DNA from: Gemmatimonadota bacterium
GTDB lineage: Bacteria > Gemmatimonadota > Gemmatimonadetes > Palauibacterales > Palauibacteraceae
NCBI GenBank assembly: GCA_039587755.1
Contig: JBDHBD010000001.1
Location: forward strand, 199,947 to 263,946
Length of the DNA stretch: 64,000 bases
Reading direction: 5' to 3'
Positions 1 through 64,000 of this stretch are shown here, piece after piece. Made by a program: the position numbers and the translations under genes. The notes below the pieces were generated by a model. The model was not told where the DNA came from and did no database searches. It saw nothing but the letters and a program-made list of their open reading frames with translations. Position 1 is the stretch's first letter. Each line of letters begins with the position of its first letter.

Positions 1-1
1 G

Positions 2-280
2 ATAGAGCGGCCGCTGACGAAGCCGGATGATTTCGACCGGTTTGCCGGACAACGCGTCATTTTGCGTGGATTCGGGCCGCTCCGCGGCAGCAGTCGCCAG
101 TTGGAGGGCCGGCTGCTGGGAAGAGTCGGCGACGCGGGTGAGCGAGTGGCGCTGGAGTTGGACGACGGGCGTACGGAGGTGTCGATCGACGCCGTCGCAC
201 GTGCCAAGCTTGTGTACGATTGGGAAGAGAGCCGGGGCGGTTCGGCCGGCAGGAAGCATAAGACCGCGAGACGTAAGTGA
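2..280 (+). CDS. rimP: Ribosome maturation factor RimP, C-terminal fragment (5' end outside window)
   Basis: In-frame ORF running from the window edge to a TGA at 278-280. The translation (...LELDDGRTEVSIDAVARAKLVYDWEE) resembles the RimP C-terminus. It lies immediately upstream of nusA, the conserved rimP-nusA-infB arrangement. Confidence 0.55.
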   Translation: MERPLTKPDDFDRFAGQRVILRGFGPLRGSSRQLEGRLLGRVGDAGERVALELDDGRTEVSIDAVARAKLVYDWEESRGGSAGRKHKTARRK

Positions 281-1800
281 GCGATCAAATTCCTGTAGTT
301 GAAGCGTTTCGTATGATGACGGCAAATAAGTCGTTGTCAGACGAAGAGTTGCACGATCTCATCCGCGAAGGGATCCATGCTGCGCTGGCGCGCCGTTTCG
401 GCGGCCCCGTGGAGGCGGAGATCGAGGTCCATGACGACGGTGACATTAGCATCGTGGTGCTGAAGGAGGTCGTGAAGGACGTCGAAGACCCGGCTCGCCA
501 GATCAGTCTGGAGCAAGCGCGCTGGGATGACGCGGACTTCCAGGAAGGGGATCTGATGGAGATCCCCGTGTCGTTTCGAGAGTTCGGGCGCTCGGCCGTG
601 ATGGCGGCGAAACAGCGGATCATTCAGCGCGTGCGCGAGGGCGAGCGCGAGCGCATTCGTGAGGAGTTCGCAGACCGGGTCGGCGACCTCGTCTCGGGCG
701 AGGTACAGGCGATCGAGCGAGGCAAGATCGTCGTGATGCTGAATCGCGCACGGGAAGCGGAGGCGATCATCCCGTGGCGTGAGCGGAATCCGCGCGAACG
801 GTTCCGGCAAGGCGAACCGATCCGCTGCGTGCTCAAAGAGCTTGAGGAGACCCCGCGCGGCCCACGGCTCATCCTGTCGAGAGCGGCACCCGAGTTCGTC
901 GCCGCGCTGTTCGCGCTCGAAGTGCCGGAGGTGTACCAGACCATCGTTGAAATTCGCGAGATCGTCCGAGAAGCGGGGGGTCGGACGAAGGTCGCGGTGT
1001 CGTCGCGGGATGAGGCGGTCGACCCCGTAGGGGCATGCGTGGGTCTGAAGGGCTCGCGCGTTCAGGCGGTGGTTTCGGAGCTGAGCGGCGAGAGGATCGA
1101 CATCGTGCCCTGGCACCCCGATCCGGAGATCTTCGCGAGACGGGCGCTGGCTCCCGCAAGAGTCTCGAAGGTCATCTCGGACGCGAACCGCCACGTGATC
1201 ACGGCAATCGTGGACGAAGATCAACTTTCGCTTGCGATCGGAAGGAACGGCCAGAACGTGCGGCTCGCGTCACAGCTTATCGGTTGGCAGATCGACCTCT
1301 ACTCCAGTCGGGACTGGGTGGAGCGTGGGGCCGATTCGATCCTGTTCGGTGGCGGAGAAGAGTACGAGATGGTGGATTTTGCGCTGTCCGAGCTGAAGGG
1401 CATCCCGCCGGCGACGCTGGCTGCCCTGGAGGCGGCCGGGATCAGCAGCTTTTTCAACGTGCTGGACCTGTCCCGCGATGACTTCCTGCAAGTTCCGGGA
1501 ATCGGGGCCGAGGAAGCGGATCTGCTCGAGGAGTTGATCGACGAGCTCACGGTTATCGAGGAGAACACCGAGGACCAGGTCGTCGCGCCGTCCAGCGGTT
1601 CGGAGACGGAGCTTCGCGAAGCGCGTTTGAAGGTCGTAGAGGGTGGTGGGGAGACCTCCGAGGTCGGCGAGGAAGGTGATGCAGTGGCCGCGCTGGAGGA
1701 GGAGGACCCTGGCGAGCCGGAGCCGGTGGATGAGGAGCTGGACCTCACCGTGGCCGAGGTCGCTCCCGCGGCGGCCGAGGAAACGGAGGAGCCTGTCTGA
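277..1800 (+). CDS. nusA: Transcription termination/antitermination factor NusA
   Basis: 507-aa ORF with a NusA N-terminus, S1/KH-like core and acidic C-terminal tail. Followed by infB in the conserved order. Confidence 0.95.
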   Translation: MSDQIPVVEAFRMMTANKSLSDEELHDLIREGIHAALARRFGGPVEAEIEVHDDGDISIVVLKEVVKDVEDPARQISLEQARWDDADFQEGDLMEIPVSFREFGRSAVMAAKQRIIQRVREGERERIREEFADRVGDLVSGEVQAIERGKIVVMLNRAREAEAIIPWRERNPRERFRQGEPIRCVLKELEETPRGPRLILSRAAPEFVAALFALEVPEVYQTIVEIREIVREAGGRTKVAVSSRDEAVDPVGACVGLKGSRVQAVVSELSGERIDIVPWHPDPEIFARRALAPARVSKVISDANRHVITAIVDEDQLSLAIGRNGQNVRLASQLIGWQIDLYSSRDWVERGADSILFGGGEEYEMVDFALSELKGIPPATLAALEAAGISSFFNVLDLSRDDFLQVPGIGAEEADLLEELIDELTVIEENTEDQVVAPSSGSETELREARLKVVEGGGETSEVGEEGDAVAALEEEDPGEPEPVDEELDLTVAEVAPAAAEETEEPV

Positions 1801-1802
1801 GC

Positions 1803-2156
1803 ATGGAGCAGCGAGAGCGTTCAGCTGAAGAGGCCGACGCGCTACGCGTGTTGGGTCTTGCCCGGCGTGCCGGGCGGGTGGTGGTAGGCTCGGACGCTGT
1901 GCGAGCTGCCAGCCGGCAGGGCAAGGTGGCGGTGATCGTTGTGGCACGGGATGTGGGCGAGAGCGCGCGTCGCCGTCTGAGGTCGGCGTTGCGGGCCACT
2001 CCCACGTTCGAGTGCGGCACGATGGAGGAACTCGGTGCAGCGGTCGGTCGTGGTCGGGTCGTGGTCGTCGCGGTGACCGATTCCGGTCTCGCGCGTCGTG
2101 CCGTCGACGGCCTGGAGGGTTATCGGCCGGAGAGTCCAGTGCGGGCACGAGCCTGA
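1803..2156 (+). CDS. L7Ae-family ribosomal-protein-like protein (YlxQ-like)
   Basis: 117-aa ORF between nusA and infB. The pattern LGLARRAGRVVVG...GKVAVIVVARDV...C...ELG.AVGR is typical of the L7Ae/YlxQ family found at this locus. Confidence 0.7.
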   Translation: MEQRERSAEEADALRVLGLARRAGRVVVGSDAVRAASRQGKVAVIVVARDVGESARRRLRSALRATPTFECGTMEELGAAVGRGRVVVVAVTDSGLARRAVDGLEGYRPESPVRARA

Positions 2157-2176
2157 GCAGAGCAGGAGGATCGTCG

Positions 2177-4852
2177 GTGTCGACGAAGTTGCGCGTTTAT
2201 GAAGTAGCCGAGGAACTCGGCGTGGAGTCGAGCCAGCTCATCCAGATGCTGCGCGAGATGGATGTACCCGTGCGCAGTCACATGTCGTCGGTTGAGCCGG
2301 ATCAGATTGCACGTCTGCATGCGCGACTGGAGCGAGACCGACGTACGGAGCTGGCGACCGGAACGAGCCGCGTGGCTACCACGCGCCGACGCCGGCGCCG
2401 GCGGCAGCCCAAGGCGATCGGGGAGGCAGCCGCGACAGAGGAGGTGGCGGTCGAAGCTCCGGTGGAGGTGGTGGAGCTGGCAGAAATAGAGCTCGAAGCG
2501 CCGTCGGAAGACCTGGCCGCGATCTCCGAGGAGGAGCTGGTCGCGGAGGAAGCCGAGGTTCCTGAGGAGACCCTGGCTGCCGAGCTCGAAGGGCCGGCGG
2601 TGGGGGAGGTCGTGCCCTCCGAGGAGATCGAAGGAGCCGAAGAAGCCGAGGGAGCCGAAGAGGCACCGGCCCCGGAGGCAGAGATCGAGCCGGAGGTCGA
2701 GGCGCCGCTGACCGAAGAGCATCTGGTTGAGGCCGAGCTCGCGGTGGAGCGGGAAGAGAGAGAGCCGTTCGGGGAGACTCGCCCGACACGAAAGCCGAAG
2801 CCAGCGCGCCGCGATATGCCGGCAGTCCCGACGGCGTCCGCTGCCCCTGGTGGTACGGTCCGAATTCAGGCGGAGGGCTACACGGTCGATGGTCGACGGA
2901 CGTCGCGTCGGCAGCGCCGCAAACGCCGCAGCGTGGATCAGGAGGCGGTCAAAGAGAGCGTCAAGAAGACGCTGGCGTCGATCGAAGCGACACCTCACCG
3001 GAAGCGACGTCGCGATGTGTCCGCGCACGAGGAAGCCGAGCGCGAGCTTCGGGAGCTAGAAGAAGAAGCCGAGACGCAGACTGTTCGGGTCAACGAGTTC
3101 CTTACCGTGGCGGAGCTGGCCGATCTGATCGACGTGTCGCCTCAGCAAGTCATCACGTTCGCGTTCAAGAACCTCGGTCTGATGGTGACCATCAACCAGC
3201 GGCTCGATTTCGATCAGATCGAGCTCATCTGCGAGGCGGCCGGCTACACGGCAATTCGCGAGGAAGGATACGAAGCGGATCTGGCCGAGATCGCCGAGCT
3301 CGAAGACTCGGAAGCGGAGCTGGTGGCCAGGGCGCCGGTCGTCACCGTGATGGGACATGTCGATCACGGGAAGACCTCTCTGCTCGATCTCATCCGCAAG
3401 ACGAACGTCATCGCCGGTGAGGCCGGAGGTATCACGCAGCACATCGGCGCATACGCGGTGATGCTGGATGCCGATCGAACCATCACGTTTCTCGATACAC
3501 CAGGTCACGAGGCCTTCACTGCGATGAGGGCACGCGGCGCGGAAGTCACGGATCTCGTGATCCTGGTCGTCGCGGCTGACGATGCCGTCATGCCGCAGAC
3601 GGTGGAAGCGATCAGCCACGCGCGGAACGCCGGTGTGCCGATGGTGGTGGCGATAAACAAGGTCGATCTTCCGTCCGCCAACGTCGACAGGGTCAAACAG
3701 GAGCTCCTCGCCGAAGAGGTGGTGCTGGAGGAGTTCGGCGGGGAGGTGCTGGCCACTCCTGTCTCGGCCAAGACCGGGGATGGGATCGACGAGTTGCTCG
3801 AGAAGGTGCTTCTGCAGGCCGAGGTGCTTGAGCTGGAGGCCGTACGGGAGGGACCGGCCCAGGGCACGGTCGTGGAGGCGGAGCTGGACCGCGGCCTGGG
3901 ACCGGTGGCCACCGTGCTCGTGCAGCGTGGAACGCTTGCGGTCGGCGATGACTTCGTATGCGGCCTGCAGGGAGGTCGAGTGCGTGCGTTGCTCGATGAG
4001 CGAGGCAACAGCGTACCCCAGGCTGGTCCTTCGACGCCGGTACGTGTGATCGGTCTGGAAGGCGTGCCGCAAGCGGGAGACGCGCTGGTGGAGCTAAGCG
4101 CGGAGCGTGTTCGCGAGATCACGGGCCGCCGACAGCAGCTGGAGCGAGAGAAGGAGCTCCGGCGGCGGGCGCCCGGCACACGCCTGGAGGACATCTTCGA
4201 GCGCATTCAAGCAGGGGAGCAGGCCCGCCTGAATCTGGTGATCAAGGGGGACACCGACGGGTCCGTGCAGGCGCTCCAGGACTCGCTGGAGCGACTCAGT
4301 ACCGATGAGGTCGCGGTTGAGGTGATCCACCGGGCGGTGGGGGGCATCACGGAGTCCGATGTGCTGCTGGCCACCACGAGCGAAGCGCTCATCATCGGCT
4401 TCCACGTTCGCCCGGACGTCAAGGCGCAGGAGGTAGCGGACCGCGAAGGTGTCGAGATCCGCATCTACAACGTGATCTACGAGGCCGTGGAGGACATTCG
4501 TCTGGCGCTGGAGGGCCTGTTGGAGCCCGAGGAGCGCGAGATCACCGTCGGCACAGCTGAGATCCGTGAGCTCTTCCGTGTTCCCAAGGTCGGAACCGTC
4601 GCGGGTTGTTACGTCAGCGCGGGCACCATGCGGCGAAACCTCCCCGTCCACCTGCTTCGCGACCAGGTCCAGATCTACGATGGAAAGATCTTCAGCCTCA
4701 AGCGGTTCAAGGATGACGTGCGCGAGGTACGTGAAGGATACGAGTGTGGCCTCGCCATCGAGGGTTACAACGACATCAAAGTCGGCGACGTGATCGAGTG
4801 CTACGAGGTCCAGGAGTTCGCGCGGACCCTCTCGGGGGAGTCCGCCTCCTGA
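2177..4852 (+). CDS. infB: Translation initiation factor IF-2
   Basis: G-domain motifs (GHVDHGKTSLLD, DTPGHEAF, NKVD) and a C-terminal beta-barrel. A GTG at 2177 is preceded by GGAGGA (2164-2169). The N-terminal region is acidic E/A-rich low complexity. The longer ORF from 2012 is rejected as the start. Confidence 0.93.
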   Translation: MSTKLRVYEVAEELGVESSQLIQMLREMDVPVRSHMSSVEPDQIARLHARLERDRRTELATGTSRVATTRRRRRRRQPKAIGEAAATEEVAVEAPVEVVELAEIELEAPSEDLAAISEEELVAEEAEVPEETLAAELEGPAVGEVVPSEEIEGAEEAEGAEEAPAPEAEIEPEVEAPLTEEHLVEAELAVEREEREPFGETRPTRKPKPARRDMPAVPTASAAPGGTVRIQAEGYTVDGRRTSRRQRRKRRSVDQEAVKESVKKTLASIEATPHRKRRRDVSAHEEAERELRELEEEAETQTVRVNEFLTVAELADLIDVSPQQVITFAFKNLGLMVTINQRLDFDQIELICEAAGYTAIREEGYEADLAEIAELEDSEAELVARAPVVTVMGHVDHGKTSLLDLIRKTNVIAGEAGGITQHIGAYAVMLDADRTITFLDTPGHEAFTAMRARGAEVTDLVILVVAADDAVMPQTVEAISHARNAGVPMVVAINKVDLPSANVDRVKQELLAEEVVLEEFGGEVLATPVSAKTGDGIDELLEKVLLQAEVLELEAVREGPAQGTVVEAELDRGLGPVATVLVQRGTLAVGDDFVCGLQGGRVRALLDERGNSVPQAGPSTPVRVIGLEGVPQAGDALVELSAERVREITGRRQQLEREKELRRRAPGTRLEDIFERIQAGEQARLNLVIKGDTDGSVQALQDSLERLSTDEVAVEVIHRAVGGITESDVLLATTSEALIIGFHVRPDVKAQEVADREGVEIRIYNVIYEAVEDIRLALEGLLEPEEREITVGTAEIRELFRVPKVGTVAGCYVSAGTMRRNLPVHLLRDQVQIYDGKIFSLKRFKDDVREVREGYECGLAIEGYNDIKVGDVIECYEVQEFARTLSGESAS

Positions 4853-4912
4853 TCGCCACCCGGGCCGGCGCGAGGGCGACGGGCGTCGACGGCAATAAGA
4901 GCGGCAGCGAAG

Positions 4913-5197
4913 ATGGCAGTTGTTGGAGTCGTGCGGTGGGTCCTTCACTTGCCTGGCTGCGACTCGCTGAAAGCGAAGCGCGCCGTTGTTCGAAGCCTGC
5001 GAGACCTGTTGATCAACAAGCACCACGTCTCGGCGGCGGAAACCGACTTCCACGATCGCTGGCAAAAGACGGAGCTATGGGCGGCACTGGTCGCCACGGA
5101 CCGGCGCTACGCCGAGAAGGTGATTTCCCGGCTCGACCGCTCCATTTCAGCCGACCCCCGCGCCCACGTGATCGAGCGCGAGACCGTCTTCTATTGA
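4913..5197 (+). CDS. DUF503-family protein (YlxP-like)
   Basis: 94-aa ORF in the conserved slot between infB and rbfA. Its size and position match the YlxP/DUF503 family. Confidence 0.7.
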   Translation: MAVVGVVRWVLHLPGCDSLKAKRAVVRSLRDLLINKHHVSAAETDFHDRWQKTELWAALVATDRRYAEKVISRLDRSISADPRAHVIERETVFY

Positions 5198-5225
5198 GCC
5201 CCGTCAGCCGGGGCACACGCCCAGC

Positions 5226-5594
5226 ATGAGCCAACAGAGGACCGCACGGCTGAACGAACTTCTTCGCAGAGAGCTCTCTCGACTGATCCGACGTGAGCTG
5301 AAGGATCCGCGTGTTCGCACCGCCACCGTGACCGATGTGGTCGCCGCACCGGACCTCACGCACGCCACCGTCTACATCCGAACGTTGGACGAAGAAGTCC
5401 CGGCCGAGCAGGCAGTGGAGGGTCTCGTGAGCGCGTCCGGATTCATGCGGCGTCGCCTCGGCAAGCAGCTTCGTCTCAGGCGGGTGCCGGAGTTCCACTT
5501 CGAGGTGGACCACACGCTGGAGCGTGCCAGTCGAATCGAACAACTGTTGGCAGAGACGCAGCAGGATCGACCCGATGAGCCAGGTTCCGTCTGA
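5226..5594 (+). CDS. rbfA: Ribosome-binding factor A
   Basis: 122 aa; the N-terminus RLNELLRRELSRLI is typical of RbfA. It sits downstream of infB. Confidence 0.9.
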   Translation: MSQQRTARLNELLRRELSRLIRRELKDPRVRTATVTDVVAAPDLTHATVYIRTLDEEVPAEQAVEGLVSASGFMRRRLGKQLRLRRVPEFHFEVDHTLERASRIEQLLAETQQDRPDEPGSV

Positions 5595-6498
5595 CGGTGG
5601 CCTCCTGCTCGTGGACAAGCAGGAGGGGCCGACCTCACACAATGTCGTCGCAAGCGCGCGGTTGGCCATCGGCCTGCGCCGGATCGGTCACGCAGGGAGC
5701 CTTGATCCGTTCGCCACGGGGCTCCTCCTTCTGCTCGTGGGCCGGGCCACGAGGCTCGTCCAGTACTTCCACATGCTCGACAAGCGGTACAGCGCCGCGC
5801 TGATACTTGGTGTGGAAACCGATACCCATGACAACACGGGAGACGTCAGCAGGCGCAGCGAAGTCTGGCGACAGGTTTCGGAGGACGGGCTTCGCGACGC
5901 GCTTCGCTCGCTTACCGGCCAGACGCTTCAGCGTCCTCCCGCCTTCTCGGCCAAACAGGTCGCGGGTCAAAGGGCGCACCGTGCCGCCCGAGCGGGTGAA
6001 GAGGTCCAACTGGAGGCCGTTCCGGTGACGGTTGCTCGTCTCGAGCTCACCGGATTTCGGCCTCCCGTGGTCGAGGTCGAGGCAGACGTGTCGACAGGGA
6101 CGTACGTGCGCGCCCTGGCGCGTGACCTGGGGCGCGCCCTGGGCTGCGGAGCACACCTCACGGCGCTCAGGCGGACAGCAATCGGTCCCTTCGGGGTCGG
6201 CGATGCGTGGCCGGGCGACCGGCTCGCGTCCGTCCCTCTCGAAGTGCCCCATTGGCGTTCGCCCGGTGAGGCACTCGATTGGCTGCCGTGGCGCCAGCTC
6301 GAGGCCTCCGAGCTCGCGCACGTGCGGGAAGGCCGGAGGATACCCGCCGAAGATATTCACTGGCCGGCCCAGCGACCCGTCGGGTCCGAGGGTGACGCCG
6401 AGGTGCCGGTGGTCCTGATGGCGGGCGACCGTCTCATCGCGATCGCCCAACGTCAGGCGGCGGAGTTGCAGCCCCGCAAGGTCCTTTCGAAGGACTGA
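5575..6498 (+). CDS. truB: tRNA pseudouridine(55) synthase TruB
   Basis: Motifs LLLVDKQEGPTSH and GHAGSLDPFATGLLLL (catalytic Asp region). The start ATG at 5575 overlaps the rbfA 3' end. Confidence 0.9.
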   Translation: MSQVPSDGGLLLVDKQEGPTSHNVVASARLAIGLRRIGHAGSLDPFATGLLLLLVGRATRLVQYFHMLDKRYSAALILGVETDTHDNTGDVSRRSEVWRQVSEDGLRDALRSLTGQTLQRPPAFSAKQVAGQRAHRAARAGEEVQLEAVPVTVARLELTGFRPPVVEVEADVSTGTYVRALARDLGRALGCGAHLTALRRTAIGPFGVGDAWPGDRLASVPLEVPHWRSPGEALDWLPWRQLEASELAHVREGRRIPAEDIHWPAQRPVGSEGDAEVPVVLMAGDRLIAIAQRQAAELQPRKVLSKD

Positions 6499-6509
6499 CG
6501 ATTCTGGAG

Positions 6510-7466
6510 ATGCGGGACGTGTCCGTCGATCCGGAATCACGAGGTGGTCTTCCGCCGACGGTGAACGGCACGGTGGTTACGGTCGGGACGTTCGACGGGG
6601 TGCATCTCGGTCACCAGGCGATCCTCAAGGAGATCGAGCAGCGAGCCAAGTCGCGCCACCTGCACAGCGTGCTGCTCACGTTCGATCGACATCCGCTTTC
6701 GGTGGTGCGTCCGGATGATGCACCACATCGGCTCACTACTCCGAACGAGAAGAAAGAGATACTGGCGCAGTTCGGGCTGGACTACGTGGCCTTTCTTCCG
6801 TTCACGAGGGCCCTGGCCCGTCATACGCCGGAGCAATACGTGCGCGAAGTGCTGGTCCGTCGATTGCAGGCCCGCGAGCTGGTCATCGGATACGACCACG
6901 GATTCGGACGGTCGCGCTCGGGCGACTTTCGCACCCTGCAGGTCCTTGGTCACCGATTCGGCTTCGACGTCGACGTCGTCGCGGAAGTGATCGTCCAGGG
7001 AGCCGTCGTATCGTCCACGAGGATCCGATCGCTTCTACTCGACGGTCGGACCGAAGAGGCATCCCGCGCGTTGGGTCGTCCTTACTCGCTGCGGGGCACC
7101 GTTGTCCAGGGGATGGGACGGGGGCATTCGCTCGGGTTCCCGACGGCGAACCTCGTGCCGACTGGTGATCAGAAGCTCATCCCCAGAGACGGGATCTACG
7201 CGGTCCGGGCGAGTCTGCGAACAGAGATCCGTGACGGTCTTCTGCACCTGGGACCGCGACCGACGTTCCCGGGCTCACCGCCGTCGATGGAGCTCTATCT
7301 GCTGGACTTCGAGCGACAGATCTACGGCGAAGAGGTGCAGGTCGAGTTCCGCTCGCGTCTGCGCGACGTGCGACCCTTCGCTTCGGCGAGCGAGCTGGTG
7401 GAGCAGATGGACCGGGACCGCGAGATGGCGCTGGCGTTCTTCAAGAATCCCGGCCTTGCGAGGTAG
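6510..7466 (+). CDS. ribF: Bifunctional riboflavin kinase / FMN adenylyltransferase
   Basis: The motif GTFDGVHLGHQ is the FAD synthetase nucleotidyltransferase motif. The C-terminal half is riboflavin-kinase-like. Confidence 0.9.
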   Translation: MRDVSVDPESRGGLPPTVNGTVVTVGTFDGVHLGHQAILKEIEQRAKSRHLHSVLLTFDRHPLSVVRPDDAPHRLTTPNEKKEILAQFGLDYVAFLPFTRALARHTPEQYVREVLVRRLQARELVIGYDHGFGRSRSGDFRTLQVLGHRFGFDVDVVAEVIVQGAVVSSTRIRSLLLDGRTEEASRALGRPYSLRGTVVQGMGRGHSLGFPTANLVPTGDQKLIPRDGIYAVRASLRTEIRDGLLHLGPRPTFPGSPPSMELYLLDFERQIYGEEVQVEFRSRLRDVRPFASASELVEQMDRDREMALAFFKNPGLAR

Positions 7467-7560
7467 ACTTTACAGGTGCTGTAACCGCGAATATTATTGA
7501 CGATTACATTTGGAGGAGGCAGAGGGCGCGCGACCAACGGTCGCGACGGAGAGCGGCGAC

Positions 7561-7824
7561 GTGGAGAAGCAGAGAAAACAAGATCTGATCGAGCAGTTCG
7601 GGCGAGGTGACAACGATCACGGCTCCGAGTCCGTGCAGGTAGCCCTGCTGACGGAGCGCATTCAGGAGCTGACGGACCACTTTCGCACCCATCCCAAGGA
7701 TCATCACAGCAGACGCGGCCTGCTCAAGATGGTGGGACGTCGGCGGCGCTTGCTAAATTACCTCCGCAAGAAGGACGTGGAGCGGTATCGCTGGTTGATC
7801 GAAGAGCTGGGCCTCCGACGCTGA
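7561..7824 (+). CDS. rpsO: 30S ribosomal protein S15
   Basis: Aligns with E. coli S15 ([30 protein letters not shown]). The GTG at 7561 gives an ~88-aa protein, preceded by GGAGAG. The TTG at 7510 is an alternative start. Confidence 0.88.
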
Positions 7825-8009
7825 CGCGGGACCGGCACTTGGAGCGGAATCCGCCGATCTTCCCTCCGCCTGGGCCGTTCAACGGACCCACCGACCATGG
7901 CAGAACAGAGCGCGCACCTGGAGCCCTCGGGGCGAACCGGGCGCGTGCCCGCACGCTGGACCCGCCGGGACTTACCCGGCGCCGTGCTTGTGACGCCCCC
8001 GATCTCCGG

Positions 8010-8026
8010 ACCGCCGTGACGGCGGT
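8010..8026 (+). promoter_or_regulatory. Stable 7-bp GC hairpin (ACCGCCG-tga-CGGCGGT) in the rpsO-pnp intergenic leader
   Basis: Perfect inverted repeat in the 240-bp rpsO-pnp spacer with no following U-tract. pnp leaders classically carry an RNase III-processed stem-loop used for autoregulation. Confidence 0.35.
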
Positions 8027-8084
8027 GGGATCGCGGGCGCCTGACAACGACTGTTTGTAAGAAAGATTGCAAGAGAGAAGAGAG

Positions 8085-10187
8085 ATGAGTCACAGAGTAG
8101 AACGTGAGTTTGCCGGCCGACGGCTGGTGATCGAGACGGGACGGATGGCCCGCCAGGCCGACGGAGCCGTGACAGTCCAATTAGGAGAGACGGTCGTGCT
8201 GGTGACCGCCGTCGCAGAGCGAAAGCGGGCCAACCTCCCCTTCTTTCCGCTGACCGTTGAGTACCGCGAGAAGAGTTACGCGGCCGGGAAGTTCCCGGGC
8301 GGATTCATCAAACGCGAGGGTCGGCCCGGCGACAAAGAAGTCGTGTCCGCGCGACAGATCGACAGGCCCCTGCGCCCCCTGTTTCCGGACAAGTACAGAA
8401 ACGAGACCCAGGTCGCATGCTTCGTGATCTCCGCCGATCAGGAGAACGATGCGGACGTCGTCGGCATGCTAGGGGCGTCGACGGCCCTCACCCTGTCGTC
8501 GATCCCGTGGGGCGGACCGATCGCGGGCGTCCGGGTCGGGCGAGCGGACGGTGAGTGGCTGATCAACCCGACGTTCCAGCACCTTGAGATTTCGGACCTC
8601 GACCTCGTCGTAGCCGGCACTCGTGAGTCCCTCGTGATGATCGAGGGTGCGGCGCTGGAGATCAGCGAGGACGAGTTGCTCGAAGCCCTGGACATGGCCC
8701 ACGGTGCGATTCGCGAACTGATCGATCTGCAGCTCGAGCTCGTAGAGGCCGTCGGAGGTCCTCCACAGAAGTTCGAGTACGAAGGGACGGGGATCGATCC
8801 CGCTCTGCGAACCAGAGTGGAGGCCTCGGGGGCCGACCGGGTCCGAGAGGCACTCGATCTGCCGACGAAGGAGGAGCGAAACCAGGCGCTTTCCACGTTA
8901 CAGGACGAGCTGGTGGAGCAGCTCGAGGAGGAGTTCCCGGATGGGGCCTCCGACGTTCGCAGTGTCGTGCGCGAGATGGAGAAGCAGACGATGCGTCGTC
9001 AAATCCTCGAGCACGGCGAGCGGGTCGACGGGCGAGGTTTGGACGAAGTCCGCGCCATCTCCTGTGATGTCGGCATCCTGCCGCGAACACACGGCTCGGC
9101 ATTGTTCACACGAGGCCAGACGCAGGCGCTGGCCGTCACGACGCTGGGGACCGTGAGCGACGAGCAGCGCATCGACTCGATCGATGTGCAGTCGGAGACG
9201 TCCAAGTCGTTCATGCTACACTACAACTTCCCGCCCTTCTCCGTTGGCGAGGTGAGGTTCTTCCGCGGGCCGGGAAGACGCGAGATCGGTCACGGGATGC
9301 TCGCCGAGCGGGCGCTCCAGTCCTTGCTGCCACCGTACGATGAGTTTCCGTACACGATCCGCATCGTCTCGGATATCCTCGAATCGAACGGATCGAGCTC
9401 GATGGCTACCGTGTGCGGCGGCTCGCTGTCGCTCATGGACGCTGGCGTCCCGCTGCGCTCTCCGTGCGCCGGCATCGCGATGGGTCTCGTCAAGCAGGAC
9501 GACCAGACGGCGATCCTGACCGATATCCTGGGCGTCGAGGACGCCCTCGGCGATATGGACTTCAAGATAGCCGGCACGGACCGTGGCATCACCGCTGTTC
9601 AGATGGACATCAAAGTCAGCGGACTGTCGCACGACACGATGAAGGATGCGCTGGAGCGGGCTCGTCAAGCTCGTCTGCACGTACTCGACGTGATGGGCCG
9701 TACGCTGGCGCAACCGCGGTCTGAGATGTCGCGCTACGCACCGCGAATCATCACCATCGAGATCAACCCCGAAAAGATCGGCGAAGTAATTGGTCCGAAG
9801 GGGAAGACAGTCCGGTCCATCCAGGAGGAGACGGGTACCGACATCAACATCGAGGACACCGGAGTAATCACGATCTCCTCCGTTGCGGGCGAGGGCGGAG
9901 AGCGAGCGCGAGCGATGATCGAGGCGATCGTCGAAGAGCCGGAGATCGGCCGCGTGTACCACGGCGTGGTCAAGAACGTCACTTCGTTCGGCGCCTTCGT
10001 GGAGATCATCCCCGGTGTGGAAGGGCTGTGTCACATCTCCGAGCTCGAGGAAGGGCGCACCGAGCGCACGGAAGATGTGGTCAAGCCCGGAGACGAAGTG
10101 GCCGTCAAGCTCCTGTCCGTCGATGATCGGGGTCGTCTGAAGCTTTCACGGCGTGCTGCCATGACGGTTGCCGGGGCTTCGGACTGA
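8085..10187 (+). CDS. pnp: Polyribonucleotide nucleotidyltransferase (PNPase)
   Basis: ~700 aa with two RNase PH domains and KH and S1 C-terminal domains (GRVYHGVVKNVTSFGAFVEI). The rpsO-pnp order is conserved. Confidence 0.95.
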   Translation: MSHRVEREFAGRRLVIETGRMARQADGAVTVQLGETVVLVTAVAERKRANLPFFPLTVEYREKSYAAGKFPGGFIKREGRPGDKEVVSARQIDRPLRPLFPDKYRNETQVACFVISADQENDADVVGMLGASTALTLSSIPWGGPIAGVRVGRADGEWLINPTFQHLEISDLDLVVAGTRESLVMIEGAALEISEDELLEALDMAHGAIRELIDLQLELVEAVGGPPQKFEYEGTGIDPALRTRVEASGADRVREALDLPTKEERNQALSTLQDELVEQLEEEFPDGASDVRSVVREMEKQTMRRQILEHGERVDGRGLDEVRAISCDVGILPRTHGSALFTRGQTQALAVTTLGTVSDEQRIDSIDVQSETSKSFMLHYNFPPFSVGEVRFFRGPGRREIGHGMLAERALQSLLPPYDEFPYTIRIVSDILESNGSSSMATVCGGSLSLMDAGVPLRSPCAGIAMGLVKQDDQTAILTDILGVEDALGDMDFKIAGTDRGITAVQMDIKVSGLSHDTMKDALERARQARLHVLDVMGRTLAQPRSEMSRYAPRIITIEINPEKIGEVIGPKGKTVRSIQEETGTDINIEDTGVITISSVAGEGGERARAMIEAIVEEPEIGRVYHGVVKNVTSFGAFVEIIPGVEGLCHISELEEGRTERTEDVVKPGDEVAVKLLSVDDRGRLKLSRRAAMTVAGASD

Positions 10188-10266
10188 CCAACACGGTGTC
10201 CGGGTTGCTGGCCAGGCCTGGTCGACCTCTCGAGCCGAACGAGATGCGAGCCGACCCGGGACGGCC

Positions 10267-11595
10267 ATGACGACCCGGGCCTCCGAGCGTCTGGATGACG
10301 GGGTCTTTCGGACCGAGCTGCCGGAAGGCCCCATCGTTCTGTCCGAGCGAATCGACTCGGTGCGATCTGTCGCGCTGGGCCTGTGGGTGCGGCAGGGAAG
10401 TGCTCACGAGCCGCCGGGCCAGGGCGGCATCTCCCATCTGCTGGAACACCTCGTTTTCAAAGGGACCAGCCATCGGTCCGCCCATCAGCTGGCCCGCGAG
10501 ATCGAACAGGTGGGCGGTGGCATGGACGCCTACACGGCCCATGAGGTCACGGCGTTTCAAGCCCACGTTCCCGATGATGAGCTCGGGGCGGCCGTCGACG
10601 TGCTCACCGATCTTGCGTTTCGACCCAGGCTTCAGGAGGCGGACCTGGAGCTCGAGCGAGGAGTGATCCTGGAAGAGCTGGCCGGGATCGAAGAGACTCC
10701 CGAAGAGCTCGTGTTCGAGGAGCATGCCGCCCGCCTGTACGGGAGTCATCCTTACGGGGCACCGGTGATCGGGACACGAACGAGTCTCCAGGGTCTCGAC
10801 GCGGCTGTCGTTCGTGGCTTCCACTCGCGAGTGTACCGGCCCGGCCACGTGGTTATTGCCGCTGCCGGACGGGTGGACCACAAAAGGCTGGTGGAGCTAA
10901 TCCGAGCGTCGCTCTCGTCGACGGGCGGCACACCGCCGGCCGATCTTTCGACACCGGTCGCTTCGGACCTCGGCATCAAGCGCGTCCACCACCGGTCGGC
11001 ACGCCAGGCCCATCTGGTAGCGGGAGGGCTCACCGTGCCCTTCTCCGATCCGCTGCGCTACGCCGTGGTCCTCGTCAACACGGCGCTGGGCGGCGGCATG
11101 AGCTCCAGGCTCTTCCAGAGGATTCGCGAGGAGCGGGGGCTCGCGTACACGGTCTATAGCTTCCAGTCCTTCTATGCCGCCGGGGGGCACGCAGGGGCGT
11201 ATGTCGGCACCGGCCCTGACACCGCGGAAGACGCGCTCGGATTATTGTTGGACGAGCTGAAGAGCCTTGCAGAGCGGCGGCTCTCCGAACGCGAGGTCGA
11301 GGACACGAAGACGGAGCTCAAGGGGCGCATGATGATCTCGCTCGAGTCGCCGGGCGCTCGCATGAACCGGCTCGCCGGGCTGACGTTGTACAAGCAGCCT
11401 TATCGAACACTGGACGAGGTGTGTGAGCGAATCGACCGGATACGATCGGATGAGGTGGCGAAAGCGTGTCGCTTGTTTCATCCTGACCGATTGGCAGTCA
11501 TCGAGCTGTCACCGGTCGCGGACGATGCCGTAATCGCCACGGATGTGGAAGAAGGCCGGCGCGCACGCGGCGCACCCATTCGCACGAGGAGCTGA
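10267..11595 (+). CDS. M16-family zinc peptidase (insulinase-like)
   Basis: HxxEH inverted zinc motif (HLLEHLVFKGT). ~440 aa with two M16 domains. Confidence 0.85.
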   Translation: MTTRASERLDDGVFRTELPEGPIVLSERIDSVRSVALGLWVRQGSAHEPPGQGGISHLLEHLVFKGTSHRSAHQLAREIEQVGGGMDAYTAHEVTAFQAHVPDDELGAAVDVLTDLAFRPRLQEADLELERGVILEELAGIEETPEELVFEEHAARLYGSHPYGAPVIGTRTSLQGLDAAVVRGFHSRVYRPGHVVIAAAGRVDHKRLVELIRASLSSTGGTPPADLSTPVASDLGIKRVHHRSARQAHLVAGGLTVPFSDPLRYAVVLVNTALGGGMSSRLFQRIREERGLAYTVYSFQSFYAAGGHAGAYVGTGPDTAEDALGLLLDELKSLAERRLSEREVEDTKTELKGRMMISLESPGARMNRLAGLTLYKQPYRTLDEVCERIDRIRSDEVAKACRLFHPDRLAVIELSPVADDAVIATDVEEGRRARGAPIRTRS

Positions 11596-11598
11596 CCG

Positions 11599-12720
11599 AT
11601 GATCATCGGGGTGCCGAAAGAGATAAAGGACGACGAGAACCGCATCGCCATGGTACCCGCAGGCGCCGAGGCTTTGGTCGCTGCGGGCCACCAGGTGCTG
11701 ATCGAGCGCAGCGCGGGGGGAGCGAGCGGCTTTACGGATTCGGCATACGAAACGGTTGGCGCCGACCTCGTCGATGAAGCCGACGAGGTGTGGGGCCGTG
11801 CCGAAATGATCGTAAAGGTGAAGGAGCCGATAGCGTCCGAATATGATCGGATCCGACCGGAGCACGTGATCTTCACCTACTTCCATTTCGCGGCGGACGA
11901 GACACTCACGCGGACGATCCTCGATCGGGGCTGCGTGGCGATTGCCTACGAGACTGTGGAGCTGCCGACCGGAGAGCTGCCGCTTCTCACGCCGATGTCT
12001 GAGGTGGCGGGTCGGATGGCCGTGCAGGAGGGGGCCAAGTACCTGGAGAAGACTTCCGGCGGGTACGGCCTGCTTCTGGGCGGCGTGCCCGGGGTGCTCC
12101 CGGCCGAAGTCGTAATCCTGGGTGGCGGGGTCGTGGGGACGAACGCGGCCAAGATCGCAGCGGGCTTCGGAGCCCATGTCACAATCCTGGACGTGGATCT
12201 CGACCGGCTTCGATATCTGTCGGACGTGATGCCCGCCAACGTGGATCTAGTCTACTCGAATCGACACGTCATCCTTGAGCAGCTTCAGCGCGCTGACGTG
12301 CTGGTCGGAGCCGTGCTGGTGACCGGTGGCAAGGCACCGATGCTGGTGCTGAACGAGGACCTCGCCCTGATGAAGGACGGATCGGTCATCGTGGACGTGG
12401 CGGTCGATCAGGGCGGGTGTGTCGAGTCGGCCCGACCGACCACGCACCATGATCCCACCTACGTGGTCGACGGTGTGATCCACTACTGCGTGGCGAACAT
12501 GCCGGGTGCCGTTCCGCACACCTCCACGCTGGCGCTCACCAATGCGACTTTCCCGTACACGAGGCAGCTTGCCGATCTCGGCTGGGTCGAAGCGTGCCAG
12601 CGCGACCCGGTGCTAGCCCGGGGCGTCAACGCGGTGGCAGGCCATTGCACGTACGCAGCAGTCGCGGACGCCTTCGATTTCGAGTACACGCCGCTGGAAG
12701 AGGTTTTGGAGGGGAATTGA
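11599..12720 (+). CDS. ald: Alanine dehydrogenase
   Basis: N-terminus MIIGVPKEIKDDENRIAMVP; Rossmann motif ILGGGVVGTNAA; 373 aa. Confidence 0.9.
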   Translation: MIIGVPKEIKDDENRIAMVPAGAEALVAAGHQVLIERSAGGASGFTDSAYETVGADLVDEADEVWGRAEMIVKVKEPIASEYDRIRPEHVIFTYFHFAADETLTRTILDRGCVAIAYETVELPTGELPLLTPMSEVAGRMAVQEGAKYLEKTSGGYGLLLGGVPGVLPAEVVILGGGVVGTNAAKIAAGFGAHVTILDVDLDRLRYLSDVMPANVDLVYSNRHVILEQLQRADVLVGAVLVTGGKAPMLVLNEDLALMKDGSVIVDVAVDQGGCVESARPTTHHDPTYVVDGVIHYCVANMPGAVPHTSTLALTNATFPYTRQLADLGWVEACQRDPVLARGVNAVAGHCTYAAVADAFDFEYTPLEEVLEGN

Positions 12721-13002
12721 GGGGCACGGGGGGCGTTTGGCCCGTCCTTTCGCCTTTTGCAGGCGGCGCCTACATTTCCGCGTTATCCCGCGCTCGAGCA
12801 CGGTGACGTGCGCCTGGCCAGGCCCCCCGGCAGGTCGGTCGCCGGCGGTTTGAGGGGCTCGGCGGAGCTCCAGAGGACGACCGTTGTCCGACCGCGTGGA
12901 CTGGCACCGGTTCTGCAGTCCTGTTGGGGTCGGGAAGGGTGAGGTGAAGATGGAGAGAGGGCGGCACATGACCCGGCGACTGCCGGAAGCTCCCATACGC
13001 TG

Positions 13003-14037
13003 ATGGCTAAGTGGTCGCTGCGCGGCAGCCTCCTGCCGATCAACGACATTGGGGTCGACCTCGGCACGGCGAACACCCTCGTTTACGTCAAAGGCGAGGG
13101 GATCGTCCTCAACGAGCCGTCCGTGGTCGCCGTAGAGAAGGATTCGGGCCGCATCAAGGGGATCGGCCTAGAGGCAAAGCGGATGCTCGGCCGTACCCCG
13201 AGCGGCATCGAGGCGATTCGACCCCTGAAGGACGGCGTGATCGCCGACGTGGATGTGACGGAGATCATGCTCCGTTACTTCCTCAAGACGGTCACTGCGA
13301 ATCGCTTCTTCAAGATCCGTCCGCGCGTGGTGGCGGGGGTTCCCTCGGGCATCACGGAGCTGGAGAGACGAGCGGTCCGGTCGAGCGCTCACGCGGCGGG
13401 AGCCAAGGACGTCTTCATGGTTTCCGAACCGATGGCGGCGGCCATCGGGGTCGGGCTCCCCGTCGAGACACCGACTGGCAACATGGTCATCGACGTGGGT
13501 GGCGGTACGACCGAAATCGCGGTGATTGCCCTCGCCGGGTCAGTTGCCGACACGTCGATCCGCGTCGGTGGAGACGAGCTGGACGCGGCGATCGTCTCGT
13601 TCCTTCGCAAAAACTACAACCTGTTGATCGGTGAGCCGACGGCCGAGGCCATCAAAATCCAGATTGGGTCCGCCTACCCTCTGGAGGACGAGAAGGAGAT
13701 GCTGGTCAAGGGCCGAGATCTGGTGTCCGGCATTCCCAAGACGGTGCGTGTTCATTCGGCCGAGATCCGAGAGTGCATGCAGGAGCCGATCCAGCAAATC
13801 GTCGGCGCCGTCCGGCGCGCACTCGAGATTACCCCGCCCGAGTTGGCGTCGGATATTGTCGATCGCGGGATCGTCATGACCGGCGGCGGGGCTCTAGTTC
13901 GCGGACTCGATGACCTGCTCCGCGAGGAGACGGGGCTGCCGATCCACGTGGACGAGGAGCCGCTGACATGTGTCGTGCGCGGATGTGGCCGGATCCTCGA
14001 CGATCTGGATCGCTACCGCAGCGTCCTGACGACCTGA
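13003..14037 (+). CDS. mreB: Rod shape-determining protein MreB
   Basis: Actin-like motifs IGVDLGTANTLVYV, DVGGGTTEIAVI and VMTGGGALVRGLD. Confidence 0.95.
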   Translation: MAKWSLRGSLLPINDIGVDLGTANTLVYVKGEGIVLNEPSVVAVEKDSGRIKGIGLEAKRMLGRTPSGIEAIRPLKDGVIADVDVTEIMLRYFLKTVTANRFFKIRPRVVAGVPSGITELERRAVRSSAHAAGAKDVFMVSEPMAAAIGVGLPVETPTGNMVIDVGGGTTEIAVIALAGSVADTSIRVGGDELDAAIVSFLRKNYNLLIGEPTAEAIKIQIGSAYPLEDEKEMLVKGRDLVSGIPKTVRVHSAEIRECMQEPIQQIVGAVRRALEITPPELASDIVDRGIVMTGGGALVRGLDDLLREETGLPIHVDEEPLTCVVRGCGRILDDLDRYRSVLTT

Positions 14038-14059
14038 GCCGTCGCTCCGGGAGCGAGCG

Positions 14060-14959
14060 ATGAGGATCGAGCAGAACGGAGAGCGCCGTAGGGGACGATC
14101 GGACTTCCTCGTGCTGCTTGCTCTGCTCGCCAGCTCCGGTATCTTTTCCTCGCTCCCCGAGCCACACCAGGCACGCGTGGCCGTCGCGCTGCGCAGCTCC
14201 GCCCTCCGCCCATTCCTCCTTCTCCAGGAGTCCTTTGTCGAGCGCGCTCGGCTGCGGGCCCGATACGAACGCCTGCGCGAGGAGCGTGATTCGTTGGTTC
14301 GCGAGGTCGTGACGGGTCGCATGACTGTGAACGAGATCGCCACGTTGCGTGGTCTGCTCGCGCTCGATCGGCGCCCAGAAGGCAACTATGTGCCGGCCGA
14401 CCTGTTTCCTGGACGTCCACGGGTCGGCGACTCGGACGTCTTCGTGCTCGGAGGTCGAGGGATCGGGAACCTGGATCCTCCCGTCGGCGTGGTGAACGGG
14501 GACGGGCTCGTGGGAATCCTGCGCGGTACAGACGAAAACGGTGCGCTGGGAGCATTCTGGAGCCACCCGGATTTTCGAGTGAGCGTTCTGGCCGCCGGCA
14601 CGGGTGTGACGGGCATCGTACGCCCGGTTCGCAGCGAAGGCGGCCAGGCCGCCATGTTGCTGGAGGGGGCGCCATACCAGGAGTCGATCGCTCCGGGAAT
14701 CGAGCTGCTCACCACCGGGCTGGCCGGAGTGTTTCCACCGGGCATACGCGTCGGAACCGTTCGCGAGGAGTCCGACCAGGAGTCGGGCTGGATGAGACGC
14801 TACCTGATCGAGCCGGCCGTACGACCGGAAGACGCAGCGGCGGTGCTGGTGTGGCGACGCCCGGTGATGCGGGGGCCGCACGGGGTCGCCTCGGGTGACA
14901 CGGCTGTCGAGCGCAGGACGGTCGCGGATTCCGACACGACTACCGTGCCGGACGCGTAG
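14060..14959 (+). CDS. mreC: Rod shape-determining protein MreC
   Basis: Immediately downstream of mreB. N-terminal TM helix and coiled coil, then a beta-rich C-terminal domain. Confidence 0.8.
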   Translation: MRIEQNGERRRGRSDFLVLLALLASSGIFSSLPEPHQARVAVALRSSALRPFLLLQESFVERARLRARYERLREERDSLVREVVTGRMTVNEIATLRGLLALDRRPEGNYVPADLFPGRPRVGDSDVFVLGGRGIGNLDPPVGVVNGDGLVGILRGTDENGALGAFWSHPDFRVSVLAAGTGVTGIVRPVRSEGGQAAMLLEGAPYQESIAPGIELLTTGLAGVFPPGIRVGTVREESDQESGWMRRYLIEPAVRPEDAAAVLVWRRPVMRGPHGVASGDTAVERRTVADSDTTTVPDA

Positions 14960-15418
14960 ATGCCTGCCGGCCGGGCCCGGGCGATGGCTGTCGCGGTGGT
15001 CGGTCTCATCGTGCTGCACTTCGCTCTCCGTCCGTTGCTCATACGTTGGCCTGGAAGCCCGGACCTGCTCACGGGCGGCCTCCTGCTGGGCGCGATGGGG
15101 CTCCGCGCAGGCCATGCGGCGGTGTTCGGCTTCGTGCTCGGTCTCATGGAGGCGTCGATGGCGCTGAGAGACATGGGAAGCGTCATGGTTGTCTACACCC
15201 TCGTCGGATACGCCGCCGCGCGCTCGCGGGACCTGCTGTTTTCTGACTCACCCGCCTTTCTGCCGGGCTTCATCTTCCTCGGCGTATGGACCACGCAGCT
15301 GGCTGTGGCCGTTCTTTCGAGCCAGAGTCTGGAGTGGACGTTTGTGCTTATCCTGTCCCCGCTCTCCGCCGCCTCGACCAGCCTCATTTGCTGGTTTACG
15401 GATCGAGTGCTGGTGTAA
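14960..15418 (+). CDS. mreD: Rod shape-determining protein MreD
   Basis: 152-aa polytopic membrane protein in the mreC-mrdA slot. Its ATG overlaps the mreC stop. Confidence 0.65.
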   Translation: MPAGRARAMAVAVVGLIVLHFALRPLLIRWPGSPDLLTGGLLLGAMGLRAGHAAVFGFVLGLMEASMALRDMGSVMVVYTLVGYAAARSRDLLFSDSPAFLPGFIFLGVWTTQLAVAVLSSQSLEWTFVLILSPLSAASTSLICWFTDRVLV

Positions 15419-15451
15419 GGTGAACGCCGTGCTCTGCGAGGGACCCCGACG

Positions 15452-17266
15452 GTGAGAGCCGACGTCAGGAGACTCGACCTACGAAGGCGTCGGGGGCGAG
15501 TAGCCGTCGCCGGGCTGGTAATCGCGCTGACGGTGCTGCTGGCGGCGTTCTTCCGGATCCAGGTTCTTGGCCGGGCGGACTACGTCCTTCGCTCCGAGGA
15601 GAACCGTCTGCGCGCCATTTCCATACCCGCACCGCGGGGCACGATCCATGACAGGCGAGGTCGGATCGTAGCCGAAAACGTCCCTGGCTACGCGATCTCC
15701 GTGCTCCCGGGCCCGAGGGATACCGTCGAGGCGACGGTTCGCCGGCTCGCGCCACACCTGGATCTTGACGAAGGGGTGCAGACGGCGCTGCTGGCGAAGT
15801 ACCGACGCTACTCGAATCAGCCCCTCGTGTTGCGAGAGAACGCGAGCCTCAAGCAGGTCGCCTTCGTCGAGGCGAGGCGACCGGAGTTCCGTCACGCGGT
15901 CGTTGAGATGCGACCCAAGAGGCACTATCCGGGCGCCGAAGCCATCGCGCACATGATCGGCTATGTAGGGGAGATCAGCGAGCCCGAGCTCGAACGGCCC
16001 GAGTACGCCGAGTACGAACCCGGCCGCGTGGTCGGCAAGGATGGGATCGAAAAGAAGTACGAAGCCGAGCTCGCGGGCACGCCGGGTGTGCGCTACGTGG
16101 AGGTCACGGCCCTCGGAACCGTGGTTCGGGAGTTCGGCAGCAACTTCGGTACACCGGCCGTGCCGGGACATGATCTCCAGCTTGGCATAGACCTCGAACT
16201 GCAACAGCTCGCGGATTCGATATTCCCGGAAGACATGCGCGGAGGCGCCGTCGCGCTCGACCCGCGAACGGGAGAGGTGTTGCTGCTCTACAGCGCCCCC
16301 ACGTTCGACCCGAACGCGTTCATCGGCGGCATTGAATCGGCGCTCTGGAACCGTCTGCGGGAGGATCCCGACAATCCGCTGTTGAATCGTGCCTCGGTCG
16401 CTACCTACTCCCCGGGCTCGACCTGGAAACTGGTCGTGTCGACGATCGGGATGAAGGAAGAGGTGCTGGCGATCGACAGCTACGTGCCCAGCTCGTGTGG
16501 TGGCGCGCTGCGGTACGGCAACCGGGCTTTCAGATGCTGGAAGCCCGATGGCCATGGCAGACTGGATCTGTCCGGTGCCATCAAGCGGAGCTGCAACGTA
16601 TTCTTCTACCAGGCCGCACAGGCTGTAGGCCTCGATGCGCTGACAGCGGGAGTGGCGGAGCTCGGGTTCAACGAGCCGACGGGTATCGATCTTCCGTTCG
16701 AGTCGGCGGGTCTCTTCCCGACCTCACGCGAGTGGTTCGATCGTCGCTACGGAGAGCGAGGCTGGACAGAGTCGGTGGTGCTTAACCTGGCAATCGGACA
16801 GGGCGAGAATCAGCAGACGCTTCTTCGCCAGGCGGTCTTCTACGCGGCGTTGGCAACGGGCGAATCACCCGTCGTTCCACACCTCGTGCGCAACGAGCTG
16901 CTCGAGCGCCGACGCGCAGCCTGGGCGCTCGATCTGCCGGAACCGCGGCGACGGGAGCTGGTAGAGGCGCTGACTCGGGTGGTCAACGAGCCGGGGGGCA
17001 CCGGGTATTTCGCGGCTCTGGATCGGTGGACCCTGGCCGGAAAGACGGGCACGGCGCAGAACCCGCATGGCGAGCCGCACTCCTGGTTCATCGGGTTCGC
17101 CCCAGCCCAGGATCCGAAGATCGTGATCGCCTCGATCGTCGAGTTCGGGCACCCCGACAACACGCTCTCGCTCGCGGTTCCGTTCGCGTCGCGTCTCGTC
17201 CAACGCTATCTGGATGCTGAGGGGGTGCCGCCCGAGCCGACCCGTGTGGCTGGCACGGCCCGCTGA
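15452..17266 (+). CDS. mrdA: Penicillin-binding protein 2 (peptidoglycan D,D-transpeptidase)
   Basis: Motifs SGSTWK, SCN and KTGTAQ. N-terminal TM anchor. Located in the mre-rodA cluster. Confidence 0.9.
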   Translation: MRADVRRLDLRRRRGRVAVAGLVIALTVLLAAFFRIQVLGRADYVLRSEENRLRAISIPAPRGTIHDRRGRIVAENVPGYAISVLPGPRDTVEATVRRLAPHLDLDEGVQTALLAKYRRYSNQPLVLRENASLKQVAFVEARRPEFRHAVVEMRPKRHYPGAEAIAHMIGYVGEISEPELERPEYAEYEPGRVVGKDGIEKKYEAELAGTPGVRYVEVTALGTVVREFGSNFGTPAVPGHDLQLGIDLELQQLADSIFPEDMRGGAVALDPRTGEVLLLYSAPTFDPNAFIGGIESALWNRLREDPDNPLLNRASVATYSPGSTWKLVVSTIGMKEEVLAIDSYVPSSCGGALRYGNRAFRCWKPDGHGRLDLSGAIKRSCNVFFYQAAQAVGLDALTAGVAELGFNEPTGIDLPFESAGLFPTSREWFDRRYGERGWTESVVLNLAIGQGENQQTLLRQAVFYAALATGESPVVPHLVRNELLERRRAAWALDLPEPRRRELVEALTRVVNEPGGTGYFAALDRWTLAGKTGTAQNPHGEPHSWFIGFAPAQDPKIVIASIVEFGHPDNTLSLAVPFASRLVQRYLDAEGVPPEPTRVAGTAR

Positions 17267-17275
17267 GGAGACGGT

Positions 17276-18496
17276 GTGACCGGTCGCGCGATGCGGGTTC
17301 TGGGAATCGCTGATGCCTGGCTGATCGGACTTCCGATCCTGTTGGCGGTGTTGGGCGTCGCGATGATCTTTTCCGCCGGTCAGGTCGACGTTCCTTCCGT
17401 CGCCACCGGCATCTGGATTCGGCAACTGGTGTGGCTGGCCATAGCCCTCATCGCGTTCGCTTTCACAACGCGCGTGCCACTCCGCTGGCTCGAGTGGGCG
17501 TCCCCGTGGCTGTACGCGATCGGGATCGGTCTGCTCGTTGTCGTCCTCGTCATCGGCACGGGCCCCAACACGCGAAGCTGGCTCAGCCTGGGCCCGATGC
17601 GGATGCAGCCGTCGGAATTCGCCAAACTGGCCACGATCCTTCTGTTGGCCCGCACGCTCAGTCCGCGCCAGGAGCCAATGAGCCGTCTGTCCCAGCTCCT
17701 GAAGCCGGTGTTGATCGTGCTGGTCCCGTTCGGACTAGTGCTCCTGCAGCCCGACCTCGGTAGCGCGCTGATCTTCGGGGTGATCCTCATCGCGGCCCTG
17801 TTTTGGGCCGGTGTGCCGTTCACGAAGATCTTCCTGCTGGTAAGTCCGGCGATGAGTCTGCTGCTGGGCTTTAACGCCATCGTATGGGGCGGATGGTTCG
17901 TCGTGCTCGCCGTGTTTCTCTATCTGCACAAGCCCTATGTGTTCGAGGGAATCGCAGTGATTCTGGCTAACGTCGCGGCCGGTGCCCTCACCATGCCGCT
18001 GTGGCGGAGCCTGGCCCCCTATCAGCAGAATCGCCTGCTGGTCTTTCTGGACCCCGGCGTGGATCCGAGGGGCGCCGGCTGGCATCTCATCCAGTCGAAA
18101 GTGGCCATAGGGTCGGGAGGCTGGCTGGGGAGCGGTTTCGCTTCGGGTCCCCAGAAACGCCTCGCTTTCCTGCCCGAGCAGCACACGGACTTCATCTTTT
18201 CGGTCGTGGGTGAAGAGCTGGGCTTCCTGGGCGTAGTGTTCTTCCTCGGGCTGTTTGCCTCGCTCCTGTATCGCGTTCTGTACGTCGCCATGGAGCGCGA
18301 GGAGGCCTTCGGAAGCACGATCGTATTCTCGCTGTTCTGCGTGTGGTTCGCGCACCTGGTCGTGAACCTGGGCATGACGGTCGGCCTGATGCCGATTAGC
18401 GGACTCCCGGTTCCATTCCTGAGCTACGGCGGAAGCTTCCTGCTGTTCGTGTTCGCGGGGCTAGGTATCGCTGAGCGGGTCGCGACGGAGCGCTGA
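17276..18496 (+). CDS. rodA: Peptidoglycan glycosyltransferase RodA (SEDS family)
   Basis: Polytopic FtsW/RodA/SpoVE-family membrane protein adjacent to mrdA. Confidence 0.88.
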   Translation: MTGRAMRVLGIADAWLIGLPILLAVLGVAMIFSAGQVDVPSVATGIWIRQLVWLAIALIAFAFTTRVPLRWLEWASPWLYAIGIGLLVVVLVIGTGPNTRSWLSLGPMRMQPSEFAKLATILLLARTLSPRQEPMSRLSQLLKPVLIVLVPFGLVLLQPDLGSALIFGVILIAALFWAGVPFTKIFLLVSPAMSLLLGFNAIVWGGWFVVLAVFLYLHKPYVFEGIAVILANVAAGALTMPLWRSLAPYQQNRLLVFLDPGVDPRGAGWHLIQSKVAIGSGGWLGSGFASGPQKRLAFLPEQHTDFIFSVVGEELGFLGVVFFLGLFASLLYRVLYVAMEREEAFGSTIVFSLFCVWFAHLVVNLGMTVGLMPISGLPVPFLSYGGSFLLFVFAGLGIAERVATER

Positions 18497-18618
18497 CCGA
18501 CTCCTTTTCATCCGTCCGGAGGTTCGCCCGCGTGGCACGTCCGGGGTATATTTTCGGGCTGCCGCTCCCAAACCCGTTCGGAGAGGGCGAGTGGTTGCCG
18601 GCGGCGCGAGAGGCGTGA

Positions 18619-19448
<830 letters not shown>

Positions 19449-19455
<7 letters not shown>

Positions 19456-20723
19456 CTTCGTCCGGCGGCCTCGCCGAGCTCTTGAGCGGGCGCCCGGTCA
19501 GTCGGGTGCGCCCCGGCCTCGAGAGGATCGAGTACATGTTGGAGCACCTGGGGCAGCCCCAGCACCGGTTCCAGGCACTGCATGTCGCCGGCACCAACGG
19601 CAAGGGCTCCGTGGCTTCGTCGGTGGCCTCCATTCTGTCTCGTTCCGGTGCGCGCGTGGGGCTGTACACCTCTCCGCATCTCGTCGACTTTCGGGAGCGC
19701 CTCCGGATCGACGGGGAGTTGGTCCCGGAACCGCTGCTCGTTGCATGCGCATCCCGCCTGCTCCCGATCGCCGACCGAGCCGGGGCTACGTACTTCGAGG
19801 TGGCGACCGCGCTGGCCTTCCTGTGCTTCGCCGAAGCGGGAGTTGAAGAGGCCATAGTGGAGACCGGCCTGGGGGGACGCTGGGACGCGACCAACGTTCT
19901 CAGCCCGATCGTGAGTGTGATCACCGACCTGGCCGTCGACCACGTCGAATACCTGGGCTCTTCGATCGAGTCGATCGCACGCGAAAAGGCGGGGATCATC
20001 AAAGCGGGTGTACCGGCGGTCATCGCGGCTCTCCCGCCGGAGGCTCGCCGCGTGGTCGAGGAGGTCTCCGACGGGCTCGGGGCACGCCTGAGCGTGCTCG
20101 GCAGAGACGCTGTGGTGGAATCGATCGCGATCGACGCAGCGGGTACGGAGTTCGTCTACCGTTCTGCCGGCTCCTCAACCGGTCGGCGGATGCGTACGAG
20201 CCTGATCGGCCGACATCAGGCACACAACGCGGCGCTGGGGCTCCTGGCGCTCGAGTCCTGGCCGAGGAGGCTCGACCCTGAAGTTGTTCGCATTGGGCTG
20301 GCCGAGGTGGAGCTGCCGGGGCGCTTCCAGGTTGTAAGGGGAAAGGCAAGCCACTGGGTGCTCGACATCGCTCACAATCCCGACGCGGTGCGGCGTCTGG
20401 TGGAAACGCTGGCGGAGGTCAGGCTTCCCCGGCCCATTGTGGCTCTGCTTGCCGTGCTGCGTGACAAGCCGTGGCCCGAGATGGCAGCCCTCCTGTCACA
20501 CGCCTGCGATACGGCCGTGCTGACGATCGCGCCCTCCGCGCCCGCGGAGCGCCGCTGGGACCTGGACAAGGCGCGACGATCCGGTGAGTGGCGGCGTATC
20601 GAGACCCATCCGGAGTTCGATGACGCCATACGCAGGGCGCGCGAACTTGCCGGGGCCGGGACGGTACTAGTGACCGGATCGGCCCACACGGTGGGGGACG
20701 TGCTCGCCCGACTGTCCGATTGA
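19449..20723 (+). CDS. folC: Bifunctional folylpolyglutamate synthase / dihydrofolate synthase
   Basis: Mur-ligase P-loop HVAGTNGKGS. The GTG at 19449 overlaps the accD stop. The accD-folC order is conserved. Confidence 0.85.
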
Positions 20724-20771
20724 GAAGGGCTCGAGCCCGACATGAAGCGAGTACAGGAAACCGGAGATTCG

Positions 20772-21203
20772 ATGCAATACGATCCATTGCTGGTGCGACC
20801 GATGCGTGAGGAGCTCACTCGACTCGGCGCCCGGGAGCTGCGCACACCGGAGGAGGTGGACGAGGTACTCGGGGCCACGACAGGAGGAACGACGCTCGTC
20901 GTGGTGAACTCGGTGTGTGGTTGTGCGGCACGCAACGCCCGGCCTGCGGCGACATTGGCGCTTCAGCATGTGGTTCGACCGGACCGCGTGGTCACGGTGT
21001 TCGCGGGACAGGACGTCGAGGCCACGTCGCGTGTCCGAGAGTACTTCGCCGGCTATCGCCCTTCCTCGCCATCCTTCGCCCTTCTGAGAGACGGCGAGTT
21101 GATCTTCATGATGGAACGACACGAGATCGAGGGCCGGGACGCGGCGGACATCGCCGACGATCTGAAAGCCGCCTTCGACGACTACTGCGTCCGGGCTGCC
21201 TGA
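20772..21203 (+). CDS. Bacilliredoxin-like protein (YphP/YqiW, DUF1094 family)
   Basis: ~143 aa with a thioredoxin-like fold and a CGC redox motif (VVNSVCGCAARNARP), as in BrxA/BrxB. Confidence 0.6.
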   Translation: MQYDPLLVRPMREELTRLGARELRTPEEVDEVLGATTGGTTLVVVNSVCGCAARNARPAATLALQHVVRPDRVVTVFAGQDVEATSRVREYFAGYRPSSPSFALLRDGELIFMMERHEIEGRDAADIADDLKAAFDDYCVRAA

Positions 21204-21288
21204 GCCGACGGCCCAGGCCCTATGCCCGGGTCCTTTCCCCGGTTCGGTTTCTTGCCGCGCTTCCAGAGGCCGGGGTACGTTGCGCGCT

Positions 21289-22578
21289 ATGGAAATCTCC
21301 GGCCTGCCGGGCTTTCGCGACTTCTTTCCCGATGATCTCGAAGTTAGGCGCCACATTTTCTCCGCCTGGCGGACGGTGGCGCGCCGCTATGGTTTTCAGG
21401 AGTACGACGGACCGCCGCTCGAGCCGCTTGAGCTTTACACCCGCAAGTCGGGCGCGGAGATCGTAGAACAGCTCTACGGCTTCACGGACAAAGGTGGACG
21501 AGAGGTCGCGCTGCGGCCGGAGATGACCCCGACGTTCGCCCGCATGATCTCCGCGCGGGCGAGCGCGCTCCCCAAACCAATCCGCTGGTACGCCATCCCG
21601 CAGCTGTTTCGGTACGAGCGACCCCAGCGAGGTCGTCTGCGCGAGCACTTCCAGCTCAACATGGACATCGTTGGTGAGACGGACGTTCTGGCCGACGCTG
21701 AGATCGTAGCGGCGGGACTGGACTGTCTGCGAACCCTTGGCCTGGACGACACCGACGTGGTGGCGAGAGTCTCCGATCGTCGTCTCATCGGGAGCGTGCT
21801 CGTCCGGCTCGGGGTGTCACCCGAAAAGCTCCCGATCGCGTTCGCGGCGCTCGATCGTTTGGATCGGGAGCGGGAGGATCGAGTCATCGAGCTCCTGGGC
21901 CGGGCGGGGGCCGACGCGACGGCGGCCCAGCGGATTCTGAAGCTCGGTGACATGGGACTGGAGGAGCTCCTGCGGGAGCACGGCGACGAGCCCGAGATCC
22001 GGGAGGCGGGAGAGCACCTGAACCGCTTCCTCACCGCGATGAACGATTACGGGCTCGGCACGTACGTGGCGTTCGATTCGCGCCTCGTGCGTGGACTCGC
22101 GTATTACACGGGCCTCGTCTTCGAAATATGGGAGCGGAAGGGCGAGCTGCGAGCCGTCTGCGGTGGAGGCCGGTACGACGACCTTCTCGCCTCGGTGGGC
22201 AGCGTGGAGCTCCCGGCTGTGGGCTTCGGTATGGGCGACGTCGTGCTGGGCGAGCTGCTCCGAGACCGGGACCTTCTGCCCGTAGCCGCCCCGGGCGCCC
22301 AGGACTTCGTGGTGTGCGTGTCGGAAGAAGTGCGGCCGTTCGCCATGCAGGTTGTACGCACTCTGCGCGAGAGCGGGCGGAGCGTCACGTTCGAACTGCG
22401 AGCGCGCGGTGTGGGACGCCAGTTCAAGACGGCGGATCGAGCGGGCGTGAGCCGCGTGATCGTCGTCGGACCGGACGAGCTTGAGCGTGGCGTGGTTCGG
22501 GTGCGGGAGATGACGAGCGGGGAAGAGTCGGACGTGTCGATCGATGCGATTGGGAGAAACGAACGCGGAGGCGAGTGA
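21289..22578 (+). CDS. hisS: Histidine--tRNA ligase
   Basis: Class II aaRS motifs ([23 protein letters not shown]) and a C-terminal anticodon-binding domain. Confidence 0.88.
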
Positions 22579-22582
22579 TACG

Positions 22583-24121
22583 ATGGCTCGCATCCTGATT
22601 CTCGACTACGGTTCGCAGTACACGCAGCTGATCGCGCGCCGCGTGCGCGAGGAGCGCGTCTTCTGCGAGATTCACGGACCCGATCGGTCGCTCGACTGGA
22701 TCCGGGAGTGGGGACCCGCGGGCATTATCCTGTCCGGCGGACCGGCGAGCGTGTACGACGACAACGTTCCTCGGGCGGAGCCCGAGCTGCTCGATCTCGG
22801 CGTTCCGATCCTGGGAATCTGCTACGGCATGCAGCTGATCGGGCAGCTGGCTGGCGGACAAGTCATTCCGGCCGACCACCGCGAGTACGGCCACGCGGAG
22901 CTCGAAGTGCTGAGTGACGATTCCCTGTTTCGAGGTTTCGAGTCGGGCGAGCGATCGCCCGTGTGGATGAGCCACGGCGACCAGATGTCGGTCCCCCCGC
23001 CCGGGTTTCGCGTGCTCGGCCGTACGTCTACGGCGCCCGTCGCGGCGTTCCGCTGCGAGCGGCGTGACATCTTTGGCGTGCAGTTCCACCCCGAGGTCGC
23101 GCATACCCCGCGCGGCGAGGAGCTGCTCGAGAACTTTCTGTTCGAAATCTGCGGCTGTGCGGGCGACTGGACGCCGGGGAGCATCGTGGCAAGCCAGGTG
23201 GCTGAGGTTCGACGGCGTGTCGGAGAGGCTCGCGCGATCTGCGGGCTGTCGGGCGGTGTCGATTCGTCGGTCGCGGCTGCCCTCGTCCACCGCGCGATCG
23301 GCGACCGTCTCATGTGCATCTTCGTCGACACGGGTTTGCTGCGGAAAGGCGAGCGGGCCTCCGTCGAGCGAGTGATGGGAACGCACCTCGGCATTCCGAT
23401 CGAGGTCGTGAACGCGGCCAATCTGTTTCTCGAACGCCTGGACGGAGTCGAAGGCCCGGAAGAGAAGCGGGTCATCATCGGCCACACCTTCATCGATGTG
23501 TTCGAGGAGGCGGCAGGGCGGCACGGAGAGGCGAGCTTCCTCGTGCAGGGAACGCTGTATCCGGATGTCATCGAATCGGTCTCTGTGAGCGGACCGGCGG
23601 TCACCATTAAATCGCATCACAACGTGGGTGGCCTCCGTCCCGATCTGCCGTTCGAGCTCATCGAACCGCTGCGCGAGCTGTTCAAGGACGAGGTCCGTCA
23701 GGTGGGCCGAGAGCTCGGGCTGCCCGACGAGGTCATCGGCCGACATCCGTTCCCTGGGCCCGGACTCGCCGTGCGCCTGCCCGGGCCCATATCGCGCGCG
23801 CGTATCGCGCTTCTTCGCGAAGTAGACGCCATCTTCCTGGAAGAGATCCGAGCCGCGGGCCTGTACGATGACATCTGGCAGGCGTTCGCCGTCCACCTTC
23901 CGGTGCGCTCGGTCGGTGTCATGGGTGACGCCCGAACGTACGAGAACGTGGTCGCTCTTCGCGCCGTCACGAGTCGGGACGGAATGACTGCGGACTGGTT
24001 CGCCTTTCCACACGACGTGCTCGCACGCATCTCGAACCGGATCATCAACGAAGTGTCTGGCGTGAACCGGGTGGTGTACGACGTGTCCTCCAAACCGCCG
24101 GCTACGATCGAATGGGAATGA
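22583..24121 (+). CDS. guaA: GMP synthase (glutamine-hydrolysing)
   Basis: N-terminal GATase ([22 protein letters not shown]), ATP-PPase motif SGGVDSSV, and a C-terminal dimerisation domain ending IEWE. Confidence 0.95.
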
Positions 24122-24148
24122 GCGGCCAAGACCCCTCGGGAGGATGCC

Positions 24149-24907
24149 GTGGCTGAGCTGCGTGAGATCGTCGAGTTTCTCGACACCTACCTGAGGATCG
24201 ACGAGGTACCCGACTATCCCGGGGCACACAATGGGCTCCAGGTAGAGAACCGGTCTCCGATCGAGCGGATCAGCGCCGCCACCGACGCGTGCCAGTCGAC
24301 CATCGACGCTGCCGTCGCGGCCGGCTCGCAGCTACTGCTCGTCCACCACGGCCTGTTCTGGGGAGACGTGGGTCCGGCCGTGGGAATCGCGTACCGTCGT
24401 CTACGGACGTTGTTCGAGGCGGATGTCGCGGTCTACTCGGCGCACCTTCCGCTGGACGTCCATGCCGAGGTCGGCAACAACGTCCTTCTGGCGAGGGCCC
24501 TGGGTCTCGAGGTGGAAGGCCGCTTCGGAGTCCACCGCGGTGTCGAGGGGATCGGCGTGTGGGCCACGGCAGATCTCCCGCTGCCTGATCTCCTCAAGCG
24601 TGTAGGTGACGCTTGCGGCGAAGAGCCCATGTTGATCGCGGGGGGTCCCACACACGTGCGGCGGCTGGGCATCGTGAGTGGTGGGGCGGGTGGCCTGCTC
24701 GCGCAGGCGCACGCGGCGGGGCTGGACACCTTCCTCACGGGCGAGGGGACTCACCATACGTATCACGAGGCCACCGAGCTCGGTCTCAATCTGGTGTACG
24801 CGGGACACTACGCGACCGAGACGTTCGGGGTGGAGGCGCTGGCGCGCAAGACGGCCGAGCGTTTTGGATTGGACTGGGAGTTTATAGACCAACCCACTGG
24901 GATGTAG
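24149..24907 (+). CDS. Nif3-family dinuclear metal centre protein (YqfO/YbgI-like)
   Basis: 252 aa; the N-terminus HNGLQVEN and conserved His/Glu ligand positions are typical of NIF3. Confidence 0.8.
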   Translation: MAELREIVEFLDTYLRIDEVPDYPGAHNGLQVENRSPIERISAATDACQSTIDAAVAAGSQLLLVHHGLFWGDVGPAVGIAYRRLRTLFEADVAVYSAHLPLDVHAEVGNNVLLARALGLEVEGRFGVHRGVEGIGVWATADLPLPDLLKRVGDACGEEPMLIAGGPTHVRRLGIVSGGAGGLLAQAHAAGLDTFLTGEGTHHTYHEATELGLNLVYAGHYATETFGVEALARKTAERFGLDWEFIDQPTGM

Positions 24908-24961
24908 TGCGTTAGGCCGTCCGACCTACGGTCGATTCTAAGCTACTATCGGCCGCGTGAG

Positions 24962-25888
24962 TCAGAACACGGAGATCTTCAGACCGCGAAGATAGCGCTC
25001 CGGCCGTTCGCGCAGATCCCGGCTCAGCATGGCGACCTCCTCGGTCGCGAACTGGATGTTCTCCACCGCTGCCGTCAGATCCTCGTACAGCGCCTCATCG
25101 GTGAGAAGGCGCCCGAGCGTCCCCTCGCCGGCATCCAGACGTGCGGTAATCGAAGCGAGGCTATGGCTGGTGCTGTCCAGCCCGGCGGCCGCGCTGGTGA
25201 GCCGCTCGCTCAGGGAGTCCAGCCTGGCCACTGCCTGTTCCACCTCCGAACCGCCCGTCGCGTCCGCTAGATTCGTCGCCGTCTGCTGAAGGCCGTCGAC
25301 CAGTGCGTGGATGCCGGTTCGCTCGTTCCGAACGAGCGACTCCAGTTCGCGCATGGCGGACGCGAAGGCCGACGCGCTCGTCCGGACATCGGACACGGTC
25401 CCCGCGGAGAGGACATCGCGAACCCTCTCGAGGACGAGAGTTGCCTCGTCGCCGAGGTCGCCGGCCAGGGATTGCAGATCGCTCGTGCCGATCAGGGGGA
25501 TCGTGTCCCCGGACGTCACGCGCTGGTCGGACAGGCCTGGAACGAGACGGACGAGCTGGGAGCCGAGAAAGCCCGCCGGCTGAATTACGCCACGCGAGTC
25601 GGCCGGAAGCACGATCTCCTGCTCGATCCGCATCTCGAGTACGACCTCGAGACCGTGCAGGCTTACGGACGTCACCTCGCCCACGTCGACGCCGAGAAAC
25701 GAGACGCGGGCGTCCGCGGTAATCTGACCGGCTTCGGGCGCGACACCGTAGAGACGAAGGACCGGGCCGCCGAAACGGGTGTTGCTGATCCAGAACACGC
25801 CGACCACGAGCACCACCACCGCGAGCACCACCAGGATGCCGACCTGCATCTCGACCCGACGGTCTTCCCTGAGGCCTGGATCCCTCAT
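24962..25888 (-). CDS. MlaD-like MCE-domain substrate-binding protein
   Basis: N-terminal TM anchor, then an MCE domain and a long helical C-terminus. The start ATG at 25888 overlaps the mlaF stop (ATGA). The 5' part of the longer ORF is rejected. Confidence 0.8.
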   Translation of the reverse strand: MRDPGLREDRRVEMQVGILVVLAVVVLVVGVFWISNTRFGGPVLRLYGVAPEAGQITADARVSFLGVDVGEVTSVSLHGLEVVLEMRIEQEIVLPADSRGVIQPAGFLGSQLVRLVPGLSDQRVTSGDTIPLIGTSDLQSLAGDLGDEATLVLERVRDVLSAGTVSDVRTSASAFASAMRELESLVRNERTGIHALVDGLQQTATNLADATGGSEVEQAVARLDSLSERLTSAAAGLDSTSHSLASITARLDAGEGTLGRLLTDEALYEDLTAAVENIQFATEEVAMLSRDLRERPERYLRGLKISVF

Positions 25889-26631
25889 GCGACCTCCACG
25901 ACGCTCGACGGCGAGAGGAATCGACGCACCGCCACGTCCTCGGTATGGCGGAGCTGCTCGGGCGTACCCTGTGCGCGTATCCTGCCGTGGGACAGCAGCA
26001 CGATCCGATCTCCCAGGATGAAAGCGGCTTCCACGTCGTGGGTCACGATCACGGTGGTTCCCTCGATATCGTGGCTGACGTGATCGATCAGATCCGCGAT
26101 CACGGCCGCGTTGACCGGATCGAGGCCCGTCGTCGGCTCGTCGTACAGGATGTACTTCTGCCGCCCCACTATGGCGCGCGCGATAGCGACGCGCTTCTGC
26201 ATTCCGCCCGACAGCTCCGCCGGTCGAAGGTCGAGCACCTCCGGCTCGAGATTCACGTGTGTCAGCGACTCGCGGACCATACTCTCGCAGACGTCGTCCC
26301 GTCGGCTGCAACGCCCCTCGGAAAGACCGAGCATGATGTTGCCGCGAATGGTCAGCGAGTCGAACAGCGCCGAGTTCTGGAACACGTAGCTGACGCGCTC
26401 CCTGACCTGGAGAATCTGCCTGCGGTTCGCGTTCGCCACCGATATCCCGTCCACGAGCACGTCGCCATCGTCGGGGTCCATGAGCCCAACGATGTGCTTG
26501 AGCAGTACGCTCTTGCCCGTGCCCGAGGGGCCCATGATCACCAGCGTCTCGCCCTCGTCGATCGTCAGGTGAACGCCATCCAGCACGCGCTTCTGATTCA
26601 ACGTCTTCTTTAGGCCCTGTATCTGGATCAA
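25885..26631 (-). CDS. MlaF-like ABC transporter ATP-binding protein
   Basis: Walker A GPSGTGKS, signature LSGGMQKRVAIARA, Walker B ILYDEPTTGLD. Confidence 0.9.
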   Translation of the reverse strand: MIQIQGLKKTLNQKRVLDGVHLTIDEGETLVIMGPSGTGKSVLLKHIVGLMDPDDGDVLVDGISVANANRRQILQVRERVSYVFQNSALFDSLTIRGNIMLGLSEGRCSRRDDVCESMVRESLTHVNLEPEVLDLRPAELSGGMQKRVAIARAIVGRQKYILYDEPTTGLDPVNAAVIADLIDHVSHDIEGTTVIVTHDVEAAFILGDRIVLLSHGRIRAQGTPEQLRHTEDVAVRRFLSPSSVVEVA

Positions 26632-26691
26632 GACAGTCTCCAGAGCAAACGAACCCGTCCTGCGAGCGCCGTGTTCAGTCCTATTACCTAA

Positions 26692-27507
26692 CTAAGATAC
26701 GGCCTTATACACGGGTGCGAGCACCACGTCCAGCACCATGATCGCCACGATGATGGCGACGACGGCCCGCGTCGCCGTCCGGCCGACGCCTGCCGCGCCC
26801 CCCTCGGCCCGCAGACCCACGTAACACGCGATGAACGCGATCGTAAAGCCAAACGCCAGCGCCTTCACAAGCGAGAAGATCAGCGCGGCGGAATGGTAGT
26901 AGCTCCTCGCGCCCTGCACGTACTCCGCCGTGGTCATTGGCAGAATCGCCACTGCGGTCAGCCAACCGCTGAAGATCCCTATCCCGTTCGCGAGAATGAC
27001 CAACGGGACGATGATGATCGTTCCCGCGAGCACGCGCGGTACCACCAGCTCCACCACCGGATCGCGTCCGAGCGTCAACATCGCATCGATCTGATCTGTG
27101 ACCTTCATTGTGCCGAGCTCAGCCCCGATACCGGCTCCCACGCGGCCCGCGAGCACGATGGCCGTGAGCACGGGCCCGAGCTCCGTTAGCATGCCGGCCA
27201 CCACTCCGCCTGCCACCAGACTCAGCGGCAGCCCCGGGTTCAGCTGGTAGCTGGTCTGTTGAGCCATCACGGACCCGCTCAACGCTCCCATCAGGAGAAC
27301 GAGCCCCAGACCATCGACGCCGATTCGCTTCGCCTGAGCCACCGACTCATGCCAGTAACGACGCGGCTCGACTAGCGACGCTGTGGCGGCCCACCACAGT
27401 CTCCCCGCTCGGCCCGCGTGTTGCACCCCTGCCAGCGCACGACGCCCCACTGCCCGCAGTGGGCCGCCACGACCGGTTACAGCCACCGGCTCACTCACGC
27501 TCGCCAT
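26692..27507 (-). CDS. MlaE-like ABC transporter permease
   Basis: 271-aa polytopic membrane protein with MlaE/Ttg2B-type topology, upstream of mlaF. Confidence 0.85.
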   Translation of the reverse strand: MASVSEPVAVTGRGGPLRAVGRRALAGVQHAGRAGRLWWAATASLVEPRRYWHESVAQAKRIGVDGLGLVLLMGALSGSVMAQQTSYQLNPGLPLSLVAGGVVAGMLTELGPVLTAIVLAGRVGAGIGAELGTMKVTDQIDAMLTLGRDPVVELVVPRVLAGTIIIVPLVILANGIGIFSGWLTAVAILPMTTAEYVQGARSYYHSAALIFSLVKALAFGFTIAFIACYVGLRAEGGAAGVGRTATRAVVAIIVAIMVLDVVLAPVYKAVS

Positions 27508-27868
27508 TCGCCGAGAGCGTGTCGCTCGCGCGGAGCTCCTCCTCGCGCTCGAGGGAATCGAGCGCGAGGACCCGGAGGTTGATCGCCGTCCAGATATCCA
27601 TCATGTGGGCCGCATCCTCGCCGTAAAGAGCAGCGTACTCGAAGAGCTGACTTGTATCCACCTCCAGCTCGGCCAGGACGCCTCGACGGGCAGAGTCACC
27701 GCGAATGGAGTCCCGCGGAGTGAACTGCGAGCGGACCCGGGCGAGTCTCGCCATGACCTCGACGTAGGACGAATCGCTCAGCACGTCATCCCGCCCGTCG
27801 GCGTTCCCGCAGGCCGCAGCCGAGCTGGCGCCCAGGGCCGGTGCGAGAATCGCGAGAAGCCCACGCAC
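27491..27868 (-). CDS. Hypothetical small lipoprotein / secreted protein (first gene of the Mla-like operon)
   Basis: ORF whose 3' end overlaps the mlaE start. Signal-peptide-like LLAILAPALGASSAAAC with a candidate lipobox Cys. The start is uncertain (GTG at 27868). Confidence 0.35.
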   Translation of the reverse strand: MRGLLAILAPALGASSAAACGNADGRDDVLSDSSYVEVMARLARVRSQFTPRDSIRGDSARRGVLAELEVDTSQLFEYAALYGEDAAHMMDIWTAINLRVLALDSLEREEELRASDTLSANGERE

Positions 27869-28282
27869 GCGAGCCCGTGGCCACAAGGCTCTAATGGTTA
27901 GACGAGGCCGCGCATCTTCACGACAGCCTCCGGGGCGCGATCGGTCTCGACGCGTCGCCTCAGTCCGAAAGTCCGCACGACGAGACGCTTCAGAGATCAA
28001 CATTGCTCGCACGAAGTAGGATGCCTCACGCGGTACGCTCAACCGGGCTCACTGGGCCACGGCCGGATCCGGAACCGCTGGGCCGGCTAGAGGCTAGCCG
28101 AACCGGGGCGAGAGTGTCAAGCGTCGCCACCAGGTACCGCCATGCCGCCCGGAGGGGCTTGCCAGATCGACAGGAGGTCGTGTCGATTGGACTCAGCGAG
28201 AGCCGATCCGACAATGGACGTGAGGTGAAACGATGAGCACCTGCGCGGGGGCTTGCTGATGAGAGTGGCAAACGCAGAGGGG

Positions 28283-30820
28283 ATGCGGGCCGCGTTTCGA
28301 GCCCTCATCTGGATACCCTGTTTGTGGCCGCTGGGCGCCGCGGGACAGGCGATCCCGGCACCTGCGGACGTGCTCGGATACGCTCTCGGCGAGCGTTTCA
28401 CGCCCTCCAGTGCCGCGTTCGAGTATGCGGAGCGGTTGGCTGCTGCCTCACCGCGGGCCCGGCTGCAGGTGTACGGCGAGACACCGGAAGGTCGGCCGCT
28501 CGTGCTCCTGATCATGGCGCGAGAGGATCGTCTCTCCGAGCTGGATCGGATCCTGGCGCGTAACGCCCGCCTGACCGATCCGGCCCTCTCTGCAGGGGAG
28601 GTGGAGACCACCGCCCGGGAGAACCCGGCGATCGCATGGCTCGGATACGGCGTGCACGGCGACGAGAGCTCGTCGACAGAGGCGGCCCTGTGGACGGCCT
28701 ACGACCTCGCGTCGGGAGCTCCCGAGACGACGGGCATTCTCGACTCGCTGGTCGTGGTCATCGACCCGGTCATGAACCCCGACGGACGTGACCGTTACGT
28801 GAACTGGTATCGATCTGTTCGGGGAGCAAGACCGAACCCGAGCCCGGGCACGCTCGAGCACCGACCTCCGTGGCCGCGCGGTCGTTACAACCACTACCTG
28901 TTCGACCTCAACCGTGATTGGGCGTGGTCGATCCAACCAGAGACGAGGCAGCGTCTCGAAGCCTGGCTCGACTGGCGACCGCAGGTACATGTCGACTTCC
29001 ACGAGATGTCGCCTAACAGTACCTACTTCTTCTTTCCGGCTACCCCCCCGATCAACCCGATCTATCCGCAGTATACGCTGCGCTGGGCGTCCTACTTCGG
29101 CGACGCGATCGCGCGAGCGTTCGACGAGCGCCGCTGGCTGTACTACACGGGTGAAAGCTTCGACCTGTTCTACCCTGGGTATGGCGACACCTGGCCCAGC
29201 CTGTGGGGCGCGATCGGCATGACGTTCGAACAGGCGGGGGGTGGCTCGGCCGGCCTCGCCTACGAGCGGGACGACGGGAGCGTGCTCACGCTGCACGATC
29301 GAGCGAACCATCACCGGGTCGCAGGCCTGGCGACTTTGCGGGCAGCAGCAGGACGAAAAACCGAGCTGCTGAGGGACTTCGCCGCTTTCCACCGAAACGA
29401 GCCGGTGGGACTGGGACAGGGTGACATCTTTCTCGTCCCGGGGAATGACGCTGCCGCGAACGAGCTGGCGGCCCTTCTCGGACGACAGGGCCTGCGAGTC
29501 GAGCGCTCGTCACGTCCTGTCCAGGTCGAGGCGGCGCCCTACCCCGGGTACCGCTATCGCGGCCAGTTCCCCGCAGGCACCTACCGCGTTCCCGGTGACC
29601 AGCCCGGGTGGCGGCTCGCGCGGACACTCCTGCAGGCGAACACGCCGTGGGACACGACCAGCCGGCAGTTCAGCTACGATCTCACCGCGTGGTCGCTGCC
29701 TTACGCCTTCGGCGTCGAGGCGCACACGGCGGACGGCGTTCCGACGGGGGGGTTCGAGCCCGTGGAGGAGGGCGTGGGGGCCGGTGCGCCTGCCCGGCCG
29801 CCGGAGGGGCTCGTGTCCGACGCTTACGGGTTGCTGGCGCTCCCAGGCCTGGATGCCGCCGGATCGGTGTATCGGTACCTGGCGCTCGGTGGCCGGGTGC
29901 GAGCGATCGCCGAGCCGTTCCGGTTGGACGGACGGGACTGGCCACGGGGGACGCTCTTCATCTCGGCGGACGACTCGGTCGCCGACAGGTTGGCCCGGTC
30001 CGGTCTGGCCGCGCACGTGACGCCGGTGCGAACCGGTCGCGCCGCGAGAGGTGTGGACCTCGGCACACGCTCCTCGCTGACGCTCCGCGCCCCGCTGATC
30101 GCGGTGGTGGCGGGGGACGCGGTGAGCGCGGCCGGGTTCGGCGACGTGTGGCATTTTCTCGAACAGGGCATCGGCATTCCGTTCGACGCGCTGCCCGCCG
30201 AATCGCTCACGGCCGAGCGGCTGCGGAGCTACGATGTCCTGGTTCTCCCTCCCGGTGGCCCACTGCCGGAGGAGCGTGGTGAGGTCGTGGCCGACTGGAC
30301 GCGTGGGGGTGGGGTTGTCGTGGCACTGGGAAGCAGCGCCGGCTGGGTCGGTCGCGAGCTGGCGGACATCTCGACTCGCCAGCAGGACACGACGGCTCTG
30401 ACGGAGCTGGACAGACGCCGACGCGCGCTCTCCACGCGCGAGGAGCGGCGGGTCGATCGCTGGGAAGGTGCGGTTACGGGCATCGTACTGCCGACGGCGG
30501 TCGACCGCGATCATCCGCTCGCCTGGGGTGCTGAGCTCGCGAACCAGGATGCGCGGCTGTTCGTGCTGCACCGCGAGGACCGTCTCTTCGAACCGAACGA
30601 ATCGTTCGAGACGGTAGTCCACATTCCGGCAGGAGAGGCGGTGGCGGGGGTGGTCAGTGAGCGCAAGCTATCGGAGCTGGAGGGCGGAGCCTGGCTGGTC
30701 ACCGAGCGTGTCGGCTACGGCCGGGTCATTTTGTTCGCCGACCCACCCCTGTTCCGGACCTTCTGGCGCTCAGCCTTCGGTCTGTTCACCAACGCGCTGC
30801 TCCTCGGGCCGGCTATGTAG
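28283..30820 (+). CDS. M14-family zinc carboxypeptidase-like protein, secreted
   Basis: N-terminal signal peptide. The motif WLGYGVHGDESSSTEAALW resembles the M14 HxxE zinc-binding motif. Large C-terminal extension. The start could be 28253. Confidence 0.65.
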   Translation: MRAAFRALIWIPCLWPLGAAGQAIPAPADVLGYALGERFTPSSAAFEYAERLAAASPRARLQVYGETPEGRPLVLLIMAREDRLSELDRILARNARLTDPALSAGEVETTARENPAIAWLGYGVHGDESSSTEAALWTAYDLASGAPETTGILDSLVVVIDPVMNPDGRDRYVNWYRSVRGARPNPSPGTLEHRPPWPRGRYNHYLFDLNRDWAWSIQPETRQRLEAWLDWRPQVHVDFHEMSPNSTYFFFPATPPINPIYPQYTLRWASYFGDAIARAFDERRWLYYTGESFDLFYPGYGDTWPSLWGAIGMTFEQAGGGSAGLAYERDDGSVLTLHDRANHHRVAGLATLRAAAGRKTELLRDFAAFHRNEPVGLGQGDIFLVPGNDAAANELAALLGRQGLRVERSSRPVQVEAAPYPGYRYRGQFPAGTYRVPGDQPGWRLARTLLQANTPWDTTSRQFSYDLTAWSLPYAFGVEAHTADGVPTGGFEPVEEGVGAGAPARPPEGLVSDAYGLLALPGLDAAGSVYRYLALGGRVRAIAEPFRLDGRDWPRGTLFISADDSVADRLARSGLAAHVTPVRTGRAARGVDLGTRSSLTLRAPLIAVVAGDAVSAAGFGDVWHFLEQGIGIPFDALPAESLTAERLRSYDVLVLPPGGPLPEERGEVVADWTRGGGVVVALGSSAGWVGRELADISTRQQDTTALTELDRRRRALSTREERRVDRWEGAVTGIVLPTAVDRDHPLAWGAELANQDARLFVLHREDRLFEPNESFETVVHIPAGEAVAGVVSERKLSELEGGAWLVTERVGYGRVILFADPPLFRTFWRSAFGLFTNALLLGPAM

Positions 30821-30927
30821 CGAAGTCCGCGAGCCGCGATGCCTGCATGCCGAAAAGGCAGCGACCACGGCAGGCTGGCAGGTGCGGCGGCTCCGTTTGG
30901 CTCATCATGGCAGCCCGAGACGCTCAT

Positions 30928-30953
30928 TGTCGGCCAAAATGGTGACTCCGACA
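30928..30953 (+). promoter_or_regulatory. Inverted repeat TGTCGG-N14-CCGACA upstream of hsp20-clpB (candidate operator)
   Basis: Perfect 6-bp arms flanking a relatively AT-rich 14-nt spacer, ~95 bp upstream of the hsp20 start. No CIRCE or HAIR element was found. Confidence 0.3.
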
Positions 30954-31047
30954 GGTATACCTCTTGCCCCTCTACGCCCCCGGGCACGAGAGGTCGAACG
31001 TACCGAAACCGGCCGCAGGACGCGGTCCTGATATGGCGTCAGGCAAG

Positions 31048-31602
31048 GAGGAACAGGTGATAGAGGACACGAAGGACACGAAGCGAGGAGAGCACGCGAG
31101 CGGCTCGCATTCCGGAAAGCCGGCAGACCAGGCAGCCGGCGGAGAGGGCGACGGCACGGAGACCGCCCGAGAGCACACGCGCGGCTGGAGTCCTTGGACC
31201 TCCTTTACGGAGATACAGGATGCGGTCACCGACATGGTGGACTCGGCTCTGCGAGGCGTGGCTCCGATCGGCGGGGGCAGGCCCCGCTACGACCTCGTTC
31301 AGGTTCCCGAGGAGGGCTATTGGGTGCTCATGGATCTGCCCGGAGTGGTAAAGGAGGACCTCGACGTTACGACGGTCGGGGATGAGCTGACGGTGAGCGG
31401 CCGACGTCACCGGCCCGATCTGCCGGATGGGTCCGAGGTGCGACGGTCCGAGCGAGGGTACGGGCACTTTCGGCGCACGCTGCGCCTTCCAGCAGACGTG
31501 GACGTCGCCGGGATCAAAGCCAGGCTCGAATCGGGCGTGCTTCGCGTCACGTTGCCTCGCCGGGCCGAGTCCGCGGAGGTCCATGTCGAGGTCGAGACGT
31601 GA
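31048..31602 (+). CDS. Hsp20/alpha-crystallin family small heat-shock protein
   Basis: Alpha-crystallin domain ([17 protein letters not shown]...GVLRVTLPR). The GTG at 31048 is preceded by AAGGAGG (31034-31041). Disordered N-terminus. Confidence 0.85.
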
Positions 31603-31636
31603 TCCGACCCGACTCGAGCGAGAGGTCGCGGACCCT

Positions 31637-34237
31637 GTGATCCCGGCCGAGCGACTGACTGTAAAGGCGGCCGAGTCGCTTCAGGACGCCGCCGTCCGCG
31701 CGCGGAGGAACGACAATCCGGCCGTCGAGGACCTGCATCTGCTTGACGCGCTCCTCGAGCAGGAAGGCGGCGTCATCGTTCCAGTTTTGCAGAAGGTCGG
31801 CGTCGACGTGGCCGCCCTGCGAGCCTCACTAGAAGACCGGGTGGAGCGTCTTCCAACGCAGTCCGGAGCCACACCGGTGGCGAGTCGAGAGCTGCAGAGG
31901 ATTCTCGACGATGCAGAGGGTGTCTCCCGTGACATGGGGGACAGCTATGTTTCTACTGAGCACCTGCTGCTCGGACTTGCGGGCGACCGAGCGACCAGCA
32001 CGAGCGAGCTGCTCGATGCGATCGGTGCGAGCGCAGAGGCGCTCCGAAAGGCGATCGAGGAAGTGCGCGGACCTCATCGCGTGACGGACCAGGACGCCGA
32101 AGGGAAGTACCGCGCTCTCGAGCGATACAGCATCGACCTTACTGACCAGGCCCGCTCCGGTCGCCTCGATCCGGTGATCGGCCGTGACGCGGAGATCCGA
32201 CGGGTGATGCAGGTGCTGTCGCGTCGCACGAAGAACAACCCGGTCCTGATCGGCGAGCCGGGTGTCGGAAAAACCGCGATCGTCGAAGGCCTGGCTCAGC
32301 GCATCGTCGCCGGTGACATCCCCGAGTCGTTGCGCGATAAGCAACTCGTGCAACTCGACATCGCCGCGATGCTCGCCGGCGCAAAATACCGCGGAGAGTT
32401 CGAAGAGCGCTTCAAGGCCGTGCTCAAAGAGATTACGGAGTCCGGCGGTCGCTACGTCGTCTTCCTGGACGAGCTGCACACCGTCGTTGGAGCCGGTGCC
32501 GCGGAGGGCGCCGTCGATGCAGGCAACATGCTGAAGCCGCCCCTGGCGAGGGGGCAGCTCCGGATGATCGGCGCGACCACGCTGGACGAATACCGCAAGC
32601 ACATCGAGAAGGACCCGGCGCTGGAGCGGCGATTCCAGCCCGTAGTGGTCGGCGAGCCATCTCTCGACGAAACGATCGCGATCCTCCGCGGGCTTAAGGA
32701 GCGGTACGAGGTGCACCATGGAGTCCGCGTGACCGACCCGGCACTCATCGCGGCGGCTCGGCTGTCGGACCGCTATATCGGAGATCGCTTTCTCCCGGAC
32801 AAAGCCATCGATCTGATCGATGAGGCCGCGTCTCGCCTCCGCATCGAGATCGACTCGATGCCGGACGAGATCGACGAGGTGGAGCGACGACTGACCCAGC
32901 TCGAGATCGAGCGGGAAGCGCTCAAGGAGGAACAAGATCAGAAGAGCCGGGAGCGGCTCAGGGCGCTCGAGTCGGAGCTCGCGGAGGCACGTGAACGGCT
33001 GGCTGCTATGAAAGCGCGCTGGCTGTCCGAGAAACAGGCGATCGAGGGTGTCCATGAGCTGATGCGACAGATCGAGGAGCTCGGAACTCAAGCTGAGCAG
33101 GCGACGCGAACGGGCGATCTGGCAAAGGCGGCCGAAATCAGTTACGGGCGCGTCCCGAAGCTCCGCGCCGAGCTGGAAGCGGCGGAGAACAAGCTCGCGG
33201 AGCTTCAGACCGATGCCTCGTTCCTCAAGGAGGAGGTACGGGCCGAGGACATCGCCGACGTAGTGGGGTCGTGGACGGGGATCCCGGTCTCGCGGATGCT
33301 GGAGGACGAGAAGGAGCGCCTCGCGCACCTCGAGGATCACCTGCACCGCCGGATCGTCAACCAGCACGAGGCGCTCGAAGCGGTCTCCAACGCCGTGCGG
33401 CGGAGCCGGGCCGGCCTGCAGGACCCAGACCGACCGATCGGGAGCTTCATCTTCCTCGGTCCCACCGGCGTGGGAAAGACGGAGACGGCCCGGGCCCTAG
33501 CCGAGTTCCTCTTCGACGACGAGGACGCCATGGTCCGAATCGACATGTCGGAGTACATGGAACGGCACTCCGTGGCGCGGCTCATCGGCGCGCCCCCCGG
33601 CTATGTCGGATACGAGGAGGGCGGGCAGCTTACAGAAGCGGTTCGGCGCCGGCCCTATACGGTCATCCTGTTCGATGAGATCGAGAAGGCGCACCCTGAG
33701 GTGTTCAACCTCCTCCTTCAGATCCTGGACGATGGGCGTCTCACCGACGGACAGGGGCGCACGGTGGACTTCCGAAACGCTGTGCTGATCATGACGAGCA
33801 ACGTCGGCAGCTCGTGGATTCTCGAGAGCACGGAAGCGGGTGCCGAGTGGGATGAAGTCGAAGGGCGCGTCCTGCAGGCGATGCGCGACACCTTCAAGCC
33901 CGAGTTTCTAAACCGTCTCGACGAAATCCTCGTATATCGGCCCCTGTCGAGAGACCACCTGCGCGAAATCGTGGACCTGCAGCTCGCGCGGCTCGGCAAG
34001 ACGCTGTTCGACCGCGAGATAGTCGTAGAGGTGACAGACGCGGCGCGGAAGCGCATCGCGGAGGCCGGTTACGATCCCGTGTTTGGCGCTCGTCCGCTCA
34101 AGCGGGCCATCCAGCGGCTGGTAACCGACCAGCTGGCCATGGCCTTTCTGGAGGGTCGCTTCGAAGACGGCGACAGCCTGCGCATCGACGCGGAAGCCGA
34201 CGGCGCAGGATTGACGGTGGAGCGGGTGGGCACCTAA
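31637..34237 (+). CDS. clpB: ATP-dependent chaperone ClpB
   Basis: Two AAA+ modules ([16 protein letters not shown]), a long middle coiled coil and a Clp N-domain. GTG start at 31637, 34 bp after hsp20. Confidence 0.95.
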
Positions 34238-34372
34238 AGAGTGGTGGGACCCGTGCCGCGTGAAGGCTGCGGCGGACCCGCGAGGCGTCTGACGGGTCTC
34301 ACTCGGGCGTGCGGGCGAGGCTCGCTGATCCAGGCCGAGGTTGCGGGACAGTACGCAAAGAGGAGGCAGACG

Positions 34373-34834
34373 ATGAGGAGGGTGCCGACGATCTGGCGGG
34401 TGGTCTTTCCACTACTCGTATTGGCTCCGGTAGTGGCCGTGTTGGGATGTGCATCGGGTGGAAGCCAGATCTACGCCGACGAAGCCTATGGAGCGGGAAC
34501 GCCCCAACTGGCCGTCTCGGCCTTTCTGACCGCCGCGAAGCAGTCAGACTACGGTACGATGGCGAACCTGTTCGGCACGGAAGACGGTCCCGCGGAAGTG
34601 AAGTGGGGCCGGGCGGATGTCGAGCAAAGGATGTACGTGCTGGCCGCCCTGCTCAATCACCGGTCGTACGAGCTCCGACTTCTGAACGTGGCGGGGGAAC
34701 CGAACACGATACGTGTGATCGCGGACATGGTCGGCACACAGAACGGGAATGTATCGGTCCCGTTCGTCACGATCTCGAACGGTGGCCGCTGGTTCGTCTC
34801 GCAGGTGATGACGCGAGCGCTGGACTCCGGCTGA
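34373..34834 (+). CDS. Hypothetical lipoprotein
   Basis: ATG preceded by GAGGAGG. Signal peptide with lipobox LGCAS. No recognisable domain. Confidence 0.5.
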   Translation: MRRVPTIWRVVFPLLVLAPVVAVLGCASGGSQIYADEAYGAGTPQLAVSAFLTAAKQSDYGTMANLFGTEDGPAEVKWGRADVEQRMYVLAALLNHRSYELRLLNVAGEPNTIRVIADMVGTQNGNVSVPFVTISNGGRWFVSQVMTRALDSG

Positions 34835-34856
34835 ACCGGGTACGCCTCTCGGCCGC

Positions 34857-35555
34857 TCAGCGGTACCGAACGGCCAGCCAATGAGGTGAAGCGCCGAGCC
34901 AGAAGGCGAGGCGGAGCACCCAGTGCTTTACCACCGTGCGCCAGAATCCCCGAGCCTCCCATCTCCGGCGCGACGTCCGAACCATCGGACGGATGAAGGC
35001 GAAGCGCCCCAGTCGTCGTAACGCCCGCACCAGAACGACGTCCTCGAACAACGGGTGCTCAGGGTACCCGCCCGATCGCTCGTACGCTTCTCGACGCACG
35101 AAGATCACCTGGTCCCCGGTTGCCGAGCCGAACACACGGGTTCGGATGTTGACCCCCCACTCCAGGAGCCGGTAGCGGTCGAAACGGCTCGGGGCAGGGA
35201 AGACCCCAAAACGGCAGCATCCCCCGACGACGGCGGGATCCACAAGCGCGTCCAGGATCGCGACGCCCGTGTCCGGCGGGAGCCGCGTGTCGGCGTGCAC
35301 GAAGACCAGCACTTCGCCGGCGGCGGCGCGCGCCCCGAGGTGAAGTTGATGACCGCGACTGGGCTCGGTTCTCAGTATGCGAGCATGTCGAGCTGCTCTT
35401 TCCTGGGTCGCGTCGTGGCTTCCGCCGTCCACGACCAGCAACTCGGTGTCGTCACTCAGCGCGGAGCGAGCGCAGCCCAGCGTGGTCTCCACCCAGTCCT
35501 CCTCGTTTAGTGTCGGCACGATCACCGAGAAAACGGGGCGAGAGGTGTCAGTCAC
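34857..35555 (-). CDS. Family 2 glycosyltransferase
   Basis: GT-A N-terminus FSVIVPTLNEE with DxD-like LVVDGGSHD; 232 aa. Confidence 0.75.
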   Translation of the reverse strand: MTDTSRPVFSVIVPTLNEEDWVETTLGCARSALSDDTELLVVDGGSHDATQERAARHARILRTEPSRGHQLHLGARAAAGEVLVFVHADTRLPPDTGVAILDALVDPAVVGGCCRFGVFPAPSRFDRYRLLEWGVNIRTRVFGSATGDQVIFVRREAYERSGGYPEHPLFEDVVLVRALRRLGRFAFIRPMVRTSRRRWEARGFWRTVVKHWVLRLAFWLGASPHWLAVRYR

Positions 35556-35980
35556 TCGGTCGCCGGACGATGCTCGATCTCCGGGTCCGTTTCACGCAGC
35601 TCGAGCAATACACCGCCTGTGCTTCTCGGGTGAAGGAACGCGACGCGCGTGCCCTCGGCGCCCGTGCGCAGCCCCGGCTCGATCAGACTGGCTCCGGCGT
35701 CGAGCGCTCGCTCGAGGGCTGACTCGAGATCGACCACCAGGAGGCACACGTGGTGCAGGCCCGGGCCGTGTCGGTCAATGAATCGGGCGATCGGCGACCC
35801 CGGATCCGTGGCCTCCAGCAGTTCGATGCGACCCGCCCCTTCGCCGAAGAACGCGACGCGCACACGCTCGGTCTCCACTTCCTCGAATCCGGCGGCCTCC
35901 CGACCGAGCATCGCCTCGTAGAGCGGGACCGCCTCACGCAGCGAGTTGACCGCGATTCCGATGTGGTCGATTATGGGCAC
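35552..35980 (-). CDS. Methylmalonyl-CoA epimerase-like VOC/glyoxalase-family protein
   Basis: HIGIAV...GPGLHHVCLLVVDLE pattern of glyoxalase-I-fold epimerases. Overlaps the downstream GT2 start by 4 bp. Confidence 0.7.
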   Translation of the reverse strand: MPIIDHIGIAVNSLREAVPLYEAMLGREAAGFEEVETERVRVAFFGEGAGRIELLEATDPGSPIARFIDRHGPGLHHVCLLVVDLESALERALDAGASLIEPGLRTGAEGTRVAFLHPRSTGGVLLELRETDPEIEHRPATE

Positions 35981-36150
35981 CGTTTCGGACCTCGACGTGT
36001 TAGTAGTAGCGGTGTGAGCGAGGCGTGTCCGCCTTCGGCACGAGAGAACTCCGGACCGCCTGCATTGTATCCATAAGAACGAGGGTCTTCCAGCTGGCCT
36101 CTATAGCGGCTTGCGCGCGAGGGCCGCGAAAAAGGAGAGAGAGCGACAGG

Positions 36151-36483
36151 ATGACGACAGACGCGCAGCCGATCACAGTTACCGACGCCAGTTTCGCCGA
36201 CGACATCGAGTCGGGCGAAGGGCTGACGCTGGTTGATTTCTGGGCCGAATGGTGCGGTCCCTGCCGGATCGTGGGTCCGATACTGGAAGAGCTGGCGGTC
36301 GAGTACGCCGACAGACTCACAGTGGGAAAGCTCGATGTGGACGCGAACCCCCACACGGCTCAGCGATATAACATACGGTCGATTCCGAGCATCCTCTTCT
36401 TTAAGGACGGCGAGCTGGTGGATGCGGTCATCGGAGCGCTTCCCAAGGCCTCGCTCGTAGCAAAGATCCTCGAGCACACCTGA
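36151..36483 (+). CDS. trxA: Thioredoxin
   Basis: WCGPC active site (DFWAEWCGPCR); 110 aa. Purine-rich RBS AAAAGGAGAGAGAG upstream. Confidence 0.9.
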   Translation: MTTDAQPITVTDASFADDIESGEGLTLVDFWAEWCGPCRIVGPILEELAVEYADRLTVGKLDVDANPHTAQRYNIRSIPSILFFKDGELVDAVIGALPKASLVAKILEHT

Positions 36484-36566
36484 GCCCGCGCGACGCGGCG
36501 ATACAGGTGTCGCGCCTCCCGCTCGCTCGGAGGGGGAGGCGTTTTCATTGGCAGGCGCGAGGGACC

Positions 36567-37418
36567 ATGGCGGGGACGCTGTTCCTGGTGAGCACGCCGA
36601 TCGGTAACCTTTCCGATGTGAGTGAGCGTGCGCTGGGCGTGCTTGGCGAGGTGGACATCTGCTACGCCGAGGACACCCGGCACACCGGTCGCATGCTGGC
36701 GCGCCTGGGCGTCGACGTCCCGCTGCGGTCGCTCCACGGTCACAACGAGGTGGCCAGAGTGAGAGAGATCGTCGAACGGCTGGACCGCGGCGAGCGTTGT
36801 GCGCTGGTGAGCGATGCCGGCACGCCGGCCATCTCCGATCCAGGAAGGGCCGTCGTGGGCGCGGTTCACGATGCTGGTTTCCCGGTCGTTCCCATTCCGG
36901 GGCCCTCAGCCGTAACGGCGGCCATCGCTGCGAGCGGCCTGTCGGCCGACCGGTTTCTCTTCTTGGGCTTCGCGCCCCGCCGCGGGTCGTCGCGTCGAGA
37001 CTGGCTCAATCAAGTCGCGGACTCTTCGTTCACGGTCGTGATCTTCGAGTCACCGCGCCGGGTTCAGCGGCTGCTGGAGGAGTTGAGCGACGCCGGTCTC
37101 GCTGAGCGCAAGTGCATCGTGTGCCGTGAGCTGACGAAGCTTCACGAGGAGATCTTGCGCGGAAGTGTGGCGCAGGTGGGTCGGCAACTCGACGAGGAGA
37201 GACTTCGCGGCGAGTTCACCATCGTCGTGGAAGGCGGCAAGGTCGAGCGCGAGACCCCGCCGGAAGCCGAAGCACGAGCAGCGGCGCTCGCGGTAGCCGG
37301 AGAGGGCACCCGGCAGATCGCGTCTCGACTGCAAGCCGAGTTCTGCCTCGCGCGCAACGAGGCGTACAGATGCGCCCTGCTCGCCGTGCAGACCGCCGGC
37401 GAGTCGATCGATGAGTGA
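36567..37418 (+). CDS. rsmI: 16S rRNA (cytidine1402-2'-O)-methyltransferase RsmI
   Basis: Tetrapyrrole-methylase-fold N-terminus LFLVSTPIGNLSDVSERAL and ...YAEDTRHTG.... Confidence 0.85.
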   Translation: MAGTLFLVSTPIGNLSDVSERALGVLGEVDICYAEDTRHTGRMLARLGVDVPLRSLHGHNEVARVREIVERLDRGERCALVSDAGTPAISDPGRAVVGAVHDAGFPVVPIPGPSAVTAAIAASGLSADRFLFLGFAPRRGSSRRDWLNQVADSSFTVVIFESPRRVQRLLEELSDAGLAERKCIVCRELTKLHEEILRGSVAQVGRQLDEERLRGEFTIVVEGGKVERETPPEAEARAAALAVAGEGTRQIASRLQAEFCLARNEAYRCALLAVQTAGESIDE

Positions 37419-40400
37419 ACCGAGCTCGCTCGCCTCTGTGCGTGAGGGAACGCTGCGGCTGCGACGTCGGGCGCTGGTCGCCGTCGTCACCGCCGGTCTG
37501 GCCGGGTCGGGGTGTGTTCTCCTGCTGCTCACGTTGCTTCCCGATCGCACGCTGACTGCACCAGGGGCTCTCCTGTCCCTTGCAGGCACGGGGCTCTTCG
37601 TCACCTCGATCCTGGCCGCGGTCTACGGGAGCCATCGCGTGATCGGCCGACTCACGCCCCGCCGGCTCGCTCTTGAGGCCGAGGGCCCGTCGGGGCTGGG
37701 CACCGGCGATCTTCTGGCCGCGCTGGAGCTGGAGTCGGGAGAAGGGTCGGGCTCGGCATCGCTGGCGAGCGAGCACGTCACGCGAGTAGCGAAGCGTGTC
37801 GGCGACCTCGACACAGCCGGGTTGTTCCCGCACAGTGCGCGCCGCTGGGCTCGCAGGCTTCGTGTCGCGCTCACGTCCGCAGGCCTGGTCGTGTCGTTGC
37901 TGGGGCTGAGTGCCCTCACGCGTCCGGAGTCGACGAAGGCGGCCGCGATCGCCATGGCCACGCCGTGGCGTGCCGTCCTCCCCGCACCCCGTCCTCCGAT
38001 CCTGGTGGAGCCCGGCCACGCACAGGTGGCCCGCGGCGACAGCCTTAGCGTACGAGTGCTGGCACCCAGCCGGTCGCGCGTGGACCTCGTGTGGCAGGTC
38101 GTGGGAGAGAAGAGACGCGGCCGGCAGATAGACGTGACGCCCGACGGCACGGGCTCCGAAACGATCCCCTCGGTCGTCGCGCTGACCCGGTATTGGGTGG
38201 AGGGATTGGACGGAGTGTCGAGCGACACGTTCGCGATCCAGCCGCTGGAACCACTGCTGGTGGAGCAGCTGCACGTCGTGATGTCCTATCCGTCGTACCT
38301 GGGGCGTCCGCCCGACAGCATCGCGGCCCCCCTCCCGACATTGGTCATGCCGGCCGGCACGAGAATCGAGCTGTCCGGTCGCGCGAACTACAGCCTCGTG
38401 GAGGTCCACCTCGCCTTCCGACCTCTCACGCTGAGCTCGGACGCCGCCGAACGACCCGGCTCATCCGCTCGGACGGCGGCGCCAACAAGCATCGACGTGG
38501 ACGCGCACCATTTCGGCGGGCAGATCCAACCAGTGTTCAGCGGCGAGTGGACCTGGCACCTGCGCGCCGCCGATGCCCCGGGAGAGCCTGTCCCGCCCGC
38601 GCCGATCGAAACGCTGGTGATTCCGGATAGCGTTCCGCGGGTCCGTGTGCTCTTCCCGGCCGCCGATACGGCGCTCCGGGGCGACGCCGTGCTGCCCCTG
38701 GTCGCGGAGGCGCGGGATGACATCGGTCTGCGATCCGTGGAGCTTGTGAGTTGGCTTGGATCGGCGCCCGCTGACCAAGCAGGCCCACGCGTTGAGCGCC
38801 TCGGCCCGGAGCGCGCCGGAGACAGTCGGGCCCTCGTGCGACCGCTGCTCGATCTGCGCGACAGGGAGCTGTTACCGGGTGACACGGTCTATTACGTCGT
38901 GCGGGCGACCGACGCCAATCCGACCCATTCATCGGCGAGCTCCGACACATTCCGCGTTTGGCTGCCGACGCTGGCCGACATGGGCGTCGCGCGGGCCGAG
39001 CAAATGCAGGAGCTGGCGAGCGCGACGGAGGCGCTCGAGGCGGCTGCCGGCGATCTGGAGCGTGCGGCGAGAGAAGAGGCTCGGCGCGCGACGTCGCCGG
39101 AAACAGGCGATCCGGCGCCGCGTCCGACGCCAGACTCGCCCTCGGCGAGCTCGAAGGCGCTGTCCGAGCGGTCCGCGCTGCAGGACCGCGGCGAGGAGCT
39201 CGGCCGTGAGCTTCGGGAGCTCCAGGACGAGATCGAGCGTCTGCACTCTCAGCTGAAATCTTCGTTGCACGGCGATCCGTCGCTGGAGCGAGAGCTGACG
39301 AAGCTGGCCGAGCAGTGGCGCGAGGGCACGAGCGACCGGCTGGATTCGGCGAGCCGAGAGCTGGGTGAGCGACTCCAAGCGAACGACCCGGGCGCCGCTC
39401 GAGATGCCCTCGACCAGCTGGCGCGGGAGGCGCGAGCGCTGCGTGACCAGCTGCAGGCCACAGGCGGCCGGTTGGAAATGGCGGCACTCGAGCAGTCGCT
39501 GAAGGCCTCGCGCGCGGAAGCGGCGGAGCTGGCAACCCGTCAGGAGGCTGCGACCGATGCGCTCTCGCACCACGCCGACTGGTCCGAGCGAGAAGAGGGT
39601 CTGGCTGACGACGCGGAGGCGCTGGCGAAACGGCTGGGCGACCTGGAGGGCCAGCTAGAAGGGCTAGGTGCCGAGGAGGAGGCGGATTCGTCCGGTGTGG
39701 CTGGTGAGCGTGCCGCTCAGGCCGGTGAACAGATGCGCGAAGCCGCCCGTCTCGCGGCGGCCGAGAAGCGAGAGAGGGACCGTGAAGCGGACGTCGGCCA
39801 GGGCGAGCAGCGGCCGCGGGGAGATCCGACACCCCCGGCGGGCACACCGCCTGCGGCCGAACAGCAGGCTCGCAAAGCGACGGAGAATCTGCAACGAGCG
39901 GCGGAGGCGCTGGATGCGGCCGGTTCGGATTTGTCGGGCGAGCGGGACGACGCAGCCCTGGCGACTCTGGCTCGGGCCCGAACCGAGGCCCTTCAGTTGG
40001 CAGGCGAAGAACTGGGCTTGCTCGAGGCCAGGCCTGACGAGACGGCGCGCGGTCGGCAGGCTGCCCTCCGCCAGGGACTCGATAATCTCGCGCAACGCCT
40101 GGCCGAGGCTCGCGACGCGGGCGCCTTCGGGGACCGAGCGATGACGGCGCAGGTCGATGCCGCGACTCGCGCAATGGACTCGGCGATCGAGCGGCTGTCT
40201 GAAACGGGACGCAGCGCCGCCGCCGCCCAGGCGCACCGGGACGCCATTGAAGCCCTCAACGATCTGGCGCTGCAGCTTCTGGAGGCAGAGCAATCCAGCA
40301 GCACCGCCTCGGCTGGAGCGGCGGGTCAGGAGGCCAGGGAGCGCATGTCGGCTCTGGCACAGCAGCAAGGCGGGGTGACAGAGCGCACGCGAGCCCTGCA

Positions 40401-40923
40401 CCGCCTGGATGCGGAAGGGCGCGACGTTCGTCCGCAAGCGGAACAGCTCGCCCGCGAGCAGGCGCGCATCGCGGAGGAACTGGAATTGCTGGGGCGGGAC
40501 GAGGATGAGCTGCTCGGCGAGCCGGCGGCGCTGGCTCGCGAGGCGCACGAGCTCACAGACCGATTGACGACCGGCCGCGTGGACTCCGAGACCCTGGACA
40601 GACAGCGCGGCCTCTTCCGTCGGATGCTCGACGCCGGTCGGTCGCTGGAGCAGGACGAGTTTGACACGGAGCGCCGCGAGTCGCGTACCGGCGAGGCCGT
40701 TTTGCGTGACGTGCCGGAGCTCGACCCGAGCCTCCTGGCCGGACCCCGCTTCCCGCTTCCGGAGGAGACGGCCCTCGGTCGACTTCCACCGTACTATCGT
40801 CGCCTGGTCCTCGAGTACTTCGATCGGCTGAACAACGCGGAGGCTGGCGGGCTAGATCGAGCGACCGATCAGGAGCAAGGTGGTGATGAGCGGGTCGAAG
40901 GACGGCATGGTGGGCGTGAGTAG
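37411..40923 (+). CDS. Giant membrane-anchored coiled-coil protein of unknown function (DUF4175-like?)
   Basis: 1170 aa. Two N-terminal TM helices, a ~450-aa beta-rich region, a ~540-aa Ala/Glu/Arg/Leu coiled coil and a conserved-looking C-terminus (LPPYYRRLVLEYFDRL). The start overlaps rsmI by 8 bp. Confidence 0.6.
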   Translation: MSEPSSLASVREGTLRLRRRALVAVVTAGLAGSGCVLLLLTLLPDRTLTAPGALLSLAGTGLFVTSILAAVYGSHRVIGRLTPRRLALEAEGPSGLGTGDLLAALELESGEGSGSASLASEHVTRVAKRVGDLDTAGLFPHSARRWARRLRVALTSAGLVVSLLGLSALTRPESTKAAAIAMATPWRAVLPAPRPPILVEPGHAQVARGDSLSVRVLAPSRSRVDLVWQVVGEKRRGRQIDVTPDGTGSETIPSVVALTRYWVEGLDGVSSDTFAIQPLEPLLVEQLHVVMSYPSYLGRPPDSIAAPLPTLVMPAGTRIELSGRANYSLVEVHLAFRPLTLSSDAAERPGSSARTAAPTSIDVDAHHFGGQIQPVFSGEWTWHLRAADAPGEPVPPAPIETLVIPDSVPRVRVLFPAADTALRGDAVLPLVAEARDDIGLRSVELVSWLGSAPADQAGPRVERLGPERAGDSRALVRPLLDLRDRELLPGDTVYYVVRATDANPTHSSASSDTFRVWLPTLADMGVARAEQMQELASATEALEAAAGDLERAAREEARRATSPETGDPAPRPTPDSPSASSKALSERSALQDRGEELGRELRELQDEIERLHSQLKSSLHGDPSLERELTKLAEQWREGTSDRLDSASRELGERLQANDPGAARDALDQLAREARALRDQLQATGGRLEMAALEQSLKASRAEAAELATRQEAATDALSHHADWSEREEGLADDAEALAKRLGDLEGQLEGLGAEEEADSSGVAGERAAQAGEQMREAARLAAAEKRERDREADVGQGEQRPRGDPTPPAGTPPAAEQQARKATENLQRAAEALDAAGSDLSGERDDAALATLARARTEALQLAGEELGLLEARPDETARGRQAALRQGLDNLAQRLAEARDAGAFGDRAMTAQVDAATRAMDSAIERLSETGRSAAAAQAHRDAIEALNDLALQLLEAEQSSSTASAGAAGQEARERMSALAQQQGGVTERTRALHRLDAEGRDVRPQAEQLAREQARIAEELELLGRDEDELLGEPAALAREAHELTDRLTTGRVDSETLDRQRGLFRRMLDAGRSLEQDEFDTERRESRTGEAVLRDVPELDPSLLAGPRFPLPEETALGRLPPYYRRLVLEYFDRLNNAEAGGLDRATDQEQGGDERVEGRHGGRE

Positions 40924-42769
40924 ACGAACGGCTCTTCGGACCCGTCGATGCAGCGAGAGACTGGCTCGGGCGGCGTTCCTGACCCTGCTCCTGCAGACGG
41001 GGTTCGGTCTCGCGGGACACGTGAGACATGCAGGGGCTCAGGAAGGACCATCGGCACGCATCGAGCGTTCGCTGGATCACGCGAATCGTCTGCTCCGGGC
41101 CGGCCGGGCGGAGGAAGCTAGCAGGGTCCTCGAAACGCTGCTCGAAGAGCATCCGACTTCAGCGGACGCGCTGGCCCTCCTGTTTGGCGTTACCGGCGAG
41201 CTCGGCAAGCCAGAGGCTTTCCTGTCTTTCATCGCGACGGCAGCCCGCCACGGCGGGACGGGTGAGGCGGCTCTCCAGGAGCTATGGGTGCGCGGTCTTC
41301 TGCGTGCCGAGCATGCCGATGAAGCGCGAACCGTTGCAGAACGGTGGTTGGAAGAGAGAAAGAGTGAGCCGCGGGCGTATGCCGCGCTCGCAGCGGTCCA
41401 CACAGCGACCGGTCGGCCGAGCCGCGCGATCGAGAGTCTCGAGCGGGGTCGTCGGCAGGTAGGGGACCGCACGCTGTTTCGGGCTGAGCTCGCGGTCTTA
41501 TACGCGGAGGTGGGCCGGTTCGAGGCGCTGGTCGCGGAGTGGCTGGCGCGGCTGGCGGAGCGGCCTCCGGATCTCGGAGCCGTGCAGCGGGAGATCACGG
41601 CGCTCGAATCACGTGCGGCCGCAATCGAAGCCCTGTGGTCTGCAGCCGCCGAGACAAACCGTGAACCGGAGATGCAGCAGTCCGTGGCTCTGCTCGCGTT
41701 GCGCTTCGGCAGGGCCGATGCGGCACGCCGGATTCTGAGTCTCGCGCTCCCCTCGCTGCCAGCGGGCCAAGCGTCGGTAGCTCTGGCCGCGTACGTGCGT
41801 GAAGCCGAGGAAGCCGCGCTGGTGGAGGAAGCTGCCTGGGGGGCGATGCGGCTGACGGAGGTGGCCGCGTCGCCGCGCGAACGCTGGCGCTGGCTGGCGC
41901 TTGCCGGAGAGAGAGCGCTCGAGGCGGGCGATACCGCGAGTGCTCTGGCCTCGGCGGAACGGCTGGTCGCACAGGCGCCTCCGGGGAGTGAGGGTGCCAC
42001 TCGTGCGCTGGAGCGGTTGGTCACGCTGCTGGCCGCACGACCCTCCGGAATCGACGCGGCGACGCGGCAGCTGGAGGCCTACGTTCGGGCGCACCCGGAC
42101 TCCAGCATGAGAATCGCCGATCTCACGCTCGCCGTTGCTCAGGGCCAGGTGCGTGCAGACCGACGCGCGGCCGCAGGCGAGCTCTTGCGGGAGGCACCGG
42201 TTGGAGAAGGTGCGGCCAGGCATGTTCTGAATGCGGCGCTGGCAGTGCTCGAGCTACAACGAGGACGGCAGGCGGGAGCGCTCGAGCTATTACGCAGCGC
42301 GGCAACAGGCGAGGGGGTTCCAGAGGATATGCGGACGCGCTGGATCTCGCTGCTGGCGGTCCTCGAATCGGCTGATTCGTTGGAAGTCGCGTCGCTCGGC
42401 CGCGCACTCGAGACAGCGGCCGCTGCGCCGGCAGCCTTCGATCCCACCGCGCTGCTGGAGCAGTGGACCGGGCGCCCGGTGGCCAGCGGTCGAGCGGCAG
42501 CGCTCGCCTTTCTGGCCGGTGAGCTGGAAGCGACCGGGCGGACGGACGCGGCGGTCGCCGTTCACGAAGCGCTTGTGCGGGAGCTTCCTGATAGTCCCGA
42601 GACGGCAGCGGCCATGCTCGCTCTGGCGCGGCACGCGCTCGGTACCGATTCGGCGCGTAGCCGAACGTGGCTCGAGCGCCTGGTAACCCGATTTCCAGAC
42701 AGTGCCGTCGCACCCCTTGCCCGCCGAGTGCTCGCGGAGCTGAGCGGACGCGGGCCGGCGGGCGATTAG
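40880..42769 (+). CDS. Secreted TPR-like helical repeat protein
   Basis: Signal peptide AFLTLLLQTGFGLAGHVRHAGAQE, then Ala/Leu-rich TPR-like repeats over ~600 aa. Start uncertain (40880-40940 has several candidates); overlaps the upstream gene. Confidence 0.55.
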   Translation: MVMSGSKDGMVGVSRRTALRTRRCSERLARAAFLTLLLQTGFGLAGHVRHAGAQEGPSARIERSLDHANRLLRAGRAEEASRVLETLLEEHPTSADALALLFGVTGELGKPEAFLSFIATAARHGGTGEAALQELWVRGLLRAEHADEARTVAERWLEERKSEPRAYAALAAVHTATGRPSRAIESLERGRRQVGDRTLFRAELAVLYAEVGRFEALVAEWLARLAERPPDLGAVQREITALESRAAAIEALWSAAAETNREPEMQQSVALLALRFGRADAARRILSLALPSLPAGQASVALAAYVREAEEAALVEEAAWGAMRLTEVAASPRERWRWLALAGERALEAGDTASALASAERLVAQAPPGSEGATRALERLVTLLAARPSGIDAATRQLEAYVRAHPDSSMRIADLTLAVAQGQVRADRRAAAGELLREAPVGEGAARHVLNAALAVLELQRGRQAGALELLRSAATGEGVPEDMRTRWISLLAVLESADSLEVASLGRALETAAAAPAAFDPTALLEQWTGRPVASGRAAALAFLAGELEATGRTDAAVAVHEALVRELPDSPETAAAMLALARHALGTDSARSRTWLERLVTRFPDSAVAPLARRVLAELSGRGPAGD

Positions 42770-42782
42770 GGGGATTCGCGAA

Positions 42783-44078
42783 ATGAGCCCCCGGTCGGGT
42801 CCCGCAGCACGCGCCGCCCGTCTTCGGTTGCTGGTGTTCGTCGCAGCGGCGGCCGTAAGCCTGACAGCCGCACCGGCGAGCAGCCAGCTGTTGGTGCCGA
42901 TGGACGAGCGACAGGAGAACCACCTCAAGGCGTATGGCCTCGCCTATCGTGTGCTCTCGTCGGGCGAAGAGGCGGAATGGCTACTCAACTTCCGTGCAGG
43001 GTCTTTTCTCATCCCCGACACCGAGGCGAACCTGCGCGCGGCGGCGCTTCTCGGGGTCACGGTGGAGCGAATCGACCCTCGAAGCCTGGCCGATCTGCGA
43101 GGCCAGCTGGAAGGCGGCAACATGGAATCGGTGCCGCTCGAGAAGGCCCCTCTCGTCGCCGTGTATACACCCCCGAACAGCTCGCCGTGGGACGATGCAG
43201 TCACGATGGCGCTCGAGTATGCGGAGATCCCTTACGAGAAACTGTGGGATCGGGAGGTGCTGAGCGGCGCGTTGGACCGGTTCGACTGGCTGCACCTGCA
43301 TCACGAAGACTTCACCGGACAGTACTCGAAGTTCTACCTGACCTACGCGGCCGCCGAATGGTTGCAGGAAGAGGTGGGGCGCAATGAGGCAATGGCGGTC
43401 GACCTGGAGTTTCCGTCGGTGCCCGCCCTCAAGAAGGCGGTGGCCCGGCGGATCCGGGATTACGTCGAACAGGGTGGGTTCATCTTCGCGATGTGTACGG
43501 CGACGGAAACGCTCGAGCTCGCGCTGGCCGCCGAGCAGGTTGACATCGCGGCCTCTTTTTCCGACGGGACACCACCCGATCGGGACGCAGAGCGGCGCTT
43601 GGACTGGGACGCCGCGATGGCGTTCGAGGGCGCGTCGCTGATCACCGATCCTTCGCTGAGCGCCTTCAGCGACATCGACGGCCATCAGGTCAACACACCG
43701 TGGCGCAAACCGCTGGCCACCTTTTCCTTGTTCGAATACGCGGCAAAGGTCGATCCAGTGCCCGCCATGTTGACGCAAAGTCATGAACGGGTGCTGCCGG
43801 ACTTTTACGGGCTCACCACGAGCTTCAGCCGTGAGCGGCTCAAGGCGGGCGTGACGGTCCTCGCTGAAGAGGCGAACACCGGACGGATCAAGTACCTGCA
43901 CGGACAGTTCGGCGAGGGAACTTTCACCTACCTCGGGGGGCACGATCCGGAAGACCCCCGCCACTTGATCGGGGATCCGCCGACCGATCTCGATTTGGAG
44001 CGGCATTCACCGGGTTATCGCCTCATCTTGAACAACGTGCTCTTTCCTGCCGCCCGAAAGAAGAAGTTGAAGACGTGA
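42783..44078 (+). CDS. Secreted protein with putative class-I glutamine-amidotransferase-like (ThuA/DUF4159-like) fold
   Basis: Signal peptide LLVFVAAAAVSLTAAPASSQ. The pattern LVAVY...WLHLHHEDF...YVEQGGFIFAMC resembles the protein at 60564-61406. 431 aa. Confidence 0.5.
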   Translation: MSPRSGPAARAARLRLLVFVAAAAVSLTAAPASSQLLVPMDERQENHLKAYGLAYRVLSSGEEAEWLLNFRAGSFLIPDTEANLRAAALLGVTVERIDPRSLADLRGQLEGGNMESVPLEKAPLVAVYTPPNSSPWDDAVTMALEYAEIPYEKLWDREVLSGALDRFDWLHLHHEDFTGQYSKFYLTYAAAEWLQEEVGRNEAMAVDLEFPSVPALKKAVARRIRDYVEQGGFIFAMCTATETLELALAAEQVDIAASFSDGTPPDRDAERRLDWDAAMAFEGASLITDPSLSAFSDIDGHQVNTPWRKPLATFSLFEYAAKVDPVPAMLTQSHERVLPDFYGLTTSFSRERLKAGVTVLAEEANTGRIKYLHGQFGEGTFTYLGGHDPEDPRHLIGDPPTDLDLERHSPGYRLILNNVLFPAARKKKLKT

Positions 44079-45001
44079 AGTTGCGCCGCTCGTCGCCCCG
44101 CGGGCGTGGAAACGGTCTCCGCGTCTCCAGGCTCGGTGCACCGGTCCGCGGTGGGTACGGGCGTCGCTCCCGTGAGCGGGGCTACCGACGCGCGCTCGCC
44201 ACCGGTCTGATTCTCTCGGTGCTCGCCCACACCGTCGTGCTCGTGCTGTCGGGTCGGCTTCCTTTTGGCGCTCTGCGTGGCCCGATTCCCGAGGATGCGG
44301 AGCTTCCGCGGGCTCCGGGCCTGGTCATCGTGGGGATCACCGAGGTGCAGAGCCCGGCTCCTCCCGAAGAGGCGCGTGCGGAGGCGCGCCGACCGGAGGA
44401 GACAGAGGTGGTCCGTATCGCGCCGCTGCCGCCGGAGGGCGGGGGAGAAGAGGAGGCAGCGGCGGAAGAGGCGGAAGAGGAGCCGGAACCTTCGCTCACG
44501 AACGCCGAGCGACTGCGCCCGCGCTACGGCGACCGTCGGGTATGGATCGATCCGGACGAACTGGACCTGTATGGTGAGCGTCTGGCCCGATACGCCCGTG
44601 CGGACAGCGCCGTGCGTGCGATTCTCCGGAACTGGCTGGACAGCCTGGCGCTCAGTGAGGAGGAGCGCCGCCGTGCCCTCGACTGGACGCTGAAAAAGGG
44701 CGACGAGCGCTGGGGAATCTCGCCCGAAGGGCTCCACCTGGGAGACATCACGATCCCCATCCCGTTTTCTCTCGCACCCAGTGGCCCCCAGCGTCGTGAG
44801 TTCGAGCAGGCACTGCGTGACCTGCAGGAGATCAGGCGGCAGGACCTGCAAGCCGACCTGGAGGAGAACAGGAGGGAGCGGGCCGAGGAGATGCGCAGGC
44901 GATCGCGCGAAGAGGCGGAGCGTCGACGCCAGGCCGAGGAAGCCGACAGCACTCTCTCGGTCCTGCCCGCGCGCGTTGGCATTGGAGACAACCGCCGTTA
45001 A
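44075..45001 (+). CDS. Hypothetical bitopic membrane protein with acidic linker
   Basis: Arg-rich N-terminus, one TM helix (LATGLILSVLAHTVVLVLS), an E/A-rich acidic low-complexity region and an R/E-rich helical C-terminus. ATGA overlap with the upstream gene. Confidence 0.5.
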   Translation: MKLRRSSPRGRGNGLRVSRLGAPVRGGYGRRSRERGYRRALATGLILSVLAHTVVLVLSGRLPFGALRGPIPEDAELPRAPGLVIVGITEVQSPAPPEEARAEARRPEETEVVRIAPLPPEGGGEEEAAAEEAEEEPEPSLTNAERLRPRYGDRRVWIDPDELDLYGERLARYARADSAVRAILRNWLDSLALSEEERRRALDWTLKKGDERWGISPEGLHLGDITIPIPFSLAPSGPQRREFEQALRDLQEIRRQDLQADLEENRRERAEEMRRRSREEAERRRQAEEADSTLSVLPARVGIGDNRR

Positions 45002-45075
45002 ACTCTGCGGGCGGGAAGCGGGTACTGTCGAAGCCGTACGACCCCCTGCAGGGATCCCTTGAGCGAGCGAGCACG

Positions 45076-47751
45076 TTGAGTCGAGAACTATCCAGTCGAT
45101 ACGACCCTTCGGACAGCGAGAAGGAGCTGTACCGTGAGTGGGAGGGGCAGGGGTTCTTCCGGGCCGATGAGAAGCTGGCGCAGGACCCGTACGTCATCGT
45201 CATCCCACCGCCCAACGTGACGAACGTGCTCCACATGGGGCACGGTCTCAACAACACGATCCAGGATGTTCTGGTGCGCTGGCGCCGGATGCAGGGCCGT
45301 GACACGCTGTGGCTGCCGGGCACCGATCACGCGGGGATCGCCACCCAGAACGTCGTAGAGCGGGAGCTCGCGGCAGAGGGGTCGACCCGTTTGGATCTGG
45401 GCCGCGACGCGTTCGTGGAGCGCGTGTGGGAGTGGGTGCGCGAGTATGGAGGTCAGATCATCGAGCAACTCAAGGTGATCGGCTGCTCGTGCGACTGGAG
45501 CCGCACCCGCTTCACGCTGGACGAAGGCCTCTCACGTGCGGTGCGCGAGGTCTTTGTGCGGCTGTACGAAAAGGGGCTGCTGTACCGGGGTCGCTACATC
45601 ATCAACTGGTGTCCCCGCTGCACCACGGCACTCTCGAACGAGGAGAGCGAGCACCGAGAGCACGACGGGAAGCTGTATCGCATTCGCTACCCGCTGGCGG
45701 ACAACACGGAGCGGTTCGTCGAGGTGGCTACCACGCGTCCGGAGACGATGCTTGGCGATACGGCCCTGGCCGTGCACCCGGAGGACGAGCGGTACGCTGA
45801 TCTGGTGGATCGGGAGGCGATTCTGCCGCTGGTGGACCGACGTCTCCCGATCGTGGCCGACGAATTCGTCGATCCCGAGTTCGGCTCGGGCATCGTGAAG
45901 GTGACACCGGCTCACGACCCCAACGACTTCGAGATCGCCGGGCGTCACGATTTGGAAGCGATCGACATCCTGACGGACCACGCCAGAATCAGCGATGAAG
46001 CTCCTGAGGCGTACCGCGGCCAGGATCGCTTCGAGGCGCGTGAGGCCGTGCTGGCCGACCTGGATCGCGCTGGACTTCTTGTGCAGATCGAGGAGCATCG
46101 GCACTCGATCGGCCACTGCTATCGGTGCGGTACGATGGTCGAGCCACGGCTCAGCCTGCAGTGGTTCGTGCGCATGGAGCCGCTGGCCCGACCCGGCCTG
46201 GAAGCGTATCGGGATGGCAAGCTCCGCTTCTATCCGCAGCGATACGGCCGGATCTACGAGCACTGGATGGAGAACATCCGGGACTGGTGCATCAGCCGTC
46301 AGCTGTGGTGGGGTCACCGGATTCCCGTCTGGTACTGTCAGAGAGAGACGTGCGGGGAGATGGTGGTGTCGCGTGAGGATCCGGATCGCTGTCCCGAATG
46401 CAGTGGCTCACTCGAGCAGGACCCGGACGTGCTCGACACGTGGTTCAGCTCGTGGCTGTGGCCGTTCAGCACTCTTGGCTGGCCAGAGGACACGGCGGAT
46501 CTGACGGTGTTCTATCCCACCAGCACGCTTTGCACGGCGTCCGAGATCCTGTTCTTCTGGGTCGCCCGGATGGTGATGGCCGGGTACGAGTTCATGGGCG
46601 AGCTGCCGTTTGCCGACGTCCTGATTCACGGAACGGTCCGCGACCACATCGGTCGACGGATGTCCAAGTCGCTGGGCAACGGGATCGACCCGATCGAGGT
46701 CGTGCAGCTCTTCGGAGCGGACGCGATGCGTTTCACGCTGATCCGTGGGGCAGCGCTGGGAACCGATCTACAGCTCAACTACGAGGACCTTGAATCCGCC
46801 TTCCGGCCGGGCCGAAACTTCGCGAACAAGATCTGGAACGCGGTCCGCTTTGCGCTTCCATACCTGCAGGATGCGGACGCCGTGGACCCGGCCGAGCGAG
46901 ACCTGGAGTTGGCGGACCGCTGGATCCTCAGCCGGTTCGGCGCGACCGGCGAAGAGGTCACGGAGGCTCTGGAAACGTATCGACTGCACGAGGGAGCGGA
47001 GCTGACCCACGCGTTCGTGTGGGGAGATTTCTGCGACTGGTATCTCGAGCTGGTGAAGGGCCGACTGGAGGGCGAGCGGGGATCGGACAGCCGCGACGCG
47101 GCAGCCGCGACCCTCGTATATGTGACACGCAGCTGGCTGCGTCTTTTGCATCCCGTGATGCCGTTCATCACCGAGGAGTTGGCTCGGAGGCTGCCCGGCG
47201 AGGCGTCGGAGTCGAGTCTGGTGCTCGGACCGTGGCCGGAGCCCGACCGGAAATGGCGTGACGCCGGGGCGGAGCATGCCATGGAGGCCCTGCAGGAGTT
47301 CGTGGCCACGGTGCGCAACCTTCGATCCGAGTACCACGTGGATCCCCGTACGGGTGTCACCGTTCACCTGCAACGAGACGCCGGCGATCTGGAACACGCG
47401 CTCGCGGTCGAGGAGAAGGGCATGTACCGCCTGGCGGGGATCACGAATCTCGACCGCTCGGCGCCTCCAGCGGACGGTCCCGGCGCGAGCGCCGTGCTGC
47501 GCGCGGGAGCCGAAGTGTTCGTTCCGCTGTCCGGCGTGATCGACGTCGACCGCGAGCGAACGCGTCTGCAGACGGAGGTCGGCCGATTGGAGGATCTTCT
47601 AGCCAAGACTTCGGCTCGCCTGGGTGACGAGGCGTTCCTCGCCAAAGCCCCGGAGGACGTCGTGGAACGCGAACGACAAAAGGAGCGATCGCTGGCCGAA
47701 CAGAGGGACCGGTTGGTCGAGAAGAGGCGTGCCCTCGGACCCACTGGCTGA
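45076..47751 (+). CDS. valS: Valine--tRNA ligase
   Basis: HMGH (VLHMGHGLN) and KMSKS (RMSKSLGN) motifs, a C-terminal coiled coil; 891 aa. TTG start. Confidence 0.95.
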   Translation: MSRELSSRYDPSDSEKELYREWEGQGFFRADEKLAQDPYVIVIPPPNVTNVLHMGHGLNNTIQDVLVRWRRMQGRDTLWLPGTDHAGIATQNVVERELAAEGSTRLDLGRDAFVERVWEWVREYGGQIIEQLKVIGCSCDWSRTRFTLDEGLSRAVREVFVRLYEKGLLYRGRYIINWCPRCTTALSNEESEHREHDGKLYRIRYPLADNTERFVEVATTRPETMLGDTALAVHPEDERYADLVDREAILPLVDRRLPIVADEFVDPEFGSGIVKVTPAHDPNDFEIAGRHDLEAIDILTDHARISDEAPEAYRGQDRFEAREAVLADLDRAGLLVQIEEHRHSIGHCYRCGTMVEPRLSLQWFVRMEPLARPGLEAYRDGKLRFYPQRYGRIYEHWMENIRDWCISRQLWWGHRIPVWYCQRETCGEMVVSREDPDRCPECSGSLEQDPDVLDTWFSSWLWPFSTLGWPEDTADLTVFYPTSTLCTASEILFFWVARMVMAGYEFMGELPFADVLIHGTVRDHIGRRMSKSLGNGIDPIEVVQLFGADAMRFTLIRGAALGTDLQLNYEDLESAFRPGRNFANKIWNAVRFALPYLQDADAVDPAERDLELADRWILSRFGATGEEVTEALETYRLHEGAELTHAFVWGDFCDWYLELVKGRLEGERGSDSRDAAAATLVYVTRSWLRLLHPVMPFITEELARRLPGEASESSLVLGPWPEPDRKWRDAGAEHAMEALQEFVATVRNLRSEYHVDPRTGVTVHLQRDAGDLEHALAVEEKGMYRLAGITNLDRSAPPADGPGASAVLRAGAEVFVPLSGVIDVDRERTRLQTEVGRLEDLLAKTSARLGDEAFLAKAPEDVVERERQKERSLAEQRDRLVEKRRALGPTG

Positions 47752-49102
47752 GCGGCGCGGGGCACGGTCGACAGCTTGCCCGCCCCGGGTCGCTGTAGAT
47801 ACCCGTGCCCTGCTTGGCCTGCTGCTGTTCGCCGGTCTGGTCAGCCTGGCCGGGACGTCCTGCGCCAACGAGCTTCCTCCGCCCGGTGCCCACCCGGACG
47901 TCCAGCCGCCCAGCGTCGTCGAGATCACACCGAAGCCGGACAGCATTCAGCCCGATTTCCGAGGCGACATCCGGATCCGCTTCGACGAACCGATCACCGT
48001 CGGCCGCAACATCGCAACCGAGCTTATCGCGTCACCGGCCGGGCGGTACGAGGTCCAGGCCGGCTTCTCCGATCTTCGCGTACGTCCGCGGGACGGCTGG
48101 CGTGTGGCTGTCTACTGCATCGAGCTTCCCGCGGGTATACAGGATCTGCTGCGGAACCGAACGGAATCGGCGATCGACTTCTGCTTCTCGACCGGGCCGG
48201 AGATTTCCGCGACGATGGTGACGGGCGAGGTCTACGACGCCGTGTCGGGTGAATCCGTCCGGGATGGTAGGGTGCTGTTCCTCGCTCTTCCGGAAGATTC
48301 GACTCCCTACACAGCGGCCACCGATCAGGAGGGCAGCTTCGGTCTCCAGGCTCTCCCTCCTGCCACGTACTGGGCCTTCGGCTTCGTGGACCAGAACCGG
48401 AACTTCGAGCTCGACAGAACGCTCGAGCCGCATGACAGCACGGAGTTCACGCTCAGCGGGGAGACGAGCAGCGCGACGCTGCGGCTTACGCTTCTACCCG
48501 CTGATACTACGCCGCCCCTCCTGGCCACGGCCGAGGCGGTGGACAGCCTCCTCCTCCAGTTGCGGTTCGACGACTACCTGCCACGGAGCCCGGGTGCGGA
48601 AGGACGAGTGACGGTCAGAGAGGTCGACAGCAACCGACAGGTGCCCGTCCGTTTCGTCCTGATCGGAGAGCTCTCCGATCTCCCTGATTCGCTTCGACCC
48701 GAACCGCCCGATTCTGCCGAGACCGTGCCAGGAGATGAGGAGATCCCACCCGCCGATTCCGTCGAGACGCTGCCAGGAGAGGCGGAGCTCGGACCCGTCG
48801 AGGCCGAGCCAGAGCCGGAGGAAGAGAGGCGAGAAGAGCGGGAGCCGCTGGCGGTTCCCGGCGAAGCGGTTCGTCAGGAACGCGAGGGAAGACGCACCGC
48901 GGTACCGCAGGAGGGGCCACCGCTGCCCACGCAGTCCGTGATCGTTCTGCTCAAGGAAGCGCTGCGTCCGGCCACTTATAGGGTGTTCGCCGAAGGGTTC
49001 CTGAACCTCCGACAGCTGAGCGGCGGAGGCGACACGGTCTTCGTGTACGAAGCGGAGGAAGACACGACGCAGGAACCGGAGCGAGGGGGCCGCCGCCGGT
49101 GA
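47729..49102 (+). CDS. Hypothetical lipoprotein with Ig-like / carboxypeptidase-regulatory-like beta domains and acidic Pro/Glu-rich region
   Basis: Signal peptide with LAGTSC. The pattern GEVYDAVSGESVRDGRVLF resembles a CarboxypepD_reg-like domain. No in-frame ATG/GTG/TTG exists after the valS stop, so the start must overlap valS (GTG 47729, or 47624). Confidence 0.45.
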   Translation: MPSDPLAERRGARSTACPPRVAVDTRALLGLLLFAGLVSLAGTSCANELPPPGAHPDVQPPSVVEITPKPDSIQPDFRGDIRIRFDEPITVGRNIATELIASPAGRYEVQAGFSDLRVRPRDGWRVAVYCIELPAGIQDLLRNRTESAIDFCFSTGPEISATMVTGEVYDAVSGESVRDGRVLFLALPEDSTPYTAATDQEGSFGLQALPPATYWAFGFVDQNRNFELDRTLEPHDSTEFTLSGETSSATLRLTLLPADTTPPLLATAEAVDSLLLQLRFDDYLPRSPGAEGRVTVREVDSNRQVPVRFVLIGELSDLPDSLRPEPPDSAETVPGDEEIPPADSVETLPGEAELGPVEAEPEPEEERREEREPLAVPGEAVRQEREGRRTAVPQEGPPLPTQSVIVLLKEALRPATYRVFAEGFLNLRQLSGGGDTVFVYEAEEDTTQEPERGGRRR

Positions 49103-50475
49103 GCGAGGACCGCCGTCGCACCCTTCCGTCCATGGATCGGCTTCTCGACCGACCCGAGACGCTCGAGTGGCAACTGGCCTGGGGAAGAGAGCCGGTGAAG
49201 ACATCCCTCCGGGCTGCGCTGGCCGAGGCTCGACGAAGTCTCTCGGACGTGGAAGCCTCGCCTCCGGATGTGGAGTCGCTGCTCCTGGAGGCGCGGAAAC
49301 ACCTGGAACGCCTGGGTAGGCCATCGCTGCGCCGCGTTCTGAACGGGACCGGTGTCGTCCTCCACACGAACCTCGGCCGTGCGCCACTGGCCACGGAAGC
49401 CCGGCAAGCGCTCGATCTGGTAGCCGGCTACTCGAATCTGGAGTACGACCTCGACACGGGCGGACGAGGCTCGCGGTACGACCACTGTACCGCGCTGCTG
49501 TGCGAGCTCACGCAAGCAGAGGCGGCGGTGGTGGTGAACAACAACGCGGCCGCGGTCGCCCTCGCCGTCAACGAGCTGGCGCTCGGTCGCGAGGTGGTCG
49601 TCTCACGCGGAGAGCTGGTCGAGATCGGCGGGTCATTCCGCATTCCCGACGTGGTGGAGCGAAGTGGCGCCCGGCTGGTCGAGGTCGGCACGACGAATCG
49701 GACGCGACGCGAGGATTACGAGACGGCGCTCGGACCCGAGACCGGAGCGATCCTGAAAGTCCATCCGTCGAACTACCGGATCGAGGGGTTCGCTTCGGCG
49801 GTCACGATCCACGATCTGGTGGATCTCGGTCGTGCGAACGGGATCCCGGTTGTTCACGATCTCGGTTCCGGATTGCTCGAACCCGGTCTTCTGCCGGGGT
49901 TCCCCGAGGAGCCGGGTGTGGGAGCCTCGGTCGCGGCAGGGGTGGACCTGGTCACCTGGAGCGGCGACAAGCTGCTCGGGGGGCCGCAGGCCGGTGTGCT
50001 CATGGGAGCGCGCTCGATGGTGGAGCGGCTGCGCCGCAACCCTCTGTTGAGGGCGTTTCGAGTTGACAAAATGACGCTGATCAGCCTCGAGGCCACGCTC
50101 ACTCTCTACCGCGATCCGGATCTGGCCGCGACCCGGGTGCCCGCGCTCCGGATGCTGCGAGAGCCGCAAGCAAGTGTCGAGCGCAGGGCGAGAGCGGCAC
50201 TGGGGGAGCTCGACGAGGGAACGGCCACGATCGCGGTCGGATCGATGTCGTCTCTGGTGGGAGGTGGTGCCTACCCGGGCCACGAGATCGCCTCGGCGGG
50301 CTGGATCGTGCGGGGTCCGAGCCCGGAGGCGGTGGAGATCGGCTGCCGGGCCGGCTCACCCCCCTTGTTGGGTCGCGTCGCCGAAGACGCTTTCCTGATC
50401 GACTTCCGCACGCTGCTCCCTGAGGACGAGGGGGACGCGGCCCGCGTGCTGAGCAGGGTGTTGGGCGGGTTATGA
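49099..50475 (+). CDS. selA: L-seryl-tRNA(Sec) selenium transferase
   Basis: 458 aa aligning to the SelA PLP-dependent family (VLNGTGVVLHTNLGRAPL..., KVHPSNYRIEGF, SGDKLLGGPQAG with the PLP lysine). Confidence 0.85.
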   Translation: MSEDRRRTLPSMDRLLDRPETLEWQLAWGREPVKTSLRAALAEARRSLSDVEASPPDVESLLLEARKHLERLGRPSLRRVLNGTGVVLHTNLGRAPLATEARQALDLVAGYSNLEYDLDTGGRGSRYDHCTALLCELTQAEAAVVVNNNAAAVALAVNELALGREVVVSRGELVEIGGSFRIPDVVERSGARLVEVGTTNRTRREDYETALGPETGAILKVHPSNYRIEGFASAVTIHDLVDLGRANGIPVVHDLGSGLLEPGLLPGFPEEPGVGASVAAGVDLVTWSGDKLLGGPQAGVLMGARSMVERLRRNPLLRAFRVDKMTLISLEATLTLYRDPDLAATRVPALRMLREPQASVERRARAALGELDEGTATIAVGSMSSLVGGGAYPGHEIASAGWIVRGPSPEAVEIGCRAGSPPLLGRVAEDAFLIDFRTLLPEDEGDAARVLSRVLGGL

Positions 50476-51032
50476 GCGGAGGTGCCGTACCCCCGGTCGT
50501 GTTCCTTGATCGGGATGGCACGATTATCGAGGACCGTCATTACGTCGGCCGTCCGTCCGATGTACGATTGATCCCGGGCGCAGCGCGCGCGATCGGTCGC
50601 TTGAACCGCCGCGACGTGCCCGTCGTCGTCGTTACCAACCAATCGGGCATCGGAAAGGGCTTGTTCAGTGATGATGATTACCTCACCGTGCAGGAGGAGG
50701 TGGACCGGCAGCTCGCCGACGGGGGCGGGCGACTGAATGCGGTCTACCACTGCCCGCACGACCCGACGCGAACGACGTGCCGGTGCCGCAAGCCAGGCCT
50801 CGCACTGTACGAGCGTGCGACTCGAGAGTTGGGTCTGGCTGACCTGGGTGGCGCCGTGTTCGTCGGCGACTCCGTGACGGATGTTCTTCCTGGCGTGCAG
50901 GCAGGTGGCCGAGCGTTTCTCGTTCGGACGGGCCCTTCGTTCCCGGAGACCGTCCCGGCCGGCGTGGAGGAGGTAAGAGATCTGACCGAGGCGGTGAGCC
51001 GAATGCTCGACGGACCCCTGGCACCCGAGTGA
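50472..51032 (+). CDS. HAD-IIIA phosphatase, GmhB-like (D,D-heptose 1,7-bisphosphate phosphatase family)
   Basis: Motifs VFLDRDGTI, VVVVTNQSGIG, CRKP and FVGDSVTD. Confidence 0.72.
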   Translation: MSGGAVPPVVFLDRDGTIIEDRHYVGRPSDVRLIPGAARAIGRLNRRDVPVVVVTNQSGIGKGLFSDDDYLTVQEEVDRQLADGGGRLNAVYHCPHDPTRTTCRCRKPGLALYERATRELGLADLGGAVFVGDSVTDVLPGVQAGGRAFLVRTGPSFPETVPAGVEEVRDLTEAVSRMLDGPLAPE

Positions 51033-51055
51033 GGCGTCGCCGCGGAGCGGGACAA

Positions 51056-51754
51056 GTGAGCGATTCCTATGGCGTGGCAGTTCTGGCGTCCGGATCGGGT
51101 TCGAACTTCCAGTCGCTGCTCGATCGCTTTCACGGTCGCGACGAGCTCGTAAGGTTCGCTCTGCTCCTGGCCAGCCGGCCCGGCATCGTCGCGCTGGAAC
51201 GTGCGGAGCGCGCGGGGGTCCCCACGGCGGTGATTCCAGAGGAGCTGCGCGTACCCGTTCGGGAAGCCGATGAGGACGCCGAGGGCCGCTTTCTCCTCGA
51301 CACGCTGTCGGAGGCGGCAACCGACCTGGTCGTGCTCGCGGGCTATCTCCGTCTCGTGCCGGCTTCCGTCGTGCGCCACTACTGGGGTCGCATCATCAAC
51401 ATCCATCCGGCGCTGCTGCCATCGTTCGGCGGCGAAGGACTCTATGGCAAACACGTGCACCGCGCCGTACTGGAGAGCCGGGCACGGGTGAGCGGAGTGA
51501 CGGTTCATTTCGTGGATGAGGAATACGATCGAGGGCCGATCATTGCCCAGTGGCCTGTGCCAGTCATGGAGACGGACGACCCGGACGCGTTGGCAGCGCG
51601 GGTGCTGGACGTCGAGCACCGCCTGTTACCTGCGGTGGTCGGGGCGTTGAGCCGGGGACACGTCGAGCTGACCAGGGACAGAAATGTACGGTGGCTGCGA
51701 CCGTGGTTCTCCGGCTCACACTTCACGATCGACGGACTCGGGCCGGGAGCCTGA
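51056..51754 (+). CDS. purN: Phosphoribosylglycinamide formyltransferase
   Basis: Motifs VAVLASGSGSN, LVVLAGYLRLV and IINIHPALLPSFGG. The start could be 51029. ~35-aa C-terminal extension. Confidence 0.85.
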   Translation: MSDSYGVAVLASGSGSNFQSLLDRFHGRDELVRFALLLASRPGIVALERAERAGVPTAVIPEELRVPVREADEDAEGRFLLDTLSEAATDLVVLAGYLRLVPASVVRHYWGRIINIHPALLPSFGGEGLYGKHVHRAVLESRARVSGVTVHFVDEEYDRGPIIAQWPVPVMETDDPDALAARVLDVEHRLLPAVVGALSRGHVELTRDRNVRWLRPWFSGSHFTIDGLGPGA

Positions 51755-51778
51755 CAGGCGATTAAGGAACGGGAACTT

Positions 51779-53374
51779 ATGCCGAGAGCGCTAATCAGCG
51801 TATCCGACAAGACCGGGGTCGTCGAGTTCGGCGCCGCGTTGGCGGATTTGGGTTGGGAGATCCTATCCACAGGGGGGACAGCCGCCGCATTGCGGGACGG
51901 AAATGTGCCCGTGACCGGCGTTGGCCAGGTCACGGACTTTCCGGAGATGCTCGGCGGAAGGGTAAAGACGCTGCATCCGCTTGTGCATGCGGGCATCCTG
52001 GCTCGACGGGGAGTGGCCTCCGACATGGAGCAGCTTCGTGAGGGCGGGATCGTCGCGGTGGACCTCGTGGTGGTCAACCTTTATCCGTTCCGCAAGACGA
52101 TCACGCGCGAATCGGTAACGCTCGCGGATGCGCTCGAGCAGATCGACATAGGCGGACCCACCATGCTCAGGGCTGCGGCCAAGAACCACGAGTCGGTGTG
52201 GCCCGTTTGCAACCCGTCGGATTACGACCGTGTCCTGGCGGCGATCAGCGCGGGCCAGGACGACGCGGAGCTGCGTCGAAGCTTGGCCACGAAAGTGTTC
52301 CGGCACACGGCCACTTACGATGCCGCGATCGCGGGGTATCTGGGTGCCCGTGACCGGGAGGCCGAGCGCGATCTGCTGCCCCCCGAGCTCACGACCTCTC
52401 TGGCCCGGGTCCAGAGTCTTCGATATGGAGAGAATCCGGATCAAGAGGCGGCATTCTACCGAGATGCCTCCCGATCGCCACACGGGATTCCGGCTCTGGA
52501 ACAGCTGCACGGCAAGGAACTCTCGTACAACAACCTCCTGGATGTCGACGGAGCCCTGGGCGCGGTCTCTTCGTTCTGGGACGCGGACCGACCGGCCTGC
52601 GTGATCGTGAAGCACACGACGCCATGCGGGATCGCCGTCGGCCGCTCGTCGCTCGAGGCCTATCAGAAGGCGCTCGCCTGTGATCCCGTGTCGGCCTTCG
52701 GTTCGGTGATCGCCTTCACCGAGCCGATTACGGAAGCCGTCGCGGAAGTGCTGGTCGAGCTCTTCGTCGAATGCGTCGTGGCCCCGGGCTATGCAGACGC
52801 GGCGCTCCTGCTCCTTCAGGCCAAGAAAAACCTGCGAATCCTGCGGCCGGTCGAGCCCGAGGATCTCAAGGCCGGTCGAGGCCACCTGTGGCCCGGGCTC
52901 GAGGCGCGTGGCGTCCGCGGTGGGTTGCTGGTGCAGTCCACGCCGGAGCCTGTGCTTCCGGCGGCCCTGGGCGACGCGCCCTCTACCTCAGTGGCGACGA
53001 GTCGAGCGCCTTCGGAGGGCGAGTGGGCCGACGTCGCGTTTGCCTGGACGGCCGTGCAGTCCGTGAAGTCCAACGCGATTCTGCTCGCCAGGCAGGGGGC
53101 GTCGATCGGGATCGGTGCGGGCCAAATGAGCCGCGTGGACGCCGTCAAGCTGGCCGTCGAGAAGGCACGCGTGTCCGGCCACGAGCTCGAGGGTGCCGTG
53201 CTGGCCTCTGACGCCTTCTTTCCCTTCCGTGATGGGGTCGATGCTGCGGCGGATGCCGGGGTGACGGCCATCGTTCAGCCCGGTGGATCCGTGCGGGACG
53301 AGGAAGCCGTGGCGGCGGCAGATGAGCGCGGGCTCGCCATGGTTCTCACCGGACGACGCCTCTTTCGACACTAG
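51779..53374 (+). CDS. purH: Bifunctional AICAR transformylase / IMP cyclohydrolase
   Basis: MGS-like N-terminus RALISVSDKTG and AICARFT domain; 531 aa. Confidence 0.95.
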   Translation: MPRALISVSDKTGVVEFGAALADLGWEILSTGGTAAALRDGNVPVTGVGQVTDFPEMLGGRVKTLHPLVHAGILARRGVASDMEQLREGGIVAVDLVVVNLYPFRKTITRESVTLADALEQIDIGGPTMLRAAAKNHESVWPVCNPSDYDRVLAAISAGQDDAELRRSLATKVFRHTATYDAAIAGYLGARDREAERDLLPPELTTSLARVQSLRYGENPDQEAAFYRDASRSPHGIPALEQLHGKELSYNNLLDVDGALGAVSSFWDADRPACVIVKHTTPCGIAVGRSSLEAYQKALACDPVSAFGSVIAFTEPITEAVAEVLVELFVECVVAPGYADAALLLLQAKKNLRILRPVEPEDLKAGRGHLWPGLEARGVRGGLLVQSTPEPVLPAALGDAPSTSVATSRAPSEGEWADVAFAWTAVQSVKSNAILLARQGASIGIGAGQMSRVDAVKLAVEKARVSGHELEGAVLASDAFFPFRDGVDAAADAGVTAIVQPGGSVRDEEAVAAADERGLAMVLTGRRLFRH

Positions 53375-53452
53375 CGTATCCGCGGCTGCGATCTTCTTCA
53401 CCGGCACGGGGTAGGCAGCCGGCGTCGACGTCAACCGAATGGCGGAGTTGTG

Positions 53453-54445
53453 ATGGCGAACATCCGAATTCCACGTCCGTGGGAGCTCAAGGAAACGGCG
53501 GTTACGCCGGAGGCGGTGTATCTGAACCGGCGACAGTTCGTCCAGCGGACTGCAGGGGGCCTGCTGGCGGGAGCCGCGGCGGCCGCGCTGACTCCGGTCG
53601 CGTCGCTGCGCGCACAGGAAGACGGTCCACTCGCGAACATTCCTCCGTCCCCGACGGGCGATCTATACGCATCAGCCGCCCGTGACCCCCGGTTCGTACC
53701 GGGGTCGCGGCACGGCGCAGTCACCGAGGAGCGGCTCGTCGCCGCGTGGAACAACTTTTACGAGTTCGGCACGGACAAAGGCAGTGTGTGGCGCCGTGTG
53801 GGGCCGTTCGAAGCCCGGCCCTGGTCGGTCGAGGTGGGCGGTTTGGTGGAGCGCCCCGGACGGTTCGACCTGGCCGACCTCGAACGTCGGTTCTCGCTGC
53901 AGGAGCGCATTTATCGATTGCGCTGCGTCGAAGCCTGGTCGGTCGTCGTTCCGTGGATCGGCTTTCCGTTGCATGAGCTGCTCGAGCTGGTGCGGCCGCT
54001 GTCCAGCGCTCGTTACGTCCGTTTCGTGAGCTTCCTCCGTCCCGAGCAGGCCTCCGGACAGCGCACACAGACCTGGTATCCGTGGCCGTACTTCGAGGGC
54101 CTGCGAATCGACGAAGCTCGCAATGACCTCGCTTTCCTGGTGACCGGCATGTACGGCCATCCGCTCCAGAAGCAGAACGGGGCCCCAATCCGGCTGGCCG
54201 TGCCGTGGAAGTACGGGTACAAGAGCCCCAAGTCGATCGAACGGATCGAGTTAGTCCGCGAGCGTCCAGCGACTTTCTGGAACGACCTGGCACCCGATGA
54301 ATACGGCTTCCTGTCGAACGTGGATCCGGAAGTGCCGCACCCGCGCTGGTCTCAGGCGACGGAGGAGATCGTGGGGACGAGTGAGCGCGTTCCCACTCTC
54401 GTGTACAACGGGTACGGGGAGTGGGTGGGCTCGCTGTACGAGTGA
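53453..54445 (+). CDS. msrP: Protein-methionine-sulfoxide reductase catalytic subunit MsrP (YedY-like molybdopterin oxidoreductase)
   Basis: Tat signal (RRQFVQRTAGGLLAGAAAAAL). Near-colinear with E. coli MsrP (NNFYEFG, RIYRLRCVEAWSVVVPWIGFPL, NGAPIRLAVPWKYGYKSPKSI, HPRWSQATE). Confidence 0.9.
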   Translation: MANIRIPRPWELKETAVTPEAVYLNRRQFVQRTAGGLLAGAAAAALTPVASLRAQEDGPLANIPPSPTGDLYASAARDPRFVPGSRHGAVTEERLVAAWNNFYEFGTDKGSVWRRVGPFEARPWSVEVGGLVERPGRFDLADLERRFSLQERIYRLRCVEAWSVVVPWIGFPLHELLELVRPLSSARYVRFVSFLRPEQASGQRTQTWYPWPYFEGLRIDEARNDLAFLVTGMYGHPLQKQNGAPIRLAVPWKYGYKSPKSIERIELVRERPATFWNDLAPDEYGFLSNVDPEVPHPRWSQATEEIVGTSERVPTLVYNGYGEWVGSLYE

Positions 54446-54525
54446 GCCAGCCGCACGGGAATGCGTGCTCCCGACGGATCGCTTCGATGGCGTTGAGCGC
54501 ATCGACCGCCACAGGTCGACGGATG

Positions 54526-54554
54526 CTTGACGCCTCCGGGGGGCAGACCTAGAC
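54526..54554 (+). promoter_or_regulatory. Candidate sigma70-type promoter of the cta operon (TTGACG-17nt-TAGACT)
   Basis: -35-like TTGACG (54526-54531), a 17-nt spacer, then -10-like TAGACT (54549-54554), ~75 bp upstream of the ctaC start. Confidence 0.3.
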
Positions 54555-54627
54555 TGCCGCCCGTCATGCGCGATGGGGTGATGAGGTTGGGCTGACTCAT
54601 GATGCGGATCTTTCTCCGACAGATCGT

Positions 54628-55629
54628 TTGAACTACCGAAAAGCTCTCGTACTGATCGTGGTCCTCGGCGCCGCGGCGCTGCAGGCATGCGGCGGCGACT
54701 ACCCGCAATCCGCCCTTCATCCCGAGTCCGACTTCGCCAGCCGTCTGGACGGGCTGTTCCGCGGCATCTTCTGGTGGGCCGTCGGCGTGTTCGTCGTCGT
54801 CGAGGGAATCCTCATCGTCACGCTCTTCCGCTACCGTGAGAAACGGCGCAAGGAACGCCCCAAACCGATCCACGGACATACGGGACTCGAGATCGGCTGG
54901 ACGCTTGCCCCTGCGCTCATCCTCGTGGCGATCGCCATCCCGACCGTGCGCACGATCTTCGTGGTTGATCGACCGCCGCCGGAAGCGGACCTGACAGTCG
55001 AGGTGATCGGCAGGCAATGGTGGTGGGAATTCCGCATTCCCGATCTGGACGTCGTAACGGCAAACGAGGTGTACGTGCCGGTCGGTCGCACCGTGGAGTT
55101 TCGAGTGCGTTCGGCCGACGTGCTTCACTCTTTCTGGGTGCCGCGTCTGGGTGGAAAGCGCGATCTGGTGCCGGGAAGAGAGAACATGTTGTGGTTCACC
55201 ACCGATTCGGCCGGCGTATTCTGGGGACAGTGTGCCGAGTACTGCGGCACCTCGCACGCTCTGATGAGCTTCCGGATCATCGCGGCTCAGGAGGCCGACT
55301 TCGAGGGCTGGGTCGCCCGCATGCAGGAGCCGGCGGTCGCGCCGCAGGAACGGCTGGCGCGCCTTGGGGCAGGTGTGTTCATGAGCAACGCCTGTGTGGG
55401 TTGCCACCGAATCGAGGGGACGCCCGCGCAGGGGATCGTGGGGCCGGACCTCACACACGTCGGCAGCCGGACGACGATCGCCGCTGGCGTGCTCGAAAAT
55501 ACCCCCGAGAATCTGGCGCGATGGATTGTCAATCCACAGGAGGTCAAACCAGATAATTATATGCCCAATATGGCGTTAACGGATGCGCAAGTGGAGCAGC
55601 TCGTCGCCTACCTGCTGAGCTTGGAGTGA
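54628..55629 (+). CDS. ctaC: Cytochrome c oxidase subunit II with C-terminal cytochrome c domain (caa3-type)
   Basis: CuA site (HSFWVP...CAEYCGTSHALM), C-terminal CxxCH (CVGCH) and a lipobox-like LQAC. TTG start. Confidence 0.9.
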   Translation: MNYRKALVLIVVLGAAALQACGGDYPQSALHPESDFASRLDGLFRGIFWWAVGVFVVVEGILIVTLFRYREKRRKERPKPIHGHTGLEIGWTLAPALILVAIAIPTVRTIFVVDRPPPEADLTVEVIGRQWWWEFRIPDLDVVTANEVYVPVGRTVEFRVRSADVLHSFWVPRLGGKRDLVPGRENMLWFTTDSAGVFWGQCAEYCGTSHALMSFRIIAAQEADFEGWVARMQEPAVAPQERLARLGAGVFMSNACVGCHRIEGTPAQGIVGPDLTHVGSRTTIAAGVLENTPENLARWIVNPQEVKPDNYMPNMALTDAQVEQLVAYLLSLE

Positions 55630-55642
55630 AGCGGAGACCGTG

Positions 55643-57511
55643 ATGGCGACGAGTGAAGCGGCGTTGGGTCGGGTGGGCCCCGCGGCAGCCGAGGCCGAGC
55701 ACGAAGGAACGTATTCTGGCGGCCTGTGGAGCTGGCTGACCACCGTCGATCACAAACGGATCGGCATCCTCTATTTTGTGACGGGCTTCCTGTTTCTGCT
55801 GGTGGCCGGCATCGAGGGCGAGCTGATCCGGTTGCAGCTTGCGCGGCCCGAGAGCCGGCTCCTCGACCCCGAGTTCTACAACCAGCTGTTCACGATGCAC
55901 GGCACGACCATGGTGTTCTTCGCGGGAATGCCGCTCATCGTAGCCGCGTTCAATATCGTGGTGCCGCTGCAAATCGGCGCCCGCGACGTCGCCTTCCCGC
56001 GGCTCAACGCGTTCAGCTACTGGGTCTTCCTGTTTGCCGGCCTGTTTCTATACGCCAGCTTCTTCTTCGGCGGGGCTCCGGATGGTGGGTGGTTCGCGTA
56101 TACGCCGCTGACGTCGAAGCAGTATTCACCGGGCACCGGGATCGACTTCTACGTTCTCGCCCTGCTGCTCGGCGGAATCGGGACCATTGCCAGTGGTGTG
56201 AACTTCCTGGTCACGATCATCAACATGCGGGCGCCCGGCGTGCGGCTCATGCGGATGCCGCTTTTCACGTGGATGACCCTGGTGACCTCCGCGCTGATTC
56301 TACTTGCCTTTCCGCCACTCACCGTGGGCCTCGTGTTCATGCTGTTCGACCGGATGTTCGGCACACTGTTCTACAACGCGGCGGCGGGTGCGGACCCACT
56401 GTTGTGGCAACACCTGTTCTGGGTGTTCGGTCACCCCGAGGTGTACATCCTGATCCTGCCGGCCTTCGGGATCGTGTCGGATGTCATCCCCACGTTCTCG
56501 AAAAAACCGCTGTTCGGGTATCCGGTGGTCGTGTTCTCCGGGGTGCTCATCGCGTTCCTGGGATTTGGCGTGTGGGTGCACCACATGTTCGCCACCGGCC
56601 TCGGCCCGATCGTGAACGCGGTGTTCGGTGGGGCCACGATGCTGATCGCGATTCCGACCGGGGTGAAGATCTTCAACTGGATCGCCACGATGTGGGGCGG
56701 CTCGTTGCGCTTCCACCCGGCGATGCTGTTCGCGGTGGGGTTGGTGGCCACCTTCGTGGTCGGCGGGATCAGCGGCGTGATGCACTCCTCACCCCCGGCC
56801 GATCTGCAGCAGACTGACACCTACTTCGTGGTGGCCCACTTTCACTACGTGCTCATCGGCGGCACCGTCTTCGGCCTGTTCGCAGGCTTCTATTACTGGT
56901 TCTCAAAAGTCACGGGTCGGCTTCTGCACGAGGGGCTGGGCAAGTGGCACTTCTGGCTCACGTTCCTCGCCCTCAACGTGACCTTCTTCCCGATGCACTT
57001 CTCGGGTCTTCTAGGGCAGCCACGGCGCACGTTCACGTATGCCGAGGGGCTCGGACTGGAGACGTACAACCTGATCTCCACGATCGGCGCGCTCATCTTT
57101 ATCATCGCCTTCGTACCGCTCGTCGCGAACCTGGTGTACGCCTGGCGGCGAGGTCATCCGGCGGGTGCGAACCCATGGGATGCCGCGACGCTGGAGTGGA
57201 CGATGAGCTCGCCGCCTCCGCACTACAACTTCGCGGTCATCCCCGAGGTAGAGGCGCGAGATCCCCTGTGGGTGCGGTACGAGCGCGAGACCTCACCGGG
57301 TGAGGAGGTCGGGGCGCGTCCGATGTTGCAGCCCGAGCATCCACCGGCGCCCGTCCACATGCCGTCGCCATCCTTCTGGCCACTCGTAATGTCCGTGGGG
57401 CTGCTGATCGCCACGATCGGATTCCTGACCGGATTGGCCGTGAGCTTGATCGGTGCCGCGGTCACCTTGATCGGCCTGTTCGGTTGGGCCTTCGAGCCGC
57501 CGGAGCACTGA
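55643..57511 (+). CDS. ctaD: Cytochrome c oxidase subunit I
   Basis: Canonical heme-copper oxidase subunit I (WFFGHPEVYILILP and His ligands); 623 aa with a ~60-aa C-terminal extension and extra TM helices. Confidence 0.95.
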   Translation: MATSEAALGRVGPAAAEAEHEGTYSGGLWSWLTTVDHKRIGILYFVTGFLFLLVAGIEGELIRLQLARPESRLLDPEFYNQLFTMHGTTMVFFAGMPLIVAAFNIVVPLQIGARDVAFPRLNAFSYWVFLFAGLFLYASFFFGGAPDGGWFAYTPLTSKQYSPGTGIDFYVLALLLGGIGTIASGVNFLVTIINMRAPGVRLMRMPLFTWMTLVTSALILLAFPPLTVGLVFMLFDRMFGTLFYNAAAGADPLLWQHLFWVFGHPEVYILILPAFGIVSDVIPTFSKKPLFGYPVVVFSGVLIAFLGFGVWVHHMFATGLGPIVNAVFGGATMLIAIPTGVKIFNWIATMWGGSLRFHPAMLFAVGLVATFVVGGISGVMHSSPPADLQQTDTYFVVAHFHYVLIGGTVFGLFAGFYYWFSKVTGRLLHEGLGKWHFWLTFLALNVTFFPMHFSGLLGQPRRTFTYAEGLGLETYNLISTIGALIFIIAFVPLVANLVYAWRRGHPAGANPWDAATLEWTMSSPPPHYNFAVIPEVEARDPLWVRYERETSPGEEVGARPMLQPEHPPAPVHMPSPSFWPLVMSVGLLIATIGFLTGLAVSLIGAAVTLIGLFGWAFEPPEH

Positions 57512-57522
57512 GGGAGGGCGCC

Positions 57523-58092
57523 GTGGACATACCGACCGCGACCGGGATTCCGAACCGCAAGCTCGCCATGTGGACCTTCATCGGGTCCGAGTGCATGCTG
57601 TTCGGATCGCTGATCGCCACCTACCTGATCTACAAAGGCCGCAGCCTGGCAGGCCCGTATCCGGAAGAGCTGCTCAACATTCCGTTCATCACGGTAACAA
57701 CGTTCGTGCTCCTGATGAGCAGCCTCATGATGGTTCTCGCCCTGTCGGCGGTACAGCGGGGCGACCGCCGGATGGCGAAGGTGTGGTTGTTCATGACGCC
57801 GCTCTTCGGTCTCATCTTCCTGACCGGCCAGTACATCGAGTTCAGCCACTTCGTGCACGAAGGCCTCGGTCTCAGCCGAAATCTCTTCTCCTCGACGTTC
57901 TTCGTCCTCACAGGCACGCACGGCGCTCACGTGGCGGGTGGAGTGCTGTGGCTCGGCACGCTGTGGAGCCTGGCGATGACCGGTCGATTGAGCGAGAAGA
58001 ACACGGTCAGCGTGGAGATCGCCGGTCTGTATTGGCACTTCGTCGACGTCGTGTGGATCGTGCTGTTCACGATCATCTACCTGCTGCAGTAG
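57523..58092 (+). CDS. ctaE: Cytochrome c oxidase subunit III
   Basis: N-terminus TATGIPNRKLAMWTFIGSECMLFG is typical of CoxIII; five-TM topology. GTG start at 57523. Confidence 0.85.
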   Translation: MDIPTATGIPNRKLAMWTFIGSECMLFGSLIATYLIYKGRSLAGPYPEELLNIPFITVTTFVLLMSSLMMVLALSAVQRGDRRMAKVWLFMTPLFGLIFLTGQYIEFSHFVHEGLGLSRNLFSSTFFVLTGTHGAHVAGGVLWLGTLWSLAMTGRLSEKNTVSVEIAGLYWHFVDVVWIVLFTIIYLLQ

Positions 58093-58109
58093 ACCGGGAG
58101 CCAGGAGCC

Positions 58110-58409
58110 ATGGCGGAGACACACCATGTCGAAGAGGTCCACGTCAGCAGCCGAACCTACGTGGCGGTCGCCGCGGTCCTCGCCGTCCTCACCGCGATCG
58201 AGGTCATGGTCTTCTACGTGGAGGCGCTCAGCGCCGTCGTCCTGCCCATCCTCATCGTGCTGATGGTGGCGAAGTTCGCGCTCGTGGCCATGTTCTTCAT
58301 GCATCTTAAGTTCGACAGCCCGATCCTAACCGGCATCTTCGTGTGGGGTCTCACCGTGGCCGTCCTCATCATCGTGGCGCTGCTGGCCATATTCGGCGCC
58401 CTCATCTAG
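58110..58409 (+). CDS. ctaF: Cytochrome c oxidase subunit IV (CtaF-like, caa3 type)
   Basis: 99-aa protein with three TM helices immediately after ctaE, the Bacillus/Thermus-type arrangement. Confidence 0.6.
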   Translation: MAETHHVEEVHVSSRTYVAVAAVLAVLTAIEVMVFYVEALSAVVLPILIVLMVAKFALVAMFFMHLKFDSPILTGIFVWGLTVAVLIIVALLAIFGALI

Positions 58410-58416
58410 GGCTCAC

Positions 58417-60594
58417 GTGAACGTGACGGACGAACTCGGTCGTAAGGTGCTGGAGTTCCACGTCGAGGGCATGAATTGTCCCGACTGCGTCCGCCGCGTG
58501 CGGGACCGACTGGCCAGCGTGGATGGCGTCTTCGCCGCGGAGGGGAGTCCCGTAGCACGCCGTCTCACGGTGACGGTCGATGAAACGCGTGTCGATCGTG
58601 CGCGCATCGGACGCGAGCTCGGGAAGATTGGTTTCGTGGCCCGGGAGGAAGCTGCGGCGGACGCTCCCTCACGAATCTGGTCTACCCCACACGCTGTTCG
58701 CACCTACGTGTCTGCGGTGCTGTTCGGTCTCGCGCTGCTTCTCGAGCTGGTCGGTGTGGGCGCGGCTCCTGTGCAGATCCCACCCGTCGGTGTTCCGTGG
58801 ACCGACCTCCTGTTTGTGACCGCCGCGCTCGTCGGAGGCTGGAACTTCATCCCCGCCGGCCTCCGCGCCGTCGTGGCACGACGGCTCGACATGAACTTCC
58901 TCATGACGGTCGCGATCTTGGGTGCGATCGGGATCGGGGAGTTCCTGGAAGCCGGGGCGATCGCCTTTCTGTTCTCGGTTGCTGAACTCCTCGAAGGTTA
59001 CGCCGTCGAGCGCGCCCGACACTCCATCCACGCGCTCATGCAGCTGTCGCCCGACCGCGCGAGGCTTCTGAAAGGCGGTGAAGAGGTCGTGGTTGCCGCA
59101 GACGAGCTGCACCGGGGCGACCTCGTTGTCGTACGCGGTGGAGACAAGATCCCGGCCGACGGCACCGTGCTCGATGGGGGTGCCGCCGTGGACGAGTCGA
59201 CGATCACGGGGGAATCGATCCCCGCGGACCGGACCCCGGGCGACGAAGTGTTCGCGGGCACGATCTGCGCCGGCGGTTACCTGAAGATCCATGTGACACG
59301 CGTGGCGGGTGAGACCACGCTGGCGGAGATCGTCCGAATCGTCGAGGAGGCCGAATCGCGTCGTTCCCACACGGAGCGGTTCGTGGAGCGCTTTGCTAGG
59401 TACTATACGCCGTCCGTGACCGTGGCCGCCGTGCTGGTCGTCGCTATCCCCACGCTGGCGTTCGGTGGCGCATTCACCACCTGGTTCGTGCGCGGCCTCA
59501 CCCTGCTCGTGATCGCGTGTCCGTGCGCTCTCGTCATCTCGACGCCCGTTGCGGTAGTCAGCGGCATCACGGCGGCGGCCAGGCATGGTGTGCTCATCAA
59601 GGGTGGGCAATTCCTGGAGGCGATGGGTGGAGTCGCCTCGGTCGCTTTCGACAAGACGGGGACGCTGACCCATGGGCACCCCGAAGTGACGGAGGTGATC
59701 GCGCTCCGGGGCACCCAAGACGAAGTGCTCTCGCTAGCGGCCGCCGTGGAAAACCGTGCGGAGCACCCGATCGCACGGGCGATCGTCCGAGCCGCGGAAG
59801 AGCGAGGCCTGTCGGTGACGGACCGAGTGGTCCGTGGGTTCGAGTCCCAACTGGGGAGCGGGGTCTGGGCACAGGTCGACGGGGTGGAGATCCGGGTCGG
59901 ATCCGAAGATCTGTTCGAGGACGGCGCACCGCGAGACCGTCTCGCGGCGCTGCACAGGTCCGGCAGGACTGCCGTGCTGGTGGGGCCGGCGGCCGCACCG
60001 GTGGGCGTCGTGGCGGTTGCCGATCGTCCTCGAGAAGCGGCCCCGGAGGCGATTCGCGCGCTACGGTTAGCGGGAGTACATACAGTGATGCTGACAGGCG
60101 ACCACCGCGAGACGGCGAACGCGATCGCAGCCGAGCTGGGCATCGACGAGGTCTATGCCGGATTGAAGCCGGCGGACAAAGTGGACGCCGTGCAGCGGCT
60201 GGAGGCCGAGCACGGGCACGTCGCCATGGTTGGAGACGGGGTCAATGACGGACCGGCCCTCTCGGTCGCGAGTGTGGGGATCGCCATGGGAGCAGCGGGG
60301 AGCGACGTAGCCCTGGAGACCGCCGATGTCGCTCTGATGTCGGACGATCTGTCGCGACTGCCTTATCTGCACGCCCTCTCACGTACGGGCCGTCGCGTCA
60401 TCCGCCAGAACATTATCGCATCGCTCGTCGCCAAGTTCGCCCTCGCGATTGGCGTCCCCTTCGGCGTCGTCTCTCTGGTCGCGGCGGTTCTGATCGGAGA
60501 CATGGGCGCTTCGCTGGCCGTGACGACCAACGCGCTGCGGCTCGCTCGAGTGCGACCCCCGCCTCACCGAGCCGAGGCAGAGGACAGAGCGTAG
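58417..60594 (+). CDS. Heavy-metal translocating P1B-type ATPase (Zn/Cd/Pb-type)
   Basis: N-terminal HMA domain GMNCPDC, TM CPC motif (IACPCALVIS), DKTGT phosphorylation site, and GDGVNDGPAL hinge. Confidence 0.9.
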   Translation: MNVTDELGRKVLEFHVEGMNCPDCVRRVRDRLASVDGVFAAEGSPVARRLTVTVDETRVDRARIGRELGKIGFVAREEAAADAPSRIWSTPHAVRTYVSAVLFGLALLLELVGVGAAPVQIPPVGVPWTDLLFVTAALVGGWNFIPAGLRAVVARRLDMNFLMTVAILGAIGIGEFLEAGAIAFLFSVAELLEGYAVERARHSIHALMQLSPDRARLLKGGEEVVVAADELHRGDLVVVRGGDKIPADGTVLDGGAAVDESTITGESIPADRTPGDEVFAGTICAGGYLKIHVTRVAGETTLAEIVRIVEEAESRRSHTERFVERFARYYTPSVTVAAVLVVAIPTLAFGGAFTTWFVRGLTLLVIACPCALVISTPVAVVSGITAAARHGVLIKGGQFLEAMGGVASVAFDKTGTLTHGHPEVTEVIALRGTQDEVLSLAAAVENRAEHPIARAIVRAAEERGLSVTDRVVRGFESQLGSGVWAQVDGVEIRVGSEDLFEDGAPRDRLAALHRSGRTAVLVGPAAAPVGVVAVADRPREAAPEAIRALRLAGVHTVMLTGDHRETANAIAAELGIDEVYAGLKPADKVDAVQRLEAEHGHVAMVGDGVNDGPALSVASVGIAMGAAGSDVALETADVALMSDDLSRLPYLHALSRTGRRVIRQNIIASLVAKFALAIGVPFGVVSLVAAVLIGDMGASLAVTTNALRLARVRPPPHRAEAEDRA

Positions 60595-61406
60595 AGGAAC
60601 AGGTTGACCCCCATGCGGAGCGCCTGCTCTCGCACCTCCGGCGGGTCGCCATGCACCGCGGGATCCTCCCAGCCGTCGCCCAGATCGCTCTGATAGCTGT
60701 AGAAGACGGCGAGTCGTCCGTCCAGGAAGATCCCCAAACCCTGCGCTGGCAGACCGTCGTGTTCGTGGATCTTTGGCAGCCCTTCCGGAAAGTCGTACAG
60801 GAGGTGGTAAACGGGGTGGTCGGTCGGCACGTCCACCAGGTCGCGGTCCGGGAAGAGCCGCTTCACCTCACGTCGAAAAGACTCGTCCAGACCGTAGTTG
60901 TCATCCGCGTGGAGGAAACCACCGGCCTGCAGATGCCCGCGCAGGCTGCGAAGCTCGACCTCGCTGAGACGGATGTCCCCGTGTCCGGTGAGGTACAGGT
61001 AGGGGTAGTCGCTCAGCTCCGGGTCCGACAGACGGACCTCTACGGGGCGCGCACCGACCTGCACCGCCGTACGCTCCCGCAGGGCCTCGAGTAGATTTGG
61101 GAGGCTGGACGGATTTGCGTACCAGTCGCCCCCGCCCTCGTAGCGCACGCGCGCGACCGTCGGGGCAGCTGCCGCATCCGTGGTCTGCGCGTCGCGTGCG
61201 AACAGAGCGGGGCACCCCTCGGCCAGCACCGCGCCGGCCACGCCGGCCGAGGCTGCCACAAGCAGGGCCTGGGGAAACCAGTTCCCGCGGCGCTGCCGGA
61301 CGCGACAGTGGGGGCAGTGACGCGAATGGTCCGGAATGTGAGTCTCGCAATACCTACAGGGCTTCAATCCGCCCTCCCGTGTCATGCGCGCGAACCATCG
61401 TCGCAC
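60564..61406 (-). CDS. DUF4159-like (ThuA-like / class-I GATase-fold) protein with N-terminal zinc ribbon and TM helix
   Basis: N-terminal C-x2-C-x9-C-x2-C (CRYCETHIPDHSRHCPHC), one TM helix, then a domain with YPYLYLTGHG...LRGHLQAGGFLHADDNYG as I recall for DUF4159. Convergent with the ATPase gene, overlapping it by 31 bp. Confidence 0.55.
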   Translation of the reverse strand: MRRWFARMTREGGLKPCRYCETHIPDHSRHCPHCRVRQRRGNWFPQALLVAASAGVAGAVLAEGCPALFARDAQTTDAAAAPTVARVRYEGGGDWYANPSSLPNLLEALRERTAVQVGARPVEVRLSDPELSDYPYLYLTGHGDIRLSEVELRSLRGHLQAGGFLHADDNYGLDESFRREVKRLFPDRDLVDVPTDHPVYHLLYDFPEGLPKIHEHDGLPAQGLGIFLDGRLAVFYSYQSDLGDGWEDPAVHGDPPEVREQALRMGVNLFLYALSSASAR

Positions 61407-61522
61407 ACCTACTCATATCAATCTAGACAGACGGTGGTTCTCTCGCTCGCTGTATCCGACTGAGGATCGTAGGATGGTCCAGGCCTAGATTACGTGACGC
61501 CGGAAAAGGTACAGGGAGAAGC

Positions 61523-62677
61523 GTGAAACGGTACCGGGCTTTCGATCCGCCCGAATACGTCGCCTGGGAACCGGCCGAAGACCTGCTGAGGGAGTATCGC
61601 CAGCGCGTGACGGCCGATCCCGCCCGCCGGGCCGAGATCGACGCGCTCGGCGTCTCCGGATTGCTGGACATGTATCGAGGCCTGCTCCGGTTTCGCCTGC
61701 ACGATATCGCACTGCAGCGTTGGGTGAAGCAGGGCGTCATCTCGAAGGCTTGGCTCGGCACGGGCGAGGAGGCAGTCACGGTGGGCGCCGTTCACGCCCT
61801 GGAGCGCGGTGGCGCCGAGGGCGACGTGGTAGGTCCGATGATCCGGAATGCTGGCGCGTGCCACGAAATGGGCATGTTGGTGGCCGACATGCTGCGAGGG
61901 TATCTGGCGACCGCCGACTCCCCGACCGGCGGACGGGATCTCCATGTCGGAAGCCTCGCATACGGAGTCGTCACGCCGATCAGCATGGTGGCGTCGCTCG
62001 CGACCGTGATCAACGGCTACGCACTCGCCTTCAAGATGCGCGGCCAGCCGCGGTGCGCCCTCACGTGGATCGGCGACGGCGCGACGAAACACGGCGAGGC
62101 ACACGAGGCGTTGAACTTCGCGGCGGTGATGCGACTGCCAGTCATCTTCGTGCTTCAGAACAACCAGGTAGCGCTCGGCACCCGCCTGGATCAGCATCAC
62201 GTTGCCAAGGACTTTGCCGGCTGGGGAGACGCTTACGGCGTGGAGCTGCTCACGGTCGACGGGAACCACGTGCTGGACGTCTACGCGGCGACACGGCTCG
62301 CGGCCTCCCGCTGTCGAGCCAGTGAGGGGCCCATGCTCATCCAGGCCACCACGTTTCGCATGGGCGGGCATGCGACGCACGATGTGCGGGAAGCGCGGCG
62401 GACCTTCGACGTAGAGCTGTTCGAGCACTGGGGGAGACGCGACCCCATCGGTTTGTTCGAAGAGTATCTGGCACGCTCGAATCACGAGCTTGGCCGGGGC
62501 GGGCAGGGGAATCGTGAGGGGCGCAATCGCGCTAAGCTGGCGGCGGTCGAGGAGGAGGTGACGGCGGAGGTAGAGGCCGCGGCGGAAGAAGCGCTAAACA
62601 GCCAGGGGGAAAGAATGCCCGACGGGCGGTCCGCGGGCGAAGGCGTATACGCGGAGGAGGGAGCGTCGAATCGGTGA
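61523..62677 (+). CDS. Thiamine-diphosphate-dependent 2-oxoacid dehydrogenase E1 component alpha subunit
   Basis: TPP-binding motif (WIGDGATKHGEAHEALNFAAVMRLPVIFVLQNN). GTG start. Confidence 0.82.
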   Translation: MKRYRAFDPPEYVAWEPAEDLLREYRQRVTADPARRAEIDALGVSGLLDMYRGLLRFRLHDIALQRWVKQGVISKAWLGTGEEAVTVGAVHALERGGAEGDVVGPMIRNAGACHEMGMLVADMLRGYLATADSPTGGRDLHVGSLAYGVVTPISMVASLATVINGYALAFKMRGQPRCALTWIGDGATKHGEAHEALNFAAVMRLPVIFVLQNNQVALGTRLDQHHVAKDFAGWGDAYGVELLTVDGNHVLDVYAATRLAASRCRASEGPMLIQATTFRMGGHATHDVREARRTFDVELFEHWGRRDPIGLFEEYLARSNHELGRGGQGNREGRNRAKLAAVEEEVTAEVEAAAEEALNSQGERMPDGRSAGEGVYAEEGASNR

Positions 62678-63147
62678 GCGAGATACAGGAACGTCACACG
62701 CGCGAGGTGGAACACAGTGGCGTCCGCTGGCGTGCGGTGGAGGCCTGGCGAGGTCGAAGCGGTCACGCCCTCTGCTACTTGCTACGGCTCGAGAACGACG
62801 ACGCCATGGCCGACGACCGACAGGATCGGCGAGCCACGCTGGAGCCGGGAGAAGAGCTTCAGGCGCTGGACGATCATCGCCTGGACGCCCTTTTTGAGAC
62901 CGCGACGGCTCTGACCGAAACGGAACGCCGCATTCTGGATGCCGCCGGTGCACCATGGCTGGCCCAGGCTTCGGGTCCCGTATGGGCAGAAGGCGGTGCG
63001 GCTGCCGGCCTGGCCGGCGTCGTCTTCACCCGACTGCAGGGCCCGTTTCAGCGGCTAACGGTACAGGACGATCGCGCGCCAGCTGCTCCGCCGGAGCGAT
63101 TGCTCGTCCTTCTCGAGCGGGCACGGACAGCGGCCGAGATCGATTGA
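62674..63147 (+). CDS. Hypothetical protein
   Basis: 157-aa ORF between E1-alpha and the DsbA-like gene, with no recognisable motif. GTG start overlapping the E1-alpha stop. Confidence 0.35.
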   Translation: MSEIQERHTREVEHSGVRWRAVEAWRGRSGHALCYLLRLENDDAMADDRQDRRATLEPGEELQALDDHRLDALFETATALTETERRILDAAGAPWLAQASGPVWAEGGAAAGLAGVVFTRLQGPFQRLTVQDDRAPAAPPERLLVLLERARTAAEID

Positions 63148-63148
63148 G

Positions 63149-63697
63149 GTGACTCGCGACCGACCGTCGGAAGTTACCGTCTTTGTTTACTACGACTACC
63201 TCTGTCCGCACTCCTATCTCGTTCTTCAGCGTCTCGACACGCTGAAGAAGGAGCGCCCGCTCATCACTTTCTGGCGACCCTTCTTGCTCGAGGTGGCTCC
63301 GAGTGCCGCAGCGGAGAGCTCGCGCGCGACGTTGGGTGACGAACGCAGCTCGCGGGACGCTTCGCTGGCGGCACAGTTCGCTCGCGACCTGGGCCGAAGC
63401 GCCTTCGACAGGTTTCACGTTCGACTCTTCGAGGCCGTTCACCTGGAATCCCGCGATATCAGCCGGCGTGGGGTGGTGCTCGCGCTGGCGGCTGAATGCG
63501 GACTGGACACCTCAGCTCTGGAAAGGTCGCTGGATGACGGCCGGTATGATGAAGAACTGAAGCTCGCCCGAGCCGAGGCCGAGCGTTACGGGATCGGCGC
63601 CACACCCACGCTGCTGTTCGGTCGGCTCAAGCTGATCGGCGCGGCCCCGATCGACGAGTTGCGGCGTGTAGCCGAGCTCGCTGCGACCGAAATCTGA
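63149..63697 (+). CDS. DsbA/FrnE-like thioredoxin-fold protein with CPHS (single-Cys) active site
   Basis: FVYYDYLCPHSY at the position of the DsbA CxxC motif; C-terminal GIGATPTLLFG (cis-Pro loop region). Confidence 0.65.
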   Translation: MTRDRPSEVTVFVYYDYLCPHSYLVLQRLDTLKKERPLITFWRPFLLEVAPSAAAESSRATLGDERSSRDASLAAQFARDLGRSAFDRFHVRLFEAVHLESRDISRRGVVLALAAECGLDTSALERSLDDGRYDEELKLARAEAERYGIGATPTLLFGRLKLIGAAPIDELRRVAELAATEI

Positions 63698-63698
63698 G

Positions 63699-63968
63699 TC
63701 AGCTCGAGCGGTGCGACGGTTCCAGCACCTCGGTCACCAGAAGCGAGAGCTGGCCGCGGGCGACCTCGAGAAGTCCGGGAAGAGTCTCGCCGTCCACCGG
63801 ATAGCCGGCGAGACCGATTCGACCGGCGGAGCCCCACGCCCCACCTCCCTCCAGCGTCTCGATGATCCGTCCGGCGACCAGGCGTGCGTCGGAGATCGCG
63901 GCCTCCGACAGACCGATCGCGAACGTGCGATCTACGTGTCGTCCGGCAAGATCCGACTCGCGGACCAC
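63699..63968 (-). CDS. C-terminal fragment of an unidentified protein (5' end beyond window)
   Basis: Open frame entering from the window end and stopping near 63699. Possibly a cyclase/regulatory C-terminus; not identifiable. Confidence 0.25.
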   Translation of the reverse strand: MVRESDLAGRHVDRTFAIGLSEAAISDARLVAGRIIETLEGGGAWGSAGRIGLAGYPVDGETLPGLLEVARGQLSLLVTEVLEPSHRSS

Positions 63969-64000
63969 GCGTCGAATCGTTGTCGCTGCTTTGCGCAGCG

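What the first reader, a model, noticed from the sequence alone, without database searches (positions are those of the whole stretch)
37411..45001. Tightly coupled four-gene operon of uncharacterised envelope proteins downstream of rsmI - candidate undescribed system
The four ORFs overlap or abut (8-bp overlap with rsmI, ~44-bp overlap between genes 1 and 2, 14-bp gap between genes 2 and 3, ATGA between genes 3 and 4), implying co-translation. They encode a 1170-aa inner-membrane-anchored protein with a ~540-aa coiled coil, a ~600-aa secreted TPR protein, a 431-aa secreted protein with a glutamine-amidotransferase-fold-like signature, and a bitopic membrane protein with an acidic linker. None carries a catalytic motif I can assign. 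The architecture resembles the poorly understood MoxR/DUF58/DUF4159/DUF4175 and Bat (aerotolerance) families of envelope complexes. Here no AAA+ ATPase, DUF58 or VWA gene is in the operon. A DUF4159-like paralog sits 15 kb away at 60564-61406.
Basis: partly seen in the sequence, partly recalled or inferred. Interest (0 to 1): 0.72.

Follow-up and report, generated by a model that had tools for sequence, protein, structure and literature searches.

The report
Conserved FCB envelope operon, function unknown
These genes are the Gemmatimonadota copy of an uncharacterised, tightly linked cell-envelope gene set found across the Bacteroidota-related (FCB) phyla, and one member is an exported protein, mislabelled "asparagine synthetase B", that keeps an enzyme-like Cys-His-Glu site.

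Summary
The four ORFs are real and sit at the stated coordinates, with small corrections to the junctions. Comparison with 84 related loci changes what the unit is.

- **Conserved unit.** The unit is DUF4159, g1, g2, g3. Its modal junction is a 4-nt overlap, and it occurs in Gemmatimonadota, Eisenbacteria, Neomarinimicrobiota and other FCB lineages.
- **This lineage.** The DUF4159 gene has left the operon. It is the gene at 60564-61406, so it is the displaced first member and not a paralog of g3.
- **g4.** It is found only in Gemmatimonadota. In most relatives it lies 4-6 kb away, so it is not a core member.
- **g1.** It is a divergent DUF4175-type protein with three TM helices, three beta-sandwich domains and about 630 residues of helical bundles.
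- **g2.** It is a signal-peptide TPR protein.

No MoxR, DUF58 or VWA gene is in the window, and I found no publication on the module.

Best reading: an inner-membrane-anchored periplasmic complex that carries a thiol hydrolase or acyl-transferase. The chemistry and the substrate are inferred, not shown.

The parts
37411..40923 (+). g1: divergent DUF4175-type inner-membrane protein of 1170 aa. TM helices at nt 37474-37530, 37567-37623 and 37864-37920. Three periplasmic beta-sandwich domains at nt 38002-38961. Helical-bundle region at nt 38971-40860. Conserved C-terminal motif RQ..L.RR.LDAGR...YF.RL.
40880..42769 (+). g2: TPR protein with a signal peptide (629 aa from GTG 40880; the likely start is ATG 40886).
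   Evidence: TPR_14 E 9e-12 and TPR_19 E 5e-9. Junction sequence. Homologs in low-GC genomes have clear signal peptides. Found between g1 and g3 in 56 or more loci.
42783..44078 (+). g3: exported protein of 431 aa with a class-I glutamine-amidotransferase-like fold, named 'asparagine synthetase B' at NCBI. Signal peptide at nt 42783-42884. Cys238 at 43494-43496. His387 at 43941-43943. Glu390 at 43950-43952. HLHHEDF motif around 43293-43313. Conserved C-terminal KKxxKT.
44075..45001 (+). g4: bitopic membrane protein of 308 aa. Arg-rich N-terminus, TM at nt 44192-44248, acidic Pro-rich linker, and a small conserved C-terminal motif (DWT..G..G...P.P). It is adjacent here but is not a conserved member of the module.
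   Evidence: Homologs occur only in Gemmatimonadota, usually 4-6 kb downstream of g3 and next to valS. No Pfam or PDB relative.
60564..61406 (-). DUF4159 protein of 280 aa with an N-terminal CxxC...CxxC zinc ribbon and a TM anchor. It is the displaced ortholog of the gene that lies directly upstream of g1 in 47 related loci.
   Evidence: PF13709 E 2.9e-66. Sequence. 43-64% identical to the 12 in-operon copies aligned (60-64% to five of the six Gemmatimonadota copies). Position of those copies. PDB relative 4i66.
36507..37418 (+). rsmI-like methyltransferase (TP_methylase). It is the upstream neighbour throughout Gemmatimonadota and overlaps g1 by 8 nt here. It is probably only a co-transcribed housekeeping gene.
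   Evidence: rsmI is absent from this position outside Gemmatimonadota.

Best explanation
The locus is the Gemmatimonadota version of an envelope module conserved across the FCB superphylum. Its usual form is DUF4159, g1 (DUF4175-type), g2 (TPR) and g3 (exported GATase1-like protein).

Most likely mechanism:
- g1 sits in the inner membrane through three helices. It projects three Ig-like domains and a long chain of helical bundles into the periplasm as a scaffold.
- The secreted TPR protein g2 acts as an adaptor or assembly factor.
- The two GATase1-fold proteins, DUF4159 and g3, dock on this scaffold. DUF4159 has Asp-Asp where g3 has Met-Cys at the elbow.
- g3 is the catalytic subunit. It would work as an ATP-independent thiol hydrolase or acyl/amido-transferase that forms a Cys238 acyl-enzyme, with His387 and Glu390 as the rest of the triad. 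Its target would be an amide or ester bond of an envelope component.

Shown: gene content, order, coupling and distribution; predicted export signals and topology; folds; conservation of Cys, His and Glu.

Inferred: that the proteins form one complex, that g3 is catalytically active, and what its substrate is. A gamma-glutamyl-type amide bond, for example in peptidoglycan stem peptides, is only a guess by analogy with other Cys-His-Glu members of this fold.

g4 is a lineage-specific neighbour and is probably not part of the module.
For: Module:
- DUF4159 lies directly upstream of g1 in all 47 loci where both genes were found, and in one more where the g1 stretch gave no ORF. 47 of 81 loci carry all four genes.
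- The modal junction is a 4-nt overlap at all three junctions: 30/47, 25/56 and 35/69.
- The loci span Gemmatimonadales, Longimicrobiales, Eisenbacteria, Neomarinimicrobiota and unclassified FCB MAGs.
- In L073 the operon is exactly these four genes, bounded by genes on the opposite strand.

Localisation:
- Homologs of g2, g3 and the in-operon DUF4159 have signal peptides.
- g1 has three TM helices, with Arg-rich segments on the cytoplasmic side.

Folds:
- g1: beta-sandwich domains plus helical bundles.
- DUF4159 is placed in the same Pfam clan on structural grounds (PMC4702930).

Active site:
- In the model, Cys238 lies between strand 233-237 and helix 239-249, within A-M-C-x-A. This matches the small-x-nucleophile-x-small elbow.
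- G-G-H387-D-P-E390 follows strand 379-384, like the HPE motif seen in this window's own GuaA.
- Among 239 full-length relatives, Cys is kept in 235, His in 238, Pro389 in 239 and Glu in 229.
- g3 is about as conserved as valS: 73-74% against 66-76% identity to L001 and L002. g1 and g2 are 37-40% identical.

Export of g3 is also supported by T9SS type-A sorting domains on 7 of 16 diverse homologs.
Against: - There is no experimental or interaction evidence. Complex formation rests on gene order alone.
- g3 occurs alone in Spirosoma, in CTD-bearing Bacteroidota, and in loci labelled Cloacimonadota, Ignavibacteriales and Chlorobiota. It can therefore work without g1 and g2.
- In this genome DUF4159 is unlinked. 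It is membrane-anchored rather than secreted.
- I could not obtain the model coordinates, so the proximity of Cys, His and Glu was not measured. pLDDT is below 50 at 389-397.
- No sequence profile links g3 to a catalytic GATase.
- The His-rich surroundings (H47, H171, H173, H174, H334, H387) would also fit a metal site.
- The conservation sample is weighted towards Gemmatimonadota.
Confidence: 0.5

Rival explanations
1. The module is purely structural or an assembly scaffold. g3 and DUF4159 are non-catalytic GATase1-like interaction or ligand-binding domains, as in IFT52/GldG 'GIFT' domains, OST48 and GH42 domain B. The conserved Cys and His residues of g3 bind a metal or are structural.
For: Many of the best fold matches are non-catalytic members: GH42 domain B, ThuA-like proteins, IFT52-N, OST48, 2gk3 and 3rht. 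DUF4159 lacks the Cys. g3 has a cluster of invariant His and Asp residues (H47, H174, D176, H334, H387, D388) that would suit a metal site.
Against: The Cys sits at the canonical elbow, the H-x-P-E motif is present, and both are conserved at 96-99%. This is what catalytic members show and non-catalytic ones have lost. g3 is very highly conserved.
Confidence: 0.22
2. The module is the periplasmic client or effector part of a MoxR-DUF58-VWA (Bat-like) chaperone system whose ATPase genes lie elsewhere in the genome.
For: From my own knowledge, DUF4159 and DUF4175 proteins are often found near MoxR, DUF58 and BatA-type genes in other phyla. A TPR component parallels BatC and BatE.
Against: No MoxR, DUF58 or VWA gene is in the 64-kb window. 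None appeared among the flanking genes I scanned against Pfam in L013, L059-L061, L069, L071, L073, L074 and L078, nor in the called genes of L001. In L073 the four genes form a self-contained operon.
Confidence: 0.15
3. g3 is an independent secreted enzyme, for example a glutaminase or gamma-glutamyl hydrolase used for nutrient scavenging. Its position behind g1 and g2 in some phyla reflects co-regulation or tethering rather than a shared machine.
Against: 4-nt overlaps between g2 and g3 in 35 of 69 loci across several phyla point to stoichiometric co-expression. The identity between phyla (50% or more) is unusually high for a scavenging enzyme.
Confidence: 0.12
4. g3 is asparagine synthetase B, as NCBI records name it.
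For: Only the name carried by NCBI entries.
Against: g3 has a signal peptide, or a T9SS CTD in homologs. It has no hit to any Asn_synthase or class-II GATase model in Pfam or NCBIfam. Its fold is class-I GATase-like with no synthetase domain, and it is only 431 aa.
Confidence: 0.01

Closest known systems
DUF4175 (PF13779) membrane proteins. A. baumannii AdvA carries a partial DUF4175 match (PMC7481262).
   Same: Both have N-terminal TM helices followed by a very large extracytoplasmic, partly low-complexity helical region. The operon-equivalent ortholog in L073 passes the Pfam gathering score.
   Different: g1 itself does not hit the model. L013 and L059 orthologs score below threshold at 22.5 bits. 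No DUF4175 protein has a known function. AdvA is a division protein that shares only the N-terminal membrane part.
DUF4159 (PF13709; solved relative 4i66, Hoch_4089, uncharacterised).
   Same: The window gene at 60564-61406 is a full member (223 bits). Its orthologs form the first gene of the module. It shares the GATase1-like clan fold with g3.
   Different: g3 is not a DUF4159. It has no Pfam hit, and hhalign aligns only about 15 residues before the elbow (probability 13%). The window's DUF4159 carries a zinc ribbon and a TM anchor in place of a signal peptide.
Class-I glutamine amidotransferase-like superfamily. Catalytic Cys-His-Glu members include GuaA, PdxT, PurQ, HisH, peptidase C26/SpuA and MetA. 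Non-catalytic members include ThuA-like proteins, GH42 domain B and IFT52-N.
   Different: There is no detectable sequence similarity. g3 is exported rather than cytoplasmic. It has an extra N-terminal alpha/beta subdomain (residues 35-119) with the invariant motif PMD..Q.NHLKAYG. It has a long insertion at 260-355, a His-rich HLHHEDF loop and a basic KKxxKT C-terminus.
Bat (Bacteroides aerotolerance) / MoxR-DUF58-VWA envelope operons.
   Same: Both are multi-gene envelope modules of unknown mechanism that combine membrane-anchored proteins with TPR proteins.
   Different: No MoxR ATPase, DUF58 or VWA (BatA/BatB) gene is in the operon or the window.

Membership tests
DUF4175 (PF13779), for g1 | Pfam HMM score at or above the gathering score (27.3 bits) | tested here: not met
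   g1 has no PF13779 hit at E<=0.1. Orthologs: L073 70.4 bits (met); L013 22.5 bits and L059 22.7 bits (below threshold).
DUF4175 (PF13779), for g1 | Homology and positional equivalence to a protein that is a member | tested here: met
   phmmer of g1 against the L073 ortholog gives E 5e-10 with collinear matches. Both lie between DUF4159 or rsmI and the TPR gene.
DUF4175 (PF13779), for g1 | N-terminal TM helices followed by a large extracytoplasmic helical, low-complexity region | tested here: met
   TM helices at 22-40, 53-71 and 152-170; helical region at 521-1150.
DUF4159 (PF13709), for the gene at 60564-61406 | Pfam HMM score at or above the gathering score (25.9 bits) | tested here: met
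   223.3 bits, E 2.9e-66, covering profile positions 2-202 of 202.
DUF4159 (PF13709), for g3 | Pfam HMM or profile-profile similarity to DUF4159 | tested here: not met
   No Pfam hit. hhalign probabilities are 1.7% and 12.9%, over 15-19 columns only.
Class-I glutamine amidotransferase-like fold, for g3 | Structural match to the GATase1 core | tested here: met
Class-I glutamine amidotransferase-like fold, for g3 | Catalytic Cys at the nucleophile elbow plus His and Glu (HPE-type motif) | tested here: inconclusive
   The sequence and secondary-structure positions fit. Conservation is 235/239 for Cys, 238/239 for His and 229/239 for Glu. The 3D geometry could not be measured, and 389-397 has low confidence.
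Class-I glutamine amidotransferase-like fold, for g3 | Sequence-profile membership (PF00117 GATase, PF07722 Peptidase_C26 and related models) | tested here: not met
   No hits at E<=0.1. hhalign against the window's GuaA GATase domain gives probability 0.1%.
Class-I glutamine amidotransferase-like fold, for g3 | Glutaminase or thiol-hydrolase activity | not testable with these tools
   Needs biochemistry.
Asparagine synthetase B (the NCBI name of g3 homologs) | N-terminal class-II (Ntn) amidotransferase domain and a C-terminal Asn_synthase ATP-pyrophosphatase domain; cytoplasmic | tested here: not met
   No such Pfam or NCBIfam hits. g3 has a signal peptide and a class-I-like fold without a synthetase domain.
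Bat / MoxR-DUF58-VWA system | MoxR AAA+ ATPase, DUF58 protein and VWA (BatA/BatB) proteins encoded together | tested here: not met
   None is in the operon, or among the other window ORFs I scanned against Pfam (most ORFs of 250 aa or more). None was seen in the flanks of related loci that I scanned. The rest of the genome could not be searched.
T9SS cargo, for g3 | C-terminal type-A sorting domain (TIGR04183 / PF18962) | tested here: not met
   The window's g3 ends in ...ARKKKLKT with no CTD. Homologs P0133-35, P0141, P0142 and P0150 do carry it (34.9-50.4 bits against a cutoff of 23). P0147 scores below the cutoff (17.1 bits).

The most novel reading that the evidence does not exclude
g3 founds an undescribed family of exported Cys-His-Glu enzymes specific to the FCB superphylum. 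Together with DUF4159, a TPR adaptor and the DUF4175 scaffold, whose talin-like chain of helical bundles extends into the periplasm, it would form a new envelope-maintenance machine. This machine would cut or transfer an amide-linked envelope component, such as a peptidoglycan stem peptide or a surface-protein or glycan anchor. That would give the first biochemical handle on the DUF4159/DUF4175 group of 'unknown' envelope modules.
Probability: 0.2. Interest if true: 0.8.

Novelty: new variant of a known kind. Interest (0 to 1): 0.55.

Why it matters
DUF4159 and DUF4175 proteins are widespread envelope proteins with no known function. My literature searches found almost nothing about them.

This analysis shows that in several FCB phyla they form a fixed, translationally coupled operon with a TPR protein and a fourth family, g3.
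- g3 is absent from Pfam and NCBIfam.
- It is misnamed "asparagine synthetase B" in public records.
- It is about as conserved as valyl-tRNA synthetase.
- It looks like an exported thiol enzyme.
- In Bacteroidota it is a T9SS substrate.

This turns a set of DUFs into a testable hypothesis with a candidate catalytic subunit and defined point mutants. It also flags a misannotation that has spread through many FCB records. If the enzyme acts on the cell wall or on surface anchoring, it would be a lineage-specific envelope function in phyla important in soil, marine and gut ecology.

Tried and rejected
- **Homolog search with g1 residues 171-560** found nothing at E<=0.001. The full-length g1 search gave only 10 hits. 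I suspect the word index was swamped by low-complexity words, so I found g1, g2, g4 and DUF4159 relatives by my own phmmer/hmmsearch on ORFs of the fetched loci.
- **Profile comparisons of g3** with the window's DUF4159 and with the GuaA GATase domain showed no significant similarity. The idea that g3 is a DUF4159 paralog is rejected at the sequence level.
- **PDB sequence searches** for g3 and g4 gave no relatives.
- **g4** has no Pfam hit in any of 13 homologs.
- **The afdb50 fold library** was unavailable.
- **The 852-aa gene inserted between g3 and g4 in L013** might have been a missing system component, or a relative of the window's M14 peptidase. It is a DinG-like helicase and is unrelated.
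- **The 324-aa and 318-aa ORFs at 5.5-7.5 kb**, suspected to be MoxR and DUF58, are TruB and RibF.
- **The promoter/terminator scan** was uninformative inside the operon.
- **Rfam and tRNA scans** of the window were empty.
- **Literature searches** for DUF4175, DUF4159, PF13709/PF13779, MoxR/DUF58/BatA and 'asparagine synthetase B' with T9SS found no description of this module.

Full report
**1. Observation**

The window is 63-70% G+C and comes from a Gemmatimonadota genome. The best homologs of every gene examined are Gemmatimonadota MAGs.

The four ORFs are present as described: g1 37411-40923 (1170 aa), g2 40880-42769 (629 aa from the first GTG), g3 42783-44078 (431 aa) and g4 44075-45001 (308 aa).

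Junctions read from the DNA:
- rsmI and g1 overlap by 8 nt (ATGAGTGA).
- g1 and g2 overlap by 38-44 nt. ATG 40886 has an AGGAG 11 nt upstream.
- g2 and g3 are separated by 13 nt.

Upstream lies an rsmI-like TP_methylase and downstream lies valS. The rest of the window is housekeeping:
- nusA, infB, truB, ribF, pnp, mreB, pbp2, rodA, guaA
- mlaDE, an M14 peptidase, clpB, selA, purH
- cytochrome oxidase and a P-type ATPase

No MoxR, DUF58 or VWA gene is present.

**2. Database status of the four proteins**

- g1 has no Pfam or NCBIfam hit.
- g2 hits only TPR models.
- g3 and g4 have no hits.
- g3 has more than 8000 homologs in the large protein collection. The 120 listed are 66-89% identical Gemmatimonadota proteins, several named "asparagine synthetase B" by NCBI.
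- An exhaustive profile search of the library clustered at 50% identity finds 1649 clusters at E<=0.001 and 274 at E<=1e-30. Only about 20 of the best 150 listed are full length, so this is a compact, highly conserved family.

**3. Synteny: the real unit**

The 80 loci kept cover these groups, with g3 at 49-73% identity:
- Gemmatimonadota
- Eisenbacteria and Neomarinimicrobiota
- Cloacimonadota and Calditrichaceae
- Ignavibacteriales and Chlorobiota
- Bacteroidota

tblastn and iterative HMM searches on the ORFs of these loci show g1-g2-g3 contiguous in essentially all Gemmatimonadota loci that are long enough. The same order occurs in Eisenbacteria (L058, L065, L070), Neomarinimicrobiota (L059, L074) and other FCB MAGs (L060, L064, L072, L073).

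The ORF directly upstream of g1 in L059, L060 and L073 is a DUF4159 protein (E 1e-61 to 8e-71). An HMM search then found a DUF4159 gene at that position in all 47 loci where both it and g1 were found, plus one locus (L047) where the g1 stretch gave no ORF. These include most Gemmatimonadales and Longimicrobiales.
- 47 of 81 loci carry all four genes.
- The modal junction is a 4-nt overlap at DUF4159/g1 (30 of 47), g1/g2 (25 of 56) and g2/g3 (35 of 69).
- The large negative outliers are most likely artefacts of taking the longest ORF in GC-rich DNA.

In L073 the operon is exactly these four genes, flanked by genes on the opposite strand.

The window and its two nearest relatives (L001, L002) are the exception, because rsmI abuts g1 there. 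The window's DUF4159 gene at 60564-61406(-) is 43-64% identical to the 12 in-operon copies aligned, and 60-64% to five of the six Gemmatimonadota copies. It is monocistronic and has gained an N-terminal CxxC...CxxC zinc ribbon plus a TM helix where the others have signal peptides. It is therefore best read as the displaced first gene of the module, not as a paralog of g3.

g4 has homologs only in Gemmatimonadota. In most of them it lies 4-6 kb downstream of g3, next to valS. In L013 a DinG-like helicase and an FAA hydrolase lie in between. It has no Pfam or PDB relative. Its adjacency here looks secondary.

Conversely, g3 also occurs without g1 and g2. This is seen in several of the more distant loci (L067, L069, L077 and L078) in unrelated contexts. 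It is also seen in Spirosoma (L082) and in Bacteroidota MAGs (L083, L084), where it is monocistronic.

**4. The proteins**

*g1*
- It has three hydrophobic helices (22-40, 53-71, 152-170), with Arg-rich segments before TM1 and between TM2 and TM3. This places residues 171-1170 in the periplasm.
- The AF2 model (pLDDT 80, pTM 0.50) shows three beta-sandwich domains (198-517). About 16 helices of 14-58 residues follow (521-1100).
- Orthologs hit PF13779 (DUF4175) at 70.4 bits in L073 and at 22.5 bits, below threshold, in L013 and L059. phmmer of g1 against the L073 protein gives E 5e-10. g1 is a divergent DUF4175-type protein.

*g2*
- It is a TPR protein. Its homologs have clear signal peptides.

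*g3*
- Its AF2 model (pLDDT 75.6, pTM 0.78) has a class-I GATase-like core.
- Foldseek independently ranks 2gk3, lin1909, GH42 and SpuA on top.
- Cys238 lies between strand 233-237 and helix 239-249, in the sequence A-M-C-x-A. G-G-H387-D-P-E390 follows strand 379-384. The window's own GuaA shows the canonical G-I-C-Y-G and F-H-P-E for comparison.
- Among 239 full-length relatives, Cys is kept in 235, His in 238, Pro389 in 239 and Glu390 in 229. The one diverse representative that lacks Cys (P0159) also lacks His.
- Family-specific features are an N-terminal alpha/beta subdomain with invariant PMD..Q.NHLKAYG, an HLHHEDFTGQ loop, and an invariant basic C-terminus ending in KT.
- Seven of 16 diverse representatives carry a C-terminal extension of about 80 residues. 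Six of these score above the TIGR04183 T9SS type-A sorting-domain cutoff (34.9-50.4 bits). The seventh, P0147, scores below it (17.1 bits). Precomputed Pfam hits give PF18962 for two of them. The family is therefore extracytoplasmic, and in some Bacteroidota it is surface-exposed or secreted.
- No sequence similarity to DUF4159 or to a catalytic GATase is detectable. The only hhalign segment aligns the helix and strand that lead into the elbow, where DUF4159 has D-D instead of M-C.
- DUF4159 is itself placed in the GATase clan on structural grounds (PMC4702930) and has an uncharacterised solved relative, 4i66.
- g3 is about as conserved as valS: 73-74% against 66-76% identity to L001 and L002. 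g1 and g2 are 37-40% identical.

**5. Mechanism**

*Shown.* A fixed, translationally coupled set of one inner-membrane scaffold-like protein and three exported proteins. Two of the exported proteins have a GATase1-like fold, and one retains Cys, His and Glu.

*Inferred.* The proteins assemble on g1. g2 acts as a TPR adaptor. g3 is an ATP-independent thiol hydrolase or acyl-transferase that acts on an envelope component. The substrate is unknown. A gamma-glutamyl-type amide is suggested only by analogy with other catalytic members of the fold.

*Rivals.*
- A non-catalytic or metal-binding role for g3.
- Dependence on a MoxR/DUF58/VWA system encoded in trans.
- g3 as an independent secreted enzyme.
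- The NCBI name "asparagine synthetase B" fails every defining test.

**6. Comparison with what is known, and novelty**

The components belong to known but uncharacterised families (DUF4159, DUF4175, TPR) or to a known fold (g3). The Bat/MoxR resemblance is limited to these shared parts.

My literature searches found no description of the module or of the g3 family. The only hits were a partial DUF4175 match in the A. baumannii division protein AdvA (PMC7481262) and the Pfam clan note.

I rate it a new variant of a known, functionally unknown kind of envelope module, with moderate interest. Its value lies in the candidate catalytic subunit, the corrected operon composition and the misannotation it exposes.

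Noticed in passing
window 44064-44075 (the last four codons of g3), and the homologs shown: The g3 family ends in a nearly invariant basic tail...FPAA(K/R)KKxxKT-COOH (Thr431 in 232 of 239, Lys430 in 215 of 239). In T9SS-CTD-bearing homologs the CTD follows this point or replaces it. The purpose of the tail (sorting signal, lipid or LPS contact, partner binding) is unexplained.
   Followed up: partly
window 60564-61406 (-): The DUF4159 protein of this genome has an N-terminal CxxC-(x13)-CxxC zinc-ribbon-like segment and a TM helix. The in-operon orthologs have plain signal peptides. So the gene acquired a cytoplasmic zinc ribbon and a membrane anchor as well as moving.
   Followed up: partly
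L013 11182-13740 (the equivalent gene appears to lie between g3 and g4 in many Gemmatimonadales loci): An 852-aa DinG-like helicase (Helicase_C_2, DEAD_2) carries an N-terminal segment that matches the RadC-like JAB domain (E 3.5e-5). This is an unusual fusion. An FAA-hydrolase gene follows it.
   Followed up: no
window 49099-50475: A selA gene (L-seryl-tRNA(Sec) selenium transferase, E 2.5e-130) is present, so this Gemmatimonadota genome probably uses selenocysteine. No tRNA-Sec, or any other tRNA, lies in the window.
   Followed up: no
window 28253-30820: An 855-aa protein has a Peptidase_M14 (zinc carboxypeptidase) match only in residues 58-227. The remaining 600 or so residues have no Pfam match.
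   Followed up: no
window 47624-49102: A 492-aa ORF directly after valS has Big_5 and CarboxypepD_reg domains. A 489-aa gene follows valS at the same position in L001. The longest ORF overlaps the end of valS by 128 nt, so the real start is probably later.
   Followed up: no
window 31427-34237: ClpB is 936 aa, and its first listed Clp_N match starts at residue 163. This suggests an N-terminal extension or an over-long ORF call.
   Followed up: no
window 61490-62485 (-) versus 61523-62677 (+): The 331-aa minus-strand ORF next to DUF4159 has no Pfam hit. It is almost fully overlapped by a 384-aa plus-strand ORF that I did not scan. The minus-strand ORF is probably a spurious ORF of GC-rich DNA, so DUF4159 has no co-oriented neighbour.
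   Followed up: partly

Follow-up and report, generated by a model that had tools for sequence, protein, structure and literature searches.

Identity of the Gene

A 1170-residue protein, here called BIG, is encoded in the window analysed, a stretch of 64,000 nucleotides from a Gemmatimonadota bacterium; an identical sequence is present in NCBI/JGI, where it carries only the label "hypothetical protein". The locus raises the question of what such a long and compositionally biased reading frame represents: is it a real gene, to which family does its product belong, how is the protein built, and which partners does it travel with? The gene and the neighbours discussed below are as follows.

37411..40923, + strand: BIG, 1170-aa protein, very probably of the DUF4175 superfamily (ORF, homologue search, BLASTP)
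40880..42769, + strand: signal-peptide-bearing TPR protein, starting before BIG ends; conserved gene position
42783..44078, + strand: P431, a 431-aa signal-peptide protein (synteny, orthologue comparison)
44075..45001, + strand: P308, TM-anchored, acidic and Pro-rich with a charged tail; 4-nt overlap with the P431 stop
60564..61406, − strand: DUF4159 protein (PF13709 at 2.9e-66)

The reading frame consists of 1170 codons and begins with an ATG that overlaps the rsmI stop by 8 nt; overlapping starts and stops recur along the run from rsmI to P308 (rsmI/BIG, BIG/TPR and P431/P308). The genome has a GC content of 66%, and the region is crossed by numerous long antisense ORFs, which would speak for a chance ORF or a low-complexity product of GC-rich DNA; this reading, to which we give practically no credence, is refuted by the homologue search, which yields full-length homologues in the thousands, and by the conserved synteny, and it also fits poorly with a GC3 of 78% and a fold confidently predicted by AF2. 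BIG is a genuine gene. A word-index search, swamped by the low-complexity helical part, recovered no more than about 20 proteins, also when given a profile of 63 sequences, and exhaustive HMMER was therefore used on metagenomic proteins, giving 3161 cluster representatives at E<=1e-30; the best 150 of these 3161 are all about 1100-1150 aa long.

Relationship to DUF4175

The initial annotation had compared BIG to the DUF4175 proteins of alphaproteobacterial MoxR operons. Pfam and NCBIfam scans of BIG gave no useful match, and the direct comparison with the DUF4175 model (PF13779) was negative at E<=0.01 and even at E<=10, so that BIG lies below the Pfam gathering cut-off of 27.3 bits and under every other Pfam threshold. 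The family assignment holds, however, at one remove: PF13779 hits 15 of 41 full-length BIG relatives at E<=0.01; the six checked singly score 40-117 bits, all above the cut-off. NCBIfam assigned no family to six PF13779-positive relatives. The best scorer, P0128 (116.6 bits, model positions 185-753), aligns by BLASTP with residues 141-1138 of BIG (E=2e-43), hhalign relates BIG to the PF13779-bearing P0018 with 99.5% probability, and one BIG relative is named "DUF4175 family protein" by NCBI. These links, through which the membership is wholly transitive, indicate that BIG is very probably a divergent member of the DUF4175 superfamily, of an ~1100-aa type of Gemmatimonadota and other FCB-group lineages.

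The alphaproteobacterial part of the comparison found no support, as the relatives recovered belong to Gemmatimonadota, KSB1, Cloacimonetes and Edwardsbacteria; a tblastn search of a PF13779 protein against plasmids provided no alphaproteobacterial example. Moreover, PF13779 covers the BIG subfamily only to about position 755 of 825, and consequently the C-terminal blocks described below fall outside the match to the alphaproteobacterial seed. Like DUF4175 proteins, BIG is anchored in the membrane at its N terminus, carries Ig-like domains and a long helical region of low complexity, has DUF4159 as a partner and is homologous over its full length to proteins scoring above the model's cut-off; it differs in the lack of linked MoxR or DUF58 genes and in its TPR and P431 partners. 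Proteins of the TIGR02302 type are described as having two to three TM helices at the N terminus and, after them, a long extracytoplasmic stretch that is in part of low complexity; BIG shows this layout in its three hydrophobic segments and AF2 architecture, with a presumed outside location of the long region.

BIG is thus a divergent addition to a catalogued family and not a new kind of system. In the literature, DUF4175 receives a passing mention only, for A. baumannii AdvA, a weak N-terminal match probably of no relevance here, and DUF4159 appears only in a Pfam paper. Both are widespread envelope-associated families without a known mechanism, on which the BIG locus offers a clearer view: a definable architecture, a Gemmatimonadota DUF4175 protein parted from MoxR and travelling with a TPR protein and P431, and specific partners and residues that can be tested, of which the family has so far had none.

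Membrane Anchor and Ig-Like Domains

The regions distinguished along BIG, all on the + strand, are listed here.

37468..37629: TM1-TM2 hairpin, residues 20-44 and 52-73 (Kyte-Doolittle peaks 2.36 and 2.01; AF2 helices)
37630..37857: predicted cytoplasmic helical loop, residues 74-149 (11 K+R; GLxxGxLxxALEL motif)
37858..37920: TM3, residues 150-170 (hydrophobicity, AF2)
38002..38964: three tandem Ig-like beta-sandwich domains, residues ~198-280, 281-404 and 405-518 (AF2 strands, Foldseek, hhalign)
38965..40521: A/E/R/L-rich all-helical rod, residues 519-1037 (composition, AF2, Foldseek)
39388..40575: internal helical repeats of ~120-140 aa, residues 660-800, 812-935 and 936-1055 (hhalign)
40570..40659: C-terminal block A, residues 1054-1083, ..TLxRQxxLFxRLLDAGRSLE.. 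(top 30-aa conservation window, 0.675; pLDDT ~90)
40747..40836: C-terminal block B, residues 1113-1142, ..LPxxYRxLVxxYFxRLN (conservation window)

Two TM helices had been assigned initially; Kyte-Doolittle analysis gives three hydrophobic segments (residues 20-44, 52-73 and 150-170), matched by three AF2 helices (8-41, 54-80 and 140-170). According to the positive-inside rule, the 74-149 loop would be cytoplasmic; it is among the less conserved parts of the protein (0.399 vs 0.59-0.60 for the C-terminal blocks). The part following TM3 is read as outside because of the K+R distribution, the Ig-like domains and the signal peptides of the TPR and P431 partners.

The three Ig-like domains (~198-518) were unmentioned in the initial annotation. 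Foldseek matches this region to tandem Ig/FnIII ectodomains with E-values from 1e-7 to 1e-5, and it corresponds to the part of BIG common to PF13779 and the remote relatives (hhalign to P0018 and P0171). Its invariant residues are D406, P409, P416, D436 and D501.

The Helical Rod and the C-Terminal Blocks

The remainder of BIG had been pictured as a nearly continuous heptad-like coiled coil, about 75 nm long if rod-like; read as a single dimeric coil, it would make this supposedly two-TM protein a long tether or ruler. The composition and the helicity on which that picture was built stand: residues ~540-1080 are 64-78% A/E/R/L/Q/D and predicted all-helical, and local amphipathic periodicity is far above that of shuffled sequences (0.365 vs 0.224+/-0.017). 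Its continuity does not. A global 3.5-residue phase was missing by periodicity power (z=-0.5), and the AF2 model breaks the helical stretch 519-1153 up into ~16 helices, each 15-66 residues long, with about 15 breaks along the rod, disordered Pro-rich linkers at 562-576 and 796-813, and a longest helix, of 66 residues, of only about 10 nm. Against a continuous coil also stand the internal repeats, which hhalign scores at 42 and 35, compared to 10+/-2 for column-shuffled and 14-18 for reversed controls, and which by these comparisons number at least three, each of ~120 residues. Moreover, the C-terminal half alone reaches a pTM of 0.66, suggesting packed helices, and 75 nm is far more than the width of a diderm periplasm. 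The continuous coiled coil is, on these grounds, very improbable, and the rod, as modelled, consists of helical bundles arranged in a chain. How the bundles pack and how long the rod is were judged from pTM, helix lengths and weak Foldseek analogues, and the AF2 runs (pLDDT 82 for BIG) used shallow alignments of 14-20 sequences.

Foldseek gave no match to the helical part at E<=0.001; the best analogues, all weak, are the bundles of vinculin, alpha-catenin, talin and spectrin (best E=0.012, TM 0.22). As in spectrin repeats and in the vinculin, alpha-catenin and talin rods, BIG would contain tandem all-helical repeats of ~110-140 residues joined by short loops; however, the likeness is one of analogy and not of homology, with no significant structural or sequence match, and the known rods are cytoskeletal and eukaryotic, while BIG is bacterial and predicted to be periplasmic.

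The conserved C-terminal motif of the initial annotation was borne out by the alignment with homologues: in 63 sequences, the two best-conserved 30-aa windows of the family are BIG 1054-1083 and 1113-1142, with Q1065, L1073, Y1136 and F1137 invariant, and both blocks are confidently helical in AF2. The remote MoxR-linked relatives display a similar terminal Y-R-x-L..Y-[FY] motif.

Altogether, with secondary structure taken from the model and topology deduced, the architecture of BIG is probably the following. The N terminus would be cytoplasmic and followed by the TM1-TM2 hairpin, which a helical cytoplasmic loop of ~75 aa would connect to TM3; everything beyond TM3 would be periplasmic, with the Ig-like domains next to the membrane, then the rod of tandem helical bundles, capped by the two highly conserved C-terminal helices.

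Gene Neighbourhood

In the window, BIG is flanked by RsmI, TPR, P431, P308 and ValS. Since the broad BIG-family alignment is without a conserved stretch, a narrow alignment was used to search for further loci. P431 lies downstream of the BIG homologue in 49 of 50 loci, while the TPR gene is too diverged for tblastn detection in about half of them (27/50). A relative from outside Gemmatimonadota keeps the BIG..TPR-P431 arrangement, with BIG identity of only 23% and a P431 HMM match at E=3e-186. BIG, the TPR protein and P431 form the core operon; P308 is syntenic in many loci and its membership of the module is uncertain.

The proposed partnership with DUF4159 was upheld. A DUF4159 gene is directly upstream of the BIG homologue in 27 of 51 Gemmatimonadota loci, being the usual upstream partner in Gemmatimonadales, and it adjoins the BIG relative in locus L067; in the window it is relocated, unlinked and ~20 kb from BIG, and its product is 64% identical to the DUF4159 protein of locus L002.

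The supposed MoxR setting, instead, was not found at this locus: a tblastn search with a MoxR query detected none in the 64-kb window, nor in the 10-kb flanks of 58 Gemmatimonadota loci. MoxR occurs beside remote BIG relatives only, two of which (L066, L067) are inside MoxR-DUF58-BatA/VWA operons, while two other relatives (L003, L065) are near an FHA-MoxR gene; HMMs of P431, TPR and P308 found nothing in the MoxR-linked remote loci.

Possible Function

BIG may serve as a structural scaffold in the cell envelope, anchored in the inner membrane and docking periplasmic partners through its distal C-terminal helices, a proposal that we put forward tentatively. The rod would project into the periplasm, and the distal helices would dock the co-inherited TPR protein, the putative enzyme P431 and DUF4159, thereby setting the distance of the partners from the membrane. 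The role would be in envelope integrity or homeostasis, similar to what is reported for the MoxR/Bat (cmd) operons related to this locus, although here no MoxR ATPase is linked. Towards the explanation as a whole, which joins identity, architecture and mechanism, we lean with modest confidence.

The envelope role is suggested by analogy, from the remote relatives in MoxR operons and from the RL3499-RL3502 (cmdA-D) operon of Rhizobium, mutation of which, as the title of a 2011 paper by Vanderlinde et al. states (cited in PMC5118466 and PMC5700661), causes defects in morphology and the envelope. TPR and membrane-anchored periplasmic proteins, typical of MoxR/Bat (Bacteroides aerotolerance) operons (PMC5700661), are common to both systems; however, no MoxR, DUF58, BatA or VWA genes were found at the BIG locus, and BIG matches none of the Bat Pfam families. 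From the same relatives it could be argued that BIG works, as client or adaptor, with a MoxR AAA+/DUF58/VWA machine whose genes lie elsewhere in the genome, serving ATP-driven maturation or insertion of a periplasmic complex instead of passive scaffolding; the conserved cytoplasmic loop 74-149 might then be the contact site. The empty tblastn searches described above, and the different Gemmatimonadota partners (TPR and P431), missing from the MoxR-linked loci, make this unlikely. Still less probable is a trans-membrane sensor, in which the Ig domains and the rod would perceive the envelope state (stretch, periplasm width) and signal through the three TM helices to the loop: the hairpin, the third TM helix and the conserved 75-aa loop would suit it, and vinculin, alpha-catenin and talin are mechanosensitive, but these Foldseek matches are all non-significant, the scans of Pfam and NCBIfam recognised no output domain in BIG, the loop is less conserved than the C-terminal blocks, and no conserved regulator gene lies near BIG loci.

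A parallel in plan is TolA, encoded beside its periplasmic TPR partner CpoB/YbgF: TolA is anchored in the inner membrane, extends into the periplasm as a long helical domain and ends in a conserved domain for interactions. BIG has the corresponding anchor, a long helical part predicted to be periplasmic, a conserved C-terminus and an adjacent TPR gene, whose product matches tol_pal_ybgF below threshold (E=2.6e-8, 34.5 bits, cut-off 90.1). However, BIG has three TM helices and Ig domains, compared to one TM helix in TolA, no sequence similarity between the two was detected, and no TolQR or Pal genes are adjacent to BIG.

More speculatively, and with less confidence than for the scaffold itself, BIG, TPR, P431 and usually DUF4159 might constitute an undescribed, MoxR-independent periplasmic envelope machine common to Gemmatimonadota and other FCB-group phyla, in which the DUF4175 protein would be the repeat-built ruler or scaffold and P431 would be a periplasmic enzyme of a new type, having a Cys/His/Asp site that is conserved and possibly a distant DUF4159-like fold.

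The P431 Protein

Identity among P431 proteins of the phylum is 59-76%, and conservation is about twice that of BIG. P431 contains many invariant His, Asp and Glu residues and Cys238. It has no match in Pfam, NCBIfam or PDB sequences (phmmer and profile). An equivalence with the 422-aa gene that follows DUF4159 in L067 was considered and no relation was found. Weak DUF4159 Pfam matches in 3 of 23 P431 orthologues (best E=0.044) are at most suggestive of a relation between the two families; hhalign of P431 with DUF4159 gives 9.6% probability and a single shared motif, LRxYxxxGGFL. A P431 orthologue is named "asparagine synthetase B" at NCBI, which is probably a misannotation.

BIG as a divergent DUF4175-superfamily protein

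The protein under study, here called BIG, is a real gene, with the extent given in the initial annotation:

37411-40923, + strand, BIG, ATG start, 1170 residues

Its GC3 is 78% in a window of 66% GC, and the exact sequence is on record in NCBI/JGI under the label "hypothetical protein". An exhaustive profile search at E<=0.001 retrieved 15,711 cluster representatives, of which 3161 also pass E<=1e-30; the 150 top relatives are full-length throughout, at about 1100-1150 aa. Long antisense ORFs overlap the same DNA; such ORFs are a common by-product of high GC.

BIG has no match in Pfam or NCBIfam, and the direct search with the PF13779 model that had been proposed returned nothing even at E<=10. 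The DUF4175-like nature guessed from the sequence is nevertheless right in substance, through a transitive route: PF13779 is matched at E<=0.01 by 15 of the 41 full-length relatives, the best scorer being P0128 (116.6 bits, model positions 185-753 of 825), with which BIG aligns by BLASTP at E=2e-43 over residues 141-1138, both conserved C-terminal blocks included; furthermore, residues 74-615 align with another PF13779-bearing protein at 99.5% probability (hhalign), and one relative is named "DUF4175 family protein" by NCBI. The PF13779-positive relatives, together with the P0128 alignment, indicate that BIG belongs to the DUF4175 superfamily as a divergent member missed by the Pfam model, and thus represents a new member of a known family to which no function has been assigned. 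Those relatives that carry a name belong to Gemmatimonadota, KSB1, Cloacimonetes, Edwardsbacteria and Bacteroidota, which does not fit the alphaproteobacterial setting first envisaged.

Domain organization

Instead of the two TM helices originally described, hydropathy reveals three hydrophobic segments (20-44, 52-73 and 150-170), and the AF2 model (pLDDT 82, pTM 0.55) has a long helix to match each of them (8-41, 54-80 and 140-170), plus a small helical region at 83-138 between the latter two. The N-terminal tail carries 4 lysine or arginine residues, the 45-51 loop a single one and the 74-149 loop 11; these counts and the three segments fit an N-in, C-out topology, which would leave residues 171-1170 outside. 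The anchor is followed by three Ig-like beta-sandwich domains at residues 198-517 (AF2), absent from the first description, for which Foldseek finds tandem Ig/FnIII ectodomains in the PDB (E 1e-7 to 1e-5 over about 350 columns), including LILRB3, KIT and PTP-delta Ig1-3.

Residues 519-1153 are helical and consist for 64-78% of A/E/R/L/Q/D, in agreement with the A/E/R/L-rich composition noted earlier. Their heptad-like local amphipathy (0.365) is far higher than that of shuffled sequences (0.224+/-0.017), as a long coiled coil would have it; however, Fourier power at period 3.5, taken over the full stretch, is no better than chance (z=-0.5), AF2 divides it into 16 helices of 15-66 residues each, and Pro-rich disordered linkers occur at 562-576 and 796-813. 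The longest single helix measures about 10 nm; the near-continuous coiled coil of some 75 nm is unsupported, and the original picture has become very improbable. Self-comparison of profiles (hhalign, 63-sequence alignment) detected two pairs of internal repeats:

812-935 versus 936-1055, score 42, probability 93%
660-800 versus 812-935, score 35, probability 80%

Column-shuffled controls scored 10+/-2 (maximum 15), and reversed ones 14-18 for both pairs. The helix breaks, the linkers, the missing 3.5 phase and the repeats lead us to read the region, as modelled, as a putative rod of tandem helical bundles and not as one coiled coil. The C-terminal half modelled alone reaches a pTM of 0.66, and its Foldseek neighbours are only vinculin, alpha-catenin, talin and spectrin repeats, all weak likenesses (best E=0.012).

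The conserved C-terminal block of the initial annotation is confirmed and sharpened by the 63-sequence alignment, whose members are 20-40% identical to the query: the two 30-residue windows that score highest for conservation anywhere in BIG are

1054-1083, block A, TLxRQxxLFxRLLDAGRSLE
1113-1142, block B, LPxxYRxLVxxYFxRLN

Both are confidently helical in the AF2 model, and Q1065, L1073, Y1136 and F1137 are invariant. The last 110 residues are matched in their entirety by six PF13779-positive relatives (E 1e-28 to 1e-33), and a by-eye reading finds a YRxhhxxY[FY] motif at the end of the remote relatives P0011, P0014, P0016, P0018 and P0020.

Gene neighborhood

The gene order in the window is glyoxalase (-), thioredoxin, RsmI, BIG, TPR, P431, P308 and ValS, with these further features:

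40880-42769, + strand, TPR, 629 aa, fast-evolving
42783-44078, + strand, P431, 431 aa, signal peptide
44075-45001, + strand, P308, one TM helix, acidic/Pro-rich linker, conserved middle domain, highly charged tail
60564-61406, - strand, DUF4159 gene, alone between genes for a Cu-type P-type ATPase and an E1 dehydrogenase
34241-34834, + strand, 197-aa protein between ClpB and a GT2 glycosyltransferase

The BIG ATG sits 8 nt within rsmI, TPR starts within the end of BIG, and the P308 GTG overlaps the P431 stop. Across 58 loci taken from species-representative Gemmatimonadota genomes, the block is syntenic: RsmI is encoded upstream in 49 of 51, P431 downstream in 49 of the 50 with enough sequence, and TPR is detected by tblastn in 27 of 50 syntenic loci. 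The DUF4159 partnership suggested at first is right in substance, as a DUF4159 gene sits directly between rsmI and BIG in 27/51 loci, all of a Gemmatimonadales-type clade; the order DUF4159-BIG-x-P431 is exemplified by the Gemmatimonas sp. loci L041, L048 and L053. This slot is empty in the clade of the window, and in the window itself the gene lies elsewhere. BIG is co-inherited with TPR, P431 and DUF4159, and signal peptides are found on its partners. BIG and the TPR-P431 pair are kept even in a non-Gemmatimonadota relative from another FCB lineage, where BIG is only 23% identical (P431 HMM E=3e-186). In L068, a locus of a non-Gemmatimonadota relative, two unrelated genes at 4741-6323 separate BIG from the pair; one encodes a protein of 282 aa and the other a DUF5131 protein, and the arrangement resembles the result of a small mobile insertion.

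P431 is much better conserved than the genes beside it: it is 59-76% identical across the phylum (mean 65.4%), versus 28-42% for BIG outside its closest relative (mean 33.5%), and has more than 100 invariant positions, including H171, H174, E175, D176, C238, H301, H387 and D388. No relative was found in Pfam, NCBIfam or the PDB; the NCBI name of an orthologue, "asparagine synthetase B", is backed by nothing in the analysis and is probably a misannotation. One motif is common to P431 and DUF4159 (hhalign), and 3 of 23 orthologues give weak Pfam DUF4159 matches (E>=0.044); this weak but recurrent resemblance is suggestive of a possible distant DUF4159-like fold. The MoxR-free BIG-TPR-P431 module, and P431 with it, is a more novel lead than BIG itself.

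The longest DUF4159 ORF has an extra N-terminal CxxC...CxxC stretch ahead of its hydrophobic segment; because an alternative GTG start at about codon 36 would give an ordinary signal peptide, this zinc-ribbon-like extension may be untranslated. TPR residues 545-616, at its C-terminal end, resemble the Tol-Pal YbgF/CpoB model below threshold (E=2.6e-8, 34.5 bits, cut-off 90.1). P308, whose middle domain carries ..RADSAVRAILRNWLDSL..WGISPEGLHLGDITIPIPF.., has no Pfam match; many loci keep it in synteny close to ValS, though other genes often intervene between it and P431. The 197-aa protein, likewise without a Pfam match, keeps its position in most Gemmatimonadota loci at 29-83% identity.

Possible role and MoxR-linked relatives

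BIG would be anchored in the inner membrane, and its Ig domains and helical-bundle rod would reach into the periplasm. At the far end, the conserved C-terminal helices may form a cap to which the co-inherited periplasmic proteins bind, so that these partners would be kept at a fixed place within the envelope. A Rhizobium operon reportedly has an envelope role, according to the title, as cited, of a 2011 paper by Vanderlinde. By analogy with the related MoxR/Bat/cmd operons, to which an envelope-integrity role is attributed (PMC5700661), a similar role may be proposed for BIG.

Remote relatives of BIG do sit in classical MoxR-DUF58-BatA/VWA operons, and others in a MoxR-DUF58-x-DUF4175-DUF4159 arrangement; the MoxR-operon setting first proposed does not hold here, as MoxR is undetectable in the window and in every Gemmatimonadota flank searched, and the TPR, P431 and P308 profiles have no match in the MoxR-linked loci. 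Dependence of BIG on a MoxR encoded elsewhere in the genome, as its relatives' operons might suggest, is therefore unlikely. Decidedly doubtful is a sensor signalling through the cytoplasmic loop: the proposed topology does provide such a loop, but the conservation peak lies in the C-terminal helices. The periplasmic scaffold remains the preferred reading.

A protein with faint matches to prenyltransferase/squalene-hopene-cyclase repeats (L066, 14381-15430; L069, 5479-6387; L005, 5116-6078) is repeatedly encoded 1-2 genes downstream of remote DUF4175 relatives, and may be another recurrent partner of the MoxR-linked type.
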